Translations under genes and position numbers: made by a program
Notes under the pieces: model-generated
What the model saw: the letters and a program-made list of their open reading frames with translations, nothing else
Told to the model about the DNA's origin: nothing
Database searches by the model: none
Origin: Nitrosomonadales bacterium
Lineage (GTDB): Bacteria; Pseudomonadota; Gammaproteobacteria; Burkholderiales; Gallionellaceae
Direction of reading: 5' to 3'
Length of the DNA stretch: 64,000 bases
Assembly (NCBI GenBank): GCA_016208015.1
Contig: JACQYW010000015.1
Span: 43,903 to 107,902 of the forward strand
Part shown: positions 1-64,000 of the stretch, piece after piece
Numbering within the stretch: position 1 is the stretch's first letter
Layout of the letters: every line of letters begins with the position of its first letter

Positions 1-21
1 CTGCCCGACCTGGGTGCAGTA

Positions 22-417
22 TTACCACTCTTGCGGCAGCCGGTATCTTTCCGGCAACAGGTCGAGGATCTCGCGCTGCACCACGATGTTGTGCTCTTCG
101 TAGAGTGGCTTGCCGCACAACGGCATCTTTTCCTCAAAAGATTCCACGGCCTTCTCGCCCTGCCAGACCCAATCGACCGGGAGGCAGACATCGGGCATGC
201 GTTCGCTGGGGAACTCCGATTGCACGACCCCGATGGCCTTGATATGCAGGTCAGACAGTGAGGTGCAGTGTTTGATGAAAACGATGTCTTCCTTGTGGAA
301 GGGGGCGACGACGTAACGCAGATCCGTCTTGCCGTCCGCAGTGTGGGGCAGGCACACCGTATGCCTGTCGATGAAACCTTGCGCATCGCGCTCTTCGAAT
401 CCGAAAAAAGTGGCCAT
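22..417 (-). CDS. Hypothetical protein (~131 aa), downstream of and co-oriented with the cbb3 genes
   Basis: ORF 22..486; likely start at ATG 417 (MATFFGFEE). No family recognised. Confidence 0.55.
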   Translation of the reverse strand: MATFFGFEERDAQGFIDRHTVCLPHTADGKTDLRYVVAPFHKEDIVFIKHCTSLSDLHIKAIGVVQSEFPSERMPDVCLPVDWVWQGEKAVESFEEKMPLCGKPLYEEHNIVVQREILDLLPERYRLPQEW

Positions 418-458
418 GATGTCCTCTCTTTCTTTAACAGTTTTCCATCCCGTTTCCC

Positions 459-686
459 TCACATCGGGCCCACCGGGGCGCTCCAATAGGTGACGAGGTA
501 ATACACACCCCAGACCAGCAAGGAAACGACGACGAACCAGAGCCAGACCGGCACGTTGCCTTCGCGTTCCGTAATACCTGCACTGGCATAGTTGTAAACG
601 GCTTGCCCCTGCTCGTTAACAGATTGCTCGCCGGAATTCTTTCCGGTTCCAATGCCTGTATCGATCGGATTTTCAGTCATGGCCAT
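459..686 (-). CDS. 75-aa membrane peptide resembling the N-terminal (FixP_N) segment of cbb3 subunit CcoP
   Basis: YASAGITEREGNVPVWLWFVVVSLLVWGVYYL aligns by eye with the CcoP motif (W/Y)DGIxExDNPLPxWW plus a TM helix. Overlaps the stop of the upstream oxidase gene. Confidence 0.7.
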   Translation of the reverse strand: MAMTENPIDTGIGTGKNSGEQSVNEQGQAVYNYASAGITEREGNVPVWLWFVVVSLLVWGVYYLVTYWSAPVGPM

Positions 687-3600
687 CTTCCTTTCCCGGT
701 TTTGGCGGTGTCGATGACGGGTATCCCGGGACGGTCCACCTGCACTACCTGCGCATCGATCTGACCGTGATCAGCCGCCTCGGATAGCGAAGCCCAGATC
801 CTTGCGCGCGCATCCGCCAACTGCAATTTCGTGCCGGCCGCTTTCGCTTCCAGCGGCCCTCCCGCCGAGCAGAAGTTGATAATGGGCAATACCACGTTGC
901 TGCACGCGGCGAGCAGCCAGGGCACGCTGGAAGTGCAGAAGTTCGCGGCCTGTTCCGGTTCGGTCATCCCGGCTTGCTTCAGCGACGCGAGATGCGCATC
1001 CACCCGCAGTGACTGCATGTAATGCACGATGTCCCAGATCTGTTCCGGCGTGAACGTGCCCGCAAAGGCCGGCATGGGCGTGCCGCCGACGCCGGTCATG
1101 ATGGTCCTGTAGACATGACGTCCGTCGTGGCCAAGTTTGACACCACCCGGCGCTCCGGCGGGCAGGGTGAAGTTGGCGGGATTGACCGGGTTGCCCCACA
1201 TATCGGAAAAGACGCCCGCAGGCATGCCATCGCCGAGCCCGCCCAAGCCGTGGCAGGCGGCACAGATGGTGTCGAATTGCTGTTTGCCGCGCGCGATCGA
1301 ATCCACCGACACCGGCGGCTCATCGCCGACCGGCACGGGCGCACCGGGGCGCGCCGTTCTCCAGCGCGCAGAGAAGGTCTTGATGTACTGGATGACGGCA
1401 AGACGTTCCTGCACCGGAATGTCGAACCAGGACGGCATCGCGGTTCCCCACAGTCCGTGGCTGATCGTAACGAACAGGTCCCCGTCCGAGGGCAGCGAAT
1501 TCGCATCGCCCGCGGTCGAGCGGAACTTGAACGTGCCGGTCGTGAAATCGCGCGGTTTCGGGTTCATGAAACGGGCGGACGGACCGTTGCCGTCGCCTTT
1601 CTCGCCATGGCAACCAACGCAGCGGCGCAGGTAGACCTGCTTGCCGCGCGGCAGCAGATCCTGCATCGTTTCCGTGTAGCTCGACCGCAAAGCGGCCCCG
1701 GAGGTCAGTCGCGTCGACACGAAGGTCTCGCGCCAATCGCCGATCGAGGTGCCGAGTTTTTGCAGATAGGCAACCAGCGCCAGCCCGTCCTCGTTGAGTT
1801 GCGGAGCGGTCTTGCCGTCGCTGTCCTTGAACAACCAGGGGAAGCGCGGCATGACCGAATCCGGCACGACATCGCGCGGATTCCAGTGATGCGCGGCTTG
1901 CCAATCGTCGCCGTATTTCCCGCCGACGCGCAACAGGTCGGGGCCGATCCGCCGCGTGCTGAGCATCTGCGGCTGGTCGTACACATATTCACCCGCCTGC
2001 GAGACCGGTCCCCAGCGCAGGTTCTCTCCCGTCACCGGGCGCACATATTGCGAATGGCAATACCAGCAACCTTCGCGGATATAGACCTGCCTGCCCCTGC
2101 GTTCCTGCAGCGTGTAATCGGCGACCTGGATGATCTGTCCGCTGCTCGCGGAAACGACCGTGGGGTTGTAGGTCTGCGGCAGGATGGAAGGCAGGATGCC
2201 CTGGATCAGCACGGCCAGAAAGAAGAACGCGATACCGGCGACGATGAACACGCCGGAGGGGCGGCTGTACCAGGTCGCCCCGACTGCGGCAGGGCGCGCT
2301 TCGGAAACGGCCAGCAGCGCGCTATCCGCGATCATCTCGAACGGCACACCCTCGCGCGCCGTCATGACCAGATTGACCGCCATCAGGAGCAAGCCGAGAT
2401 CCATCGAGGCGCCCGCCAGCGTGCGCGCGAACCACCACGGTTTCATCTCGACCACCGAGTCGACGAAGTTCGCGCCGTATTCGAGCATGCTGCCCTGGAT
2501 GAAACCCTGCGCGGCCAGCCCCGCCAGCATGATCGTGGTGCCGGCGATGGTCAGCCACACATGCCAGCTCGCTAGCTTGGCGCTCCACAATCGGCGTCCG
2601 GTCACGCGCGGCCACACGTAATACATGCTGCCCACCGCCGCCAGCACGAAGGTGGCGAACACGGTGAAGTGCGAATGCGAGATGACGAAGTCGGTGAAGT
2701 GCGTGAGTTCCTGCACCCGGCGCAGCGCTTCGGTCGATCCCTGGAAGCAGCCGACCAGATAGAAGAAGGTCGCCAGCAGCAGGAACTTGGCCGCATAACT
2801 GTCCGCATCGTTGCCGCCCACGATGGCGCCCCAGCGCCCCCTGGCGGTGCCGAACAGGTTGGTGATCACCGCCCACACCGGGATGATGAGCATCATGCTG
2901 GTGACGATGGAGATGGTCTGGTTGTGATACGGAATGGGGCTGAACAGGTAGTGGTGCGTGCCGACGAAGGGATAGAAGAACGCCAGCGCCCAGAAGCCCA
3001 GCAACGACAAGCGATGGCTGTACAGCGGCGCTCTCGCGGCTAGCGGCAGGAAGTAATACATCAGCGCCAGCCCCGCAGGCGTGATCCACAGTCCGACCAC
3101 ATAGTGGATATAGAGTCCGTGCAAAGCGGCATTGCTGATGCCGGACATCGGCACATAAGGCAGCACGACATTGCCGAGGATCAGGTTCATCGCCGTCCAC
3201 ACCAGCGCCGCCAGCGTGTACCACAGCGCGACGTAGAAGCCTTTTTCCTTGCGCGTGAATATCGTCGCCAGGACCTGGTAGCCGATCGCAGCCAGGATGA
3301 TCCAGCGCAGGATATTGATCGGCCATTCATACTCGCCCGCCTCGAAACCGGTGTTGTACCCCATCATCAGGGAGAGGGAGCCGGCGACCAGAAAGAAATT
3401 CCAGCCCCACAGCAACGGCCATCCCCAATGTTCCTTGACCATGGGGCGACCGCACAATCGCGGCACCAGGTAATACAGCAGGCCGAGCACGGGCGTGGAG
3501 AATGCGCCGAAGATGACGCCGTTGACATGCACGGGTCGCAGGCGTCCGAACGTCAGCCACGACGTCTCACCGAGGAAATCCGGGAGATGGAATTTGATTG

Positions 3601-3769
3601 AGACGAGCAGGCCGACCAGCGGGAAAACAGACAGCCAGGCGAGCGACCACCACAGCCAGGCACGCACCAGATATTTGTTTACGAGTCCGGTTACATCGGG
3701 CGCTTGCGACAAACTATCCGCCGCGTTTGCATCCCAGGCATCCATGTTGCGCAATCGTTGGTCAGGCAT
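677..3769 (-). CDS. ccoNO: cbb3-type (C-family) cytochrome c oxidase: subunit I + subunit II + dihaem cytochrome c fusion
   Basis: CcoN motifs FGRLRPVHVN, HYVVG, FYPFVGTHH, HSHF. CcoO motifs GRQVYIREGCWYCHSQ, RRIGPDL, VPDSVMP. Further CVGCH and CAACH. RBS GGAGGAG precedes ATG 3769. Confidence 0.9.
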   Translation of the reverse strand: MPDQRLRNMDAWDANAADSLSQAPDVTGLVNKYLVRAWLWWSLAWLSVFPLVGLLVSIKFHLPDFLGETSWLTFGRLRPVHVNGVIFGAFSTPVLGLLYYLVPRLCGRPMVKEHWGWPLLWGWNFFLVAGSLSLMMGYNTGFEAGEYEWPINILRWIILAAIGYQVLATIFTRKEKGFYVALWYTLAALVWTAMNLILGNVVLPYVPMSGISNAALHGLYIHYVVGLWITPAGLALMYYFLPLAARAPLYSHRLSLLGFWALAFFYPFVGTHHYLFSPIPYHNQTISIVTSMMLIIPVWAVITNLFGTARGRWGAIVGGNDADSYAAKFLLLATFFYLVGCFQGSTEALRRVQELTHFTDFVISHSHFTVFATFVLAAVGSMYYVWPRVTGRRLWSAKLASWHVWLTIAGTTIMLAGLAAQGFIQGSMLEYGANFVDSVVEMKPWWFARTLAGASMDLGLLLMAVNLVMTAREGVPFEMIADSALLAVSEARPAAVGATWYSRPSGVFIVAGIAFFFLAVLIQGILPSILPQTYNPTVVSASSGQIIQVADYTLQERRGRQVYIREGCWYCHSQYVRPVTGENLRWGPVSQAGEYVYDQPQMLSTRRIGPDLLRVGGKYGDDWQAAHHWNPRDVVPDSVMPRFPWLFKDSDGKTAPQLNEDGLALVAYLQKLGTSIGDWRETFVSTRLTSGAALRSSYTETMQDLLPRGKQVYLRRCVGCHGEKGDGNGPSARFMNPKPRDFTTGTFKFRSTAGDANSLPSDGDLFVTISHGLWGTAMPSWFDIPVQERLAVIQYIKTFSARWRTARPGAPVPVGDEPPVSVDSIARGKQQFDTICAACHGLGGLGDGMPAGVFSDMWGNPVNPANFTLPAGAPGGVKLGHDGRHVYRTIMTGVGGTPMPAFAGTFTPEQIWDIVHYMQSLRVDAHLASLKQAGMTEPEQAANFCTSSVPWLLAACSNVVLPIINFCSAGGPLEAKAAGTKLQLADARARIWASLSEAADHGQIDAQVVQVDRPGIPVIDTAKTGKGRWP

Positions 3770-4121
3770 ATCTCCTCCCAACTTCGAACATCGTTATCAC
3801 CGCCCCGAGCGGTGGCGGCGGCGAACATGGGATTCGCCTGTCACTCAGTTATGCCATGCTGAACAACATCATTGAAAGGATATGGGGAAGGTGAGTAACC
3901 ACTCATCTGCCGGGCATGGCAACAGCGACTACCGGACTTCGCGGATGTTGTAGAAACCATCCAGAGTAGACATCCTAAGAAGCCGGATTATTTTTGTCAA
4001 CTATTGCGGCGTGACTCCATGCGGGAGTGACAGATATTGAGTTGTGAAGCAGTATCGATTTGGTGGGACGGCGCCTGTATATATGGTGTGGCAATCAGCA
4101 GAATCGCCCCGGCGATGTCGA

Positions 4122-5480
4122 TCAGTTGTGTTCATAAAAACGAACCCGATTCCGTCCAGCCTCCTTGGCTTGATACATGGCCGCATCGGACTGCTTGAGT
4201 ATCTCGTTATGGTTCGCGTCGCGGTTGATGAAGAGCGAAACGCCGATGCTCGATGTGCAGTGATGTTCTATCTGTGTTTCCTTGCGGTCTTCTGCTTCGG
4301 GATTCAGGAGATACGGCGCAGCAAGCGCGACGCGGATCTTCTCGGAGATGGCCATGGCCAAACCGGTGGCCTCGGTTTTTTCCTTGCTTAATTCGCTGAC
4401 CAGGACAACGAATTCATCGCCACCGATGCGCGCGACGGTATCGACTGCCCGCAGGCAGGAAGTGAGGCGGCGCGCGACTTCGACCAGCAGAAGATCGCCA
4501 ACGGCATGCCCGTGGCTGTCGTTGAGCGGCTTGAAGTTATCCAGATCGATGTACATCACGGCCCCGTAACGTTCGCTGCGCTTGCTCGCAGCCAGCGACT
4601 GGTTCAGCCGGTCATCCAGCAGGCGGCGGTTGGGAAGCTGCGTCAGGGGGTCGTGGAATGCGAGTTCTCGTACGAGCGCTTCCTGCTTCTTGCGTTCGGT
4701 GATGTCGAGGAAGGTGGCAATCGCTCCCACCACAACGTCATCCCGCAGAATGGGTTTCGACCAGTATTCCACCGGGATGGAAGTCCCGTCCTTGCGCCAG
4801 AACACTTCATCCGAGACATGGATGTCCTGATGGCGCTGATAAGCCGCATACATCCGGCATTCCGTGGCCGGATAGGGGCGGCCGTCCGCGTGCGAATGGT
4901 GTATGAGGCCGTGGATATGCTTGCCGATGATCTCTTTGGTGCTTTCAAACCCGAGAATCTGCATGAATGACTTGTTCACGAAGGTGCACATGCCATCGGT
5001 ATCCACGCCGTAAGCGCCCTCGGCCATCGAATTGAGCAGCAGATCCAGCTTCTCATGCGATTCGCGCAGATCGAATTCGGCCTGCTTGCGCCGGGTGACA
5101 TCGTCATAGATCGCGACGACTTCACCTGTTGGCAAACGATATACATAGTTCTCGCGCCAACCGGTGATCCGGCTGTCCTCGTAATAGCTGGCAGGGAAAT
5201 GCTGTGGCTGTCCGGTCTTCCAGACGCGCTTCAGAATGGGAAGAAAGCCGAACTCTTTTACTCCGGGGAAGCAATCCGTCAATCGTTTCCCGATGACCGC
5301 TTCGCGTTCCAGCTTATCCAGTACTTCGGCAGAGCGGTTGAAGTCCAGAAAGATGAAATCATCGCCGCCGTCTATCGCGGCATACACGGCCACACAACTG
5401 CTCATGTGCTGGAACAACTCGCGAAACAAGGCCTCGCTATAGGCGACGCGGTTCAATTCCGCTTCCTTGGGATTTTGCAT
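4122..5480 (-). CDS. PAS-PAS-GGDEF diguanylate cyclase
   Basis: Two PAS-like domains, HDPLTQLPNRR, RxxD I-site, intact GGDEF. Confidence 0.9.
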   Translation of the reverse strand: MQNPKEAELNRVAYSEALFRELFQHMSSCVAVYAAIDGGDDFIFLDFNRSAEVLDKLEREAVIGKRLTDCFPGVKEFGFLPILKRVWKTGQPQHFPASYYEDSRITGWRENYVYRLPTGEVVAIYDDVTRRKQAEFDLRESHEKLDLLLNSMAEGAYGVDTDGMCTFVNKSFMQILGFESTKEIIGKHIHGLIHHSHADGRPYPATECRMYAAYQRHQDIHVSDEVFWRKDGTSIPVEYWSKPILRDDVVVGAIATFLDITERKKQEALVRELAFHDPLTQLPNRRLLDDRLNQSLAASKRSERYGAVMYIDLDNFKPLNDSHGHAVGDLLLVEVARRLTSCLRAVDTVARIGGDEFVVLVSELSKEKTEATGLAMAISEKIRVALAAPYLLNPEAEDRKETQIEHHCTSSIGVSLFINRDANHNEILKQSDAAMYQAKEAGRNRVRFYEHN

Positions 5481-5750
5481 ATCTCCACCTCGTTACTACT
5501 GTTTTATTGTTTTGCTTGCTTGAGCCTGTGGACATTTTACCAGCAAGCGGGGGCGAAAGTGGTGAGCGAAGCGGAATGGTATTGATATCGGATTCGGCGA
5601 TACTGTCTTGTCACCGTGCGTACAATTTGCCCGATTTTCGGGCTTTCTTCAAATAACCGTGCCAGTCAACTTCAACCTTTCCTGGGCCAAAACGGTACCG
5701 CAGGGTTGAGGGAACAGGGTGCGAAGCCGGTCGGCCTCGCCTTGGGCGAT

Positions 5751-6077
5751 TCAGGACCCCGCGAACCAGTTCAGCAACCACCCCGCCGTGAACAGGATGC
5801 TGCCGAGAACGGCAGCCAGCATGGTGATGCTCGTGTCGCGTCCGGCCGAGGCGACCCAGCGATACGGGAACGCGATGTAATTCCCGAAGTAGCTCAACGG
5901 ATCAGTGCATCCGGCAAACAGGATCAGCGAGAGTCCTGCACCTTTCATCGCGTCATATGGTTTGCCGACGAAATAGGCATGCCCGGCCCAGATCAGGGCC
6001 GACACGGCCGCCGCAAAAAAGAGGCTGCCGAGGAGGAATTCGGAAATCGAATATTCCGGCGGTTCTTCGATGTTCAT
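5751..6077 (-). CDS. Small multi-pass membrane hypothetical protein
   Basis: 108-aa ORF with about three hydrophobic segments. Confidence 0.55.
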   Translation of the reverse strand: MNIEEPPEYSISEFLLGSLFFAAAVSALIWAGHAYFVGKPYDAMKGAGLSLILFAGCTDPLSYFGNYIAFPYRWVASAGRDTSITMLAAVLGSILFTAGWLLNWFAGS

Positions 6078-6113
6078 TCAGATTTCCGGTGGAACCGCAA
6101 CATTCATCTCGCG

Positions 6114-8057
6114 TCACCGACCATGAAACGTAACTGGCGTGGCCGTCGGCGGCGCAGTCTTTAAAACGTGTTTCTTCATCCTCCCCATCACGTGCATCTC
6201 GCACTTCCTGCAGTCGAATTCCAGCCGTAGCTTTTCACTGCCGTTGACCAATGTCATCGGTTCGGCGCGCACCTGGCCCTGTACGCCGATGACGCCCTTG
6301 GCCTGCTTCGGGCACAGGCTCAGCGAGTAGCGGATGCAGTGGCGGGTGATCATCAGCGAGACTTCGCCGTCTTCCTTGTGTTGTTCGTAGGCGGCCTCGA
6401 TCAGCTTCACGCCGTGCTTGCCGTAGAAAGATTGTGCGGCGGAGTTGTAGACGTTGGCGAGGTAGGAGAGGGTCTCTTCCGGGTATTGCGCGGGCGGTTC
6501 TACCGCAGCATTGCGCGGCAACGGTTGATAGGCGGCGAGGCGGGCGGCTTCGAGTTTTTCCACGGCGTCGCGGCGCAGTTTGTTGAGCAGGGAGCTGGGG
6601 GAGAACAGCGGCTGCGACCATTCGACCTTGAGTTCTTCCAGTTCGAAATCGGTGTTGCCGAAGCGCGCCAGTTGTTCGCGCATGCTGTCTTCCGCTTCCG
6701 CCGGATTCTTGGCGGGTTGTTTCTCGAACGCGGCAGCGGCGGTGGCGCGGATGCCATCTTCATCCTGCAAGGTGAGTTCAAAACCATCCGCCGTTTCGGC
6801 GAAGGCGGCGTTCACGCCTATCTTGCGCTCGGCGGATTTTTTGTTGAGTGTCATCTCCCAGGCGTGGTCGCGGTTGCGGCTGATGGCGAGGCCGACGCGC
6901 AATCCGGTCAAGGTGTGCATGGGTTCGTTGGGGAACACGCGCCACACATTGCCTTTGTGCTCGACCACGTTCGCCTGCAAACCGATCACTTCGCGCTTGT
7001 GCAGGTAATTCAGTCCGTCGCTGTTGGCCAGGTCTTCGTTCGATTCCATCTCGAACCACTTGTCGCCGAGTTTGGTCACGGTGCCGAGTTCAAGGCCGAC
7101 GAAGGTGGGGGTGTCGAACGCGCCGATGTCGGCCTTGCGGCCCTGCGAGAAATAATCCGTCGCGCCGCGATGAAAGGTCTTGTCCGGATTCGGGGTGAAC
7201 AGCAGACTGGTCTTGCCGCTGGAAGCGGCGTGCAGTTCCGGGCGCTCGTTCAATATCTCGTCGAGCAACTGGCGGTAGTGGCCAGTGATGTTCTTCACAT
7301 AGGGCGCGTCCTTGTAGCGGCCCTCGATCTTGAAGCTGCGCACCCCGGCGTCGATCAGTGCGCGCAGGTTGCCGCTCTGGTTGTTGTCCTTCACCGACAG
7401 CAGGTGCTTCTCGAACGCGACGATCTGTCCTTTGGAATCTTCCAGCGTGTAGGGCAGGCGGCAGGCCTGCGAGCAGTCGCCGCGGTTGGCACTGCGCCCG
7501 GTATGCGCGTGGCTGATGTAGCACTGGCCGGAATAGGCCACGCACAGCGCGCCGTGGATGAAGTGCTCGATGACGGTGTCGGCGGGCACGGCCGCGCGCA
7601 CGGCTTTGACCTCTTCGATAGTGAGTTCGCGCGCCAGCACCAGTTGCGAGAAACCGACATCGGCGAGGAACTTCGCCTTCTCCGGTGTGCGGATGTCGCA
7701 TTGCGTGGAGGCATGCAGGTCGATGGGCGGCAGGTCGAGTTCGAGCAGTCCCATGTCCTGAACGATGAGCGCATCCACGCGGATGTCATAGCAGTCGTGC
7801 GCGAATTTGCGCGCGGACTCCAGTTCGGCATCGTGCAGGATGGTATTGAGCGTGACGTAGATCTTCGCGTGGAAGCGGTGGGCGTAGTTCACCAGTTCGG
7901 CGATCTCTTCGAGAGAATTGCCCGCCTTGTCGCGCGCGCCAAAGGATGGGCCACCGATGTAGACGGCATCCGCGCCGTGCAATATGGCCTCGCGACCGAT
8001 GGCGGCGGTCTTGGCGGGGGCGAGGAGTTCGAGGGTTTGGGAGTACTCAGACATCAT
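6114..8057 (-). CDS. rlhA: U32-family protein, RlhA/YdcP-like (23S rRNA hydroxylation)
   Basis: LELLAPA...GADAVYIGG, HASTQ, HGALCVAYSGQC, GRSANRGDCSQACR, FKIEGR, long C-terminal domain. Start trimmed to MMSEYSQ. Confidence 0.85.
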   Translation of the reverse strand: MMSEYSQTLELLAPAKTAAIGREAILHGADAVYIGGPSFGARDKAGNSLEEIAELVNYAHRFHAKIYVTLNTILHDAELESARKFAHDCYDIRVDALIVQDMGLLELDLPPIDLHASTQCDIRTPEKAKFLADVGFSQLVLARELTIEEVKAVRAAVPADTVIEHFIHGALCVAYSGQCYISHAHTGRSANRGDCSQACRLPYTLEDSKGQIVAFEKHLLSVKDNNQSGNLRALIDAGVRSFKIEGRYKDAPYVKNITGHYRQLLDEILNERPELHAASSGKTSLLFTPNPDKTFHRGATDYFSQGRKADIGAFDTPTFVGLELGTVTKLGDKWFEMESNEDLANSDGLNYLHKREVIGLQANVVEHKGNVWRVFPNEPMHTLTGLRVGLAISRNRDHAWEMTLNKKSAERKIGVNAAFAETADGFELTLQDEDGIRATAAAAFEKQPAKNPAEAEDSMREQLARFGNTDFELEELKVEWSQPLFSPSSLLNKLRRDAVEKLEAARLAAYQPLPRNAAVEPPAQYPEETLSYLANVYNSAAQSFYGKHGVKLIEAAYEQHKEDGEVSLMITRHCIRYSLSLCPKQAKGVIGVQGQVRAEPMTLVNGSEKLRLEFDCRKCEMHVMGRMKKHVLKTAPPTATPVTFHGR

Positions 8058-8237
8058 GCGGATTATACCGGACTGCGCGTTGCACCCTGTTCTGGAAAGG
8101 TGGTGCGAGTCCAGGCTGAGAATATTCATGTATTTCATACATGCCGCGACAGATATCACTCATTTTGCACATCAATTGTTGTTGTACAAGCATGGATAAC
8201 CCGTTACGGTTAGGCTACTTATCCAAATATTGATCTC

Positions 8238-8612
8238 ATGACAACCTTCAAGAAGTTCAAAAAGATCAAATCTGTCCTGAATGAGATTCCGGGAATCAAG
8301 ACATATAAAGAATTCGATATTCTTATCGAGATCGGCTACCACGAAGAGTTGGGAAAACCGCTGACCTTGAAGCAATTGACGCAGCTGGGGATCGCTTCCC
8401 AAGCGACATTGTGCAGGCATCTGAACCGTCTGGTGCAAGAAGGCATGGTGAAAAAAGAAGCATCCGCCGATGATCGTCGATCTTTCGTTTTGCGATTAAG
8501 TACAACGGCCACCAGATCCTTTACCAGCCATTTTTCCAAGATCATCGAGCACCTTGGTGATTGTGCTGTTTTTTCTCCCAAGTCACGTAGCCGCACATTC
8601 AAGAAGTTGTAG
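8238..8612 (+). CDS. MarR-like winged-helix transcriptional regulator
   Basis: LTLKQL...SQATLCRHLNRLVQEGMVKK...DDRRS. AT-richer codons than the flanks. Confidence 0.75.
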   Translation: MTTFKKFKKIKSVLNEIPGIKTYKEFDILIEIGYHEELGKPLTLKQLTQLGIASQATLCRHLNRLVQEGMVKKEASADDRRSFVLRLSTTATRSFTSHFSKIIEHLGDCAVFSPKSRSRTFKKL

Positions 8613-8659
8613 CAACTTCAGATGAAGGTTGGGGATCCACAAATTCATATGCCGCGGGG

Positions 8660-10015
8660 ATGCCAATGAACATGACCGAGCAGATAATGAGGCGTGGCGG
8701 TGCGCCACTTGATGTGGAGTTCCTGAAGAATGTTTTCGACCGATTGGTGGACAGCGTTTATTGGCTAAACCGGGAAGGGAGAGTTATATACGCCAACGAG
8801 GCAGCTTGCCGATCCCTGGAATGTACTTGCGAGGAGATGCTTGCATACAAGGTCCCGGATTTTGACCCAAATTTCAGCGAGAACTCATGGCTGACCCACT
8901 GGCAGAAAGTGAAGGCTCTCGGTTCGTTCACAATGCAAACGCTGCACCTTTCAAAGAGCGGGCGGATATTCCCTGTAGAAGTGTCCATCAATTATTTTGT
9001 GTATGGCAAAAACGAGTTTGACTGCGTCATTGCAAGAGATATTTCTGCGCGCAACCATCTGGAAGGATCCATGAGTTTTGCAGCGGATATCTTCCGAATG
9101 AGCAATGAAGCCATCATGGTGACCGATGACAACAATCATATTGTCGAAGTGAATCAGGCGTTCGAGCGGATAACCGGATATACCCTTGATGAATTATTTG
9201 GGAAGAACCCCAGCATCCTTCAGTCCGAGATACATGACTTGGCGTTCTATCTGAAGATGTGGCATGAAATCAGAAGTAATGGGACATGGCAGGGCGAAGT
9301 TTGCGGCCGTCGCAAGAATGGTGAGATCTTCGTCACATGGATCACCTTCAGTCTTATCAGGCATAAAGATGGCAGTGTGTTCCGGCATGTCGCGCAATTT
9401 ACAGATATCACTGAGAAGAAAAAGAGGGAAGAAGAAGTTTGGCAGCATGCCAACTTTCACTCTTTGACCAATCTTCCAAACCGACGCCTGTTTGTTGATC
9501 GTCTTGAACAGGAAATCAAGAAAGCAAACCGGGCGGAGCATCAACTGACGCTGTTGTTCATTGACCTCGATGAATTCAAGCGGATCAACGATCAGTTTGG
9601 CCATGAGAAGGGAGACCGGCTTTTGGTGGAGGCGGCGCGGCGTATTGGCCTATGCGTACGAGAAACAGATACGGTGGCACACATCGGAGGAGATGAATTT
9701 ACCGTTATCTTGCCAAAGTTGGGCAGGAGTCCGGATGTTGCGCGCATCGCGCAAGCCATTGTTCACGAACTGGGCGGCCCTTTCGAGCTGGGTGAAAATA
9801 CCGGTTTTGTTTCTGCGAGTGTCGGAATCGCACTTTATCCGGCAGATGCACAGAATGTACTTGGCCTGTTGAATTGCGCCGATCGTGCAATGTACGAAGC
9901 AAAGAAAAATGGACGAAACTGTTATGCCTATTTCTCTGATTCTGCGAATCCGGACAATGCCCACAGTTCATATGAAAAGCGAAGGTCGATTTACTTGCAG
10001 CGGGAAGAGCCGTAA
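8660..10015 (+). CDS. PAS-PAS-GGDEF diguanylate cyclase
   Basis: Two PAS domains, LTNLPNRR, RETD I-site, GGDEF. Confidence 0.9.
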   Translation: MPMNMTEQIMRRGGAPLDVEFLKNVFDRLVDSVYWLNREGRVIYANEAACRSLECTCEEMLAYKVPDFDPNFSENSWLTHWQKVKALGSFTMQTLHLSKSGRIFPVEVSINYFVYGKNEFDCVIARDISARNHLEGSMSFAADIFRMSNEAIMVTDDNNHIVEVNQAFERITGYTLDELFGKNPSILQSEIHDLAFYLKMWHEIRSNGTWQGEVCGRRKNGEIFVTWITFSLIRHKDGSVFRHVAQFTDITEKKKREEEVWQHANFHSLTNLPNRRLFVDRLEQEIKKANRAEHQLTLLFIDLDEFKRINDQFGHEKGDRLLVEAARRIGLCVRETDTVAHIGGDEFTVILPKLGRSPDVARIAQAIVHELGGPFELGENTGFVSASVGIALYPADAQNVLGLLNCADRAMYEAKKNGRNCYAYFSDSANPDNAHSSYEKRRSIYLQREEP

Positions 10016-10087
10016 GTAGATAACTGCCAGCAGTCAATCTGCATGCATCCGTGAAAGAAAAGGGCGGCGTCCAGATATCGGATGGTG

Positions 10088-11287
10088 TTACTTCGCGCGG
10101 AAGATGATCTCTTTCATCCGCTCCAGCTTCGGCGACACCACCGGCACGGTGAGCATGGTGCTGGCGACGGCCATCAGCAGCAGCGCGGTGAAGGTCTCGC
10201 TGGTGATGATCTGCTTGTCGAGCAGGATGTTGGCGAAGATGATCATGATGAGCGCTTTGGTCTGCAGCAGCCAGCCGATGATGGAGGCTTCGCCCGGTTT
10301 CCACTTGAGTATCTTTCCGGCGGCGTGAACGCCGATCAATTTTCCCGACACCGAGGCAAGTAGCAGCACCCCGGCCGCGATGAACACGGTGCTGCCGCCC
10401 ATATCCCAGTTGGTGCGCAGGCCGGTGCTGAGGAAGAACACCGGCATGATCACCAGCAGCACGTGGTGGCGCATCAGGTCCATCTTCTTCTGGTCGAACC
10501 AGTGGCTGTCGGTGACCGCACCGGCGAGGAAAGCGCCGACCATGAAGTGCAGGCCGGACCAGTCCGCGCCGAAGCCGCACACGGCCAGCCAGATCAGCCC
10601 GACATACCAGCGGTCGCGTTCTTCCAGCCACAGCATGAGCTTGCGGAACAGCCAAGCGGCGACGGCGAAGAGCATCAGGAAGCCGAGCTGTTTGCCGACG
10701 CGTTCCCAGTCCATCAGGATCAGCGCGAGCACGCCCCAGATGGCGACGTCGTCCATGCTGGCGTAGCGCAGGATGCGCTGGCCGATGGGCTGGCGCAGGA
10801 TGGCGAGTTTTTCCATGAACAGGATGAGGATGGGCAGCGCGGTGACGGCGCAGGCCATGCCGACGCCCGCCACGAACTGCCACGAGTAGGCTTTCGGACC
10901 GACCCAGCCGTCATACATCAGCATGCCTGCGGCAGCGAGACAGCCGAACAGCAGCGGGGTGCCGAGCGCCAGCCCGGCGGTGATGCCGCTCTCGCGCCGG
11001 TATTTCCACGCCTGGCGCAGGTCGAGTTCGATGCCGGCGATCCACACGAACACCATCACCGCCCACCAGGCGATGCCGTTGAGCGACTGGATGACCTGCG
11101 GCGTGAACACGAAGCCGTAATAGTCGGGGAAAGCCGCGCCGAGAATGCCGGGGCCGAGCAGGATGCCGGTGATGATCTGCACCACCACCAGGGGCGCGTA
11201 GTATTCCGTCCTGCCCACCCGCCAGATGAGATAAGGGATGGTGAAGATCAGCGTCATCGCGATGAGGAAGATCTCGGTGGTGCTCAT
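10088..11287 (-). CDS. CPA2-family cation:proton antiporter
   Basis: About 12 TM helices; GILLGP, FVWIAGIELD, ACAVTALP, GAFLAG. Start trimmed to MSTTE (11287) or MHAAM (11299). Confidence 0.85.
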   Translation of the reverse strand: MSTTEIFLIAMTLIFTIPYLIWRVGRTEYYAPLVVVQIITGILLGPGILGAAFPDYYGFVFTPQVIQSLNGIAWWAVMVFVWIAGIELDLRQAWKYRRESGITAGLALGTPLLFGCLAAAGMLMYDGWVGPKAYSWQFVAGVGMACAVTALPILILFMEKLAILRQPIGQRILRYASMDDVAIWGVLALILMDWERVGKQLGFLMLFAVAAWLFRKLMLWLEERDRWYVGLIWLAVCGFGADWSGLHFMVGAFLAGAVTDSHWFDQKKMDLMRHHVLLVIMPVFFLSTGLRTNWDMGGSTVFIAAGVLLLASVSGKLIGVHAAGKILKWKPGEASIIGWLLQTKALIMIIFANILLDKQIITSETFTALLLMAVASTMLTVPVVSPKLERMKEIIFRAK

Positions 11288-11533
11288 GGCGGCGTGCATG
11301 GCTGCGCTCTGATGTCGAAAACAAAAGTATGCCACAAGTGCGTTGGCCGAAGCCGCTCGAAGAGCGGGTAAAGCCGGTTTGTCGTCGATTGGTGACAATC
11401 GTAATGTGCCGTCTGCTGGATGGCGTTCGGCATTTCCTGATGCCGCAGGCAGGGATTGACGTGCAGGCGCGATGCTATCGACAGTCATGCAAATATATTG
11501 TAGAGAACACAACAAGTGTGTAGAGTTAACAAC

Positions 11534-12445
11534 ATGAACATATCGACCGAATGGATAACGCTGGTCACTTCCCTGCCGGCACGCAACACAACTGCGCGCA
11601 TGCGCCTTTGGCGTGCGGTCAAGGCGCTGGGTGCGGCGACGCTGCGCGATGGTGTTTACCTGTTGCCATCAACGGATTCCACCGGCGAGGGGTTGCGCGC
11701 CCTGGCAAACGATGTGCGCGCCGCCGATGGCAGCGCAGAGGTGCTGCTGGTTACCGCAACGGGCGAGCAGGGCGAAAGTTTTCGCGCCTTGTTCGGTCGC
11801 ACTGACGACTATGCAGCGTTGATCGCGGCGACCCGCGAAAAGGGGCAGGATGAAAAATCGCTGCGCCGACTGATGCGCGATTTCGATACGTTGGCTGCCA
11901 TCGATTATTTTCCCGGTGAAGCGCGCGAGCAGGCTCGCGCCGCATTGGCTGAACTGGCGGCCCGGCTATCGCCGGGCGAACCCTCGACCATACACGGCAA
12001 CCTGCGCCGCCTCGCGAGTTCCGATTATTCGGGGCGGACCTGGGCGACACGCAAACATCTTTGGGTAGACCGGATGGCATCCGCCTGGCTGATTCGCCGC
12101 TTCATCGACAGGAAGGCGAAATTCCTCTGGCTCGATGCGCCTGCAGTGTGCCCGGCCAAAGCACTCGGCTTTGACTTCGACGGTGCGACCTTCACGCATA
12201 TCGACGGACGCGTGACCTTCGAGGTGCTGGCGGCAAGTTTCGGGCTGGAGGCCGATGTCGCCATTGCCCGCATCGGCGCCATTGTGCATTGCCTGGATGT
12301 CGGCGGTGTGCCGGTGCCCGAGGCGGCCGGCATCGAAGCCGTCCTGGCCGGTCTGCGCGCTACGGTGCCGGATGACGACAAGCTGCTGACGGCGGCAGGC
12401 CGCATCTTCGACAGTCTGTATCGAAACTATCAACAGGAGAGTTGA
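11534..12445 (+). CDS. chrB: Chromate resistance regulator ChrB
   Basis: SLPARNTTARMRLWRAVKALG N-domain; WATRKHLWVDRMASAWLIRRFID and FDFDGATFTH C-domain. Confidence 0.9.
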   Translation: MNISTEWITLVTSLPARNTTARMRLWRAVKALGAATLRDGVYLLPSTDSTGEGLRALANDVRAADGSAEVLLVTATGEQGESFRALFGRTDDYAALIAATREKGQDEKSLRRLMRDFDTLAAIDYFPGEAREQARAALAELAARLSPGEPSTIHGNLRRLASSDYSGRTWATRKHLWVDRMASAWLIRRFIDRKAKFLWLDAPAVCPAKALGFDFDGATFTHIDGRVTFEVLAASFGLEADVAIARIGAIVHCLDVGGVPVPEAAGIEAVLAGLRATVPDDDKLLTAAGRIFDSLYRNYQQES

Positions 12446-12446
12446 C

Positions 12447-13790
12447 ATGAGTGACGCACCCATCCCCGCCACAGCGCCGCCAGCCCCCACGCTCGGCGAA
12501 GCCTTCAAATACTGGCTCAAGCTGGGTTTCATCAGTTTTGGCGGCCCCGCCGGACAGATATCGATGATGCACCAGGAACTGGTCGAGCGCCGCCGCTGGA
12601 TTTCCGAACATCGCTATCTTCACGCGCTCAACTTCTGCATGTTGCTTCCCGGCCCCGAGGCTATCCAGCTCGCGATCTACATCAGCTGGCTGATGCATGG
12701 GGTGCGCGGAGCCGTGATGGCGGGAGTCCTGTTCTTCTTGCCGGCCTTTGTACTGCTGTCTTTGCTTGCCGGAATCTATCTGTCCTTCGGCGATGTGCCG
12801 GCGGTACAGGGCATTTTTTACGGCATCAAGCCTGCCGTGGTCGCCATCGTGCTGTTCGCCGCCTGGCGCATCGGCTCCCGCTCGATCAAGAACAAGGTAT
12901 TGCTTGGCATCGCTGCACTCGCCTTCGTCGGGATCTTCTTTTTCAAGATCGATTTCCCCTGGATCGTGCTGGCCGCTGCCCTACTCGGCGCGATCGGCGG
13001 CAAGTTGATGCCGGACAAATTCAAGGCGGGCGGCGGACATGGTGCGAGCGACAAGACCTACGGTCCGGCACTGATCGACGATGAGACCCCGCCGCCGGCC
13101 CATGCCCGATTTTCCTGGGGCAAGCTCGCGTTGACGGTCGCGGTGTTCGTGCTGGTCTGGCTTGTCGTCATGCTGGCGATCAGCGGCGTGCCCAGCCTGT
13201 ACGACATGGGTGATTTCTTCACCAAGGCCGCTTTCCTCACCATCGGCGGCGCTTATGCCGTGCTGCCCTACGTCTATCAGGGTGCGGTGGAACATTACAG
13301 CTGGCTCACCGGTCCGCAGATGATGGATGGCCTTGCGCTTGGCGAAAGCACGCCGGGACCGCTCATCATGATCGTGACCTGGGTGGGTTATCTGGGCGGC
13401 GTGGCCACGCACGCCTTCGACAACCCCATCCTGGCGGGGATCGCAGGCGCTGCGGTCGCCACTTTCTTCACCTTTCTGCCGTCCTTCCTGTTCATTCTGG
13501 GTGCGGGGCCGTTGGTGGAGTCGACACGCGGCGAACTGAAGTTCACCGCACCGCTCACCGCAATCACCGCAGCCGTGGTCGGCGTGATCATCAACCTCGC
13601 GACTTTCTTCGCCTGGCATACCTTCTGGCCCAAGGCGACAGAGGCGGCGCCTTTCGCCGGCTTTTTCGATGCGATCCCGGTCGTCATCGCAGTGATATCG
13701 TTTGTTGCACTATGGAAGTACAAGGCCGACATCATGAAAGTGATTGGTGTGTGTGCCGTGTTCGGTCTTGTTTACTCCTTCATTGTCTAA
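12447..13790 (+). CDS. chrA: Chromate efflux transporter ChrA (long CHR)
   Basis: GFISFGGPAGQI, PGPEAIQ, GGAYAVL, ESTPGP. Confidence 0.95.
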   Translation: MSDAPIPATAPPAPTLGEAFKYWLKLGFISFGGPAGQISMMHQELVERRRWISEHRYLHALNFCMLLPGPEAIQLAIYISWLMHGVRGAVMAGVLFFLPAFVLLSLLAGIYLSFGDVPAVQGIFYGIKPAVVAIVLFAAWRIGSRSIKNKVLLGIAALAFVGIFFFKIDFPWIVLAAALLGAIGGKLMPDKFKAGGGHGASDKTYGPALIDDETPPPAHARFSWGKLALTVAVFVLVWLVVMLAISGVPSLYDMGDFFTKAAFLTIGGAYAVLPYVYQGAVEHYSWLTGPQMMDGLALGESTPGPLIMIVTWVGYLGGVATHAFDNPILAGIAGAAVATFFTFLPSFLFILGAGPLVESTRGELKFTAPLTAITAAVVGVIINLATFFAWHTFWPKATEAAPFAGFFDAIPVVIAVISFVALWKYKADIMKVIGVCAVFGLVYSFIV

Positions 13791-13799
13791 GGGGGCGGA

Positions 13800-14246
13800 A
13801 TGAAGTGGATCACGCGTGAACGCCCGAAGATCGACCGTATCGCCTGTCCGTGGCTGATTGCCCGCTTCATCGACCGCGAGCCGGAATTTCTGTACGTGCC
13901 CAGCGGCGATGTGTTGAGGGTGGCCGCTGAGACCGGCGCGATACCCTTCGATATCCCCGGTGTCGAGCTCTCGCACGAGGGCGAACTGTGCAGCTTCGAT
14001 ACCTTCCTCAAGAAGTACGGCCTGACCGATCCGGCCTTGCAGGATCTGGCCGTCATTGTGCGCGGCGCGGATACCGACCGTCTCGATCTGGCACCGCAGT
14101 GTGCCGGGTTGCTGGCAATCTCGCTGGGCTTGTCGCACAACCTGACCGATGACCATGAGATGCTGAAGTCCGGTCTGGTGATGTACGACGCGCTCTATGC
14201 GTGGTGCCGCCATGCAAGAGGCGAGACGCATACCTGGAAATACTAG
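13800..14246 (+). CDS. ChrF-like protein (ChrB C-terminal domain only)
   Basis: MKWITRERPKIDRIACPWLIARFID, FDIPGVELSH; follows chrA. Confidence 0.8.
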   Translation: MKWITRERPKIDRIACPWLIARFIDREPEFLYVPSGDVLRVAAETGAIPFDIPGVELSHEGELCSFDTFLKKYGLTDPALQDLAVIVRGADTDRLDLAPQCAGLLAISLGLSHNLTDDHEMLKSGLVMYDALYAWCRHARGETHTWKY

Positions 14247-14310
14247 CCGGGGTGTCCCCCGGTAGAAACAGAGATTGGTGCGCAAGCGCACCACATCAGG
14301 ATTCCCTTGC

Positions 14311-15387
14311 CTAGATCAACCCCATCGCCACCAGCGCGATGAAGGCCGCAAACAGCGCAAAGTGGCTGATGCCCTCGATGGCGTTGGTCTCGCCGTCGTG
14401 CAGGTTGTTCATCACGGTGAGGAAAGTCAGCAGCAGCATGCCGCCTTGCACCGGCGTGAGCGCCATGACGATGCGTTCGCCGCTGACCAGCGCGATGAAC
14501 TCGATCACCGGCAGGGTCAGCAGCACGGTCGCGAGCGACGCGCCGAGCGCGATGTTGACCGTGGTCTGCATGCGGTTGTTTTGCGCGGCGCGTAGCGCGG
14601 TGAGGATCTCGGGGCTGGCCGAGATCAGCGCGACCAGCACCGCCGGGATGGCCTTGGGCAGGCTGCTGCCGGTGAGTCCGGCATCCAGCAGCACCGACAA
14701 TACTTCGGAGAGCAGTCCGACCAATATGATCGCGCCGATCATCATGCCGACATGCAGTGCGTTCGGGCTGTGTGCCTCGTCATGCGCCTCTTCGTCGGTG
14801 TCGCTGGAGTATTCGAAGAAGGTGCGGTGTTCCACCGTCTGCAGGCGCAGGAAACCGGCGTACATGACTGCCATCATGCCGATGGAGAAGATGGAGTAGA
14901 TCTGCCATTTGTCATCCGGCACGAAGTCGGGCACGAACATGCCGATGCCGATGGCGACCAGCAGCATGGCGACGAAGGAGTTGGCCGAGGAGATGTTGTA
15001 TTTGGTCTGGCCGTGTTTGAGACCGCCGACGATGGCGGCGAGGCCGAGGATGCCGTTGATGTCGAACATCACGGCGGCGAACACGGTGTCGCGCGCCAGC
15101 GTCGGGTTGGGCTCGCCCATCAGCAATACCACCAGGATCACCACTTCCACCGACACGGCGGCGAGCGTGAGGATCAGCGTGCCGTAAGGTTCGCCGAAAC
15201 GCACCGCCAGCACTTCCGCGTGGTGCGCGATGCGGAAGGCGACGCCGATGATGGCGGCGAGGATCACCAGCAGCAAGCCCCACAGTGCGCCGCCGCCGTG
15301 CTCGACCGCGCCGTGTTCGAGCGCAAATCCCAGGCCGAGCATGAGGAGCGCGATGGCGATGGGGAATTCGGATTTGAGGTATTTCAT
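14311..15387 (-). CDS. chaA: Ca2+(Na+)/H+ antiporter, CaCA family
   Basis: GEPYGTLILTLA...VEV, SPEILTAL, NIALGASLAT, ETNAIEG. Confidence 0.85.
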   Translation of the reverse strand: MKYLKSEFPIAIALLMLGLGFALEHGAVEHGGGALWGLLLVILAAIIGVAFRIAHHAEVLAVRFGEPYGTLILTLAAVSVEVVILVVLLMGEPNPTLARDTVFAAVMFDINGILGLAAIVGGLKHGQTKYNISSANSFVAMLLVAIGIGMFVPDFVPDDKWQIYSIFSIGMMAVMYAGFLRLQTVEHRTFFEYSSDTDEEAHDEAHSPNALHVGMMIGAIILVGLLSEVLSVLLDAGLTGSSLPKAIPAVLVALISASPEILTALRAAQNNRMQTTVNIALGASLATVLLTLPVIEFIALVSGERIVMALTPVQGGMLLLTFLTVMNNLHDGETNAIEGISHFALFAAFIALVAMGLI

Positions 15388-15396
15388 GGGTCTTCC

Positions 15397-15882
15397 TTAG
15401 CTGCGTTGATAGGTGACGAAATGATATTCCAGCGGCTGCGGCGACTCTTGCGTGCGCACTTCGCGCGAGGTTTCCCGCCATGCGCTTTTGTCGTACTCGG
15501 GAAAGTGCGCGTCGCCTTCCACGTCCTGTTGTATCTCGGTGATGTAGAGCGTATCTACCAGCGTGATGGCTTGCCGGTATAGTTCGGCCCCCCCCACGAT
15601 GAATATCTCCTCATCTCCTGCGCAGGTGTAGACCGCCTCTTTCAATGAATGCGAGATGACACAGCCTTCTATCTCCAGATCGTTGTTGCGCGTGACCACT
15701 ACCGTCGTGCGTCCCGGCAGCGGCTTGCCGATGGAATCGAAGGTCTTGCGTCCCATGATCATGTGATGTCCCATGGTCAGCGTCTTGAAATGCTTGAGGT
15801 CTTCCGGGCAGCGCCAAGGCAGGGCGTTGTTCACCCCGATGGTGCGATTCTTCGCCATCGCGACGATGATGGATAACTTCAT
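15397..15882 (-). CDS. folA: Dihydrofolate reductase
   Basis: [34 protein letters not shown]. Confidence 0.97.
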
Positions 15883-16673
15883 ATCGCGACAGGCGCCTTG
15901 ATTGCGGGGTGCGGGTCGTAACCTTCCAGCGCGAAATCCTCGAACTTGAAGCTGAAGATGTCTTTTACCGCCGGGTTGATCTGCATGGACGGCAGTGCGC
16001 GCGGTTCGCGCGAGAGTTGCAGTTGCGTCTGTTCCATGTGGTTGGAATAGAGGTGTGCGTCACCGAATGTATGCACGAAGTCGCCCGCCTTCAAACCGCA
16101 CACCTGCGCCATCATCATGGTCAGCAGCGCGTAGCTGGCGATGTTGAACGGCACGCCAAGGAAGATGTCGGCACTGCGCTGGTAGAGCTGGCAGGAGAGC
16201 TTGCCGTCTGCCACATAGAACTGGAAGAAGGCATGGCAGGGTGCCAGCGCCATCTTGTCGAGCTCGCCCACGTTCCACGCCGAGACGATGATGCGGCGCG
16301 AATCGGGATTGGTCTTGATCTGGTCGACTGCGATCCTGATCTGGTCGATCACCCGACCGTCGATGGTTTCCCACGAGCGCCACTGCTTGCCATACACCGG
16401 GCCGAGGTTGCCGTCCTCGTCCGCCCATTCGTCCCAGATGCTGACCCCGTTCTCCTTGAGGTATTGGGTGTTGGTACTGCCCTGCAGGAACCACAGCAGT
16501 TCGTGAATGATGGATTTCAGGTGGCACTTCTTGGTCGTGACCAGCGGGAAGCCATTGGAAAGGTCGAAGCGCATCTGGTAGCCGAACACGCTGGTGGTGC
16601 CGGTGCCGGTGCGGTCGGACTTTTTCGTTCCGTTATCGAGGACGTGCTGCATTAATTCGAGGTATTGGCGCAT
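15879..16673 (-). CDS. thyA: Thymidylate synthase
   Basis: [42 protein letters not shown]. Confidence 0.98.
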
Positions 16674-16722
16674 GGTGTAGCCCGTATAATCGAGGCGTTT
16701 TATGACTTAATTCGAGGACGCA

Positions 16723-18168
16723 ATGCTAGCACAACTGACCCTGTTCCCTGCCCTGCCCAAGACCCTGACTGCCTCGCACCTGCTGGTGCTGTTGCCCAAG
16801 ACCAAGTTGCTTCCCAAGGATGTTCCGCACGGCGATCTGCTCGCTACGTTGCTCAAGCGCCGCGACATGAAGGCTGACGAACTGGCGAAATCGCCGGTCG
16901 CCGCCAATGCAGTCAACGGCACGCTGGTGGTGTGGGCGATGCTGGATATCGACAAGGACACCTTTGCCCAGCAGGTGCAGGTGCGCAAGGGCTTGCAACT
17001 GTTGCTGGAAGAACAGCCCAAGGGCATCGCGGTCGCGGTGAGCGGCGATGCGGCGCAGCGCCAGCGCATGGCCGAACTGGCGGTCTATGGCGCCTGGGTG
17101 AACGGCGCGCTGTTGCCGGTCCACAAGAAGAAGGATGAGCGCAAAGCGTTGCAGAAGATCGAGTTGGTCGGCTGCAACGACAAAAAACCGTTCGACGCGC
17201 TCAAGGCGCAGGCCGCAGGCAATCTGCTGTGCCGCGAACTGACCGTGTTGCCGCCCAACGAACTCACACCGGGTGCTTATCGTTTGCGCGTGAAGAAGAT
17301 GGCGCAGGCCAACGGCTGGAAGCACGAGGAGTTCACCATGCCCAAGTTGCGCAAGATGGGCGCGGGCGCCTTCGTCGCCGTGGCGCAGGGCAGCGATCCG
17401 GAAGATGCGGCCATCGTGCATCTCAGCTACAAACACCCGAAAGCGAAGCAGACCATCGCGCTGGTGGGCAAGGGCATCTGCTTCGACACCGGCGGCCACA
17501 ACCTCAAGCCCTCGCGCTACATGCACAACATGCACGAGGACATGAACGGTTCGGCGGTGAGCTTGGGCATCCTGCTCGCTGCCACGCAGCAGAAGCTGCC
17601 GGTGAACATCGACTGCTGGCTGGCGCTGGCGCAGAACCACATCAGCCCCAAGGCCTACAAGCAGAACGACATCGTGAAAGCGCTGAACGGCACGAACATC
17701 GAGGTCATGCACACCGACGCCGAAGGCCGCATGGTGCTGGCCGATACGCTCACGCTGGCGTCGCGCGCAAAACCGGATTTGATGATCGACTTCGCCACAT
17801 TGACCGGCAGCATGGCGATGGCGCTGGGGGCGCGCTATTCAGGTGTGTTCGGCACGACGGACGAGTTGGCGCAACGCGCAGTGAGCGTGGGCAAGCAAAC
17901 CGGCGAACGCCTGTGCGCTTTCCCGCAGGACGAGGATTACGAACCGGCGCTGGATTCAAAAGTGGCCGACATCAAACAATGCACGCTGGACGGCGAAGCC
18001 GACCACATCCTTGCCACGCGCTTTCTCAGGCGTTTCGTCGAATACGACACGCCATGGCTGCACGTGGACCTCTCGGCCAGCCGCTGCGAAGGGGGACTGG
18101 GCATCGTCGCGCATGACGTGAACGGTTTCGGCGTGGCGTGGGGCTTGCAGATGCTGCAGGGGAAATGA
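16723..18168 (+). CDS. M17 leucyl aminopeptidase family protein
   Basis: VGKGICFDTGG, DMNGSA, TDAEGRMVLAD, ATLTG. Confidence 0.9.
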   Translation: MLAQLTLFPALPKTLTASHLLVLLPKTKLLPKDVPHGDLLATLLKRRDMKADELAKSPVAANAVNGTLVVWAMLDIDKDTFAQQVQVRKGLQLLLEEQPKGIAVAVSGDAAQRQRMAELAVYGAWVNGALLPVHKKKDERKALQKIELVGCNDKKPFDALKAQAAGNLLCRELTVLPPNELTPGAYRLRVKKMAQANGWKHEEFTMPKLRKMGAGAFVAVAQGSDPEDAAIVHLSYKHPKAKQTIALVGKGICFDTGGHNLKPSRYMHNMHEDMNGSAVSLGILLAATQQKLPVNIDCWLALAQNHISPKAYKQNDIVKALNGTNIEVMHTDAEGRMVLADTLTLASRAKPDLMIDFATLTGSMAMALGARYSGVFGTTDELAQRAVSVGKQTGERLCAFPQDEDYEPALDSKVADIKQCTLDGEADHILATRFLRRFVEYDTPWLHVDLSASRCEGGLGIVAHDVNGFGVAWGLQMLQGK

Positions 18169-18188
18169 TCCGGGCCTGCAGGCCAGGA

Positions 18189-18962
18189 TCATTTGTTGAA
18201 CTGGAGTTCCGCGATCAGGATGTGGTGATCCGACGCCGGGGTCGGCTTCACGCTGTGGCGCACCGGATGAAAGTGCTTGCTGTAGAAGATATGGTCGAGC
18301 ACAAACGGGCGTTGGCGCCAGGTGATCTCGGTCGTCTGCACAGTCTGATATCCGGCGTCGGAGAATTGGCGAACCAGCGATTCGCGGTTGCTGACATTGA
18401 AGTCTCCGGCGATCAGCGTCGCACCCTTCGCGCGGCTCAATCGTTCGACCACGAGCTGGCGTTGATCGGGGTGCTGCTCACTCGAAGAGTTGAGCATGAA
18501 GTACGCCAGCAGATGGGTGTTGAAGAGTTGCAACTCATGGCCGTCGATCGTCGTTGTAGCGCCGATGAGCAAGCGGTCGGTGGGCGTCATCTTCTTGCCC
18601 TGGAATTCGAACTCGATGGGTGTCGAAGGCAGGTCTAAGCGGAAGGTGTCGCGCAAAGGCGTCCTGGAAAAGATGGCGAGTCCGATGCCGAAGGGCAGTT
18701 CGCGCGGGTCGGCTTTCGGGTAGGAAAAATAACCGTGGTAACCCTTGAGCGCCGCCTTGATGCGCGTGTAATTGGGCGGCGGATCGAACTGCATGCCGCC
18801 GGGTTGTGCGCGTTCCACTTCCTGCAACATCACGATATCGGCATCGGTGCGCAGGATCTCGGCGATGGTCATGTCGAGGTCGATGGGAGCACGGTCAGGA
18901 TCGGCCGCATCCCAGATTTGGCCGAACTGCATGTTGAACTGCATGACTTTAAATGTGCTCAT
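18189..18962 (-). CDS. Endonuclease/exonuclease/phosphatase (EEP) family protein
   Basis: FN, LQEV, NTHL, GDFN, LDHIF, SDH catalytic motifs. Confidence 0.85.
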   Translation of the reverse strand: MSTFKVMQFNMQFGQIWDAADPDRAPIDLDMTIAEILRTDADIVMLQEVERAQPGGMQFDPPPNYTRIKAALKGYHGYFSYPKADPRELPFGIGLAIFSRTPLRDTFRLDLPSTPIEFEFQGKKMTPTDRLLIGATTTIDGHELQLFNTHLLAYFMLNSSSEQHPDQRQLVVERLSRAKGATLIAGDFNVSNRESLVRQFSDAGYQTVQTTEITWRQRPFVLDHIFYSKHFHPVRHSVKPTPASDHHILIAELQFNK

Positions 18963-19040
18963 GGGGGTCTATGATGCCATTGCAAGCGCTTTGTGCAAAC
19001 CACCATATGTCGGTTCGCGGGATTTCCCGGTTTTGTGACC

Positions 19041-19529
19041 TCAGACCGAATAAGCGACCAGGGCATAACGCGCCAGCTTGCCGACCAGCATGAACAGGGC
19101 TGCCTGCCACGGATTCAGGCGCAGCCAACCCGCTGCAAGGCACAGCGCATCGCCGACGAACGGTAACCAGGCGAACAGCAGGGCCGGTGTCCCGTGTCGT
19201 CGCACCCTCTCCACATGCTTGAGTTGCCGGGTCCTTGCCCGCGATGCTTCATCTGGAACCATGTCTGTCCGCGTCAGCGGGCCAGGAGCAGCTCCTCCCG
19301 CACCACCGTGTCGAAACTGCGGCAACAGCCAGCCCATGCCGAAAGTGATCATCCCGCCCAATGTGTTGCCCAGCGTTGCCAGCAGCAGCGCCGGCCAGAA
19401 CAATCCCGGGTGAAGACTCAGAACGCCGACCAGTACCAGTTCCGAGCCACCCGGCAGCAGCGTCGCACCAAGCAGGCTGGACATGAACAGCCCCCACAGG
19501 CTGAGGTCGCTTGTAAAGAAATCTGCCAC
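19041..19529 (-). CDS. YqaA/DedA-like membrane protein with an apparent internal insertion
   Basis: ATLLPGGSE, ATLGNTLG, GDALCLAAGWLRL, GKLARY. GTG start. Confidence 0.8.
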   Translation of the reverse strand: MADFFTSDLSLWGLFMSSLLGATLLPGGSELVLVGVLSLHPGLFWPALLLATLGNTLGGMITFGMGWLLPQFRHGGAGGAAPGPLTRTDMVPDEASRARTRQLKHVERVRRHGTPALLFAWLPFVGDALCLAAGWLRLNPWQAALFMLVGKLARYALVAYSV

Positions 19530-19537
19530 GAGGGGGC

Positions 19538-19677
19538 TTAGCGAAACACGCGGAGAATCGTTGCGAGCAGGTCAAGAGGCAAGGCGCGGCGGAGCGAGAT
19601 GCGAGACATACCTTGTGGGGTAGGCGAGCATAGAGCGAGTACGCAACGCAGCATATTGACCGCGCAGTAGGTTCTTA
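19538..19677. mobile_element. MITE-like intergenic element (AAGGCGCG...CAACGCAG type)
   Basis: AAGGCGCG at 19581 and CAACGCAG at 19644, enclosed by GTCAA/TTGAC; ends TAGGTTCTTAG. No real ORF. Confidence 0.5.
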
Positions 19678-21435
19678 GTGCTTCTTCTTCGGGGCCATGA
19701 TATCGGTGATGGTCCCTTCCGCCATCTCGGCAGCGAAGCACAAGGTCTCCGACAGCGTCGGGTGCGGGTGGATGGTGAGACCGATGTCTTCCATGTCCGC
19801 GCCCATCTCCAGCGCCAGCACGCCTTCGGCGATCAACTCACCGGCATTCACGCCGACGATGCCCATGCCGAGGATGCGGCGCGACTTGGGATCGAGCAGC
19901 ACTTTCGTTGCGCCTTCTTCGCGCGCGATCGAGAGCGCGCGGCCTGAGGCGGCCCACGGGAAGGAGGCCTTCTCGTATTCGATGCCCTGTGCCTTGGCTT
20001 GTGTCTCGGTCAGTCCCATCCATGCGATCTCGGGATCGGTGTACGCGACGGAAGGAATGGTCAATGGCTCGAAGAAAGCCTTGTGTCCGGCGATGTTCTC
20101 CGCCGCGACCTTGCCCTCGTGCACCGCCTTGTGCGCCAGCATCGGGTCGCCGACGATGTCGCCGATGGCGAAGATGTGCGGCACGTTGGTGCGCATCTGT
20201 TTGTCGACGGGGATGAATCCGCGCTCGTTGACGATGAGGCCGGCCGCTTCGGCGGCGATCTCGCGCCCGTTCGGGCGGCGGCCCACGGCCATCAGCACCT
20301 TGTCGTAGACCTGCGCTTCGGCCGGCGCCTGTTCGCCTTCGAAGGTGACCTTGAGGCCGGCCTTGGTCGCCTCGATCTTCGTGACCTTGGTCTTCAGCAT
20401 GATGGCTTCGTAACGTTTGGCGATGCGCGTGTGCAACGGCTTGACCATGTCCTTGTCGGCGCCGGGCATGATCTGGTCCATCAATTCGACCACGGATATC
20501 TTTGCGCCGAGCGCTTCGTACACCGTCGCCATCTCCAGGCCGATGATGCCGCCGCCGATGACCAGCATGCGCTTCGGCACGTCCTTCAATGCCAGCGCGC
20601 CGGTGGAGTCGATGATGCGCGGATCGTCGTAGGGGAAGCCGGGGATGCGCGCCACGCTGGAGCCGGCAGCCACGATGGCGTTATCGAAGGTGACGATCTT
20701 CTCGCCTTCGGCGGTCTGCACCGCGAAGCTGTTGGGCGAGGTGAACTTGGCGGTGCCGCGCACCACCTGTACCTTGCGCTGCTTGGCGAGCGAAGCGAGG
20801 CCGCCGGTGAGCTTGCCGATCACGCTTTCCTTCCAGGCACGGATGGCATCGATGTCGATCTTCGGTTTGGCGAAGGTCACACCGTGGTGGCTGACTTCTT
20901 CCGCCTCGTTGATCACCTTGGCCACATGCAGCAGCGCCTTGGACGGGATGCAGCCGACATTGAGGCAGACGCCGCCGAGCGACGCATGCTTCTCGATCAG
21001 CACCACCTGCTTGCCCAGGTCGGCGGCGCGGAACGCGGCGGTGTAGCCGCCGGGGCCGGCACCGAGTACAACCACTTCGGCGTGGATGTCGCCCTTGGCG
21101 ACTTTGGCTGCGGGAGTGGGCGCGGCCTGCGCTGCGGCAACCGGAGCTGCGGCCTGCGGCGCAGGAGCCGCCTTGGCCGGAGCGGGGGCGGCGGCACTGC
21201 TTTCAAGCATCAAGATGACGGAACCCTCGGAAACCTTGTCGCCGACCTTCACTTTCATCTCCTTGACCGTACCTGCGACCGGCGAAGGCACTTCCATGGT
21301 CGCCTTGTCGGTCTCCAGCGAGATGAGCGCCTGCTCCTTCTCGATCTTTTCGCCGGGCTTCACGGCGATCTCGATGACGGCGACGCCCTTGAATCCGCCG
21401 ATGTCCGGCACTTTGATTTCGATGGTTTGGCTCAT
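19675..21435 (-). CDS. lpdA: Dihydrolipoamide dehydrogenase (E3) with N-terminal lipoyl domain
   Basis: LETDKATME lipoyl site, GAGPGGY, GGVCLNVGCIPSK, HPHPTLSE. Confidence 0.97.
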   Translation of the reverse strand: MSQTIEIKVPDIGGFKGVAVIEIAVKPGEKIEKEQALISLETDKATMEVPSPVAGTVKEMKVKVGDKVSEGSVILMLESSAAAPAPAKAAPAPQAAAPVAAAQAAPTPAAKVAKGDIHAEVVVLGAGPGGYTAAFRAADLGKQVVLIEKHASLGGVCLNVGCIPSKALLHVAKVINEAEEVSHHGVTFAKPKIDIDAIRAWKESVIGKLTGGLASLAKQRKVQVVRGTAKFTSPNSFAVQTAEGEKIVTFDNAIVAAGSSVARIPGFPYDDPRIIDSTGALALKDVPKRMLVIGGGIIGLEMATVYEALGAKISVVELMDQIMPGADKDMVKPLHTRIAKRYEAIMLKTKVTKIEATKAGLKVTFEGEQAPAEAQVYDKVLMAVGRRPNGREIAAEAAGLIVNERGFIPVDKQMRTNVPHIFAIGDIVGDPMLAHKAVHEGKVAAENIAGHKAFFEPLTIPSVAYTDPEIAWMGLTETQAKAQGIEYEKASFPWAASGRALSIAREEGATKVLLDPKSRRILGMGIVGVNAGELIAEGVLALEMGADMEDIGLTIHPHPTLSETLCFAAEMAEGTITDIMAPKKKH

Positions 21436-21457
21436 GTTTTCTCCTCTTTATATTTTT

Positions 21458-21598
21458 GGTCACCTCTAAAAATCCAAACTTCGTCGCAATACTGCGTTGC
21501 TCACAAAAAATCACTCCTTACAGATTGCGTATATGCCGCGTCGTAATTTTTTGCTCGCGCCTTGTCTTGCTTAGAATTTTGAAATTTTAGAGGTAACC
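21458..21598. mobile_element. 141-bp MITE-like element with terminal inverted repeats
   Basis: GGTCACCTCTAAAAAT (21458) and ATTTTAGAGGTAACC (ends 21598). Internal CTGCGTTG (21492) and CGCGCCTT (21556) are the same core motifs as the 19538 element, on the opposite strand. Confidence 0.65.
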
Positions 21599-21603
21599 AC
21601 TAT

Positions 21604-22863
21604 TCAGACTCTGATCTGCCCGTTGCCGAGCACGATGTACTTCTGCGACGTCAGTCCTTCCAAGCCCACCGGACCGCGCGCATGGATCTTGTCGGTGGAG
21701 ATGCCGATCTCCGCGCCCAGGCCGTACTCGAAACCGTCGGCGAAGCGCGTGGAGGCGTTCACCATCACGCTGGCCGAATCCACCTCGCGCAGGAAACGCA
21801 TCGCCTTGCTGTAGTTTTCGGTGACGATACTGTCGGTGTGCTGCGAGCCGTAGGTGTTGATATGCGCAATGGCCTCGTTCAGGTCGGCAACCACGCGGAT
21901 GCTCAGGATAGGCGCGAGGTATTCGGTATGCCAGTCTTCCTCGGTCGCCGCCTTCATCTGCGTCACCAGTTTGCGCGATGCGTTGTCGCCGCGCAGTTCC
22001 ACGCCTTTGTGCAGGTAGATGGCGCACAACTCGGGCAGCACTTTTGCCGCGACCTTCGCGTTCACCAGCAGCGTTTCCATCGCATTGCACACGCCGTAGC
22101 GATGGGTCTTTGCGTTGTCGGCGATGCGGATCGCCTTGGTCAGGTCGGCGTCGTCGTCGATGTATACATGGCACACCCCGTGCAGGTGCTTGATCACCGG
22201 GATGCGCGCCTCGCTGGAAACGCGTTCGATCAATTCCTTGCCGCCGCGCGGCACGATCACGTCCACATAGTCCTTCATCGTGATGAGTTCGCCCACCGCG
22301 GCGCGGTCCACGGTATTCACCACCTGCACCGCCGTTTCCGGCAAGCCCGCTTCGCGCAGGCCCTGGTGCACGCAGGCCGCGATGGCCTGGTTGGAATGGA
22401 TCGCTTCCGAACCGCCGCGCAGGATGGCCGCGTTGCCGGACTTCAGGCACAGGCCGGCTGCATCCGCCGTCACGTTCGGGCGCGATTCGTAGATGATGCC
22501 GATGACGCCCAGCGGCACGCGCATCTTGCCGACCTGGATGCCGGAAGGGCGGTACTTCATGTCGCTGATCTCGCCGATGGGATCGGGCAGCGCGGCGATC
22601 TGGCGCAGGCCTTCGGCCATGCCCTTGACGGTCTTCTCGGTGAGGGTGAGGCGGTCGATGGAAGCCGCGTCGAGACCGTTGAGTTTTGCGTAGGCAACAT
22701 CGTTGGCGTTCGCGGCGATCAGTTTGGCGCTGTTGATCAGGATGGCCGTGGCGATGTTTTCCAGCGCATGGTTCTTGGCGTTGGTGTCGGCCATGGCCAT
22801 CAGGCGCGAGGCGGCACGGGCGGCCTGCCCGACGGATTTCATGTAGTCCTTGATGTTTTCCAT
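21604..22863 (-). CDS. proA: Gamma-glutamyl phosphate reductase
   Basis: [46 protein letters not shown]. Confidence 0.98.
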
Positions 22864-22970
22864 GATGCTTTCAGTGAATAGCTACGGAGCGCATTTTACC
22901 CGATTGGGCGGGCGGTTTTGGTCGCGTGTGACGGGGTTGCAGCGAGAAAGCCCGCGCAGCCGTGAAAGCG

Positions 22971-25808
22971 TCAGTTCTTTTTCCGGCTGAGCATAAGCTC
23001 GAACTCATCGGCCGGAACCGGCCTGGAAAACAGGTAGCCCTGGGCGTAATCGCAGCCGGCCTCGACCAGCAGGTCTTTTTGCTGGATCGTCTCGACCCCC
23101 TCGGCGATCACCTTGAGCCCCAGCTTGTGTGCCATGACGACGATAGCCTCGATCAGCACGAGGTCATCCGAGCCCCGTTGCAAGTTGCGTACAAAGACCT
23201 GGTCGATCTTGAGGAAGTCGATATCGAACTTCCTCAGGTACGCCAGGGAGGAGTAGCCCGTGCCGAAATCGTCGATCGCCACCCGTACGCCGGCGTCATG
23301 AAAGGCCATCAGCTCATTCTGGATCTCCTGTTCGGCATTCAGCAGCAAACCCTCGGTGATCTCGAAAACGATGCTTTGTCCGGGCAGGCCGAGCTTCTCC
23401 AGATCGTTCCGCCAGTGTCTCTGGAGGGTCGAATTGACCCGGAACTGGACGGGCGACCGGTTCACGCTGACCTGAAAATCCTTGTCAAAGGCCGTTCGCC
23501 AATGCGCGACTTGCCGGGTCGCCTGCTGATAGACCCATTCCCCGATCTCGACGATCAGGCCGGTCTCCTCGGTCAACGGGATGAACTCGGCCGGCCCGAC
23601 CAGTCCGCGGACCGGATGGTTCCAGCGGATCAGGGCTTCTGCCTTGCGGATGTGCCCGCTCGCCAGCTCGATGATCGGCTGGTAATACACGCAGAACTGC
23701 TGCTTTGCCAGCGCGTTGCGCAGATCGCCAAGCAGACGCATGCGGTTCTGCGCGTCTTCCTGGAGCGTGACGGTGAAATAGCTGAAGCGGTTCCTGCCCT
23801 GGCTCTTCGACTGGTACATCGCCTGGTCGGCATTCTTCATCAGGGTCTCGGCATCCGTCGCGTCGATCGGGTAGAACGTGATGCCGATGCTGGCGGAGAT
23901 GAAGGCCTGTTCATCGTCGAGCTGGAACGGGTTGATCAGCCGGGAGATGATGTGCTGCGCGACGCGCTCCACATTGCTGGTGTCCTCGATGCCGGGAAGG
24001 ATGATGGCGAACTCGTCGCCGCCCAGACGTGCCACGGTGTCCGATTCGCGCACGCATTCGGAGATACGCAGCGCAGTCTCGACCAGCAGCGTGTCGCCCT
24101 TGTCATGGCCCAGTGTGTCGTTCACTTCCTTGAAGTTGTCGAGGTCGATGAGCATCAGGGCGAAACGCTGTCCGGCGCGATGCGCCTTCTTGAGTTCCTG
24201 ACCCAGCCGGTCGAGGAGCAGGCGGCGGTTCGGCAGTCGTGTGAGCGTGTCGTAATTGGCGAGGCTTTCCAGATGCTGCTGCGTGTTCTTCAGGTCGGTG
24301 ATGTCGGCGAAGGCGCCGATGTAATTGGTCAGTTCCCCCTGAGTATTCCTGACGGCGCTGATCGAAAGGATCTCGGCATAGAGCGTGCCGTTCTTGTTGC
24401 GGTTCCACACTTCGCCGCGCCAGTGCCCCGCGGTGGAGATGCTGTGCCACATCTCCTTGTAGAAAGACGGGTCGTGCCGCTCCGATTTCAACAGGCGGGG
24501 GTTCTTGCCCAATACCTCGTCGCGCGCATAACCGCTCACCTCCGTGAAGGCTTCGTTCACCGCGATGATGTTCCCGTCGGCTTCGGTGATCATGATGCCT
24601 TCCCAGGTGTTGTCGAACACGCTGGCATGCAGGCGCAACGCTTCTTCAGAACGTTTGCGTTCGCTGATGTCGGAGTGCGTGCCTATCATCCGCAACGGCT
24701 TGCCTTTTGCATCGCGGCTGACCAGCATCCCCCTGGCCATGATCCATTTCCAGGAACCGTCTTTGTGGCGCATGCGGAACTCGACCACATAGAAAGGTTC
24801 CTTCCCGGCCAAATATCCCCGGATGTTGGATAGCACGCGCTCCCGGTCGTCGGGATGGAGACTGTCCAGCCAGGCAGCGCCGATATCCGGGAATTCATCT
24901 TCCGCATAGCCGATCATTTCTTTCCAGCGCTTCGAGAACAGCGCCTTGTCGGTCTGCGGGTTCCAGTCCCACACACCATCACCGGCTCCTTCCAGTGCGA
25001 ACTTCCAGCGTTCCTCACTCTCGCGCAACTGGTCGTTCATCTCGCGGTTGCGCGAAATGGTGGCGAGCGCCAATGCGGCCAGCGCCAGAAAGACGGTGAT
25101 GAGGGCGATCAGAAAGGCGAGCGTATCGGTGGTGAAAACGGACGCGGGCAGGGCTGCCACGTCACCGCGCACGAAATAGGCGGCGGACATGGCGGTGTAA
25201 TGCATGCCGGAAACCGCGCAACCCATGATGACCGCGACCAGCGCGTTGCAGCGCTTCTTCAGGCAGACCACGCCGTTCTTCACGCGCAGCGCGAGATAAG
25301 ACAGGGCGACGGCGACGATGATCGACGAGGCGAACAAGGTCGGGTCGTATCGCACGAAACCTTCCATGCGGATCGCAGCCATGCCGGTGTAGTGCATGGT
25401 GCCGATGCCGGCGCCGAGCAGGATGCTGCCGGTCAGCGGAGAGAGGTGTCTGTTGCCGTGATTCCACAGCACGCCCAGCGCGACCCCGCTCGCCAGGATG
25501 CCCGGGACCATCGAAAGCAGAGTGACGAACGGGTCGTAATAGATGCCGCAGGGCAGGCTCAAGGCCAGCATGCCGATGAAATGCATCGCCCAGATGCCGA
25601 TCCCCAGGGTGAGGGCGCTGATCAGCGTCCAGGTCAGTCTGGAAGCGTCGTTGTTCAATCGCTCGACCCGGGACGAGGCGTTCAGTGCCGCATAGGAAGC
25701 GAGGATGGCGAGCAATACCGAAATGACGACCCAGGCCGGGTTGTATGTTCCGACGTAAAGCAGGCTTTGCGCGGGCGGCGTCGGCAGGAATTGGAGTGCA
25801 TCGATCAC
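22971..25808 (-). CDS. MHYT-PAS-PAS-GGDEF-EAL c-di-GMP signalling protein
   Basis: MHFIGM, MHYTGM and MHYTAM repeats; two PAS domains; GGDEF; EAL; DDFGTGYSS. Confidence 0.92.
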   Translation of the reverse strand: MIDALQFLPTPPAQSLLYVGTYNPAWVVISVLLAILASYAALNASSRVERLNNDASRLTWTLISALTLGIGIWAMHFIGMLALSLPCGIYYDPFVTLLSMVPGILASGVALGVLWNHGNRHLSPLTGSILLGAGIGTMHYTGMAAIRMEGFVRYDPTLFASSIIVAVALSYLALRVKNGVVCLKKRCNALVAVIMGCAVSGMHYTAMSAAYFVRGDVAALPASVFTTDTLAFLIALITVFLALAALALATISRNREMNDQLRESEERWKFALEGAGDGVWDWNPQTDKALFSKRWKEMIGYAEDEFPDIGAAWLDSLHPDDRERVLSNIRGYLAGKEPFYVVEFRMRHKDGSWKWIMARGMLVSRDAKGKPLRMIGTHSDISERKRSEEALRLHASVFDNTWEGIMITEADGNIIAVNEAFTEVSGYARDEVLGKNPRLLKSERHDPSFYKEMWHSISTAGHWRGEVWNRNKNGTLYAEILSISAVRNTQGELTNYIGAFADITDLKNTQQHLESLANYDTLTRLPNRRLLLDRLGQELKKAHRAGQRFALMLIDLDNFKEVNDTLGHDKGDTLLVETALRISECVRESDTVARLGGDEFAIILPGIEDTSNVERVAQHIISRLINPFQLDDEQAFISASIGITFYPIDATDAETLMKNADQAMYQSKSQGRNRFSYFTVTLQEDAQNRMRLLGDLRNALAKQQFCVYYQPIIELASGHIRKAEALIRWNHPVRGLVGPAEFIPLTEETGLIVEIGEWVYQQATRQVAHWRTAFDKDFQVSVNRSPVQFRVNSTLQRHWRNDLEKLGLPGQSIVFEITEGLLLNAEQEIQNELMAFHDAGVRVAIDDFGTGYSSLAYLRKFDIDFLKIDQVFVRNLQRGSDDLVLIEAIVVMAHKLGLKVIAEGVETIQQKDLLVEAGCDYAQGYLFSRPVPADEFELMLSRKKN

Positions 25809-25902
25809 GGAAAGGTGACTGACTTTATTTTCGAGCGTTCATTCTAGCAAACGGCAAGGATCGCCGATGCTAGAATGTTGCCCTATTTCAAGAAAGTGCA
25901 GC

Positions 25903-26709
25903 ATGTCCGACATCCTCAACAAGATCCTCGCGGTCAAAAATCTGGAAGTTGCAGCCGCATTGTCGGCAAAGCCGTTACCCGTCATCCGTGCCGAAGCCGA
26001 ACAGGCCGCGCCGGTGCGCGATTTCGTCGCCGCCATCCGCGGCAAGATCGCGGCGGGGCAGCCTGCCGTGATCGCCGAGATCAAGAAAGCCAGTCCGAGC
26101 AAAGGAGTCATACGCGCCGACTTCCGGCCGGCCGAGATCGCGGCCGGTTATGCGCGGCACGGCGCGGCCTGCCTGTCTGTGCTGACCGACGAGCAGTTCT
26201 TCCAGGGCAGCGCCGAATATCTGCAGCAGGCGCGCGCGGCCTGCGACCTGCCGGTGCTGCGCAAGGATTTCATGGTGCACGAGTACCAGGTCTATCAGGC
26301 GCGCGCGATGGGCGCGGATGCCATCCTGCTGATCGCGGCGGCGCTGACCTTGCACCAGATGAAGACGCTCGAAGCGCTGGCGCACAAGCTCGGCATGGCG
26401 GTACTGGTCGAGGTGCACGACGGCAAGGAACTGGAGATCGCCCTGCAACTGGCGACGCCGCTGATCGGCATCAATAACCGCAACCTGCGCACCTTCGAGG
26501 TGAGCCTGCAGGTCACGCTCGATCTGCTGTCGGTCATCGCCGCATCGGACAAAGGGCGGGATCGTATCGTCGTCACCGAGAGCGGCATCTTCACCGCGCA
26601 GGATGTGAAACTGATGCGCGACCACCAGGTGCATGCATTCCTCGTCGGCGAGGCATTCATGCGCGCGGACGATCCGGGCGCGGAGTTGGCGAAGGTCTTC
26701 GGGGCATAA
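25903..26709 (+). CDS. trpC: Indole-3-glycerol phosphate synthase
   Basis: [34 protein letters not shown]. Confidence 0.97.
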
Positions 26710-26754
26710 CTTGTATCAGGCGTAGCCGGAAATCAAATCAGTCAGGGGTATCTC

Positions 26755-28653
26755 ATGAGTGCGATCCATCCTTCCGAACTTTCGTTTATCACCAAACACG
26801 CACCGTTCGACCGCATGGAGCTGGCGCATGTGCTGTGGATGCTGGAACGCATGAATCTCGGTTACTACGCCGAGGGCGAGGTGATCGTCTCGCCCGAGCA
26901 GGGTGCGGTGGACCGTTTTCTTGTCATCAAGCAGGGCGTGGTGCACGGCGAGCAGAGCGTGGCCAAGGCGTCGGATGCCGATACCTGGCTGGAGCTGATG
27001 GAAGGCGAATGTTTCCCGCTCGGCGCGTTGCTGGCCAACCGTCCGGTGGCCAGCGTCTACCGTGCCGGCACCGATATCTTTTGTTATGAACTTCCGGCGG
27101 ATGCTTTCCGCGAACTGATCGGACTGAGCGCGGCGTTCCGCGATTTCTGCACGCGCCGCATCGCCAATCTGCTGGAACATTCCAAGCAGGTCATCCAGGC
27201 ACAGTACAGTCAGTCCAGCGTCGAACAGCAATCGCTGGCCAGCCCGTTATCGGCCATCATCCGCCGCGCACCTGTCACCTGTCCGCCCGAAACGTCCGTG
27301 CGGCAGGCACTGGAGACCATGCGCGAGAAGCGCATCGGCTCGATGGTCGCCGCCGAGGACGGACGTCCGCTCGGCATCATGACCTTGCACGATGTACTCG
27401 ACCGTATCGCGATCCCGCAGATCGATCTGGACCAGCCGGTCATCGAGGTGATGAGCACGCAACTCAACAGTCTGCCGCCGCAGGCGCTGGCGCACGAGGC
27501 GGCGCTGATGATGGCCAAGCATGGTTTCCGCCATGTGCTGGTGGTCGAGAACGAGAAGCTGGTCGGGTTGGTCTCGGAAAAGGACCTGTTCGCCCTGCAG
27601 CGCGTCGGCCTGCGCCAGATCGGCTCCGCCATCCGCCATGCGGCCACGCCGCAGGTGTTGCAGCAGGGCGCCGCCGACATCCGCAAGATGGCGCACAACA
27701 TGATGGCGCAGGGCGTGGCGCCGGAACAATTGACCCAGTTCATCTCCGCCTTCAACGACCTGCTCACCGCGCGCGTGGTGGAACTGGAATGCAAGGCCAG
27801 CGGGCTGCTCGGCACGCCGCTGCATGACGGCCTGTGCTGGATGGCGCTGGGATCGGAAGGGCGCTTCGAGCAGACGCTGAACACCGACCAGGACAACGCC
27901 ATCATCTTCGAGGTTCCGGCAGGCATGACGGCGGACCAGGTGCGCGAAAGACTGCTGCCCGTCGCTCGGCGCATCAACGAGACGCTGGCACTGTGCGGCT
28001 TCCCGCTGTGCAAGGGCGAGATCATGGCAAGCAACCCGAAGTGGTGCCTGTCGCTGGAAGAGTGGAAACGCACCTTCAACGGCTGGATCAGCGGCGGTTC
28101 GCCGGAGTCGCTGTTGAACGCCTCCATATTCTTTGATTTCCGCGCGCTCTATGGTGCGGAGCATCTGGCCGAAGACCTGCGCGGCTGGCTGGCGCGGGTC
28201 GCCAGCGACAACAGCCGCTTCCTGCACATGATGGCCGAGAACGCGCTGCGCAACCGTCCGCCGCTGGGCGTGGTGCGCGACTTCGTGGTGGGCAAGGAGA
28301 ACAAGCTCGACCTCAAGCTCAACGGCATCACACCCTTCGTCGATGCGGCGCGCATCTTCGGTCTCGCCACCGGTGTGACGCAGACCAATACCATCCAGCG
28401 CCTGCGCGCGAGTGCGGCCAGGATGAACCTGCATGAATCGGAGATCGACGCCTGGATCGATGCCTTGCTGTTCATCCAGGTGCTGCGTCTGCGCCACCAT
28501 GACGAAGCAAGTGCGCAGGGTCTGAGTGACGATGCGCTGGATAATCTGATCGATCCCGAGAAGCTGAACGAACTCGACCGCCGCATCCTGAAGGAAGCGT
28601 TCCGCCAGGCGCGCAAACTACAGGCACGCCTGGCGCTGGAGTATCACCTGTGA
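26755..28653 (+). CDS. cNMP-binding + 2xCBS + DUF294 (GlnD-like nucleotidyltransferase) protein
   Basis: N-terminal cNMP-like domain (GECFPLGAL), CBS pair, GSEGRFEQTLNTDQDN, SIFFDFR, LDLKLNG. Confidence 0.88.
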   Translation: MSAIHPSELSFITKHAPFDRMELAHVLWMLERMNLGYYAEGEVIVSPEQGAVDRFLVIKQGVVHGEQSVAKASDADTWLELMEGECFPLGALLANRPVASVYRAGTDIFCYELPADAFRELIGLSAAFRDFCTRRIANLLEHSKQVIQAQYSQSSVEQQSLASPLSAIIRRAPVTCPPETSVRQALETMREKRIGSMVAAEDGRPLGIMTLHDVLDRIAIPQIDLDQPVIEVMSTQLNSLPPQALAHEAALMMAKHGFRHVLVVENEKLVGLVSEKDLFALQRVGLRQIGSAIRHAATPQVLQQGAADIRKMAHNMMAQGVAPEQLTQFISAFNDLLTARVVELECKASGLLGTPLHDGLCWMALGSEGRFEQTLNTDQDNAIIFEVPAGMTADQVRERLLPVARRINETLALCGFPLCKGEIMASNPKWCLSLEEWKRTFNGWISGGSPESLLNASIFFDFRALYGAEHLAEDLRGWLARVASDNSRFLHMMAENALRNRPPLGVVRDFVVGKENKLDLKLNGITPFVDAARIFGLATGVTQTNTIQRLRASAARMNLHESEIDAWIDALLFIQVLRLRHHDEASAQGLSDDALDNLIDPEKLNELDRRILKEAFRQARKLQARLALEYHL

Positions 28654-29357
28654 TGAAGTGGCTTGGCAGTTGGTTCGGTCCGAAGGTGCGGCTGGATACC
28701 GGGCAGCAGCGCCGCCTGACTGCGTGGCAGGCACTGCCGCAAGCGGAACTCAAAGTGCCGGTCGCCGAGTCGCGCTGCGTCGTCGTGGACGTGGAGACCA
28801 CCGGCCTCAACCTGATGCAGGACCGGCTCATCTCCATCGGTGCCGTGGCGGTGGTCAACGGCAAGATCGCGCTGGGCGACAGCTTCTACGTGGTGTTGCA
28901 GCAACAGGCGGCCAGCGACAAGGGCAACATCCTGCTGCATGGCATCGGTACTTCGGCGCAGCTCGAGGGCGAGCCGCCGGTCGAGGCGCTGCTGGCCTTT
29001 CTGGAGTATCTCGGCAAATCGCCGCTGGTCGCTTTTCACGTGACCTTCGACGAGACCATGATCAAGCGCGCCCTGCGCGATTATCTGGGACTCAACTTCA
29101 AACATCCGTGGTCGGATCTGGCCTATGTGATGCCCGGTCTCAACCCGCCGCTGGCGCGCAAATATCGCGCGCTGGATCACTGGATCGGACATTTCAACAT
29201 CCGCATCGATGCCCGCCACAACGCACTGGCCGATGCTCTCGCCACCGCGCAACTGTTCCAGGTCGCGCATGCCCAGGCACTCGGCAAGAACATCCCCGAC
29301 ATGGCCGGCCTGCGTGACCTGGAAAAGAACCAGCGCTGGGTCAGTGCTGTAAGTTGA
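28653..29357 (+). CDS. DEDDh 3'-5' exonuclease (DnaQ-like)
   Basis: VVDVETTG, FHVTFD, HNALADA. TGATG coupling to the upstream gene. Confidence 0.9.
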   Translation: MKWLGSWFGPKVRLDTGQQRRLTAWQALPQAELKVPVAESRCVVVDVETTGLNLMQDRLISIGAVAVVNGKIALGDSFYVVLQQQAASDKGNILLHGIGTSAQLEGEPPVEALLAFLEYLGKSPLVAFHVTFDETMIKRALRDYLGLNFKHPWSDLAYVMPGLNPPLARKYRALDHWIGHFNIRIDARHNALADALATAQLFQVAHAQALGKNIPDMAGLRDLEKNQRWVSAVS

Positions 29358-29366
29358 ACGTAAGTC
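29347..29366 (+). promoter_or_regulatory. Putative OmpR-family response-regulator box upstream of DUF485-actP
   Basis: CTGTAAGTTGAACGTAAGTC: GTAAG repeated at 11-bp spacing. Shares CTGTAAGTTG with the box at 34878. Confidence 0.5.
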
Positions 29367-29446
29367 TCCACGCGTAATCTCGCGCCCCGTTTGATAGGGG
29401 GAAGTGGGGGTTTTTAAACCCATCTTTTTATAAATAAGGAGCTTAC

Positions 29447-29767
29447 ATGTCCAGCAGCAACTTCAATTGGGCGGTGATCGATGCCGATCCCAAATTTCAG
29501 GCTCTGCACCGGAAGAAGACTTTCTTCCTGTGGGGGCTGATGGTTTTTTCCATCATCTATTACTTCCTGTTGCCCATCGGTGCGGCGTATTACCAGGAGC
29601 TGTTCAAGACCAAGGTGTGGGGCGTCGTCAACTTCGGCCTGCTGTTCGCCTTGTCCGAGTTCGTGGTGGCCTGGGTGATCGCGTTCGTCTATTCGAAGAA
29701 GGCCAATGCCCAATTCGACGCGATGGCGCAAGAGATCATCAACGATGTGAATAGCGGGAGGATCTGA
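29447..29767 (+). CDS. DUF485 (YjcH-like) small membrane partner of ActP
   Basis: DPKFQALHRKK, two TM helices, YSKKANAQFD. Coupled to actP. Confidence 0.88.
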   Translation: MSSSNFNWAVIDADPKFQALHRKKTFFLWGLMVFSIIYYFLLPIGAAYYQELFKTKVWGVVNFGLLFALSEFVVAWVIAFVYSKKANAQFDAMAQEIINDVNSGRI

Positions 29768-31848
29768 TGAGCATGTTGAATAAATTGATGCTGTCTGCGG
29801 CCGCCCTGGGCGCCAGCAGCGCAGCGTTCGCGGGCAACGGCGCGGTCGCCGACGAGTTCAAGTGGATGACCTTCACCGTTTTCGGCGTGATCATCGCCAT
29901 TACCATGGCGATCACTTTCTGGGCGGCACGCACCACGCACACGACTTCCGAGTTCTATGCGGCAGGCCGTTCGGTCAGCGGTATCCAGAACGGCTGGGCG
30001 ATCGCGGGCGACTATCTGTCCGCCGCGTCCTTCCTCGGTATCGCCGGTCTGATCTCCCTGTACGGCTACGACGGCTTCATGTATTCCGTGGGCTGGCTGG
30101 TGGCTTACATCACCGTGTTGCTGGTGATCGCCGAGCCTTGCCGCAACATCGGCAAGTACACCATGGGCGACATCCTGGCCTTCCGCAACGACCCCAAGAA
30201 GACCAAGACCGTGGCGGCGCTGTCCACCATCACCGTGTCCACCTTCTACCTGACCGCGCAAATGGTCGGCGGCGGCGTGCTGATCAAGACGCTGATCGGC
30301 ATCGACTACGAGATCTCCGTGATCGGCGTGGGTATCCTGATGCTGGCCTACGTGGTGTTCGGCGGCATGAAGGCGACCACCTGGGTGCAGATCACCAAGG
30401 CCGTGCTGCTGGTGACCGCTTCCATCATCCTCGTGATCATGGTGTGGGCACCGTACGGATTCAGCCTGCCGGGCTACCTGCAAGCCGTGGTCGGCGATGC
30501 GGATGTGCAGAAACAAGTCGCCAAGCTGTTGGGCGACAAGGCTGCAACCATGACACCGGAAGAGCTGGGTCAACGCTTCCTCGAACCAGGCCTGTTCCTG
30601 AAGAACCCGATCGACCAGATCTCGCTGGGTCTGGCACTGGTGCTGGGTACCGCCGGCATGCCGCACATCCTGATGCGCTTCTTCACCGTGCCGACGGCAC
30701 AGGCTGCGCGCACTTCCGTGATCTGGGCGATGGGTATCATCGGCGGCTTCTACGTGCTGACCCTGTTCCTGGGCACCGGTGCTGCGATGCTGGTCGGTCC
30801 GGACAAGATCGCTGCGGTGGACGCGGGCGGCAACATGGCCGGTCCGCTGCTGGCACAGTTCCTGGGCGGTGGCGAGAACTCCCTGCTGGGTAACTTCATG
30901 CTGGCCTTCGTTGCTGCAGTTGCTTTTGCAACTATCGTGGCAGTGGTGGCGGGTCTGGTGCTGGCAGCGGCTTCCGCAATGGCGCACGACATCTATGTCG
31001 GCGTGATCCGCGGCGACCATGCCACTCCGAAAGAACAAGTGGTTGCAGCGCGCGTGGCTTCCGTCATCGTCGGCGTGATCGCGATCACCGTCGGCATCCT
31101 GGCCAAGGGCCAGAACGTGGCTCACCTGGTGGCGCTGGCGTTCGCGGTGGCTGCTTCCTCCAACCTGCCGGCCGTATTCCTCACGCTGTACTGGAAGAAG
31201 TGCAATACCACCGGCATCATCCTCGGCATGATCGTGGGTACCGTGACCGCCATCGGTCTGGTGATGATCTCCCCCAACATGACCTATCCGAAGGCAGTCA
31301 TCGCCTCGGCTAACAAGGTGTTGAGCGGTGAGCCTGCTGTGCCCGCCAAGGAAGCCGCACCCGCTGTCGAGCGTTCCAGCTTCATGTGCGAACTGTTTGC
31401 CATGGAAGGCTGCGTACTGGCCAAACCGGCACAAGCCGCAGCGGCTGAAAAACCGGCCAAGCCGGGCGCTGCCGAGAAGCTGGCCGGTTTGAATGCCAGG
31501 CTGCCGACTCTGGAAACGGATCTCGCCAAGGCTGCCACTCCCGAGCTCAAGGCAACTGTCGAAGCCGACCTCGCCAAGGTGAAGAAAGATATCGCCGCGG
31601 TTGAGAAGGCCAAAGCAAAGGCCGAGGGCGACTTGGCCAAGTTCGAAGGCCAGACCACCAGCATCATGGGTCTGGAGAAGCCATTCTTCCTGTTGAAGAA
31701 CCCCGGCCTGATCTCCATCCCGCTGGGCTTCCTGCTGGTCATCTTCGGTTCGTTGTTCACCCGCGACAAGCGTGCGGAAGAGATGTGGGACGAACTCTAC
31801 GTGCGCCAGAACACCGGCATCAACGCAGAGGCCGCATCGGCTCACTAG
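29767..31848 (+). CDS. actP: Cation/acetate (monocarboxylate) symporter, ActP-like, with a large C-terminal loop insertion
   Basis: FYAAGRS, QNGWAIAGDYLSAASFLG, GTAGMPHILMRFFTVP, AASAMAHD, NPGLISIP. Confidence 0.88.
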   Translation: MSMLNKLMLSAAALGASSAAFAGNGAVADEFKWMTFTVFGVIIAITMAITFWAARTTHTTSEFYAAGRSVSGIQNGWAIAGDYLSAASFLGIAGLISLYGYDGFMYSVGWLVAYITVLLVIAEPCRNIGKYTMGDILAFRNDPKKTKTVAALSTITVSTFYLTAQMVGGGVLIKTLIGIDYEISVIGVGILMLAYVVFGGMKATTWVQITKAVLLVTASIILVIMVWAPYGFSLPGYLQAVVGDADVQKQVAKLLGDKAATMTPEELGQRFLEPGLFLKNPIDQISLGLALVLGTAGMPHILMRFFTVPTAQAARTSVIWAMGIIGGFYVLTLFLGTGAAMLVGPDKIAAVDAGGNMAGPLLAQFLGGGENSLLGNFMLAFVAAVAFATIVAVVAGLVLAAASAMAHDIYVGVIRGDHATPKEQVVAARVASVIVGVIAITVGILAKGQNVAHLVALAFAVAASSNLPAVFLTLYWKKCNTTGIILGMIVGTVTAIGLVMISPNMTYPKAVIASANKVLSGEPAVPAKEAAPAVERSSFMCELFAMEGCVLAKPAQAAAAEKPAKPGAAEKLAGLNARLPTLETDLAKAATPELKATVEADLAKVKKDIAAVEKAKAKAEGDLAKFEGQTTSIMGLEKPFFLLKNPGLISIPLGFLLVIFGSLFTRDKRAEEMWDELYVRQNTGINAEAASAH

Positions 31849-31871
31849 AACTACAAGCAGTTCATCCCTTC

Positions 31872-31901
31872 AGCCCCGCCCTGACCGGCGGGGCTTTTTT
31901 A
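31872..31901 (+). terminator. Rho-independent terminator after actP
   Basis: AGCCCCGCC-loop-GGCGGGGCT followed by a T-run. Confidence 0.85.
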
Positions 31902-32045
31902 TTTGTGCTTCGCCCATCGGAAGAGCAGGTGTTTTTCCCCCGCTCGCGAATCGCGATCGGGGAATATTGATTGACCTGCTTTTATGCGCAATGCCAGAAT
32001 GCCGCCCGTTGGCCAACTAAACGGAACTGGGCGAAAGGGAAGACG

Positions 32046-32717
32046 ATGAATATCAGGTCATGGGGATGGATGTTGATGGGTTGCGCGGTTGCTATGCCGG
32101 CTTTGGCTCAGGATGGTGACTACAACGTCGCGGCAACCAATTCGTATGCCCTGCTGAGTGCCGGTCGCTCCAGTACGCCGGCGGCTTGCGATAACAGATG
32201 GCTGGCTGACTCGACTTGCAGCTCCAAGGGCACGATCTATCGGCTCGGCTATGGATATAACCTGAACTCGCTTCTGGGTGTCGAGATCAGTTATGGTGAT
32301 TTTGCACATGCCAGAGAGGATGGGATCGATCCCACTCCGCCGGCGATAATTCCGGGTGGCGGACCCATACCTTACTATCGGACCTGGTCGGTGATCGGCT
32401 GGGAACTCGCAGCGGTCGCTACGGTGCACCTGGGGCAGCACCTGTCTTTGCATGGAAAGGCGGGATGGCTGCGTGCCAATATGGAAGAGGAGGTCTGGTA
32501 CTACGCGTTGAATGGCGAGTTGTGGCATGGCAACTATCATGAGACCAGGAACACCACTTCAGTCAGCGGCGGCATCCAGTACGATTTCAACCGTGACGTC
32601 GGTTTGCGCTTCCAGGTCAACCGCTATAACAAGCTGCCGGGTGCCTATCAGCTGGACGGCACCACTTACCGGTTCAAAACGACCTCGGCACTTGCCAGTC
32701 TGGTGTTGAAGTTTTAA
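32046..32717 (+). CDS. Small outer-membrane beta-barrel protein (OmpA-TM/porin-like)
   Basis: Signal peptide (ALA|Q), alternating beta strands (LGYGYNL, GGIQYDF), C-terminal Phe. Confidence 0.75.
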   Translation: MNIRSWGWMLMGCAVAMPALAQDGDYNVAATNSYALLSAGRSSTPAACDNRWLADSTCSSKGTIYRLGYGYNLNSLLGVEISYGDFAHAREDGIDPTPPAIIPGGGPIPYYRTWSVIGWELAAVATVHLGQHLSLHGKAGWLRANMEEEVWYYALNGELWHGNYHETRNTTSVSGGIQYDFNRDVGLRFQVNRYNKLPGAYQLDGTTYRFKTTSALASLVLKF

Positions 32718-32735
32718 ACAGACGACCTGTCTCAC

Positions 32736-34199
32736 TCAAGCCCCGCCGTAAAACGCGGGGCTTTTTCTTGGGTCGTCGGCTATCGTTGGCGCAGGCGGCG
32801 GACGGCGCGGGAAGCGGATGCTGATCACCGTGCCTTTGCCGCCGCTGCCCGCATCCAGTCTGAGCGTGGCGTGGTGGCGCTTGGAGACTTCGGCGACGAT
32901 AGCGAGGCCGAGCCCGCTTCCGCTCTGTCCGGTTCCCAGCACACGGTAGAAACGCTCGAACACGCGCTCGCGGTGTTGCGGGTCGATGCCGGGGCCGTTG
33001 TCTTCCACGCTCAATACGCTGCCCTGTGCCGTCGCATTGACGCTGACGGTGATGTGTCCACTTGCGGGCGTGTAGCGGATCGCGTTGTCGATCAGGTTGT
33101 TGAGCATCTCGATCAGGCTGCTCGCATCGCCCATCGCTTCTGCGGCTGCGGGCGCGCCATCGAAGCCGAGGTCGATATTCTTTTCCAGCGCTGCCGAAAT
33201 CCAACCAGCGGTGCATTCCTGCGCCAACTGGTTGAGATTGATCGCGACGAAATTCTCGCTACCCTGGCCGCCCGGCTCGTTGCGCGCCAGCGCCATCAGC
33301 TGGTTGACCAGGCGGATGCCGTGCTGGGTACTGGTGAGGATATGCTCCAGCGCCTGCTGTTTCTGTTCCGGGTCGGTCGTGCGCAAGGCCAGTTCGGACT
33401 GGGTCTTCAGGCCCGCGATAGGTGTGCGTAACTGGTGCGCGGCGTCGGCGACGAAACGTTTTTGCGCCTGCATCGCCTGTTGCAGGCGTTCGAGCAGGTT
33501 GTTCACCGCATCGATCAGCGGGCGCACTTCTTCCGGTGCCAGACTGCCATCGAGTTGGCTCAGGTCGTCGCGACTGCGGTTCTTCACTTCGCGCCGCAGC
33601 CGTTCCAGCGGGGCCAGACCCTGCTTCAGCGCGTACCACACGGCGGCTACCGCGATGAGGATCAGCAGCAATTGCGGAATGACGATGTTGGCGAGGATGC
33701 CGCGTATCAGCGCCTGCCGTTGCTGGATGGTCTCAGACATATGCAACTGGTACAGCTTCTTGCTGTCGGGGTTGTAGAACACCATGCTCACGTTGCGTGT
33801 CTTTGCACCGTCGCGTTCGCCATTGCTGAACAGCGGATTGATCTTGCCGCCGCGGTACGCCAGCGGCCGACCGAGATTGGCGTTTCCGGCGAGCTTCTTT
33901 CCCTCGCGGTCGCTGACGGTATAGAACACCTTGTCCGGCGAGGTGGGCGAGGAGCCATCGGGCAGTTTCAGGTCGATCTCCAGGCGTTCCCGGCCACCGC
34001 CCAAGCGAAGCTGTTCCGCCACCGCCTGCGCGCGCTGCAGCAGCACCTGGTCGTACGGCTTGTTGGCGTAGTTCAGGGTGGCGACATAACCGGCGATGGT
34101 GCTGAACAGCCACAAAACGAACAGCGGCGTCAGCAGCCAGTTGATGAGGTGGATGCGTAGCGAGAGGACATCGGCACCCGATTCGGCGGGACTAGCCAT
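32736..34199 (-). CDS. Sensor histidine kinase, TctE/QseC-like
   Basis: TM-periplasmic-TM, HAMP, DAAHQLRTP, NLIDNAIRY, DNGPGI, GSGLGL. Confidence 0.9.
   Translation of the reverse strand: MASPAESGADVLSLRIHLINWLLTPLFVLWLFSTIAGYVATLNYANKPYDQVLLQRAQAVAEQLRLGGGRERLEIDLKLPDGSSPTSPDKVFYTVSDREGKKLAGNANLGRPLAYRGGKINPLFSNGERDGAKTRNVSMVFYNPDSKKLYQLHMSETIQQRQALIRGILANIVIPQLLLILIAVAAVWYALKQGLAPLERLRREVKNRSRDDLSQLDGSLAPEEVRPLIDAVNNLLERLQQAMQAQKRFVADAAHQLRTPIAGLKTQSELALRTTDPEQKQQALEHILTSTQHGIRLVNQLMALARNEPGGQGSENFVAINLNQLAQECTAGWISAALEKNIDLGFDGAPAAAEAMGDASSLIEMLNNLIDNAIRYTPASGHITVSVNATAQGSVLSVEDNGPGIDPQHRERVFERFYRVLGTGQSGSGLGLAIVAEVSKRHHATLRLDAGSGGKGTVISIRFPRRPPPAPTIADDPRKSPAFYGGA
32738..32767 (+). terminator. 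Terminator for the barrel gene, overlapping the 3' end of the convergent kinase gene
   Basis: AAGCCCCGC...GCGGGGCTT + TTT. Confidence 0.75.
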
Positions 34200-34875
34200 G
34201 TGTTTCGGAGGCCTTGTCGATGATGTAGCCCAGACCGCGGATGGTGCGTATGGTCACGCCCGCGGGTTCGATCTTTTTGCGCAGGCGGTGGATGTAGACC
34301 TCGATGGCGTTGCTGCTGGCTTCTTCCGAATAGCTGTACAGGCGCTCCAGCAGCTGCTCCTTGCTGATGACCCAGCCGATGCGCGACATCAGCGCTTCCA
34401 GCACACTGAGTTCGCGCGTGGTGAGGTCCAGCGTCTCTCCGTTGATCGTGGCGCGCCGCCCGACGCTGTCATAGCTCAATGCACCGCAGACATACGCCGG
34501 GTTCACGCCGCATTGGCCGCGCCGGATCAACGCGCGCACGCGCGCTTCCAGTTCCGGCAGGCTGAACGGCTTGATCATGTAATCGTCCGCGCCCAGATCG
34601 AGTCCCTTGACGCGCTCTTCTTCCGCATCGCGCGCGGTGAGGATGATCACGGGAACTTGTTTGTTCTTTTCGCGCAAACTCTTTAACACATTGAAACCAT
34701 CGATTTTTGGCAAGCCCAGATCGAGAATCACCAGATCGAACGGCTGTTCGCCGCTTAGGATGGTGGTGGCCGCCTGCCCGTCCTTGACGCAATCGACGGC
34801 ATAGCCGGATTGGCGCATGGAACGGCACAGACCGTCGGAAAGGACTTCATCATCTTCGGCGATCAGGATGCGCAT
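34192..34875 (-). CDS. OmpR-family response regulator, TctD/QseB-like
   Basis: MRILIAEDD, DLGLP, GADDYMIKPF, NAIEVYIHRLRKK. Confidence 0.92.
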   Translation of the reverse strand: MRILIAEDDEVLSDGLCRSMRQSGYAVDCVKDGQAATTILSGEQPFDLVILDLGLPKIDGFNVLKSLREKNKQVPVIILTARDAEEERVKGLDLGADDYMIKPFSLPELEARVRALIRRGQCGVNPAYVCGALSYDSVGRRATINGETLDLTTRELSVLEALMSRIGWVISKEQLLERLYSYSEEASSNAIEVYIHRLRKKIEPAGVTIRTIRGLGYIIDKASETHG

Positions 34876-34877
34876 GG

Positions 34878-34897
34878 GTCTGTAAGTTGTCTGTAAG
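34878..34897. promoter_or_regulatory. Direct-repeat box for the adjacent response regulator
   Basis: GTCTGTAAG at 34878 and 34889 (perfect 9-mers, 11-bp period), in the divergent intergenic region. Confidence 0.65.
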
Positions 34898-35095
34898 GCT
34901 GGAGCATTATGGTTCGTAAATGGGACGGATGGGTAGGGGATATCACACCCGTCTCACGTAGGGCTATTCTAAGTGGAGGACGGAAATTGTCCAAGCCACA
35001 GACCTGCTGGATCGGGGAGGCGTTTGTATCAGCATCGCTTGATGAATCGCCCGTCTTGCATTTAAAAATGATTGACCTTTTTTATCGGGGGAAAC

Positions 35096-35359
35096 ATGCA
35101 ACTTACTGAAAAACACAAGGAGTATTGGCAGAAGAATCTCCGCGTGACGGGAATATTGCTGGCGTTGTGGTTCATCGTCACTTTCGTCATCGGCTACTTC
35201 GCCAGAGACCTGCAATCCATCACCATCCTCGGCTTCCCATTCCCGTTCTACATGGGCGCACAGGGTTCGCTGGCGATCTATGTGGCAATCATCTGGTATT
35301 ACGCCCATTACATGAACAAGCTCGACAAAGAATATGGCGTACATGAAGGAGACGACTAA
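35096..35359 (+). CDS. DUF4212 small membrane subunit of a solute symporter
   Basis: YWQKNLR, GFPFPFYMGAQGS, MNKLDKEYGV. TAATG coupling. Confidence 0.88.
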   Translation: MQLTEKHKEYWQKNLRVTGILLALWFIVTFVIGYFARDLQSITILGFPFPFYMGAQGSLAIYVAIIWYYAHYMNKLDKEYGVHEGDD

Positions 35360-37446
35360 TGGCTACGCAATCCCAATCGCAATTCTTCGCATCGCTTAAG
35401 CGTTACTACTCCTTCTATACCGGAGGATTCGTCGCTTTCGTGATCATCGTCGCCATACTTGAACAGATGGGCGTGCCGAACAAGGTGCTCGGCTACATCT
35501 TCCTGGCTGCGACTGTATTGTTGTACGCAGGTATCGGCGTGATGTCCCGCACCGCGGACGTGTCGGAATACTACGTGGCCGGACGCCGCGTACCGGCGCT
35601 GTTCAACGGCATGGCGACCGGCGCGGACTGGATGTCGGCTGCGTCCTTCATCGGTATGGCCGGTACCTTGTACCTGTCCGGCTATGACGGCCTCGCCTTC
35701 GTGCTGGGCTGGACCGGCGGCTACTGCCTGGTGGCGCTGCTGCTGGCACCGTACCTGCGCAAGTTCGGCCAGTTCACCATCCCCGACTTCCTCGGCGCGC
35801 GTTACGGCGGCAACATTCCCCGTTCCATCGGCGTGTTCGCGGCGATCCTGTGCTCCTTCACCTATGTGATCGCGCAGATCTACGGCGTGGGCCTGATCAC
35901 CAGCCGTTTCACCGGTCTGGAGTTCGGCGTCGGTGTGTTCGCCGGTCTGGGCGGCATCCTGGTGTGCTCTTTCCTCGGCGGTATGCGTGCGGTTACGTGG
36001 ACCCAGGTTGCGCAGTACATCATCCTGATCGTGGCGTACATGATTCCGGTGGTGTGGCTGTCGGTTAAACATACCGGCAACCCGGTTCCGCAGATCGCTT
36101 ACGGTTATGTGCTGGAGAAGGTTACTGCGCGCGAAGTCGTGCTGAACGACCCGACCACGCCGGACGGCGCGAAGGAAGCCGAAGTGCGCGCGATCTTCAA
36201 GACTCGTCAGGAAGCCACTGAAGCCAAGCTGAAGGCTCTCGAAGCCGGTGGCGCGACCTATCTGGCAGAAGAGAAGGCCAAGCTGGAAACAGCCGCAGCC
36301 ACTCTGAAGGCGACCAAGGATGCCGATCCGGCAGCCGTGGCTGCAGCCGACAAGGCAGTGACCGACTTCCCGGCAGATGCAGCAGCAGCGAAAGCGGCAT
36401 GGACGAAAGCCGCCGCCGGTGCGAAGGCCAAAACTGCTCCGATCGCCTCGCATGCCGAGCCGTTCGCCGGCAAGGATCAAGCGGCTATCGACAAGAAGCG
36501 CAAGAACTTCTTGGCACTGGTACTGTGCCTGATGGTGGGTACGGCCGCGTTGCCGCACATCCTGATGCGTTACTACACGACCCCGTCGGTGAAGGAAGCG
36601 CGCAAGTCGGTGTTCTGGTCGCTGTTTTTCATCTTCCTGCTCTACTTCACCGCGCCTGCACTGGCAGTATTGGCCAAGTTCGACGTTTACACCTTGCTGG
36701 TCGGCTCTAGCTTCTCCGAGTTGCCAAGCTGGGTAGCATCGTGGGCCGCTGTGGACAAGACGCTGATGAGTGTTACCGACATCAACAAGGACGGTATCGT
36801 GCAACTGGCCGAAATCACCATCGGCGGTGACCTGATCGTGCTGGCGACGCCGGAAATCGCGGGTCTGCCCTATGTGATCACCGGTCTGGTGGCTGCGGGC
36901 GGTCTGGCTGCCGCGTTGTCTACTGCCGACGGTCTGCTGTTGACCATCGCCAACGCGCTGTCGCACGACGTGTACTACAAGATGATCGATCCGCATGCGC
37001 CGACGACCCGTCGTCTGGCCATCTCCAAGGGTCTGTTGCTGGTGGTCGCCGTGTTCGCCGCCTACGTGACTTCGCTGAAGCCGGGTGACATCCTGTTCCT
37101 GGTCGGTGCGGCGTTCTCGCTGGCTGCTTCCGCGTTCTTCCCGGCCCTGGCGCTGGGCGTGTTCTGGAAGCGTGCGAACAAGTGGGGTGCGATCCTCGGT
37201 ATGTCGGCCGGTCTGGGTACCTGCATGTACTACATGTACATGACCTATCCGTTCTTCGGCGTCAACGCACCGCTGTGGTGGGACATCAACCCGATCTCTG
37301 CCGGTATCTTCGGCATGCCCGCCGGTGTCATCGGCGTGATCGTCGGCAGCCTGTTGACCACAGCGCCGAACAAGGAGATCCAGGACCTGGTCGACCACGT
37401 TCGTTACCCGAACCTGGAAGGCGATATCGACACCAAAGCTGCATAA
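35359..37446 (+). CDS. Sodium:solute symporter (VC_2705-like subfamily)
   Basis: YYVAGRRVP, GMATGADWMSAASF, GTAALPHILMRYYT, LSTADGLL. Confidence 0.9.
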   Translation: MATQSQSQFFASLKRYYSFYTGGFVAFVIIVAILEQMGVPNKVLGYIFLAATVLLYAGIGVMSRTADVSEYYVAGRRVPALFNGMATGADWMSAASFIGMAGTLYLSGYDGLAFVLGWTGGYCLVALLLAPYLRKFGQFTIPDFLGARYGGNIPRSIGVFAAILCSFTYVIAQIYGVGLITSRFTGLEFGVGVFAGLGGILVCSFLGGMRAVTWTQVAQYIILIVAYMIPVVWLSVKHTGNPVPQIAYGYVLEKVTAREVVLNDPTTPDGAKEAEVRAIFKTRQEATEAKLKALEAGGATYLAEEKAKLETAAATLKATKDADPAAVAAADKAVTDFPADAAAAKAAWTKAAAGAKAKTAPIASHAEPFAGKDQAAIDKKRKNFLALVLCLMVGTAALPHILMRYYTTPSVKEARKSVFWSLFFIFLLYFTAPALAVLAKFDVYTLLVGSSFSELPSWVASWAAVDKTLMSVTDINKDGIVQLAEITIGGDLIVLATPEIAGLPYVITGLVAAGGLAAALSTADGLLLTIANALSHDVYYKMIDPHAPTTRRLAISKGLLLVVAVFAAYVTSLKPGDILFLVGAAFSLAASAFFPALALGVFWKRANKWGAILGMSAGLGTCMYYMYMTYPFFGVNAPLWWDINPISAGIFGMPAGVIGVIVGSLLTTAPNKEIQDLVDHVRYPNLEGDIDTKAA

Positions 37447-37468
37447 GCTGAAGTCGTCGTAGTAAGTC

Positions 37469-37502
37469 AAAGAGGCCTGCGCAAGCAGGCCTCTTTATTT
37501 TT
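37469..37502 (+). terminator. Rho-independent terminator
   Basis: AAAGAGGCCTGC-GCAA-GCAGGCCTCTTT + T-run. Confidence 0.88.
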
Positions 37503-37523
37503 GCGGGAGGAAATTGGAAAGGC

Positions 37524-37680
37524 AATTTAGCCACGGATGGACACGGATTTACACGGATAAATACAAACCCAACGATATGCAGGGTGTTATCCGTGTTTCA
37601 TCCGCACCCGCAAGGGGTAGGCCGTGGTTGTACAGCCGCTGAAGCGGCAACAACCACGCACTGTGCATCCGTGGCTAATT
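37524..37680. repeat. Composite palindromic REP-like element
   Basis: 13-bp IR TTAGCCACGGATG (37527) / CATCCGTGGCTAA (37666); three (A/C)CACGGAT units at 10-bp period; nested internal hairpin. Confidence 0.7.
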
Positions 37681-37686
37681 AGGTTT

Positions 37687-38277
37687 TCAAACTGCCAGAT
37701 CGGCCACCATATAAGCCAGATCGGAACGCCCGGTATCCTGGATCAGGTGACGGGTCATGATGGGGTCGAAGCGGTGCAGGTACTTGATCACTTCGGTGAC
37801 GCGCTCCGGGTCGTTCAGGTGATGGTGGGCCATGCCCAGCGCATACCAGGCGTGCGGGTTCATCGGTTGCAGGTTCGCCGCTTCGTGCAGCGCCTTCGCG
37901 GCCTCGGCATGCTGGCCGAGTTTGGCATGGCAGATGCCCAGGCCGTACCAGGCGCGGTCGAATTGCGGATTCAAGCGCGTGGCCGATTGAAACGCGGTGA
38001 TCGCTTCCGCCAGTTCGCCCTGCTTGTCGCAGGCGTAACCCAGATTGAAGAGTATCTCGGCATTGTCCGGTTCGCTGTTCAGCACCTCGCGGAAATGCGT
38101 CGCGGCCTGGCCGAAGTCGTTGCGCTTGGCGTGGATGAAGGCCATGGCGAGGGTGGCGCGGGTGTACTCGGGTGCTGCCGCCAGCGTCAGCCGGTATTCG
38201 TCCAGCGCCGCATCTTCCTTGTTCATGAATTGGTAGAAGCGCGCGCGCAGCAGGTGTTGCCATTTTTCGTAGTTCAT
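37687..38277 (-). CDS. Tetratricopeptide-repeat protein
   Basis: Repeated TPR patterns (LFNLGYA, AWYGLGIC, AWYALGMA). Start trimmed to MNYEKW. Confidence 0.85.
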   Translation of the reverse strand: MNYEKWQHLLRARFYQFMNKEDAALDEYRLTLAAAPEYTRATLAMAFIHAKRNDFGQAATHFREVLNSEPDNAEILFNLGYACDKQGELAEAITAFQSATRLNPQFDRAWYGLGICHAKLGQHAEAAKALHEAANLQPMNPHAWYALGMAHHHLNDPERVTEVIKYLHRFDPIMTRHLIQDTGRSDLAYMVADLAV

Positions 38278-38391
38278 TGCAGTGACCCGTTGATGAAAGC
38301 AGGTGTCATTCTGCGCATTGCACACCGTGGCCGCAAGCATAATCGCCGCGAGGTGATAAAATCCGGGCTTGTTCAATCCAATCACAAAATC

Positions 38392-38703
38392 ATGTCATCT
38401 CCCGAACTGTTCGTCGTCAGCGTGCTGAAAGCGCTGGTCGAGGTCGCCGCTCTGGCATTGCTCGCCCAGGGTTTGATCGGTGTGCTGTCCGGCAAGGCGA
38501 AAGACAACAATTTCGTCTACCGGCTGTTCCAGGTCGTCACCGGCCCCATCTACAAGGGCGTGCGCAAGATCACGCCGAAGTTCATCGCCGAACAGCATAT
38601 CGGCCTGGTCAGTTTCTTCGTGCTGTTCTGGATCTGGATCGCGCTGATCTACGCCAAGGGCTATGTCTGCCACGCGCAGAATCTGGCCTGCGTCCCGAGC
38701 TGA
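38392..38703 (+). CDS. Small membrane protein, YggT-like
   Basis: 103 aa; [16 protein letters not shown] resembles the YggT NP-x-x-F...TxP motif; two TM segments. Confidence 0.6.
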
Positions 38704-38722
38704 ACATCGCCGCCGGGCGGAC

Positions 38723-39538
38723 ATGACTATCCCTAAACGCACCGTCATCTACGTGTCGGACGGCACCGGCATCACTGCCGAGACGCTGGGCCACGGCTTG
38801 CTCTCGCAGTTCGAGGGCATCGAATTCAAGCCCCTGCGTTTTCCGTTCCAGGATAGCGAAGACAAGGCCAGGGAGTGTGTGACACGTATCAATGAAGTGA
38901 CGCAGCGCGAAGGCGTGCATCCCATCGTCATCCTCACGCAGACCAACGCCGAACTCAGCGCCATCCTGCACCAAGCCGACGCCTTCTTCATCGACCTGTT
39001 CGATACCTTCATCGTGCCGCTGGAAAAGGAACTGGGCAGCCGCTACACCCGCGCCGTGGGCCGCTCTCACGGGCAGGCCAATCCGGAATACAACTCGCGC
39101 ATCGCCGCGATGAATTTCGCCCTGGCGCACGACGACGGCGTCTCGGATACCGACCTGAAGAGCGCCGACATCATCCTCGTCGGGGTATCGCGCAGCGGCA
39201 AGACGCCGACCAGTCTGTACCTCTCCCTGCAGTTTTCGCTCAGGGCCGCCAACTACCCGCTCATCCCGGAAGACTTCGAGCGCGGCCACCTGCCGTCGAG
39301 ATTGCAACCCTATCGCGACAAATTGTTCGGCCTCACCATCGATCCCGAGCAATTGCAGCGTATCCGCTTCGAGCGGCGCCCGAACAGCAAATATGCCTCG
39401 CTGGACAACTGCCGCTATGAAGTGGCGGCGGCGGAGAAGATGATGAAGCGCGAGGGCATCAAATGGTTCGACACCACCTCGCGCTCCATTGAGGAGCTGG
39501 CCGTGCAGTTGATGCAGGAACTCAAGCTCGAGCAGTGA
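38723..39538 (+). CDS. ppsR: PEP synthase regulatory kinase/pyrophosphorylase (DUF299)
   Basis: [31 protein letters not shown]. Confidence 0.93.
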
Positions 39539-40469
39539 GTTCCGCGGGCGACGATTTGATGCCGTAGACTTCGTACAGTATCTCGACGAAGCGCCGCGCC
39601 TGCGGCGACAGGAAACGCCCCTTGCGCAGGACCAGTCCGTAACCGCGCTGCGGGAAATATTGCTTGAGCGGGATGCGCACCAGTTTTTCGCTTCCGGTGA
39701 GGCAGATGTCGGTGACGATGGAGATGCCCATGCCCAGTTCGACGTATTTCTTGATGACTTCCCAGCCGCCCGCTTCCAGTGTCACGGTGAACGTCAGGTT
39801 GTGCTGCTGGAACACGTATTTCACCATGCGCCAGGTCGAGAGGTGGCGCGGCGGCAGGATCAGACCGTAATGGCTGATGTCTTCCAGTGTGACGCTGGAA
39901 TGCTTGGCCAGCGGATGGTCCAGCGGCACGATGAGCGCCGGGTCGTAAGTCACCACCGGCTGGTAGGTGATGTCGTCGGGTACGTCCAGCATGGAACCGA
40001 CCACCAGATCGATATCGTCGGCGCGCAGCATCTTCAGGCCGTCGCGCCCGGTCTCGTTGTGGATCTTGAGCTGGATGCGCGGGTGGGCGCTGACGAAACG
40101 GCGCACCGCTTCCGGCAATATATAAAGAATGGTGGATTCGCCCGCGCCGATGTTCAGTTCGCCGGAATCCAGTTTGCCGTGCTGTGCGGCGAAGTTCTCT
40201 TCCAGGCCGTCTATCCCCTTTACCAGCGGTTCCGACAGCGCAAACAAAGACTCGCCATCAGGAGTAAGCTTGAGCACGGGGCCGCGTCTTTCGAACAAGG
40301 TCACCCCCAGTTCCCGCTCCAGCGCCTGGATCTGCAACGTCACCGACGGCTGGCTCAGGAACAAATGCTGGGCGGCCAGAGTCACACTGCCGGTGCGAAC
40401 GACTTCGCAGAACGCACGCATCTGTTTGAGTCTGTTGTTTTTGTAGTAGCTTTGTTTTTCAGTGTTCAT
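39522..40469 (-). CDS. LysR-family transcriptional regulator, divergent from the rnf/por operon
   Basis: [28 protein letters not shown]; LTTR substrate-binding domain. Confidence 0.92.
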
Positions 40470-40697
40470 CCCGCCTCCCCGTGCCAGTACCGCGATTATT
40501 CATTTATTAATAGTAATGATTGAAACAATTGATTCGCGAAATGATTGTAGTTTGTTTAGTCTGCGTCCAACAAGAAAAACAGTAGAGACACAAGGGTGTA
40601 ATTGATTCACCTGGCGCTAGTGGGGCGTAAATAAGTGCAGCGATAGAGAGCCGGATTGCCGCGTTCTCTGCGCAAATTTATTGCAGCGGGGAGAGAC

Positions 40698-41582
40698 ATG
40701 AGTATTGTTTACAGCATTTTAGTCACAGGAGCCTTTATGGCCGGCCTCGGCGGCCTGCTGGCGATTCTGTTGGCTATTGCGAGCAAGAAGCTCTATGTCT
40801 TTGAAGACCCCCGTATCGAGCAAGTCGAAGAACTCCTTCCCCATTCCAATTGCGGCGCCTGCGGTACGGCAGGTTGCCATAACTTCGCCGAAAAGGCCGT
40901 CGCGGGCGAGATCGAGCCCGGCCGCTGCACGGTGAATACCCCCGACCAGAACAAGAACATCGCATCGTTGCTGGGTGTCGCCCTGGGCGATATCGAGAAA
41001 CGCGTGGCACGGTTGGCCTGCGCTGGCGGCAAGCATGTCGCCACGATGCGCGCCCAATACGCCGGACTTTCTTCCTGCCGCGCCGCGACCGTGGCAGGAG
41101 GCGGCGGCAAGAGCTGCGCCTGGGGTTGCCTCGGATTGGGCGATTGCGCCGACGTGTGCGATTTCGATGCCATCACCATGGATGTCCACGGTTTGCCGGT
41201 GGTCGACAGTGCCAAATGCACCGCCTGCGGCGACTGCGTCGATATCTGCCCGAAAGACCTGTTCTCGCTGCAAGTCATGTCGCATAAATTGTGGATGGCC
41301 TGCCGCAACGAAGAGAGCGATCCCGATGCCGCCGAAGCGGCTTGCGAAGTGGCCTGCACCGCCTGCGGGCGCTGCGTGGTCGACGGCGCTCCCGGCCTGA
41401 TCCATCTGGAACGCAATCTGGCCGTGATCGACTACGCCAAGAACGGGACAGCAAGCCGCGAGGCCATCGATCGCTGCCCCACCGGCGCCATCGTCTGGCT
41501 CGAGGGTGACCGCATCAGCAAAGGCAAAGCCGCAAAGAAAATCATCCGTATCGAACCATTACCTGCCACTACCGAGGCCTAG
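40698..41582 (+). CDS. rnfB: Rnf complex subunit B (polyferredoxin)
   Basis: N-terminal TM, LPHSNCGACGTAGC, CLGLGDCADVC, CTACGDCVDICP, CTACGRC...CPTGAI. Confidence 0.9.
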   Translation: MSIVYSILVTGAFMAGLGGLLAILLAIASKKLYVFEDPRIEQVEELLPHSNCGACGTAGCHNFAEKAVAGEIEPGRCTVNTPDQNKNIASLLGVALGDIEKRVARLACAGGKHVATMRAQYAGLSSCRAATVAGGGGKSCAWGCLGLGDCADVCDFDAITMDVHGLPVVDSAKCTACGDCVDICPKDLFSLQVMSHKLWMACRNEESDPDAAEAACEVACTACGRCVVDGAPGLIHLERNLAVIDYAKNGTASREAIDRCPTGAIVWLEGDRISKGKAAKKIIRIEPLPATTEA

Positions 41583-41590
41583 GGGGAATC

Positions 41591-44500
41591 ATGCTGAACA
41601 AACTCAAACAATTCAAATTGGCTGGCGCCGCTACCGGAGCCGATGGCAGCCGCACCAAATTCAAGTACCCCGGCACGCGCGATGCCATCGACGGCAACAC
41701 CGCCGTGATCATGGTGGAACGCGAAGCCTCGCAGGGCGCGGGCGCCTACCCCATCACGCCGTCCACGCAGATGGGCGAATACTGGGCGGAAGAAGTCGCC
41801 AAGGGCCACCTCAATACGGCAGGTCACCCGCTGATCTTCGTCGAGCCGGAATCCGAACACGCTGCTGCCGGTGTCACTGCCGGCATGTCGATGACCGGTC
41901 TGCGCGCGGTCAACTTCACTTCCTCGCAGGGTCTGGCCTTCATGCACGAATCGCTGTATGCCGCCGTCGGCAAGCGTCTGCCCTATGTGCTCAACCTCGG
42001 TTGCCGCGCCATCACCAAGGCCTCGCTGAACGTGCACTGCGCGCATGACGACTACCACTGTGCCGACGATACCGGTTTCATCCAGGTGATGGGCAAGAAC
42101 GCGCAGGAAGCCGCCGACCTCAACATGATCGCCCGCAAGACCGCCGAACTGGCGCTGACCCCGGCCATCGTGGCGCAGGACGGCTTTCTCACCACCCACC
42201 TGATCGAGCCGATGCAGGTGCCGGAACGCGAACTGATCGCCGAATATCTGGGCAATGCCGACGACCTCATCGACACCCCGACCCCCGCGCAGCAGATGCT
42301 GTACGGTCCCAAGCGCCGCCGCGTGCCGTCGAGCTGGGACGTGGACAATCCCATGCAGACCGGCGTGGTGCAGAACCAGGACGCCTACATGCAGGCCGTG
42401 GCCGCGCAGCGTCCGTATTTCTTCGACCATATCCCGGCGCTGTTCGACAAGAACGCGGAAGAGTTCCATGAACTGACTGGCCGCCGCTACAACCGTGTCG
42501 ATGCCTATCGTTGCGACGACGCCGACTACATCATCCTCGGCCAGGGCAGCATGACCGTGCAGGCCGCCGCCGTCGCCGACTGGCTGCGCGAGACGCGCAA
42601 GATCAAGGTGGGCGTGGTCAACATCACCATGTTCCGTCCTTTCCCCGGCGATCTGCTGGGCCAGGTGCTGAAAGGCAAGAAGGGCGTGGCCGTGCTGGAA
42701 CGCACCGACCAGCCGCTGTCGGAAGACCTGCCGCTGATGCGCGAAGTGCGCTCCACCATCACCAAATGTGTAGAGAATGCGCGCGAGAATTCCTATGCCG
42801 ATTACGCCTGCTACGAGAGCGCCAAGGACATGCCGTCGCTGTACTCCGGCTGCTACGGTCTGGGTTCGCGTGACCTGCAACCGGAAGGCCTGATCGCCGC
42901 CGTCGAAAACATGCTGCCCGGCGCGGCGCACCGCAAGTTTTACTATCTGTCCGTCGACTTCGTGCGCGACGAATCCGCCAATCCGAAACAGGAGATCCGC
43001 CAGCAGGAACTGCAGACCGCCTATCCCGGCATCAAGGCGTTGGCGCTGCGCGGCTCCGAGAATCCCAACCTGTTGCCCAAGAACGCCATCGCCGTGCGCA
43101 TGCACTCCATCGGCGGCTGGGGCGCGGTGACCACCGGCAAGAACCTGGCGATGACGCTGTTCGAACTGCTGGGCTGGGACATCAAGGCCAATCCGAAATA
43201 CGGTTCCGAGAAGAAGGGACAGCCGACCACCTATTATCTGTCCGCCGCGCCCGAGCCCATCCGCATCAACTGCGAATACACCAACGTCGACGTGGTGCTG
43301 TCGCCGGACCCGCAAGTGTTCGGCCACACCAATGCGCTGGAAGGCATGAAAGAGGGCGGCGTGTTCATCATCCAGAGCAATCTGGACAGTGCGGAAGCAG
43401 TATGGGAGACCTTCCCCATGCGTACCCAGCAATACATCGTCGACAAGAAGATCCGCGTGTTCTACCTCGATGCGTTCAAGATCGCGCGCGAGGAGTCGAG
43501 CAATGCCGACCTGCAGTTGCGCATGCAGGGCAACGCCTTCCAGGGTGCGTTCTTCCATGCCTCCGACGTGAAGGACCGTGCCGGTCTGAGCGAAGAGACA
43601 TTGTTCACCGCCATCGAGAATCAGCTCGAATCCAAGTTCGGCAAGAAGGGCAAGCGCATCGTCGATGACAACCTGCGCGTGGTGCGCCGCGGTTATGAGG
43701 AGATGTTCGAGATCAAGCCGGAGCAGATGAAGGTAGGCCAGCGCGCCAAGGTCGTGGGCAAGCCGGCTCCCGCGCTGCCCGTCATGCTGAAGCAACTGCC
43801 GGAAGGCGACGGCGGTCTCTCCGACATCCACCGTTTCTGGGAACAGACCGGCAGCTTCTACATGAAGGGCCAGGGTTCCGACAACCTGGTCGATCCGTTC
43901 ATGGGGCTGTCCGTCATCCCGGCCGTGACCGGTGTGTATCGCGACATGACGGGTGTGCGTTTCGAACATCCCGAGTGGAACGCGGAGAACTGCACCGCCT
44001 GCGGCGAATGCTTCACGCAATGCCCGGACAGCGCTATCCCCGGTCTGGTCTCGACCACCACCGATGTGCTGAATACCGCCATCCAGAACATCGAGATCGG
44101 CGGGCGTCCGACGCGTTTCCTGCGCAAGTTCAGCCGCGTCATCGACAAGAAATTGCGCAACGCGCTGGACAAGGACGGACTCGATGTGCGCGCGCTGCTG
44201 GCCAACGCCATCACCGAGGCGTTCGCGGAAGACCCGACCCAGGGTGACGACCGCGGCCGTCTGGAAGCGGAACTGAATCTGCTGCGCGAAGCGATCGGCG
44301 GCTTCAAGTTCGCCACGACCAAACCGTACTGGAACCAGAAAGAGAAGAAGGAGAAGGGCGCCGGCGGCCTGTTCTCCATCACCGTCAATCCCTATACCTG
44401 CAAGGGCTGCGCCTTGTGCGTGGAAGTGTGCGACGACGATGCGCTGAAGATGGTCACGCAGACCAAGGAGAGCATCGAGACGCTGCGCGACGACTGGAAC

Positions 44501-46522
44501 TTCTGGCTCGACCTGCCGACCACGCCGCCGCAATACAGCCGCATCGACGACCTGGACGAGAAGGTCGGCGCGCTGGAAACACTGCTGCTGGACAAGCACA
44601 ACTACCAGTCGCTGGCCAGCGGCGACGGTGCCTGCCTCGGTTGCGGCGAGAAGGGCACCATCCACCTGTTCACCAGCACGGTCACCGCGCTGCAGCAGCC
44701 GCGCGTGAAGAAGTTCCTCGGCAAGCTGGATACGCTGATCTCCGGTCTGGAGAACCATATCCGCACGAAGCTGAGCAGCTCGGTCGACCTGACCGACACG
44801 CAGGCGCTCATGCAAGCCGTGCAGGCGCACAGCGGGCACGATCTGACACTGGCCAACCTGTCGGAAAGCCTGTTGCAGAAACATCCGGGCCAGCCTATCG
44901 ATCCGCAATGGCTCAAGCGCGTGAGCCAGATGCTGGAGAAACTGAAGGACCTGCGCTGGCGTTATATGGAAGGCCCGAGCAAGAAGGGGCGCGCCGAGAT
45001 GGGTATCGTCAACTCGACCGGTTGCACCTCGGTGTGGGCATCCACTTTCCCGTTCAATCCCTACCCCTTCCCGTGGACATCGCACCTGTTCCAGGATTCG
45101 CCCTCGGTGGCGATGGGCGTGTTCGAAGGTCACATGGCCAAGATGGCGGAAGGTTTCAAGACCGTGCGCCAGGCCGAGAAAGAACTCGCGGGCGGATATG
45201 AGCCTGCCGAGAGCGACGACTTCTTCGCCCGCTTCAACTGGGAGCAGTTCAGCGAGGAAGAATGGCATCTGTGCCCGCCGGTCGTGGCGATGGGCGGCGA
45301 TGGCGCGATGTTCGACATCGGCTTCCAGAACCTGTCGCGCGCCCTGATGTCGGGCAAGCCGGTCAAGATCCTGATCGTCGACACGCAGGTGTATTCCAAC
45401 ACCGGCGGCCAGGCTTGCACCTCCGGCTTCATCAGCCAGGTGGCAGACATGTCGCCCTACGGCGCAAGCAAGCACGGCAAGACCGAGAAGCGCAAAGAGA
45501 TCAGCATCATCGGCATGGCTCACCGCACCTCGTTCGTGGCGCAGGGCGCGCTGTCCAACACCACGCACCTGCTGGAGAGCTTCATCGACGGCATCAACAG
45601 CCGTCACCCGGCATTGTTCAACGTGTACGCGGTATGCCCGCCGGAACACGGCGTCGGCGACAACAGTGCGGTGGCGCAAAGCAAGATGGCGGTGGAATCG
45701 CGCGCCTTCCCGCTGTTCCGCTACAACCCCGATCTGGGCGTGACCTTCTCCGAATGCGCCACGCTCGAAGGCAACCCGTCACTGGATGCCGACTGGCCGA
45801 CCTACAAGCTCGAGTATGCGGACGAGAGCGGCAACAAGCAGACGATGATGCTGCCGATGACCTTCGCCGATTTCGCGCTGAGCGAAGGACGTTTCGCCAA
45901 ACAGTTCAAGAAGGCGCCGCCGGAGACCTGGAACGACGACATGGTGCTGCTGGGCGATTTCCTCGAGCTGTCCGAGGACGAGCGCGAGGGCAAGTTCCCC
46001 TTCATCTGGTCGGTGGACAAGAAGAACCGCCTGATGCGCGTGCTGACCTCGGTGGAGATGGTGCGTGCCTGCGAGGAGCGTCTGCAGTTCTGGCACCAAC
46101 TGAAGGATGTGGCCGGTGTTGGCCGGGCCCGGGTCGGTGCAGTCGACGAAACGGCCATCGCCAACCGCGTGCGCCAGGAGCTTATCCAGAAGCTGTCTTC
46201 CGGTCTGGGCATCAGCTCCAGCGATGCGCCACAAGCAACCGCGGCCGCGTCACCCGCGGCAGCTGCGGGCGGTTACGAGGCCGTGTACGTGGACACACCG
46301 GAATGCACCGCCTGCGACGAATGCATCAACATCAACCCGAAAGTGTTTGCCTACAATGAAACGAAAAAAGTCGTTGTGCTCGACCCGAAGGCGGGCAGTT
46401 ATCTGGATCTCGTCAAAGCGGCGGAAAAGTGCACAGCCGGCATCATCCATCCCGGCACGCCCTGGAACATGAGCGAGGCGAATCTGGACAAACTGAAAGC
46501 GCGTGCGGCCAAGTTCAACTGA
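41591..46522 (+). CDS. por: Single-chain pyruvate:ferredoxin/flavodoxin oxidoreductase (1643 aa) with extra C-terminal ferredoxin domain
   Basis: YPITPST, CRAIT, CTACGECFTQCP, CKGCALCVEVC, GACLGCGE, TGC, GGDGAMFDIG...YSNTGGQ (TPP site); C-terminal CTACDEC...C. Confidence 0.92.
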   Translation: MLNKLKQFKLAGAATGADGSRTKFKYPGTRDAIDGNTAVIMVEREASQGAGAYPITPSTQMGEYWAEEVAKGHLNTAGHPLIFVEPESEHAAAGVTAGMSMTGLRAVNFTSSQGLAFMHESLYAAVGKRLPYVLNLGCRAITKASLNVHCAHDDYHCADDTGFIQVMGKNAQEAADLNMIARKTAELALTPAIVAQDGFLTTHLIEPMQVPERELIAEYLGNADDLIDTPTPAQQMLYGPKRRRVPSSWDVDNPMQTGVVQNQDAYMQAVAAQRPYFFDHIPALFDKNAEEFHELTGRRYNRVDAYRCDDADYIILGQGSMTVQAAAVADWLRETRKIKVGVVNITMFRPFPGDLLGQVLKGKKGVAVLERTDQPLSEDLPLMREVRSTITKCVENARENSYADYACYESAKDMPSLYSGCYGLGSRDLQPEGLIAAVENMLPGAAHRKFYYLSVDFVRDESANPKQEIRQQELQTAYPGIKALALRGSENPNLLPKNAIAVRMHSIGGWGAVTTGKNLAMTLFELLGWDIKANPKYGSEKKGQPTTYYLSAAPEPIRINCEYTNVDVVLSPDPQVFGHTNALEGMKEGGVFIIQSNLDSAEAVWETFPMRTQQYIVDKKIRVFYLDAFKIAREESSNADLQLRMQGNAFQGAFFHASDVKDRAGLSEETLFTAIENQLESKFGKKGKRIVDDNLRVVRRGYEEMFEIKPEQMKVGQRAKVVGKPAPALPVMLKQLPEGDGGLSDIHRFWEQTGSFYMKGQGSDNLVDPFMGLSVIPAVTGVYRDMTGVRFEHPEWNAENCTACGECFTQCPDSAIPGLVSTTTDVLNTAIQNIEIGGRPTRFLRKFSRVIDKKLRNALDKDGLDVRALLANAITEAFAEDPTQGDDRGRLEAELNLLREAIGGFKFATTKPYWNQKEKKEKGAGGLFSITVNPYTCKGCALCVEVCDDDALKMVTQTKESIETLRDDWNFWLDLPTTPPQYSRIDDLDEKVGALETLLLDKHNYQSLASGDGACLGCGEKGTIHLFTSTVTALQQPRVKKFLGKLDTLISGLENHIRTKLSSSVDLTDTQALMQAVQAHSGHDLTLANLSESLLQKHPGQPIDPQWLKRVSQMLEKLKDLRWRYMEGPSKKGRAEMGIVNSTGCTSVWASTFPFNPYPFPWTSHLFQDSPSVAMGVFEGHMAKMAEGFKTVRQAEKELAGGYEPAESDDFFARFNWEQFSEEEWHLCPPVVAMGGDGAMFDIGFQNLSRALMSGKPVKILIVDTQVYSNTGGQACTSGFISQVADMSPYGASKHGKTEKRKEISIIGMAHRTSFVAQGALSNTTHLLESFIDGINSRHPALFNVYAVCPPEHGVGDNSAVAQSKMAVESRAFPLFRYNPDLGVTFSECATLEGNPSLDADWPTYKLEYADESGNKQTMMLPMTFADFALSEGRFAKQFKKAPPETWNDDMVLLGDFLELSEDEREGKFPFIWSVDKKNRLMRVLTSVEMVRACEERLQFWHQLKDVAGVGRARVGAVDETAIANRVRQELIQKLSSGLGISSSDAPQATAAASPAAAAGGYEAVYVDTPECTACDECININPKVFAYNETKKVVVLDPKAGSYLDLVKAAEKCTAGIIHPGTPWNMSEANLDKLKARAAKFN

Positions 46523-46547
46523 TATGAAATTGCATATTCAAATCGAC

Positions 46548-46673
46548 CGTCATTCCGGCGCAGGCCGGAATCCAGGTGATTCAATATCTCCCGCGCAGCG
46601 GGACAAAGCCTTGGTTTCGTCCGCTTCGCGGAGGTATTTTTCTGGCTGGATACCGGCCTGCGCCGGTATGACG
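46548..46673. repeat. 126-bp palindromic REP-like element between por and rnfC
   Basis: CGTCATTCCGGCGCAGGCCGGAATCCAG / CTGGATACCGGCCTGCGCCGGTATGACG (28-bp IR, 2 mismatches), plus an inner stem. Confidence 0.8.
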
Positions 46674-46700
46674 AAGTTTTGTGCGAATGATTGAATTGGG

Positions 46701-48047
46701 ATGAATATGCGACTGCCCTTCTTCCATCGCGCGGCGACCTTTGAGCACGGTATCCATCCGGACTACCACAAGGAGACCGGGAGCCTGCCGATCAAGCGCC
46801 TGGCTTTTGCGCCGCGCCTGATCGTGCCGCTGTCGCAGCACATCGGCAAACCTGCCGTGTGTTGCGTCAGCGTGGGAGAAGAAGTTTTGCGCGGCCAGGT
46901 CATCGCGACGGCGGATGGTTTCGTCTCGCTGCCCGTGCATGCCCCGGCGACCGGTGTGGTGGAAGCCATCGGCGTGATGCCCGCAGCCAACGGCAAGATG
47001 GTGGATTCCATCACCCTCCGCGTGTACGAGGCCGACAGCCAGCAAGTGCAGGTGAGCGCTCCGCGCGATATCGAAGCGATGGACAAGAAGGAACTGCTGG
47101 CCGCGATCCAGAGCACCGGCATCTCCGGTCTGGGCGGCGCGACCTTTCCCGCGCACGTGAAGCTCAGCGTGCCGCCGGATGTCGTGATCGACACCATGGT
47201 CGTCAACGGCGCCGAATGCGAACCCTTCCTGACCTGCGACCACCGCATCATGGTGGAGCGCACCAAGGACCTGATCCGCGGCATCCGCATCGCGATGAAG
47301 GTCAGCGGTGCGCCGCGCACCATCATCGGTGTCGAAGACAACAAGCCGGATGCCATCGCCGCGATCCGGGCGGCATTGCCCGCCGACGGCACGATCACGG
47401 TGCAGGCGCTGGAGACCAAATATCCGCAGGGCGCGGAAGACACCATCATCTACGCGCTGCTCGGGCGCGAGATCCCCGCCGGTCAGCGTCCTGCCTCCAT
47501 CGGCGTGCTGGTGAACAACGTGATGACGCTGGCTTATCTGGGTCGCCTGCTGCCCGCGGGCGAAGGCATCGTCGAGCGCGTGCTCACCGTGGCCGGTCCC
47601 GGCGTGGAAAAGCCCGGCAACTACATCGTTCCCATCGGCACCCCGTTGCGCTTCCTGCTCGAACAGGTCGGTGCAAAGAGCAGCGCGCAGGAGATCATCC
47701 TCGGCGGGCCGATGATGGGCATGACCATCTCGTCGCTGGACGTGCCGGTGACCAAGGGCACTTCCGGTGTACTCGCCTTCGGCAAGGGCGAATTGCAGGA
47801 GGAAACGCCGCGCGTCTACGCCTGCATCAAGTGCGGCGAATGCCTCAAGGTGTGCCCGAAGTTCCTCAATCCCTCGCAACTCGGCTTGCTGGCGGCCAAG
47901 CGCGAATATGCCGAGATGGCCGAGCGCTACAACCTGGACCGCTGTTTCGAGTGCGGCTGCTGCAGCTACGTCTGCCCGTCGCATATTCCGCTGGTGCAAC
48001 AGTTCCGCATCGCCAAAGCGGTCAATAGAGAGAAAGCCTCAGCATGA
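46701..48047 (+). CDS. rnfC: Rnf subunit C
   Basis: PLSQHIGKP, GLGGATFP, NGAECEPFLTCD, KYPQGAE, GGPMMG, CIKCGEC, CFECGCCSYVCPS. Confidence 0.95.
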   Translation: MNMRLPFFHRAATFEHGIHPDYHKETGSLPIKRLAFAPRLIVPLSQHIGKPAVCCVSVGEEVLRGQVIATADGFVSLPVHAPATGVVEAIGVMPAANGKMVDSITLRVYEADSQQVQVSAPRDIEAMDKKELLAAIQSTGISGLGGATFPAHVKLSVPPDVVIDTMVVNGAECEPFLTCDHRIMVERTKDLIRGIRIAMKVSGAPRTIIGVEDNKPDAIAAIRAALPADGTITVQALETKYPQGAEDTIIYALLGREIPAGQRPASIGVLVNNVMTLAYLGRLLPAGEGIVERVLTVAGPGVEKPGNYIVPIGTPLRFLLEQVGAKSSAQEIILGGPMMGMTISSLDVPVTKGTSGVLAFGKGELQEETPRVYACIKCGECLKVCPKFLNPSQLGLLAAKREYAEMAERYNLDRCFECGCCSYVCPSHIPLVQQFRIAKAVNREKASA

Positions 48048-49084
48048 GCATGGAACTCCGTACCTCCCCGCATCAAATAAGCGACCGCAGCGTCGAACGC
48101 ATCATGAAGCACGTGGTGCTGTCGCTGCTGCCGGTCTGCGGATTCTCGATCTGGCAATACGGCCTGTCGGCACTGGCGCTGTTGCTGACCGTGACCGCGA
48201 CCTGTCTTGCCACCGAGCGCCTGCTCAATCGTGCCGCCAGCCAGCCGAGCACGCTGAACGACTGGAGCGCCACCATCACCGGCGTGCTGCTGGCGCTGAC
48301 GCTGCCGCCCGCGTTCCCGCTGTGGATGGCGGTCGTCGCCGGTTTTGTCGCCATCGCCATCGGCAAGGCGCTGTTCGGCGGACTGGGCTTCAACGTGTTC
48401 AACCCGGCGCTGATCGGCCGCGCTTTCGTGCAGGCCGCTTTCCCGGTCGCCATCACCACCTGGGTCCCGGCGTTCTCGGCGCAACGCTTCAGCGAGTTCG
48501 TACCGACCACGCTGACCGCGCCGCTGATGATGCCGCCCGATATCGTCGAATGGATCAAGCTGCAAGCCGTCGATGCCTTCACCGGCGCGACGCCGCTGGC
48601 GCGCTGGAAGTTCGAGAACGTGGTCGCCTCTTCCTATGACTTGCTGACCGGTGTCGTGACCGCTTCCGCAGGCGAGACCTCGGCCATCCTCATCCTGTTG
48701 TGCGGCGCTTACCTCGCCGCACGCAAATTCATGGACTGGCGCATCCCGGTGGCGGTGCTGGCTTCGGCTGCACTCACCGCGTGGATGTTCCAGCTGTACG
48801 ACCCGACCCACTACCCCGCACCGAGCTTCGTGCTGCTCTCCGGCGGTCTGATGCTGGGCGCGGTGTACATGGCGACCGACATGGCGACCTCGCCGGTGAC
48901 GCCGCTGGGTGTGTGGATCTACGGCGCGGTGATCGGCGTGGTGACGGTGATGATCCGTTATTTCGGCGGCCTGACCGAGGGGGTGATGTACGCCATTCTG
49001 CTCGGCAACGCGCTGACCCCGTTCATCGACCTGTACACGCAGCCGCGCGTGTTCGGGACCCGCCAGCAAGGGAAGAAAAAATGA
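48044..49084 (+). CDS. rnfD: Rnf subunit D
   Basis: SPH, FGGLGFNVFNPA, DAFTGATPL (FMN-Thr), GETS, MATD. Confidence 0.95.
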   Translation: MSMELRTSPHQISDRSVERIMKHVVLSLLPVCGFSIWQYGLSALALLLTVTATCLATERLLNRAASQPSTLNDWSATITGVLLALTLPPAFPLWMAVVAGFVAIAIGKALFGGLGFNVFNPALIGRAFVQAAFPVAITTWVPAFSAQRFSEFVPTTLTAPLMMPPDIVEWIKLQAVDAFTGATPLARWKFENVVASSYDLLTGVVTASAGETSAILILLCGAYLAARKFMDWRIPVAVLASAALTAWMFQLYDPTHYPAPSFVLLSGGLMLGAVYMATDMATSPVTPLGVWIYGAVIGVVTVMIRYFGGLTEGVMYAILLGNALTPFIDLYTQPRVFGTRQQGKKK

Positions 49085-49758
49085 GCGAGCCGACCCAAGT
49101 TCAAGTGACGCCAAGCGGCAAGATGATCGCCACCATGGCGCTGGTCGCCAGCATCTGTGGCGTGCTCATCGTCGGCGCCTTCGAGGGCACGCAGGATGCG
49201 ATCGCCGAGAACAAACGCATCATGCTCGAGCGCGCCGTGTTCAAAGTGTTGCCCGGAGCGGCGAGCGTGCGTGAATACGCCGCGACGAGCGCCGGTATCC
49301 GGCAGCTGGCAGCGGGCGCAGCCTTGCCGGAAGGCGGCGTGAAGTTCTATGCCGCTTACGACCAGGCCGGTGTGCTGAAAGGTGTCGCCGCCGAAGCCGC
49401 CGGCAAGGGTTATGCCGACGTGGTGCGCGTGCTTTACGGTTATGACGCGGAACGCCAGGTCATCATCGGGATCGGCGTGGTGTCCATGCGCGAAACACCG
49501 GGCATCGGCGACAAGATCATCACCGACCAAGCGTTCCTGAAGAACTTCGAGGCATTGGATGTGCGCGTGAATGCCGAGCTGACGGCGCTGGCCAATGCGG
49601 TGAAAGTCGTCAAGCACGGCAGCAAGACCGATCCGTGGCAGATCGATGCCATCGCCGGTGCGACGGTGACTTCCAAAGCGGTCGGTCGCGGCATCAACGA
49701 CAGCGCGCAGAAACTGCTGCCGCTGCTGGTCCCCCATATCGCGGAGTTGAAATCATGA
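49081..49758 (+). CDS. rnfG: Rnf subunit G
   Basis: N-terminal TM, GKGY, ETPGIG, IDAIAGATVTS (FMN site). Confidence 0.93.
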   Translation: MSEPTQVQVTPSGKMIATMALVASICGVLIVGAFEGTQDAIAENKRIMLERAVFKVLPGAASVREYAATSAGIRQLAAGAALPEGGVKFYAAYDQAGVLKGVAAEAAGKGYADVVRVLYGYDAERQVIIGIGVVSMRETPGIGDKIITDQAFLKNFEALDVRVNAELTALANAVKVVKHGSKTDPWQIDAIAGATVTSKAVGRGINDSAQKLLPLLVPHIAELKS

Positions 49759-50390
49759 GCCTGCCCAATCAAGCCGACGAAGGCATCACCTTCGACACCT
49801 TCATGGAAGGCGTGTGGCGCCAGAACCCGGTGTTCGTGATGGTGCTGGGCATGTGCCCGACGCTGGCGGTCACCGTCTCCGCCGTCAACGGCCTGTCGAT
49901 GGGCGTCGCCACCCTGTTCGTGCTGGTCAGTTCCTGTCTGCTGGTGTCGCTGATCCGCCACCTGGTGCCCAAGGAAGTGCGCATCGCCACCTACATCGTG
50001 ATCATCGCCACTTTCGTGACGCTGGTCGATTACCTGATCCAGGCGGCCAGTCTGGCCCTGTATGAAGCACTGGGCGCGTTCATCCAGCTGATCGTGGTCA
50101 ACTGCATCATCCTCGGCCGCGCCGAAGCGCACGCGTCGAAGAACCCGCCGCTGAAAGCCGTGATCAACGCGCTGGGCATGGGCGTCGGTTTCGCCATCGG
50201 CCTGTTCGCGCTGGGCGCGACGCGCGAGATCCTGGGGGCGGGCAAGCTGTTCGGCATCACGCTGTTCGGCGAGAATTTCCAGCCCTGGGTGGTGATGGTG
50301 TTGCCGCCGGGCGGCTTCTTCGTGCTGGGCGGCTGGCTGTTGCTGTTCTCGCTGCTGCGCAGCCGCAAGGAAGGGAAGGTGCAGGCATGA
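49755..50390 (+). CDS. rnfE: Rnf subunit E
   Basis: QNPVF...LGMCPTLA, LIVVNCIILGRAE, PPGGF. Confidence 0.95.
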   Translation: MSLPNQADEGITFDTFMEGVWRQNPVFVMVLGMCPTLAVTVSAVNGLSMGVATLFVLVSSCLLVSLIRHLVPKEVRIATYIVIIATFVTLVDYLIQAASLALYEALGAFIQLIVVNCIILGRAEAHASKNPPLKAVINALGMGVGFAIGLFALGATREILGAGKLFGITLFGENFQPWVVMVLPPGGFFVLGGWLLLFSLLRSRKEGKVQA

Positions 50391-50971
50391 ACGAATCATT
50401 GAGCCAGATATTCATCGGCACGCTGCTGACCAACAACTTCGTGCTGGCCATGTTCCTCGGTCTGTGCCCCTTCCTTGGCGTATCGAGCCGTCTGGGCACC
50501 GCGGTTCCGATGGGCGCGGCGACGACCTTCGTGATGCTGGTCGCGTCGGTGTGCGCCTACGCGCTGAACCTGCTGCTGAACTATTTCCAGCTCGAATTCC
50601 TGCGCCTGATCTCCTACATCGTGGTGATCGCTTCTTCGGTGCAACTGGTCGAGATGGTGATGAAGAAGTACAGCCCGGCGCTGTTCCGCGCGCTCGGCAT
50701 CTTCCTGCCGCTGATCACCACCAACTGCGCGGTGCTGGCGGTGGCGCTGTTCCAGACCGCGCGCGAATACAGTTTCTCGCAATCGCTGGTGTTCGCGCTC
50801 GGCGGCGGTGCCGGCTTCACGCTGGCGCTGGTGCTGATGGCCTCGCTGCGCGAGCGCTTGCAACTCTCCAACGTGCCGACGCTGGTGCAGGGCACAGCGC
50901 TATCGCTGATCCTGGCGGGCCTGCTGTCGCTGACCTTCATGGGCTTCGCCGGATTGGGAGCGGGCGAATGA
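50387..50971 (+). CDS. rnfA: Rnf subunit A
   Basis: NNFVLAMFLGLCPFLG, LGIFLPLITTNCAVL. Confidence 0.95.
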   Translation: MNESLSQIFIGTLLTNNFVLAMFLGLCPFLGVSSRLGTAVPMGAATTFVMLVASVCAYALNLLLNYFQLEFLRLISYIVVIASSVQLVEMVMKKYSPALFRALGIFLPLITTNCAVLAVALFQTAREYSFSQSLVFALGGGAGFTLALVLMASLRERLQLSNVPTLVQGTALSLILAGLLSLTFMGFAGLGAGE

Positions 50972-51153
50972 TCTATTTGAAAACGATACTGATCGTACTG
51001 GGCCTGCTGGCCGGCTGGCTGGTCGTGCGCGCCATCGCGCGCCGCTTCGCCGCGCATCATCCCGAGTTCGGCGCGGTGCGCGAAGAGGGTGAAGGCTGCG
51101 GCTGCGGCAACCACAAGTGCGGCACCGACCAGTGCAAGCGCGAGGCGCATTGA
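50968..51153 (+). CDS. 61-aa membrane microprotein with Cys-rich C-terminal tail
   Basis: ATGA overlap with the rnfA stop; MIYLKTILIVLGLLAGWLVVRAIARR...GCGCGNHKCGTDQC. Confidence 0.7.
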   Translation: MIYLKTILIVLGLLAGWLVVRAIARRFAAHHPEFGAVREEGEGCGCGNHKCGTDQCKREAH

Positions 51154-51207
51154 GAGCAGATATTTATTTGTTCGGAAGATAGCAGTTCAACTTAACAGGA
51201 GAAGTTC

Positions 51208-53583
51208 ATGCAACCGTACGTCATTCCTTTCCAGTCTCTGGGAATCGCAGACATCCCGGAAGTGGGCGGAAAGAACGCATCGCTCGGAGAGATGATCTCC
51301 AACCTGAGTTCATCCGGCGTCCATGTGCCCGGCGGTTTCGCTACCACGGCACAGGCATACCGTGATTTTCTGGCGCATGACGGACTGGACAAACGCATCG
51401 AACAGGCGCTGGTCAAACTGAACATCGAGGATGTCACCGCGCTGGCCGAAGCCGGTCGCATGATCCGCAACTGGATCGTCGAAGCGCCGCTGCCCAAGCG
51501 ACTGGAAGACGAGATCCGCACCCACTACGCCAAGCTGGCCGCGGAAGGCGAAGGCAGCTTCGCGGTGCGTTCGTCGGCGACGGCAGAAGACCTGCCGGAC
51601 GCTTCGTTCGCTGGACAGCAGGAGACTTTCCTGAACATCCAGGGCATCGAGAACATCCTGCACGCGATCCGCGAAGTGTTCGCCTCGCTGTACAACGACC
51701 GCGCGATCTCTTACCGCGTGCACAAAGACTTTACGCATGCCGACGTGGCGCTGTCCGCCGGGGTGCAGCGCATGGTGCGTTCCGATCTGGGCGCGTCCGG
51801 CGTGTTGTTCACGCTGGATACCGAATCCGGTTTCCGCGACGCGGTGTTCGTCACTTCGTCTTTCGGTCTGGGCGAGATGGTAGTGCAGGGTGCGGTGAAT
51901 CCGGACGAGTTCTATGTGCACAAACAGCAACTGGCTGCGGGCTATCCGGCTGTCATCCGCCGCGCGCTGGGTTCCAAACAACAACGCATGGTGTTCGATG
52001 AGCAGCGTTCAGCCGGGCGTTCCTGCCGCATCGAACCGGTGCCGGTCGCCGACCAGCAGCGCTTCTCGCTCAGCGATGAAGACGTGCTGCAACTGGCACG
52101 CTACGCGGTCTCCATCGAGAAGCACTACGGGCGTCCGATGGACATCGAGTGGGGCAAGGACGGCATCGACGGCAAGCTCTACATCCTGCAAGCGCGCCCC
52201 GAGACGGTGAAGTCGAACGCGGGCAACGGCGGCACGGAGAAATTCCGCCTGCACCAGCGCGGCACCGTGCTGGTCGAAGGCCGCGCCATCGGCCAGAAGA
52301 TCGGCTCCGGCCGCGTGCGCATCGTCGCCAGCACCGCCGAGATGGACAAGGTGCAGGAAGGCGACGTGCTGGTCACCGACATGACCGACCCGAACTGGGA
52401 GCCGGTGATGAAGAAGGCTGCCGCCATCATCACCAACCGCGGCGGCCGCACCTGCCATGCCGCCATCATCGCGCGCGAACTGGGCATCCCCGCCATCGTC
52501 GGTTGCGGCCATGCCACCACCGCCTTGCAGGAAGGCGAGACCGTCACCGCCTCCTGTGCCGAAGGTGACACCGGTTACGTCTATCACGGCAAGCTGAATT
52601 TTGAAGTGGCCGTGCACAGCGAAGAAGAACTGCCGCCCATTCCCGTCAAGCTCATGCTCAATGTGGGCAATCCCACGCTGGCCTTCGAGTTCGCGCAACT
52701 GCCGTCGGCGGGCGTCGGTCTGGCGCGCCTCGAATTCATCATCAACAACCTCATCGGCATCCACCCCAAGGCGGTGCTGGAGCACAACAAGCTGCCGGCC
52801 AAACTTCACGAAGCCGTGCTGCAACGCTCGGCGGGTTACGCCAGCCCCGAGGAGTTCTACGTCGAGAAGATCACCGAGGGCGTGTCCACACTGGCGGCCG
52901 CGTTCTGGCCCAAGCCCGTGATCGTGCGCATGTCCGACTTCAAGTCGAACGAATACCGCAAGCTGATCGGCGGCGATATCTACGAGCCGATGGAAGAGAA
53001 CCCGATGATCGGTTTCCGCGGCGCGGGCCGTTACGTCGCGGCGAATTTCTCGGATTGTTTCGAATTGGAATGCCGCGCGATGAAGCGTGCGCGCGAGAAG
53101 CTCGGCTACACCAACATCGAGCTGATGATCCCCTTCGTGCGCACCGTCAAGGAAGCGAGCGAAGTCGTCTCCACGCTGGCCAAGCACGGTCTGAAACGCG
53201 GCGACAAAGGCCTGCGCCTGATCATGATGTGCGAGATCCCGTCCAACGCGCTACTGGCGGAAGAGTTCCTGCAACACTTCGACGGCTTCTCCATCGGCTC
53301 CAACGACCTGACCCAGCTCACGCTCGGTCTGGACCGCGACTCCAGCCTGGTGGCGGACCGCTTCGACGAGCGCGACCCGGCGGTGAAGGCATTGCTGAAG
53401 ATGGCGATCACGACCTGCAACCGTCTGGATAAATACGTGGGCATCTGCGGACAGGGCCCATCCGATCATTTCGATTTCGCCGAGTGGCTGGTTGAAGCAG
53501 GCATACAGACCATGTCGCTGAACCCGGACACGGTCATCGAGACCTGGCGCAGATTGGCCGAGAAAGGAATTGCCAAGCCTTAA
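51208..53583 (+). CDS. ppsA: Phosphoenolpyruvate synthase
   Basis: [50 protein letters not shown]. Confidence 0.97.
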
Positions 53584-53686
53584 AAACTTGGCGACCACGG
53601 CAGCCGGATCCGGGTGAGTCCGGCTGCAGTAACCTCCAACCGGGCACGCAATGTGCGCGGTATCACCCAGTAAGTGTTTTCCTCTG

Positions 53687-53734
53687 CCCCTCCCCCATCC
53701 CACTCTCCCCTTTTGGGGGGAGGGGTCTTTTTTT
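53687..53734 (+). terminator. Terminator/REP-like hairpin after ppsA
   Basis: CCCCTCCCCC...GGGGGAGGGG followed by a T-run. Confidence 0.6.
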
Positions 53735-53829
53735 GTGCTTCGGAAAGTAGTGTGGAATCGAGTGCGAGACTGTTCGGTTGCCGGAAGGAAGACAGTTTCC
53801 TACGGCGTGGTTAGTGAGCCAAGAGAATG

Positions 53830-54231
53830 CTACGCAGCCTTAACCTCGTTGAGCAGGTCTGGGTGACGGTCCAACACCTTGAGCAGCTTCACCAAAGCCA
53901 GCGGCGGCTTGGTCTTCCCGTTCTCGTAACGCGAAAAGGCATTGATACCGCCACCGAATATTTCTGAGGCTTCGCGCTGGTCGAGAGCAAGCTTCTTGCG
54001 CACACTGGCGATATAGCCGGGGTCGATATAAGCGGCATTCACTTGCTTGTTGAATTGCAGCATCAAGTCACTGGTGCGAGTCGATTCTCCAAGGTCAAGA
54101 ATGGACTCGCCACAAGAGGGACAAAAATCGCCTGTCACCGCTACCATAGTGATGGTTTCACCCTTGTAGGTATAAGGCAGATCGCGGGTATCGTGGATCA
54201 GTTCGGCCGCGCCACATACTGGACATTTCAT
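53830..54231 (-). CDS. mqsA: MqsA antitoxin (Zn finger + HTH)
   Basis: MKCPVCG...CPSCGE; IFGGGINAFSRYENGKTKP. Confidence 0.95.
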   Translation of the reverse strand: MKCPVCGAAELIHDTRDLPYTYKGETITMVAVTGDFCPSCGESILDLGESTRTSDLMLQFNKQVNAAYIDPGYIASVRKKLALDQREASEIFGGGINAFSRYENGKTKPPLALVKLLKVLDRHPDLLNEVKAA

Positions 54232-54233
54232 GT

Positions 54234-54530
54234 TCATAGCTCCTTGAAAGACACAATCAGCACGTCATCAATGACCGTTAGCTTCAGATACACATCGCCC
54301 GCCTGCGTGCTTGTGCGGTAAACGTCCTGCCAGATCGTGTGATCGGCGTGCGTGGTCATGCTCTTGTAAAAATCCGCCGCCTTAAGTGCCATTACCACGG
54401 CCAGCATGTCAGGAACCCCAAGCCCCATCTGAGCCGCACCCAACACCGCCGAGTAAGTGGTGCGCACTTTTCCGGCCTCGACCAAGGTTCTGACGATAAC
54501 CAGCTTGCAGTGCGCGGTTCGTTTCTCCAT
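54234..54530 (-). CDS. mqsR: MqsR mRNA-interferase toxin
   Basis: MEKRTAHCKL, DFYKSMTT, WQDVYR, VSFKEL. Confidence 0.95.
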   Translation of the reverse strand: MEKRTAHCKLVIVRTLVEAGKVRTTYSAVLGAAQMGLGVPDMLAVVMALKAADFYKSMTTHADHTIWQDVYRTSTQAGDVYLKLTVIDDVLIVSFKEL

Positions 54531-54539
54531 AGTCGAATA

Positions 54540-54556
54540 CTAACCTAGTTGGTTAG
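54540..54556. promoter_or_regulatory. MqsA operator
   Basis: CTAACCTAGTTGGTTAG, one mismatch to the E. coli MqsA site TAACCT-N3-AGGTTA, 10 bp upstream of mqsR. Confidence 0.75.
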
Positions 54557-54600
54557 TGTTATCAATATGAAGCATTGCCTGGCGTTTGAACTTTTCATAT

Positions 54601-54800
54601 GGGCACCTCTAAAAATTCCAATTTCGTCATTCCGGCGGAGGCCGGAATCCAGTGAATTTAATAAATATGCCTTTGATGTTTGTCCTTGCGATGCAAGGAA
54701 TTTTTTAAGGACTGGATTCCGGCCTCCGCCGGATAACCAGCCACTTGCCAGCTTGCTGGCTTAGTGGATTGGCTAGTCGTTCCATCAATGACGGGGTTTA
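54601..54800. mobile_element. Composite MITE/REP element
   Basis: Starts GGGCACCTCTAAAAATT (same terminus as 21458). Contains CGTCATTCCGGCGGAGGCCGGAATCCAGT (54625) / ACTGGATTCCGGCCTCCGCCGGA (54711), the same family as 46548. Confidence 0.65.
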
Positions 54801-55034
54801 GGAGAAGCGTTGCACCGATATACGTTTTCCACATAACTCATTTTGATTGCAATCTCGTTACAAACCCAATGCTGTAGCGCGTTTGAGACGGTCGCGTGAA
54901 TTTTTTATTACAAGTCGGGTTTGAAAAGTTTCTTCGGCAGAATGCGCCTCGAATTCTCACTCAGGGGAATTTATCTGATTCCGTTGGTCGGTGTGTCGAT
55001 CAACGCAACCAACCCAAACTAAAGGAGCTTCAAG

Positions 55035-56132
55035 ATGCAAAAGAAACTGATCGCGCTGGCAATCGCCTCTGCAATTTCCGCACCTGCTTTCGCTGACAAC
55101 GCGAACTTCACCTTCTACGGCGCAGTCGATGTGTCCTATGACATGGTCAGCACCGGCGACGGCACGACCACTGCCAACGGCGCGACTGCCGTTACCGGCA
55201 CCAGCAAGCGCGTGGTGTCGAGCAACGTCTCCAAGTTCGGCTTCAAGGGTGCTGAAGACCTGGGCGGCGGTCTGGCTGCAGTCTGGCAGGTCGAGCAACA
55301 GATCAATACCGATGACGCTGCCAAAAACACCTTCGCCAGCCGCAACACTTTCGCCGGTTTGAAGAGCGAGACGCTGGGCACCGTGTTGATGGGCATCCAT
55401 GACACACCTTACAAGATATCCACCCGCAAGCTGGACGTGTTCGGCGACAACATCGCCGACAACCGCGCACTGCTGGGCAACAAGAGCAGCGCCGGTTTCG
55501 AACTCCGTCCCAAGGATGTGCTGGCCTATATCAGCCCGGCCCTGGGCGGCGTGACGGTGGCTGTTGCTACCGTCAACCTGACTGAAGGCAACACCACCAG
55601 CACGCAAAAGACCAACACCGCATTGAGCCTGGCCGCGATGTATGACGTCGCTCCTTTCTACGGTTCCGTCGCTTATGAAAAGCATGCCTTGGAAACAGTC
55701 GCTGCCGGCGCAAACGAGACGGCGACCCGTCTGGGTTTCGGTTTCAGCGAAGAGATGTTCTCGGTCGGTCTGGTGTATGAAAAGACCAGCGACAATCTTG
55801 GTGCGGCACAAGTCAACTCTCTGGGCCACACCGCATACTACCTGGGCGGCAAGTTCAATATCGGCCAAGATGCTGTGAAGTTCGCCTATGGCAAGGCTGG
55901 CGTGTTGGGTACCGGTGCAGCTCAAGTGGCCAACAGCGGCGCGAGCCAGGTTTCCGTCGGTTACGACCTGAGCATGAGCAAGCGTACCAAGCTGTATGCC
56001 CTGTACACCAAGATCAGCAACGGCAAGGGCATCAACTACGGCTTCTCGCAGAATTCCGGCGCCGCCAGCACCACTTCCGGTTTCGGTACATCGCCTTCCG
56101 CGATCTCGCTGGGCATGAAGCACTCTTTCTAA
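55035..56132 (+). CDS. Gram-negative general porin (betaproteobacterial type) 1
   Basis: MQKKLIALAI signal, FYGAVD, SKFGFKGAEDLGGG, LSMSKRT, GMKHSF. Confidence 0.92.
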   Translation: MQKKLIALAIASAISAPAFADNANFTFYGAVDVSYDMVSTGDGTTTANGATAVTGTSKRVVSSNVSKFGFKGAEDLGGGLAAVWQVEQQINTDDAAKNTFASRNTFAGLKSETLGTVLMGIHDTPYKISTRKLDVFGDNIADNRALLGNKSSAGFELRPKDVLAYISPALGGVTVAVATVNLTEGNTTSTQKTNTALSLAAMYDVAPFYGSVAYEKHALETVAAGANETATRLGFGFSEEMFSVGLVYEKTSDNLGAAQVNSLGHTAYYLGGKFNIGQDAVKFAYGKAGVLGTGAAQVANSGASQVSVGYDLSMSKRTKLYALYTKISNGKGINYGFSQNSGAASTTSGFGTSPSAISLGMKHSF

Positions 56133-56164
56133 GCAACTGCCCCATTAAGAAGCTTGAAAGACAG

Positions 56165-56192
56165 AACGGACACCTTCGGGTGTCCGTTTTTT
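56165..56192 (+). terminator. Rho-independent terminator (UUCG loop)
   Basis: AACGGACACC-TTCG-GGTGTCCGTT + T-run. Confidence 0.92.
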
Positions 56193-56397
56193 ATTGCGTT
56201 AAAACCCGACAAAATTGCTACAAAAATATGTAGCAGAAATGACACAAATCAACGGTTAATTATGGAGCAAACATTGATACAGCAAGGAGGAGGGTGATAC
56301 CTTGCGCCTCGGACTGGACGGGACATCCCGCCGATCCATAATTTTTCGGCAGGGATTGGCCCTGACGAAAAAATAACCCCCTGAGGAGATCATTCAA

Positions 56398-57477
56398 ATG
56401 CAAAAGAAAATTATCGCTTTGGCTATCGCTGCTGCTTTCTCCGCTCCGGCAATGGCCGATGTGACTATGTACGGTATCGTTGACGCTGCTGTGGTTAACG
56501 TTTCTGCTTCCGGTCAAAAGAGCGACCTGCTCGCTTATTCCGGTGGTCTGTCCGGTTCCCGTATCGGCGCCAAGGGTGCTGAAGACCTGGACAACGGCAT
56601 GAAGGCAGTTGTCGTGCTGGAATACGCTCTGGATACACAATCTTCTGATGCCATCGGCGTTGGTGCAATTCCTGCACGTCAAGAAATGCTGGCACTGGCT
56701 GGCGGCTTCGGTACCGTTGCTACCGGCTTCCTGCAAACCACCGGCTATGACTTCGCTGTCAAGTTCGACCCGACTTCCGGTTCTGCCGTGTCTCCGCTGC
56801 AAAACGTGACCAAGGGCCGTTTCCTGATCGGTACCGCAGCAGTTGCTGCTCGTGCTCCGCGCGCTCTGGCTTACATCTCCCCGGACATGGGCGGCGTGAC
56901 CGTTGCCGTGAACTACTCGACCGCTCTGGGTGGTCTGGGCAACCTGACTTTGGGTTCCGGCGCAACCACTGGCCTGAAGACCACAGCGATGCTGTTGTCC
57001 GCAACCTACACTGGCGTGGACAAGCTGGTCGTTGGTGCTGTGTATGCCGATACAGCCAACTCCAGCACTGGTGCAGGCGGTAACGGAACCACAGACCTGG
57101 CTCTGGGCGCTTCCTATGACCTGGGCGTTGCCAAGCTGATGGGTACTTACCAGACCAGCAAGGTTGACAACGGTACCGGTACCGACAAGGCGATTTCCAT
57201 GACTGCAGTTGCTCCGGTCGGTCCCGGCGCGGTGGTATTCACCTATGCCAAGAACACCATCGCCAGCACAGCTGCTGCCGACAGTGCGAACGGCATGACG
57301 CTGGCATGGCTGCAAGGTCTGTCCAAGACCACCACGCTGTACGCTGCCTACTCCAAGATGAGCCAGGATTCCGGTACACGTGCATACAGCGTGATCGGCA
57401 ACGCTTTGGCAGCACCGACTCTGGATCTGGGCGGCGGTTCCACTCTGATCGCTGTTGGCCTGAAGAAGGCATTCTAA
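56398..57477 (+). CDS. Gram-negative general porin 2
   Basis: MQKKIIALAI signal, MYGIVD, SRIGAKGAEDLDNG, LSKTT, GLKKAF. Codon use typical of highly expressed genes. Confidence 0.92.
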   Translation: MQKKIIALAIAAAFSAPAMADVTMYGIVDAAVVNVSASGQKSDLLAYSGGLSGSRIGAKGAEDLDNGMKAVVVLEYALDTQSSDAIGVGAIPARQEMLALAGGFGTVATGFLQTTGYDFAVKFDPTSGSAVSPLQNVTKGRFLIGTAAVAARAPRALAYISPDMGGVTVAVNYSTALGGLGNLTLGSGATTGLKTTAMLLSATYTGVDKLVVGAVYADTANSSTGAGGNGTTDLALGASYDLGVAKLMGTYQTSKVDNGTGTDKAISMTAVAPVGPGAVVFTYAKNTIASTAAADSANGMTLAWLQGLSKTTTLYAAYSKMSQDSGTRAYSVIGNALAAPTLDLGGGSTLIAVGLKKAF

Positions 57478-57505
57478 TCTGACCTAACCGTCAATTTAGG
57501 ATCTG

Positions 57506-57534
57506 AAACGGCCACCTTCGGGTGGCCGTTTTTT
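57506..57534 (+). terminator. Rho-independent terminator (UUCG loop)
   Basis: AAACGGCCACC-TTCG-GGTGGCCGTTT + T-run. Confidence 0.92.
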
Positions 57535-57536
57535 AT

Positions 57537-57565
57537 TTGACAGTCCATCGTTGAATGCCTACATT
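57537..57565 (+). promoter_or_regulatory. Sigma70 promoter of the DUF4160/DUF2442 pair
   Basis: TTGACA (57537) - 17 bp - TACATT (57560). Confidence 0.7.
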
Positions 57566-57597
57566 CAGTGGCATCTCTTGCTGGGAGGAAATTCAGA

Positions 57598-57867
57598 ATG
57601 CCAACGATCAGCATGTTTTATGGAATCGTTATCTACTTGTATTTCTTTGATGACGAGCGCCATAAATTGCCGCACTTTCACGCAAAATATCAAGGTCAGG
57701 ATGCGTCGTTCTCGATCCTCGATGGATCAATATTGTCGGGTCAAATACCGCCAGGAAAAGTAAAATTGGTTCAGGCGTAGATTGAAATTCATCGAGAAGC
57801 GCTGATGGCTGACTGGGAATTGGCGGTTAATGGTGAAGCGCCTTTTCGGATAGAGCCGCTTCAATAG
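57598..57867 (+). pseudogene. DUF4160 (putative type II toxin) interrupted by an in-frame TAG at 57778
   Basis: MPTISMFYGI...HKLPHFHAKY...VQA*IEIHREALMADWELA...IEPLQ. The frame continues in family-like sequence after the stop, where Trp (TGG) is expected. Confidence 0.8.
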
Positions 57868-57879
57868 GAGGGACGTAAC

Positions 57880-58128
57880 ATGGAATGCGTCACGAAAGTA
57901 CATACGAGATCTGATTTTAAAATGGAGTTGGAATTCAGCACTGGGGAATCGCGCCTTTTTGACCTGCGCCCCTATCTCGATAAAGGAGTATTCCAGCGTC
58001 TTAATGATGTTTCCCTATTCAAACAGGCATATGTCGCGTTCGATACGGTTTGCTGGCCGGGGAACATCGATATTGCGCCGGAGACGCTTTATGACTTGTC
58101 AGTCCCAATGCTGCAAACGGAGCATTAG
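57880..58128 (+). CDS. DUF2442 protein (putative antitoxin)
   Basis: LEFSTGESRLFDL, VCWPGNIDIAPETLY. Confidence 0.85.
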   Translation: MECVTKVHTRSDFKMELEFSTGESRLFDLRPYLDKGVFQRLNDVSLFKQAYVAFDTVCWPGNIDIAPETLYDLSVPMLQTEH

Positions 58129-58137
58129 GAGAAAAGT

Positions 58138-58764
58138 ATGCTGAATCTGGATACTTTGATCATCGAATTCGACAAGGGCCTGCGCACTCTGTTTGCCAAA
58201 GCGCCGACCGCGCGTCCCTATCCCGATGCCGATATCGCCGATGCGGCGATGAGCGAGGCGGAGAAGAAACATGCCGCCGCGCTGATGCGCATCAACCATA
58301 CCGGCGAGATCTGCGCCCAGGCCTTGTATCAGGGGCAGGCGTTGACGGCGAAGGACCCCGCGGTGGAGGCCAAGCTGAACCACGCGGCATGGGAAGAGAC
58401 CGAGCACCTGGCCTGGACCTCGCACCGCGTGTATGAACTGGGCGGTCGCCTGAGCCTGCTCAATCCATTCTGGTACACCGGCTCGCTGGCACTAGGGGCG
58501 CTGGCCGGTGCCTTGGGTGACAAGTGGAACCTGGGTTTTCTGGCCGAGACCGAGCGCCAGGTCGGCTCGCATCTACAGCATCACTTGGATACCCTGCCGC
58601 CGCAGGATGCCAAGAGTCGCGCCGTGGCGCAGCAGATGTACGTCGATGAAGTGGGTCATGCCGATATGGCGGTCGAGCTGGGTGCGGCGGAACTGCCGTT
58701 GCCGGTGAAACTGGCGATGCGCGGGATGTCGAAGGTGATGACGAAGACGGTTTATTGGGTTTGA
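58138..58764 (+). CDS. coq7: Demethoxyubiquinone hydroxylase Coq7 (di-iron)
   Basis: [42 protein letters not shown]. Confidence 0.93.
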
Positions 58765-58810
58765 TGCGGTTGATGGTTGATGGCAGAGTCTTTTCAACCA
58801 TCAACCGGTT

Positions 58811-59227
58811 TCACCCCTCCACGATCTCGAAGTCGTGCGTCACCTTTGCCGTCTTTCCCAGCATGATGGAAGCCGAGCAGTATTTTTCCGCCGACAGCAG
58901 GATGGCTCGCTCGACCTGTTCGCGGCGCAGGTTCTTGCCGGTGATGACGAAATGCAGGTGGATGCTGGTGAACACTTTGGGGTCGGTATTGGCGCGTTCC
59001 GACTGGACGTCCACCACGCAGTCGGAGATCAGCTGCCGGGATTTCTTCAGGATGTTCACGACGTCGTAGGCGGTGCAGGCACCCGTTCCGAGCAGCAGCA
59101 TCTCCATCGGTCGCGGCCCCAGGTTGCGACCGCCGCCCGCAGGCGGACCGTCCATCAGAACCGCGTGGCCGCTTTCGGTTTCACCGAGGAAAGAGACTTC
59201 TTCTACCCATTTGATGCGTGCTTTCAT
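58811..59227 (-). CDS. OsmC/YhfA family protein
   Basis: GPRPMEMLLLGTGACT, SAEKYCSAS. Confidence 0.9.
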   Translation of the reverse strand: MKARIKWVEEVSFLGETESGHAVLMDGPPAGGGRNLGPRPMEMLLLGTGACTAYDVVNILKKSRQLISDCVVDVQSERANTDPKVFTSIHLHFVITGKNLRREQVERAILLSAEKYCSASIMLGKTAKVTHDFEIVEG

Positions 59228-59347
59228 GAGACACCTCGAAATATAGATTCGGAAACGCGACATTCTCGGTAAAACAAGGCATTAGCGCCATCACCCGCAA
59301 GGGGTACACCTTCGTTGCGGCATTCGGCAAACAGATACGGACTGACG

Positions 59348-60100
59348 TCAGGATTTTAACTGATACCAGAGTATTCCGATCAACTCATGCAGGAATATCC
59401 TGCTGTCGCGCAAGGCCTTGGCAGTCGGGATGAAGGCGAGCAAGTCTGTCCGGTAGCGTGTGGTGTAGGCGGTCGGGGCCGGGACGATCTGGAACCCGGC
59501 TGTTTGAAAAGCCTGCACCGCCCGTGCCATGTGCGAGGCATGGGTGACCAGATAGACGCGGCTGATGCCCGCCTGCTTGAGCATCGCGCGGCTCAGGCGC
59601 GCATTCTCGAAGGTATTGGCCGATTCACCCTCGACCCATTGCACCGGCACGTTGAATTCCTGCTCCAGCACCTGTTTCATCTGCACTGCTTCGGACAGGC
59701 TGTTGCCTGCCGGGGCTCCACCGGTGACCAAAATCGGTCTGCCAGTTTCACGGTGCAACTTAGCTGCAAAGCGCAAACGTACCAGCGTTCCTTCGCTGAC
59801 CGTATCCGTGCCGCCATATTCGGGAGCATGGAAATAAGTATTACCGCCCAATACCACGATGGCATCTGCGAGCGGTTTCTTCGTATCGGTGACATAGGGA
59901 TCGCCCTCGATCTCATGCAGCAATGCCTCGGCGACGAACGGGGTGGAAAGTAACCACAGCAGCATGACGGCCGAGGTGAGCAACACGCGGGCGATGACAG
60001 GACGCTTGTGCCAGAGCCACAGGCCCAAAGCGGCAAGCAGCAGCAGGTTGAGCGGCGGCAGCAAGAACGCACCGATGAGATTGGTGAAGAACCAGGACAT
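59348..60100 (-). CDS. YdcF/DUF218 family membrane protein
   Basis: AIVVLGG, LVTGG, EGESANTFENA, LVTHASHMARA. Confidence 0.88.
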   Translation of the reverse strand: MSWFFTNLIGAFLLPPLNLLLLAALGLWLWHKRPVIARVLLTSAVMLLWLLSTPFVAEALLHEIEGDPYVTDTKKPLADAIVVLGGNTYFHAPEYGGTDTVSEGTLVRLRFAAKLHRETGRPILVTGGAPAGNSLSEAVQMKQVLEQEFNVPVQWVEGESANTFENARLSRAMLKQAGISRVYLVTHASHMARAVQAFQTAGFQIVPAPTAYTTRYRTDLLAFIPTAKALRDSRIFLHELIGILWYQLKS

Positions 60101-60160
60101 GGCTGGGATCCGGAAATCGTTGAGGAGCATTATCGCAGAAGGCGGTACTGCGGTCGGCAA

Positions 60161-60193
60161 CGTCACAATAAAATCATCTGTGCGTCATTAAAG
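60161..60193 (+). promoter_or_regulatory. Pho-box-like array upstream of the Zn-PLC gene
   Basis: CGTCAC (60161), AATCAT (60172), CGTCAT (60183): exact 11-bp period. Confidence 0.65.
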
Positions 60194-60222
60194 CTTCGCA
60201 TGCCGCGGCGACACTGCGCGGC

Positions 60223-61071
60223 ATGAAACGCGTACTCGGACATTGGCGCTGGCTGTTCCCTCTGCTGTTGTGGAGTGTCGATGCGCATGCCTGGGGTCTG
60301 TACACCCATGTCTATTTCGCCCAGTTGCTGCTGTGGGCGGTACCGCTCACCGATCCCCGTTTTCGCAAGGCGGTCATCGCTTATCCGAAGCTGGTGCTGG
60401 CCGGTGCCTGTCTGCCCGATCTGGCGCTGCTGAGCGAACGCCCCTGGGGCGAACCGTTCTCCACCACGCACCAGTGGCAGCGCGCACGCAAACTGCTGGA
60501 CGATGCGCAAAGCGATGAAGAATGCGCTTTGTCGCTCGGTTTCGTCAGCCACCTGATGGTCGACGTGATCGCACACAACCACTTCGTGCCGGCGCATGAA
60601 AAGATGTGGGGCAACGTGCCCGTGCTGACGCATGCGGCCTGCGAGTGGGCGATGGACATGCATCTGCGCGAACAGCTCTTTGCCGAGCCCGGTGACCTGA
60701 TGGTCAGCCATCGCAACGAGCTGGCGGAATACGTCGCGCAGCATTTCGCCTGTTCGCCTGCAGTGGCCAAACGCGGGGTGGGCATGCTGGCGGGGGCGGA
60801 GAACCTGTTGCGCAGCAGCCGCTTGTCGCAACTGTGCTATCACGTCGCCCGCACGCTCGATGTAAGAATGCAGCGCCGCTTCAACTACTACTTGAGCGAG
60901 ACGAGTGCGCGCCTGATGCATATCGACCGCATCCTGTCCGGCGAGGAACCGGTGTGGGATGCCAACCCGCACGCCGACGATCCGGAGATCCGCCAGCGCA
61001 TCGCGCTCATCACGCCGCAGCAGTTGCGCCATCGCATCCCGCTGCCGCAGGATGTGTTCAGCCAGGCTTGA
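60223..61071 (+). CDS. Exported zinc-dependent phospholipase C family protein
   Basis: Signal peptide ending AHA|WGLYTH (mature N-terminal W..H Zn ligands), LPD, SHLMVDVIAH, HAACE. Confidence 0.75.
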   Translation: MKRVLGHWRWLFPLLLWSVDAHAWGLYTHVYFAQLLLWAVPLTDPRFRKAVIAYPKLVLAGACLPDLALLSERPWGEPFSTTHQWQRARKLLDDAQSDEECALSLGFVSHLMVDVIAHNHFVPAHEKMWGNVPVLTHAACEWAMDMHLREQLFAEPGDLMVSHRNELAEYVAQHFACSPAVAKRGVGMLAGAENLLRSSRLSQLCYHVARTLDVRMQRRFNYYLSETSARLMHIDRILSGEEPVWDANPHADDPEIRQRIALITPQQLRHRIPLPQDVFSQA

Positions 61072-61075
61072 TCAT

Positions 61076-61102
61076 TCCCTCTTCCGCAGGCGGGAGAAGG
61101 GA
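61076..61102. repeat. Short REP-like hairpin / bidirectional terminator between convergent genes
   Basis: TCCCTCTTCCGC-AG-GCGGGAGAAGGGA. Confidence 0.55.
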
Positions 61103-61123
61103 GTGGTTGCCGTGGTGAATCTT

Positions 61124-61654
61124 TTAGAACGAGAGAGAAAGGCACGCGATCACGGCCCCCAGCGCCGCGCCAGCCAGCACATCGCTGGGGTAGTGCAGGC
61201 CGAGTATCGGGCGCGACAGCGCGACCAGGACGGCGAACGGCGCGACCAGCCAGAGCAGGGCGGGGTAGTAAGAGAAGGCCACGATGCTGAACGCGACCGC
61301 GTGCATGGTGTGGCCGGAAGGGAAGCTGAACTGGTCCAGCGTCTTGCCGACACAGACGATGGCCGGATAGACGTTGAAGGGGCGCGGACGCAGGGTCTTG
61401 CCCTTGATGAATTTGTACAGCACGGTGCCGACCAGACCGACCGCGATCATGTGCAACACGGCGGGCAGGGCCGCCGCGCCGTCTTCCAGCAACAAGACGA
61501 TCATGAGTGTGTACCAGAACACGCCGTCGCCCAGCCGGCTGGCGAGACGGAAAGAATTGCGCACCGTGAAGTTGCGGCTGCGCCGGTTGCAGAAGGCGCA
61601 GAGCTCGGCGTCCCAGCGGCTAATCTGTTGCAGCGGAAAGTTCAGGTTGGCCAT
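61124..61654 (-). CDS. PAP2-family phosphatase
   Basis: K..RPRP, FSFPSGH, SR...GLHYPSDV. Confidence 0.9.
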   Translation of the reverse strand: MANLNFPLQQISRWDAELCAFCNRRSRNFTVRNSFRLASRLGDGVFWYTLMIVLLLEDGAAALPAVLHMIAVGLVGTVLYKFIKGKTLRPRPFNVYPAIVCVGKTLDQFSFPSGHTMHAVAFSIVAFSYYPALLWLVAPFAVLVALSRPILGLHYPSDVLAGAALGAVIACLSLSF

Positions 61655-62834
61655 GTTTGACTCCCTGTGCAAGTACGGTGTCGAACAACACCGCTTCCAT
61701 CTGACCCATGATGTGTTCCCAGGTCAGCGATTCAACCGTTTCGCGCGCGGCGAGACGGATACGCTGCACGCGATCCATGTCGGTGATCAATCCCCTGGCT
61801 TGCGTGACGAAGGCATCGGTGTCGGCGAACGGTGCCAGCAGCCCGTTCACGTCGTGGCGGATATGCTGCTGTGCGGCGGCGTAGTCGTAAGCGATCGTGG
61901 CCAGGCCGCTGGCCATCGCCTCGACAGTCACGTTGCCGTAGGTCTCGGTCAGGCTGGGGTAAAGGAAGATGTCGCCGGAGGCATAGTGTTGCGCCAGCGG
62001 TTCGCCGGTCTGCATGCCGGCAAAGATCACGTGCGGATACTGTTTCTCCAGATCGGCGCGGGCGGGGCCGTCGCCCACCATCACCAGCCGTGCCAGCGGG
62101 TTGATCTTGCGCATCTGGTCGAACGCCTGGATGACCACGTGCAGGTTCTTCTCCGGCGCGATGCGGCTCACCAGCATCACCACTGGTGTCTCGTCATCCG
62201 CATTCCACGAGGCGCGCAGTTCGGCACTGCGTTTGGACGGATGGAACAGGGTGCCATCCACGCCGCGCGAGACCACCAGCACGTTCCTGTAGCCCTCGAA
62301 TTCCAGTTGCTGTTGCAGCGACACGGTGGGCACCAGCGTGCAAGCCGCCTTGTTGTGGAAGTGGCGCAGGTAGGCGGCGATGGGTTTCTTGAGCAGGCTG
62401 ATACCGTAATGCGCCGTGTAGCTGTGGAAGTTGGTGTGGAAATCGGTGCTCACCGGGATGCCCAGCTTGTGCGCGGCGGAAAGCGCGGACCAGCCCAGCG
62501 GACCTTCGGTGGCGATATGCACGATGTCTGGACGATGCTGCTTCCACAAGCGCAGCAGCAGACCTTTGGCGGGCAGTCCGGATTTCAGTTCGGGGTAGCC
62601 GGGGATGGGCATGCCGGAGACCAGCGTCTCTTCGTAGCCGTCTTCCTTGGCTGCCTCATCCAGCTTGAACTGGCGCGGCCGGATCATGTGGATGCGGTGT
62701 CCGCGCTGGCGCAAGCCGTGCACCATGCGACCGATGGTGATGGCGACGCCGTTCACCTCGGGCAGGTAGGTTTCGGTGACCAGCGCGATGTTCAGCGGCT
62801 GGCCAGTGCTGGGGGTGTGGTTTGATGTATTCAT
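61620..62834 (-). CDS. GT4 glycosyltransferase (glycosyl-diacylglycerol synthase-like)
   Basis: LVTETYLPEVNGVA, HIATEGPLG, RIAPEKN, ETYGNVTVEAMASG. Confidence 0.85.
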   Translation of the reverse strand: MNTSNHTPSTGQPLNIALVTETYLPEVNGVAITIGRMVHGLRQRGHRIHMIRPRQFKLDEAAKEDGYEETLVSGMPIPGYPELKSGLPAKGLLLRLWKQHRPDIVHIATEGPLGWSALSAAHKLGIPVSTDFHTNFHSYTAHYGISLLKKPIAAYLRHFHNKAACTLVPTVSLQQQLEFEGYRNVLVVSRGVDGTLFHPSKRSAELRASWNADDETPVVMLVSRIAPEKNLHVVIQAFDQMRKINPLARLVMVGDGPARADLEKQYPHVIFAGMQTGEPLAQHYASGDIFLYPSLTETYGNVTVEAMASGLATIAYDYAAAQQHIRHDVNGLLAPFADTDAFVTQARGLITDMDRVQRIRLAARETVESLTWEHIMGQMEAVLFDTVLAQGVKHGQPELSAATD

Positions 62835-62857
62835 GCGGCGCATCTTGTCGCGCGCGC

Positions 62858-62895
62858 ATGAAATTCTGATGAATTATTGGTGAATGTTTTATGAC
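62858..62895 (-). promoter_or_regulatory. Four-unit Pho-box array upstream of the GT4-PAP2 genes
   Basis: Minus strand GTCAT-6-TTCAC-6-TTCAT-6-TTCAT; plus-strand starts at 62858, 62869, 62880 and 62891. Confidence 0.75.
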
Positions 62896-63260
62896 GCCAG
62901 CCAGACCAGCACCCACACCACCACCACGTTGATCAGACTCACCAGCACCGCCGAACTGCCGATGTCCTTGGCGCGTTTGGCGAGGTCGTGGTTCTCCAGC
63001 GAGATGCGATCCACGGTGGCTTCGATGGCGGAGTTGAGCAGTTCGACCATGATGACCAGCAAGACGCTACCGATCATCAGTGCCTTGCCGAGATAGCCCA
63101 CCGGCAGCCACAACGCCAGCGGGATGAGGATGGCGGCGAACAGCACTTCCTGGCGGAACGCGTCTTCGTGTTTGTAGGCGGCGCGGAATCCGGCCAGCGA
63201 ATAGCCGAACGCGTTCCACAACCGAACCAGACCTGTCTTGCCTTTGTACGGACTTTCCAT
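62889..63260 (-). CDS. dgkA: Diacylglycerol kinase
   Basis: AFGYSLAG, EDAFRQE, ELLNSAIEATVD, AKDIGS. Confidence 0.95.
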   Translation of the reverse strand: MESPYKGKTGLVRLWNAFGYSLAGFRAAYKHEDAFRQEVLFAAILIPLALWLPVGYLGKALMIGSVLLVIMVELLNSAIEATVDRISLENHDLAKRAKDIGSSAVLVSLINVVVVWVLVWLAS

Positions 63261-63340
63261 GATGTCGTTCCTTGCGGTGAGCCAAAAAAGAACGCGCATC
63301 ATAATGCATGCGCGCTAATGGAGGAGAGAAGTGGAGCGTT

Positions 63341-64000
63341 TTACGACTGTGCTGTCTGGCGCATGAAGTGTTTGGCGTAGCGTGCGTTCATGCGCGACAC
63401 CGGCATCAGGATGAACAGGTCGGCGCAGTTGAAGTCGGGGTCCCAGGCCGGTTCGCCCGCGACGTAAGCGCCCAGGCGCAGGTAGCCCTTGATCAGCGGC
63501 GGGATGATGACGTCCAGTTCCCGGTTCAGCGATTCCAGCGGCAGGCGGCAATGCGGGAACACGCGGTATTCGGCCGGTGCGCCGTGCAGCTTGTGCACCT
63601 TGTTGTACACGCTGGCCGCGTAGTGGCCGCCGTCGGCCATGCTGATGCTGGCGCAGCCGATCATGTATTCGTGACCGTTCTTGCCGATGTAGTCCGCCAG
63701 CCCGCTCCACAGTTGGGTGATGGTCGCGCCGTCGCGGTAATCGGGATGCACGCAGGAACGGCCGACTTCCATCATGCGGTCGCGCAGGTGCATCAGGCGC
63801 GACAGGTCGAATTCGGTCTCGGAGTAGTAACCGCCCGCGGCACGCGCCTGACCGGGCGGCAGGATGCGGTAGGTGCCGACGACTTTGTCATTGCCGTGAT
63901 CGCGCACCAGCAGGTGGTCGCAGAAGTCGTCGAAGCGGTCGATATCAAGCCCCAGTTCGGCGCTGGGCAGCTTGGCGCCCATCTCTTCGGCGAACACCTT
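63341..64000 (-). CDS. OlsB-like N-acyltransferase (ornithine/amino-lipid synthesis), 5' end outside the window
   Basis: DIDRFDDFCDHLLV, VGTYR, EVGRSCVHPDYR, LIKGYLRLGA, DPDFNCAD. Confidence 0.8.
   Translation of the reverse strand, partial: KVFAEEMGAKLPSAELGLDIDRFDDFCDHLLVRDHGNDKVVGTYRILPPGQARAAGGYYSETEFDLSRLMHLRDRMMEVGRSCVHPDYRDGATITQLWSGLADYIGKNGHEYMIGCASISMADGGHYAASVYNKVHKLHGAPAEYRVFPHCRLPLESLNRELDVIIPPLIKGYLRLGAYVAGEPAWDPDFNCADLFILMPVSRMNARYAKHFMRQTAQS

Follow-up and report, generated by a model that had tools for sequence, protein, structure and literature searches.

PFOR and Rnf are known from the textbooks as enzymes of anaerobes, linked through diffusible ferredoxin. The chain of PFOR, free ferredoxin, and Rnf found in Acetobacterium woodii, Clostridium tetanomorphum, and Thermotoga maritima combines a 2-oxoacid oxidoreductase, a low-potential ferredoxin, and an ion-translocating ferredoxin:NAD+ oxidoreductase, with the respective genes being unlinked. 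The same three functions can be recognized in a 64,000-nucleotide stretch of a Gallionellaceae genome (assembly GCA_016208015.1), referred to below as the window, but here the two enzymes are joined in one genetic unit, with the gene for the PFOR-type enzyme lying inside an rnf operon and the ferredoxin covalently tethered to the enzyme. The hosts differ as well: such loci are carried mostly by O2-respiring lithotrophs, namely, iron- and sulfur-oxidizing, largely microaerophilic or aerobic bacteria that include major environmental iron oxidizers as well as symbionts of animals.

The best matches of this enzyme in the PDB, by both sequence and fold, are the single-chain PFORs from Desulfovibrio africanus (1B0P, 1,231 residues) and Moorella thermoacetica (6CIN, 1,171 residues). 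It has the same domain order (I-II-III-IV-V-VI), the same TPP/Mg, YPITP, and YSNTGGQ motifs, the same 12 Cys residues for three [4Fe-4S] clusters, and the same pyruvate-contact residues but is ∼410 to 470 residues longer. Two helical inserts, located in domains V and VI, are peculiar to it, as are a further domain at the C terminus and the tethered ferredoxin. Its score is less than half of the PFOR equivalog cutoff, and, also unlike these two enzymes, it has no EKR motif and is encoded in an rnf operon. A PFOR fused at its C terminus to its own electron acceptor is known from Euglena and Cryptosporidium, whose pyruvate:NADP+ oxidoreductase (PNO) carries a flavoprotein domain similar to NADPH-cytochrome P450 reductase. 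In the protein described here, Pfam shows a Fer4_13 ferredoxin alone and no flavodoxin, FAD-binding, or NAD-binding domain anywhere in the 1,643 residues, so that a PNO-type reductase domain is absent.

The same gene order (rnfB-PFOR-rnfCDGEA) is found in the rnf2 operon of the Solemya velum gill symbiont, an orthologous locus with 66% identity; Dmytrenko et al. (2014; PMC4287430) suggested in one sentence that pyruvate may be an electron donor for the symbiont Rnf, but their paper covers neither the enlarged architecture nor the tethered ferredoxin nor the distribution of the two. The architecture is not described in the literature searched, including a November 2026 review of PFORs, and the same search revealed no biochemical study of such long PFORs, no PFOR-Rnf copurification, and no usable expression data for Sideroxydans or Allochromatium.

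Gene neighborhood and Rnf subunits

The PFOR-type gene, the sole PFOR-like gene of this genome, is part of a cluster with the gene order rnfB-PFOR-rnfCDGEA-ppsA (Table 1). All six Rnf subunit genes (rnfB, -C, -D, -G, -E, and -A) are present in this cluster, as judged from Pfam and NCBIfam matches (e.g., TIGR01945 with 491 bits for RnfC). The start of rnfB is preceded by the Shine-Dalgarno sequence GGGGAGAG, and the PFOR-type gene starts 8 nt past the rnfB stop codon, with GGGGGAA in front of its start. This 8-nt spacing, the overlapping rnfC/D/G/E/A junctions, and the conserved adjacency described below argue that the PFOR-type gene is wired into the rnf operon.

The divergently transcribed gene upstream of rnfB encodes a LysR-family regulator whose NCBIfam matches are all below threshold, the best one being to the CysB family; its counterparts (54 to 93% identity) occupy the same divergent position in approximately 28 of 80 related loci. 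Several related loci likewise have the PSRP gene close to the operon, and ppsA follows rnfA in 14 of the 80, including the Gallionellaceae loci with sufficient downstream flank. Symporters resembling ActP and MctC (acetate/monocarboxylate) are encoded upstream of the operon, according to NCBIfam. The core of the REP-like hairpin in the spacer before rnfC, CCGGCGCAGGCCGG, is present in 39 copies in the genome.

The RnfB encoded here belongs to the polyferredoxin type of anaerobes and methanogens. Its best NCBIfam matches are PRK07118 and the methanogen-type RnfB models rather than RsxB, it contains 20 Cys residues that include three extra cluster-like motifs, and it is only 26 to 27% identical to the two other RnfB proteins of the same genome (191 to 197 residues). 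The Rnf complex of this operon is a separate subtype, one of three in the genome.

Table 1. Features of the PFOR-type gene and its neighborhood, with coordinates given as positions in the window
Feature	Coordinates	Strand	Basis or remark
PEP synthase regulatory kinase/pyrophosphorylase (PSRP)	38663..39538	+	Pfam Kinase-PPPase, 2.4e-77
Divergent LysR-family regulator	39522..40469	-	Pfam HTH_1 and LysR_substrate
rnfB, polyferredoxin type, 294 aa from ATG at 40698	40698..41582	+	Pfam FeS and Fer4
Very large PFOR-type 2-oxoacid:ferredoxin oxidoreductase carrying a tethered ferredoxin, 1,643 aa	41591..46522	+	
Domains I, II, and III (residues ∼50-703)	41738..43699	+	POR_N 50-276, PFOR_II 311-392, POR 508-703
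First CxxCxxCxxxCP motif, CTACGECFTQC, Cys 801/804/807/811	43991..44026	+	Invariant in 46 relatives
Insert 1 (residues ∼823-921), predicted bundle of helices separating the two cluster motifs	44057..44353	+	Absent from 6CIN and 1B0P
Second CxxCxxCxxxC motif, CKGCALCVEVC, Cys 937/940/943/947	44399..44431	+	
GACLGC, predicted proximal-cluster ligands Cys1015 and Cys1018	44627..44644	+	Aligns to GACSGC of 1B0P; invariant
Insert 2 (residues ∼1030-1136), predicted long helix, between proximal-cluster ligands	44678..44998	+	Residues 1028-1137 correspond to 6CIN 822-829
Cys1145 (TGC), predicted third proximal-cluster ligand	45023..45025	+	Aligns to D. africanus Cys840; invariant
TPP-binding domain VI core (residues 1230-1383)	45278..45739	+	Pfam TPP_enzyme_C; aligned to 6CIN 961-1108 and to 1B0P
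Extra C-terminal alpha/beta domain (residues ∼1403-1539)	45797..46207	+	AF2 pLDDT above 95
Flexible Ala/Pro/Gly/Ser linker (residues ∼1540-1561)	46208..46273	+	pLDDT below ∼50-60, no secondary structure
Single-cluster ferredoxin (1562-1625) and conserved basic C-terminal helix (1626-1643)	46274..46519	+	
178-bp spacer with REP-like long hairpin	46523..46700	+	MFE -88 kcal/mol
rnfC, 448 aa, short form	46701..48047	+	Pfam RnfC_N, Complex1_51K, SLBB, Fer4
rnfD	48044..49084	+	Pfam NQR2_RnfD_RnfE; overlap with rnfC stop
rnfG	49081..49758	+	Pfam FMN_bind; ATG 49081 overlaps rnfD stop
rnfE	49755..50390	+	Pfam Rnf-Nqr; ATG 49755 overlaps rnfG stop
rnfA	50387..50971	+	Pfam Rnf-Nqr; overlap with rnfE stop
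ppsA, phosphoenolpyruvate synthase	51208..53583	+	NF005057, 1,229 bits; TIGR01418, 1,149 bits

Domain architecture and cluster ligands

The initial annotation described this gene as an enlarged PFOR with a tethered ferredoxin. The reading frame is indeed open and translates into 1,643 residues, and domain matches and alignments bear out both the PFOR-type assignment and the genuine nature of the tethered module. Pfam recognizes POR_N, PFOR_II, POR, two copies of Fer4, and TPP_enzyme_C in a single chain, collinear with 6CIN and 1B0P. Domains I to III comprise half of the TPP/pyruvate site, core domain II, and the CoA domain, and the domain VI core carries GGDGAM, YSNTGGQ (with Asn1270), and Cys1349. 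The GGDGAMFDIG (residues 1235 to 1244) and YSNTGGQ (1268 to 1274) segments align to both structures and are invariant in a set of 46 aligned relatives (58 to 90% identity) that was used for all conservation estimates.

When the M. thermoacetica enzyme (6CIN, 1,171 residues) is taken as the reference, residues 31 to 825 correspond to its residues 4 to 710, 922 to 1028 to 727 to 822, 1137 to 1177 to 829 to 876, and 1231 to 1383 to 961 to 1108. The extra residues are distributed among insert 1 (approximately +80), insert 2 (+102), and the C terminus (+197), with ∼88 additional ones spread over the N-terminal two-thirds. The two inserts and the ferredoxin noted at first are all present but do not fully account for the extra length: a further folded domain of ∼137 residues (1403 to 1539), overlooked in that description, precedes the linker. 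This domain has no significant PDB neighbor in Foldseek searches and is kept in both of the catalytically dead paralogs mentioned below.

Both CxxCxxC motifs are located in the internal ferredoxin domain, and their enlarged spacing, 136 codons compared to ∼56 in the aligned D. africanus PFOR, is real. So is the reported gap of 127 codons between GACLGC and TGC, i.e., from Cys1018 (nucleotide 44642) to Cys1145 (nucleotide 45023); the aligned Cys815 and Cys840 of D. africanus are 25 residues apart. The fourth proximal ligand is, by alignment, Cys1349. All 12 cluster Cys residues (801, 804, 807, 811, 937, 940, 943, 947, 1015, 1018, 1145, and 1349) are invariant, and their retention in the 46 relatives, together with the four Cys residues of the ferredoxin and both inserts, puts this architecture far beyond chance. 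The TPP site, CoA domain, and three-cluster wire of an ordinary PFOR are all retained, and the protein is on balance probably a catalytically intact enzyme of the single-chain PFOR type, a judgment that stands jointly with the overall reading given below.

Insert 1 is modeled by AF2 as five helices (pLDDT of 70 to 85); its mean column identity is 0.61 among the 46 relatives, and it was found by tblastn in 87 of 93 loci. Insert 2 is predicted to form a 46-residue helix and three more helices, and its ∼100 residues are kept in catalytically dead paralogs from other rnf operons (tblastn and BLASTP), which indirectly supports the view that the inserts serve a structural purpose or act in the electron wire. 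Docking to Rnf and protection of the clusters against O2, as suggested initially, would be more speculative roles of these segments. The AF2 model of residues 444 to 1643 is mediocre (pLDDT of 68, TM of ∼0.35 to PFOR structures), so it was used for local secondary structure and disorder only and not for domain packing. Electrostatic docking through basic inserts was considered and dropped: in this protein, both inserts have a basic pI (9.0 and 9.75), but their charges range from -6 to +4 and from -9 to +5, respectively, among the relatives.

The tethered ferredoxin

The Ala-rich linker proposed to precede the ferredoxin is present at residues ∼1540 to 1561. It is a low-complexity segment with a mean column identity of 0.46, compared to 0.77 for the ferredoxin, and the slice that corresponds to residues 1528 to 1565 varies from 38 to 81 residues among the 46 relatives. 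The structure prediction called for in the initial annotation shows a folded ferredoxin beyond a linker that is disordered in two AF2 models. In the 260-residue model, a pLDDT of 86.7 is combined with a pTM of only 0.52, indicating that both domains are modeled confidently but that their relative placement is not fixed.

The assignment of the C-terminal module as a single-cluster ferredoxin has held up against Pfam (Fer4_13, residues 1567 to 1620, 30.6 bits with a cutoff of 24.5), D. africanus ferredoxin I (1DAX, E value of 1.5e-4), and the fold library, in which the best Foldseek match is 1FXR (TM of 0.77, root mean square deviation of 1.6 Å, 38% identity). The module has a pLDDT of 85 to 96, is weakly acidic (net charge of about -1, tail included), and carries its ligands, Cys 1572, 1575, 1578, and 1614 (CxxCxxC...C), invariantly in the 46 relatives. 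The same ligand pattern and Fer4_13 match are typical of monocluster ferredoxins (1FXR/1DAX, Desulfovibrio gigas FdII, and those of T. maritima and Pyrococcus furiosus), from which the module differs in not being free-standing, in being only weakly acidic, in its extra basic C-terminal helix (consensus ...DKLxxRAAKFN), and in the lack of a Pro residue after the fourth Cys. It is, by these comparisons, a predicted [4Fe-4S] ferredoxin similar to D. africanus Fd I, placed on a disordered tether. By analogy only, the arrangement recalls the lipoyl domains that swing on the E2 subunits of 2-oxoacid dehydrogenases, likewise small carriers on flexible Ala/Pro-rich linkers in a machine that oxidizes pyruvate; their fold and chemistry (lipoamide versus an Fe-S cluster) are unrelated.

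The window contains no free-standing ferredoxin gene, in line with the original remark that none is encoded nearby, and it is possible that the tethered module replaces the soluble protein; at least five small ferredoxins are encoded elsewhere in the genome.

Distribution and genomic linkage

The layout is conserved in hundreds of bacterial species, as estimated from one class-level genome sample and a search for related loci, which span Gallionellaceae, Thiobacillus, Rhodocyclaceae, Methylophilaceae, Chromatiaceae, Sedimenticola, and symbionts. Carriers that can be cultivated include Sideroxydans lithotrophicus ES-1, Allochromatium vinosum, and Thiobacillus denitrificans. In a synteny sample of 80 named relatives, with adjacency counted on informative loci only, the PFOR-type gene adjoins rnfB in 74 of 76 loci and rnfC in 64 of 66. 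These proteins form what appears from sequence to be a distinct clade of “long” PFORs, encoded between rnfB and rnfC almost without exception and always accompanied by the special RnfB type. In a Dechloromonas metagenome-assembled genome, a full-length gene, ferredoxin included, is located away from any rnf genes, which means that the enzyme can exist without a coencoded Rnf. In the paralogous rnf operons, a homologous tethered ferredoxin was found in all five examined cases, but on another polypeptide, and it is kept even where the PFOR-like protein is catalytically dead.

Proposed coupling to Rnf and direction of the reaction

The reading that we favor, with moderate confidence, is a hard-wired PFOR-ferredoxin-Rnf module with a swinging ferredoxin and pyruvate as the most probable substrate. 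The tethered ferredoxin would swing between the distal cluster of the enzyme and the polyferredoxin RnfB of the cotranslated Rnf complex, coupling the interconversion of pyruvate plus CoA and acetyl-CoA plus CO2 to NAD+/NADH and a transmembrane ion gradient independently of the free ferredoxin pool. In a respiring cell, the coupled reaction would be near equilibrium and hence reversible. A pangenome study of Gallionellaceae called the role of their Rnf genes unknown; such a module would explain why these genes are retained. If it operates as proposed, NADH and the membrane potential could drive the formation of pyruvate from acetyl-CoA and CO2, allowing the cells to fix CO2 heterotrophically and to assimilate C2 units with no need for a glyoxylate shunt, or pyruvate could be oxidized with the saving of energy that pyruvate dehydrogenase (PDH) wastes. 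Efforts to engineer aerobes for CO2 fixation that depends on ferredoxin would likewise benefit from a PFOR with a tethered carrier.

We lean slightly toward an Rnf-driven pyruvate synthase that feeds PEP synthase (C2 to C3 assimilation) because the genome encodes PDH (aceE), acetate-CoA ligase (Acs), and acetate/monocarboxylate permeases, lacks a recognizable isocitrate lyase, and has ppsA at the end of the operon. The only match to the isocitrate lyase family found in the genome is partial and PrpB-like, aligning over 104 of the 526 profile positions within a 300-residue frame next to a prpE-like gene, and a glyoxylate shunt was rejected on these grounds. The adjacency of ppsA also fits a branch point of pyruvate utilization and does not settle the direction; in addition, Thiocapsa has both the long PFOR type and the glyoxylate shunt, so the C2 assimilation argument is not general. 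A module that mainly oxidizes pyruvate derived from glycogen, lactate, or import, replacing PDH under low O2 and storing via Rnf, as an ion gradient, the free energy that PDH would dissipate, is quite plausible, if somewhat short of an even chance. The genome papers on Gallionellaceae read their PFOR in this way (PMC10734482; PMC13664910), lactate use has been reported for a Sideroxydans strain, and an MctC/ActP-like monocarboxylate symporter is encoded upstream. Against it, PDH is present, the downstream ppsA suits a linear path from acetyl-CoA through pyruvate to PEP at least equally well, and an aerobe would have few sources of reduced ferredoxin besides reverse Rnf; none of these points is decisive.

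Alternative partners of the ferredoxin

A plant-type (PetH-type) FNR is encoded after rnfA in 29 of the 80 related loci, so the tethered ferredoxin may have partners other than Rnf. Along with the stand-alone copy in Dechloromonas and the free small ferredoxins of this genome, this observation fits a view in which the ferredoxin serves as a general port for several soluble partners (FNR/NADP+, other ferredoxin-dependent enzymes, or the free ferredoxin pool) without dedicated channeling to RnfB, Rnf being coencoded merely since both handle low-potential electrons. Such simple coregulation is conceivable but not probable, given the near-universal, translationally tight position between rnfB and rnfC, the constant company of the special RnfB type, and the retention of a tethered ferredoxin in paralogous rnf operons despite their dead PFOR-like proteins.

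The long PFOR might be a true accessory subunit of its distinct Rnf subtype, the two making up a pyruvate:NAD+ oxidoreductase/pyruvate synthase supercomplex, which we regard as rather unlikely. In it, the helical inserts and the additional C-terminal domain would attach the enzyme to RnfB/RnfC at the membrane, with the swinging ferredoxin taking the place of the free pool in a single ion-translocating unit that, in its mostly oxygen-respiring lithotrophic hosts, could be driven in the synthase direction by NADH and the gradient.

Substrate and class membership

The YPITPST (Thr56), CRAIT (Arg139), and YSNTGGQ (Asn1270) motifs align, as initially proposed, to Thr31, Arg114, and Asn996 of D. africanus PFOR, which we take, from structural work on 1B0P/2C42, to be its pyruvate-contact residues. 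The substrate has to be deduced indirectly since the score against the PFOR equivalog model TIGR02176 (423.5 bits) is far below its cutoff of 911.35 and the EKR motif is absent. The motif, which PMC13768988 defines for linker domain IV, reads YE-KRG in 6CIN and FEKRG in 1B0P; the sequence here is YRDMTG, RDMT being the family consensus in the 46 relatives. These two deviations, and the pairing of a KorAB-like two-subunit OFOR with paralogous rnf operons, would suit a long clade that acts on 2-oxoglutarate, 2-oxobutyrate, a branched-chain 2-oxoacid, or a broad range of substrates. That is unlikely, however, in view of the conserved contact residues, the PorA models being the best for the alpha domain (218 bits versus 137 for VorA and 32 for KorA), and the presence of ppsA and its regulatory kinase in the cluster. 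Pyruvate is most probably the substrate, which the contact residues and the ppsA/PSRP neighbors fit.

A ferredoxin permanently packed as a static fourth cluster that extends the internal wire, with the linker as a surface strap, is very improbable: domain VII of D. africanus PFOR, a C-terminal extension wrapping the enzyme, is a precedent (PMC13768988) and the conserved basic terminal helix could be an anchor, but a strap in a fixed position should have a constant length, whereas the linker varies approximately two- to threefold in length, is not conserved in sequence, and has a pLDDT below 50 in two models, with a low pTM despite the high pLDDT.

NifJ-like feeding of nitrogenase was also considered as a specific role of the enzyme and appears unlikely, with nifH being located on another contig (C9), where it adjoins a different rnfABCDGE cluster.

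Domain architecture and sequence motifs

The 1643-aa PFOR-type protein encoded by an open ORF between rnfB and rnfC in the window (here referred to as the long PFOR) carries, in this order, POR_N, PFOR_II, POR, two Fer4, TPP_enzyme_C, and Fer4_13 domains (see the table). Among solved structures, it comes closest to two PFORs, that of Moorella thermoacetica (6CIN; E 3e-91) and that of Desulfovibrio africanus (1B0P; E 2e-77); its tail, taken by itself, matches ferredoxin I of the latter species (1DAX; E 1.5e-4). HMMER segments aligned to 6CIN leave ~80 additional residues between Cys801-811 and Cys937-947 (insert 1) and ~100 between the proximal-cluster ligands Cys1018 and Cys1145 (insert 2), and ~200 more lie C-terminal to the TPP domain. 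The two CxxCxxCxxxC motifs are 136 codons apart, compared with ~56 in the D. africanus enzyme, and the spacing of the two proximal ligands is 127, compared with 25; Cys1349 aligns as the fourth ligand of that cluster. The motif coordinates and both cysteine spacings of the initial annotation proved correct on alignment to 6CIN and 1B0P, and the equivalents of D. africanus Thr31, Arg114, and Asn996 that it had proposed fall at the aligned positions, as Thr56, Arg139, and Asn1270. Judged from these alignments, the PFOR-type catalytic core and the electron wire are intact.

The long PFOR scores 423 bits where the PFOR equivalog model requires 911, and it lacks the EKR motif, a marker of domain IV in a review of PFOR diversity (November 2026; PMC13768988). 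As it departs from canonical PFORs on these two counts but keeps all catalytic features, it would be classified as a PFOR variant and not as a NifJ ortholog. That review covers one-, two-, four-, and five-subunit enzymes and domains I to VII, with no mention of an enlarged form, a tethered ferredoxin, or an Rnf-embedded type; a 2025 review of Rnf and Nqr likewise does not mention an Rnf-embedded long PFOR, and a literature search found no biochemical work on it.

In domain I, the stretch at residues 149-157 (window 42035-42061) is NVHCAHDDYHC, compared with SIFGDHxDxxA in canonical PFORs. His149, His152, Asp153, Asp154, Tyr155, His156, and Cys157 are invariant in a seven-sequence alignment, and the stretch might provide an additional metal or redox site close to the active site.

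Coordinates of the domains, genes, and loci discussed in the text
Feature	Location	Remark
POR_N	long PFOR 50-276	Pfam
PFOR_II	long PFOR 311-392	Pfam
POR/gamma	long PFOR 508-703	Pfam
Fer4, two motifs	long PFOR 793-816 and 931-954	Pfam
TPP_enzyme_C	long PFOR 1230-1344	Pfam
Fer4_13, single-cluster "ferredoxin I" domain	long PFOR 1567-1620	Pfam, 30.6 bits vs gathering score 24.5
HMMER segment	long PFOR 31-825	6CIN 4-710
HMMER segment	long PFOR 922-1028	6CIN 727-822
HMMER segment	long PFOR 1137-1177	6CIN 829-876
HMMER segment	long PFOR 1231-1383	6CIN 961-1108
Symporter	29767-31848
OmpR-type two-component system	32736-34875 (-)
Symporter	35359-37446
359-aa ORF	37624-38703
rnfB	40698-41582	long PFOR gene begins 8 nt downstream
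Long PFOR gene	41591-46522 (+)
Spacer, 178 bp	46523-46700	between long PFOR gene and rnfC
rnfC	46701-48047
61-codon ORF	50968-51153	overlaps rnfA stop
ppsA	51208-53583	downstream of 61-codon ORF
rnf cluster	contig C8, ~51975-57335	same genome
rnf cluster	contig C9, ~5915-11280	same genome
rnf cluster	contig C11	in the window
nifH	contig C9, 18908-19723	same genome
Paralogous rnf operon	L028 (G084:C44) 2148-19057	other genome
Ortholog outside rnf operon	L077 7244-12235	Dechloromonas aromatica MAG
PetH-like ferredoxin-NADP+ reductase (example)	L101 19706-20566	286 aa

Distribution and conservation

A word-indexed search returned more than 100 clusters at 90% identity whose members are 1633-1667 aa long and 73-100% identical to the long PFOR, with Sideroxydans lithotrophicus (91%), Sideroxyarcus, Gallionella, Ferrigenium, Thiobacillus, and Hydrogenophilales among those named. 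When one genome per species was scanned for the pattern, at least 600 stretches came up, at least 580 of which were confirmed. The best 80 of these relatives, which were analyzed as named loci, come from Gallionellaceae, Thiobacillus, Hydrogenophilus, Rhodocyclaceae (Sulfuritalea, Sulfurisoma, Dechloromonas), Methylophilaceae, Rhodoferax, Sedimenticola, Thiodiazotropha, Thiothrix, Chromatiaceae (Allochromatium, Thiocapsa, Marichromatium), Ectothiorhodospiraceae, and the symbionts of Solemya and Lamellibrachia. A full or near-full ortholog was found in 12 of 300 other genomes sampled evenly from the GTDB class, and remoter full-length members are labeled Methylococcaceae and "Deltaproteobacteria" MAG. 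Carriers that can be cultivated include S. lithotrophicus ES-1, whose ortholog is the 91% identical one, Allochromatium vinosum (a genetically tractable laboratory strain), Thiocapsa roseopersicina, and Thiobacillus denitrificans.

Across 46 aligned members (58-90% identity), none of the 12 cluster cysteines or the four ferredoxin cysteines (1572, 1575, 1578, and 1614) varies. The holoenzyme is expected to contain four clusters. Mean column identity is 0.79-0.84 in the catalytic domains, 0.77 in the ferredoxin module, 0.69 in residues 1384-1530, 0.64 in insert 2, 0.61 in insert 1, and 0.46 in the linker. The linker-spanning slice, 38 aa in the long PFOR (1528-1565), varies in length between 38 and 81 residues and consists of Ala, Gly, Pro, Ser, and Asn with no conserved sequence.

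Linkage to a distinct Rnf

Long PFOR genes are tightly linked to a distinct Rnf. Among the best 80 relatives, rnfB lies directly upstream in 74 of the 76 loci with enough flank and rnfC directly downstream in 64 of the 66 informative ones. The sole locus of ~70 informative ones with neither gene adjacent is that of a Dechloromonas aromatica MAG (L077), which encodes a full-length ortholog (1663 aa, ferredoxin tail kept) outside any rnf operon, between the genes for an MFS transporter and an alanine racemase.

Three rnf clusters are present in the 2.57-Mb genome containing the window (18 contigs), in which the long PFOR gene is the only PFOR-like gene. The other two clusters show the proteobacterial order rnfABCDGE, as opposed to rnfB-[PFOR]-CDGEA in the window; the one on contig C9 lies ~8 kb from nifH, resembling the nif-linked Rnf1 of Azotobacter. 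The RnfB of the window is 294 aa long (191-197 aa in the other two clusters), carries extra cluster motifs, is only 26-27% identical to the other two, and finds its best models in the PRK07118/methanogen-type RnfB; its RnfC is of the short form. These data support the link of the long PFOR to Rnf. In the Solemya velum symbiont genome, rnfB2 and rnfC2 had been recorded as flanking a PFOR gene, with pyruvate proposed as the donor for that Rnf (PMC4287430, 2014), and a Gallionellaceae pangenome study described Rnf and ferredoxin as ubiquitous in iron oxidizers, with unknown function.

Downstream of rnfC, the genes rnfD, rnfG, rnfE, and rnfA each overlap their neighbor, and the 61-codon ORF that follows has no match in a Pfam search. 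Upstream of the operon are a divergent LysR regulator gene, a gene for PSRP (the PEP synthase regulatory kinase/pyrophosphorylase), and two sodium/solute symporters (one ActP/MctC-like, one of the VC_2705 family) with a two-component system. Among the best 80 relatives, a LysR gene recurs nearby in ~28 loci and ppsA in 14, among them the Gallionellaceae loci whose downstream flank is long enough; a PetH-type (plant-type) ferredoxin-NADP+ reductase directly follows rnfA in 29, a position taken in the window by ppsA instead.

Predicted structure

Structure prediction, which the initial annotation had called for, gave helical inserts, a disordered linker, and a folded ferredoxin module. The model of residues 444-1643 (1200 residues) is mediocre (pLDDT 68), with insert 1 forming five helices (pLDDT 70-85), insert 2 a 46-residue helix and three shorter ones, and the linker devoid of secondary structure (pLDDT <50). 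Its nearest PDB structures are PFORs, at low TM because domains I/II and the cofactors are absent from the model. The model of the C terminus (1384-1643, 260 residues) is good (pLDDT 86.7) and contains a confidently predicted alpha/beta domain at ~1403-1539 (pLDDT >95), absent from the initial annotation, for which a Foldseek search found no significant neighbor. It is followed by the disordered linker (1540-1561) and the ferredoxin module (pLDDT 85-96). The pTM of only 0.52 indicates that the folded parts on either side of the linker have no fixed relative placement.

In Foldseek, the module is closest to monocluster ferredoxins, with D. africanus Fd I (1FXR) first (TM 0.77, rmsd 1.6 Å, 38% identity), followed by D. 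gigas FdII and the ferredoxins of T. maritima, P. furiosus, and B. thermoproteolyticus. Together with its conserved basic terminal helix (...DKLxxRAAKFN), it is weakly acidic (net charge -1; median -1 in 46 relatives). The disordered, variable-length linker and the monocluster fold with four invariant cysteines support the earlier proposal of a tethered electron carrier.

Paralogous rnf operons with degenerate PFOR-like proteins

Other genomes of the class encode 28-30% identical versions of the long PFOR, likewise between rnfB and rnfC. One such operon (L028) has the order NuoF-like gene, two-subunit OFOR of normal type (638 and 351 aa), 828-aa protein, rnfB, 1506-aa protein, rnfCDGEA; operons of this type were also seen in L027, L029, L030, and L031. 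The 1506-aa PFOR-like protein retains both CxxCxxCxxxC motifs and the ~100-aa insert 2, which still aligns by tblastn and BLASTP; its insert-1 region is collinear in the alignment and was not detected by itself. The cysteines of GACxGC and TGC are gone, as are the GDG motif and YSNTGGQ, so that the TPP domain of this protein is dead. The 828-aa protein, likewise PFOR-like and dead, resembles residues ~995-1545 of the long PFOR, lacks the cluster cysteines, and ends in a Fer4_13 ferredoxin 53% identical to the module of the window. A homologous module is encoded in all five paralogous loci examined. Its presence there, along with the retained insert, suggests that the scaffold and tethered ferredoxin accompany this Rnf subtype even where catalysis is delegated elsewhere. 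Their persistence in catalytically dead paralogs argues, if indirectly, that the extra parts of the long PFOR may serve the connection to Rnf rather than catalysis.

Proposed function and direction of the reaction

The ferredoxin module could shuttle electrons between the distal cluster of the long PFOR and RnfB, so that 2-oxoacid oxidation or synthesis would be coupled to NAD(H) and an ion gradient without free ferredoxin. We infer this replacement of the soluble carrier, as well as the role of the inserts. The substrate is likely pyruvate, given the contact residues, the best match of the alpha domain to PorA models, and the linkage to ppsA and PSRP, although the low equivalog score and the absent EKR motif leave this assignment short of proof.

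The direction of the reaction is nearly evenly balanced. Gallionellaceae genome papers interpret their PFOR as replacing PDH (PMC10734482, PMC13664910), and an energy-conserving enzyme that oxidizes pyruvate in this way is almost as probable as one that makes it: ppsA beside it would equally suit growth on lactate or pyruvate, and Thiocapsa has both this PFOR type and the glyoxylate shunt. The genome, however, encodes the PDH E1 subunit (aceE, 1506 bits) and a true acetate-CoA ligase, and no isocitrate lyase was found in it beyond a partial PrpB-like match. These features, together with the upstream acetate/monocarboxylate permease and ppsA at the operon end, tilt the balance slightly toward pyruvate synthesis, in which a linear route from acetate through acetyl-CoA and pyruvate to PEP would draw low-potential electrons from Rnf run backwards.

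Other features of the neighborhood

The two symporter genes lie on either side of the OmpR-type two-component system, and this system and the VC_2705-type symporter are common to the window and two Sideroxyarcus loci (L042 and L051). Neither Pfam nor NCBIfam gave a match for the 359-aa ORF that separates the second symporter from the PSRP gene; counterparts 50-55% identical to it occur in two Sideroxyarcus loci. The spacer between the long PFOR gene and rnfC forms one long hairpin (-88 kcal/mol) made of a REP-like element, and the genome contains 39 copies of the core of this element, CCGGCGCAGGCCGG; this hairpin might set differing mRNA levels for the long PFOR and rnfCDGEA.
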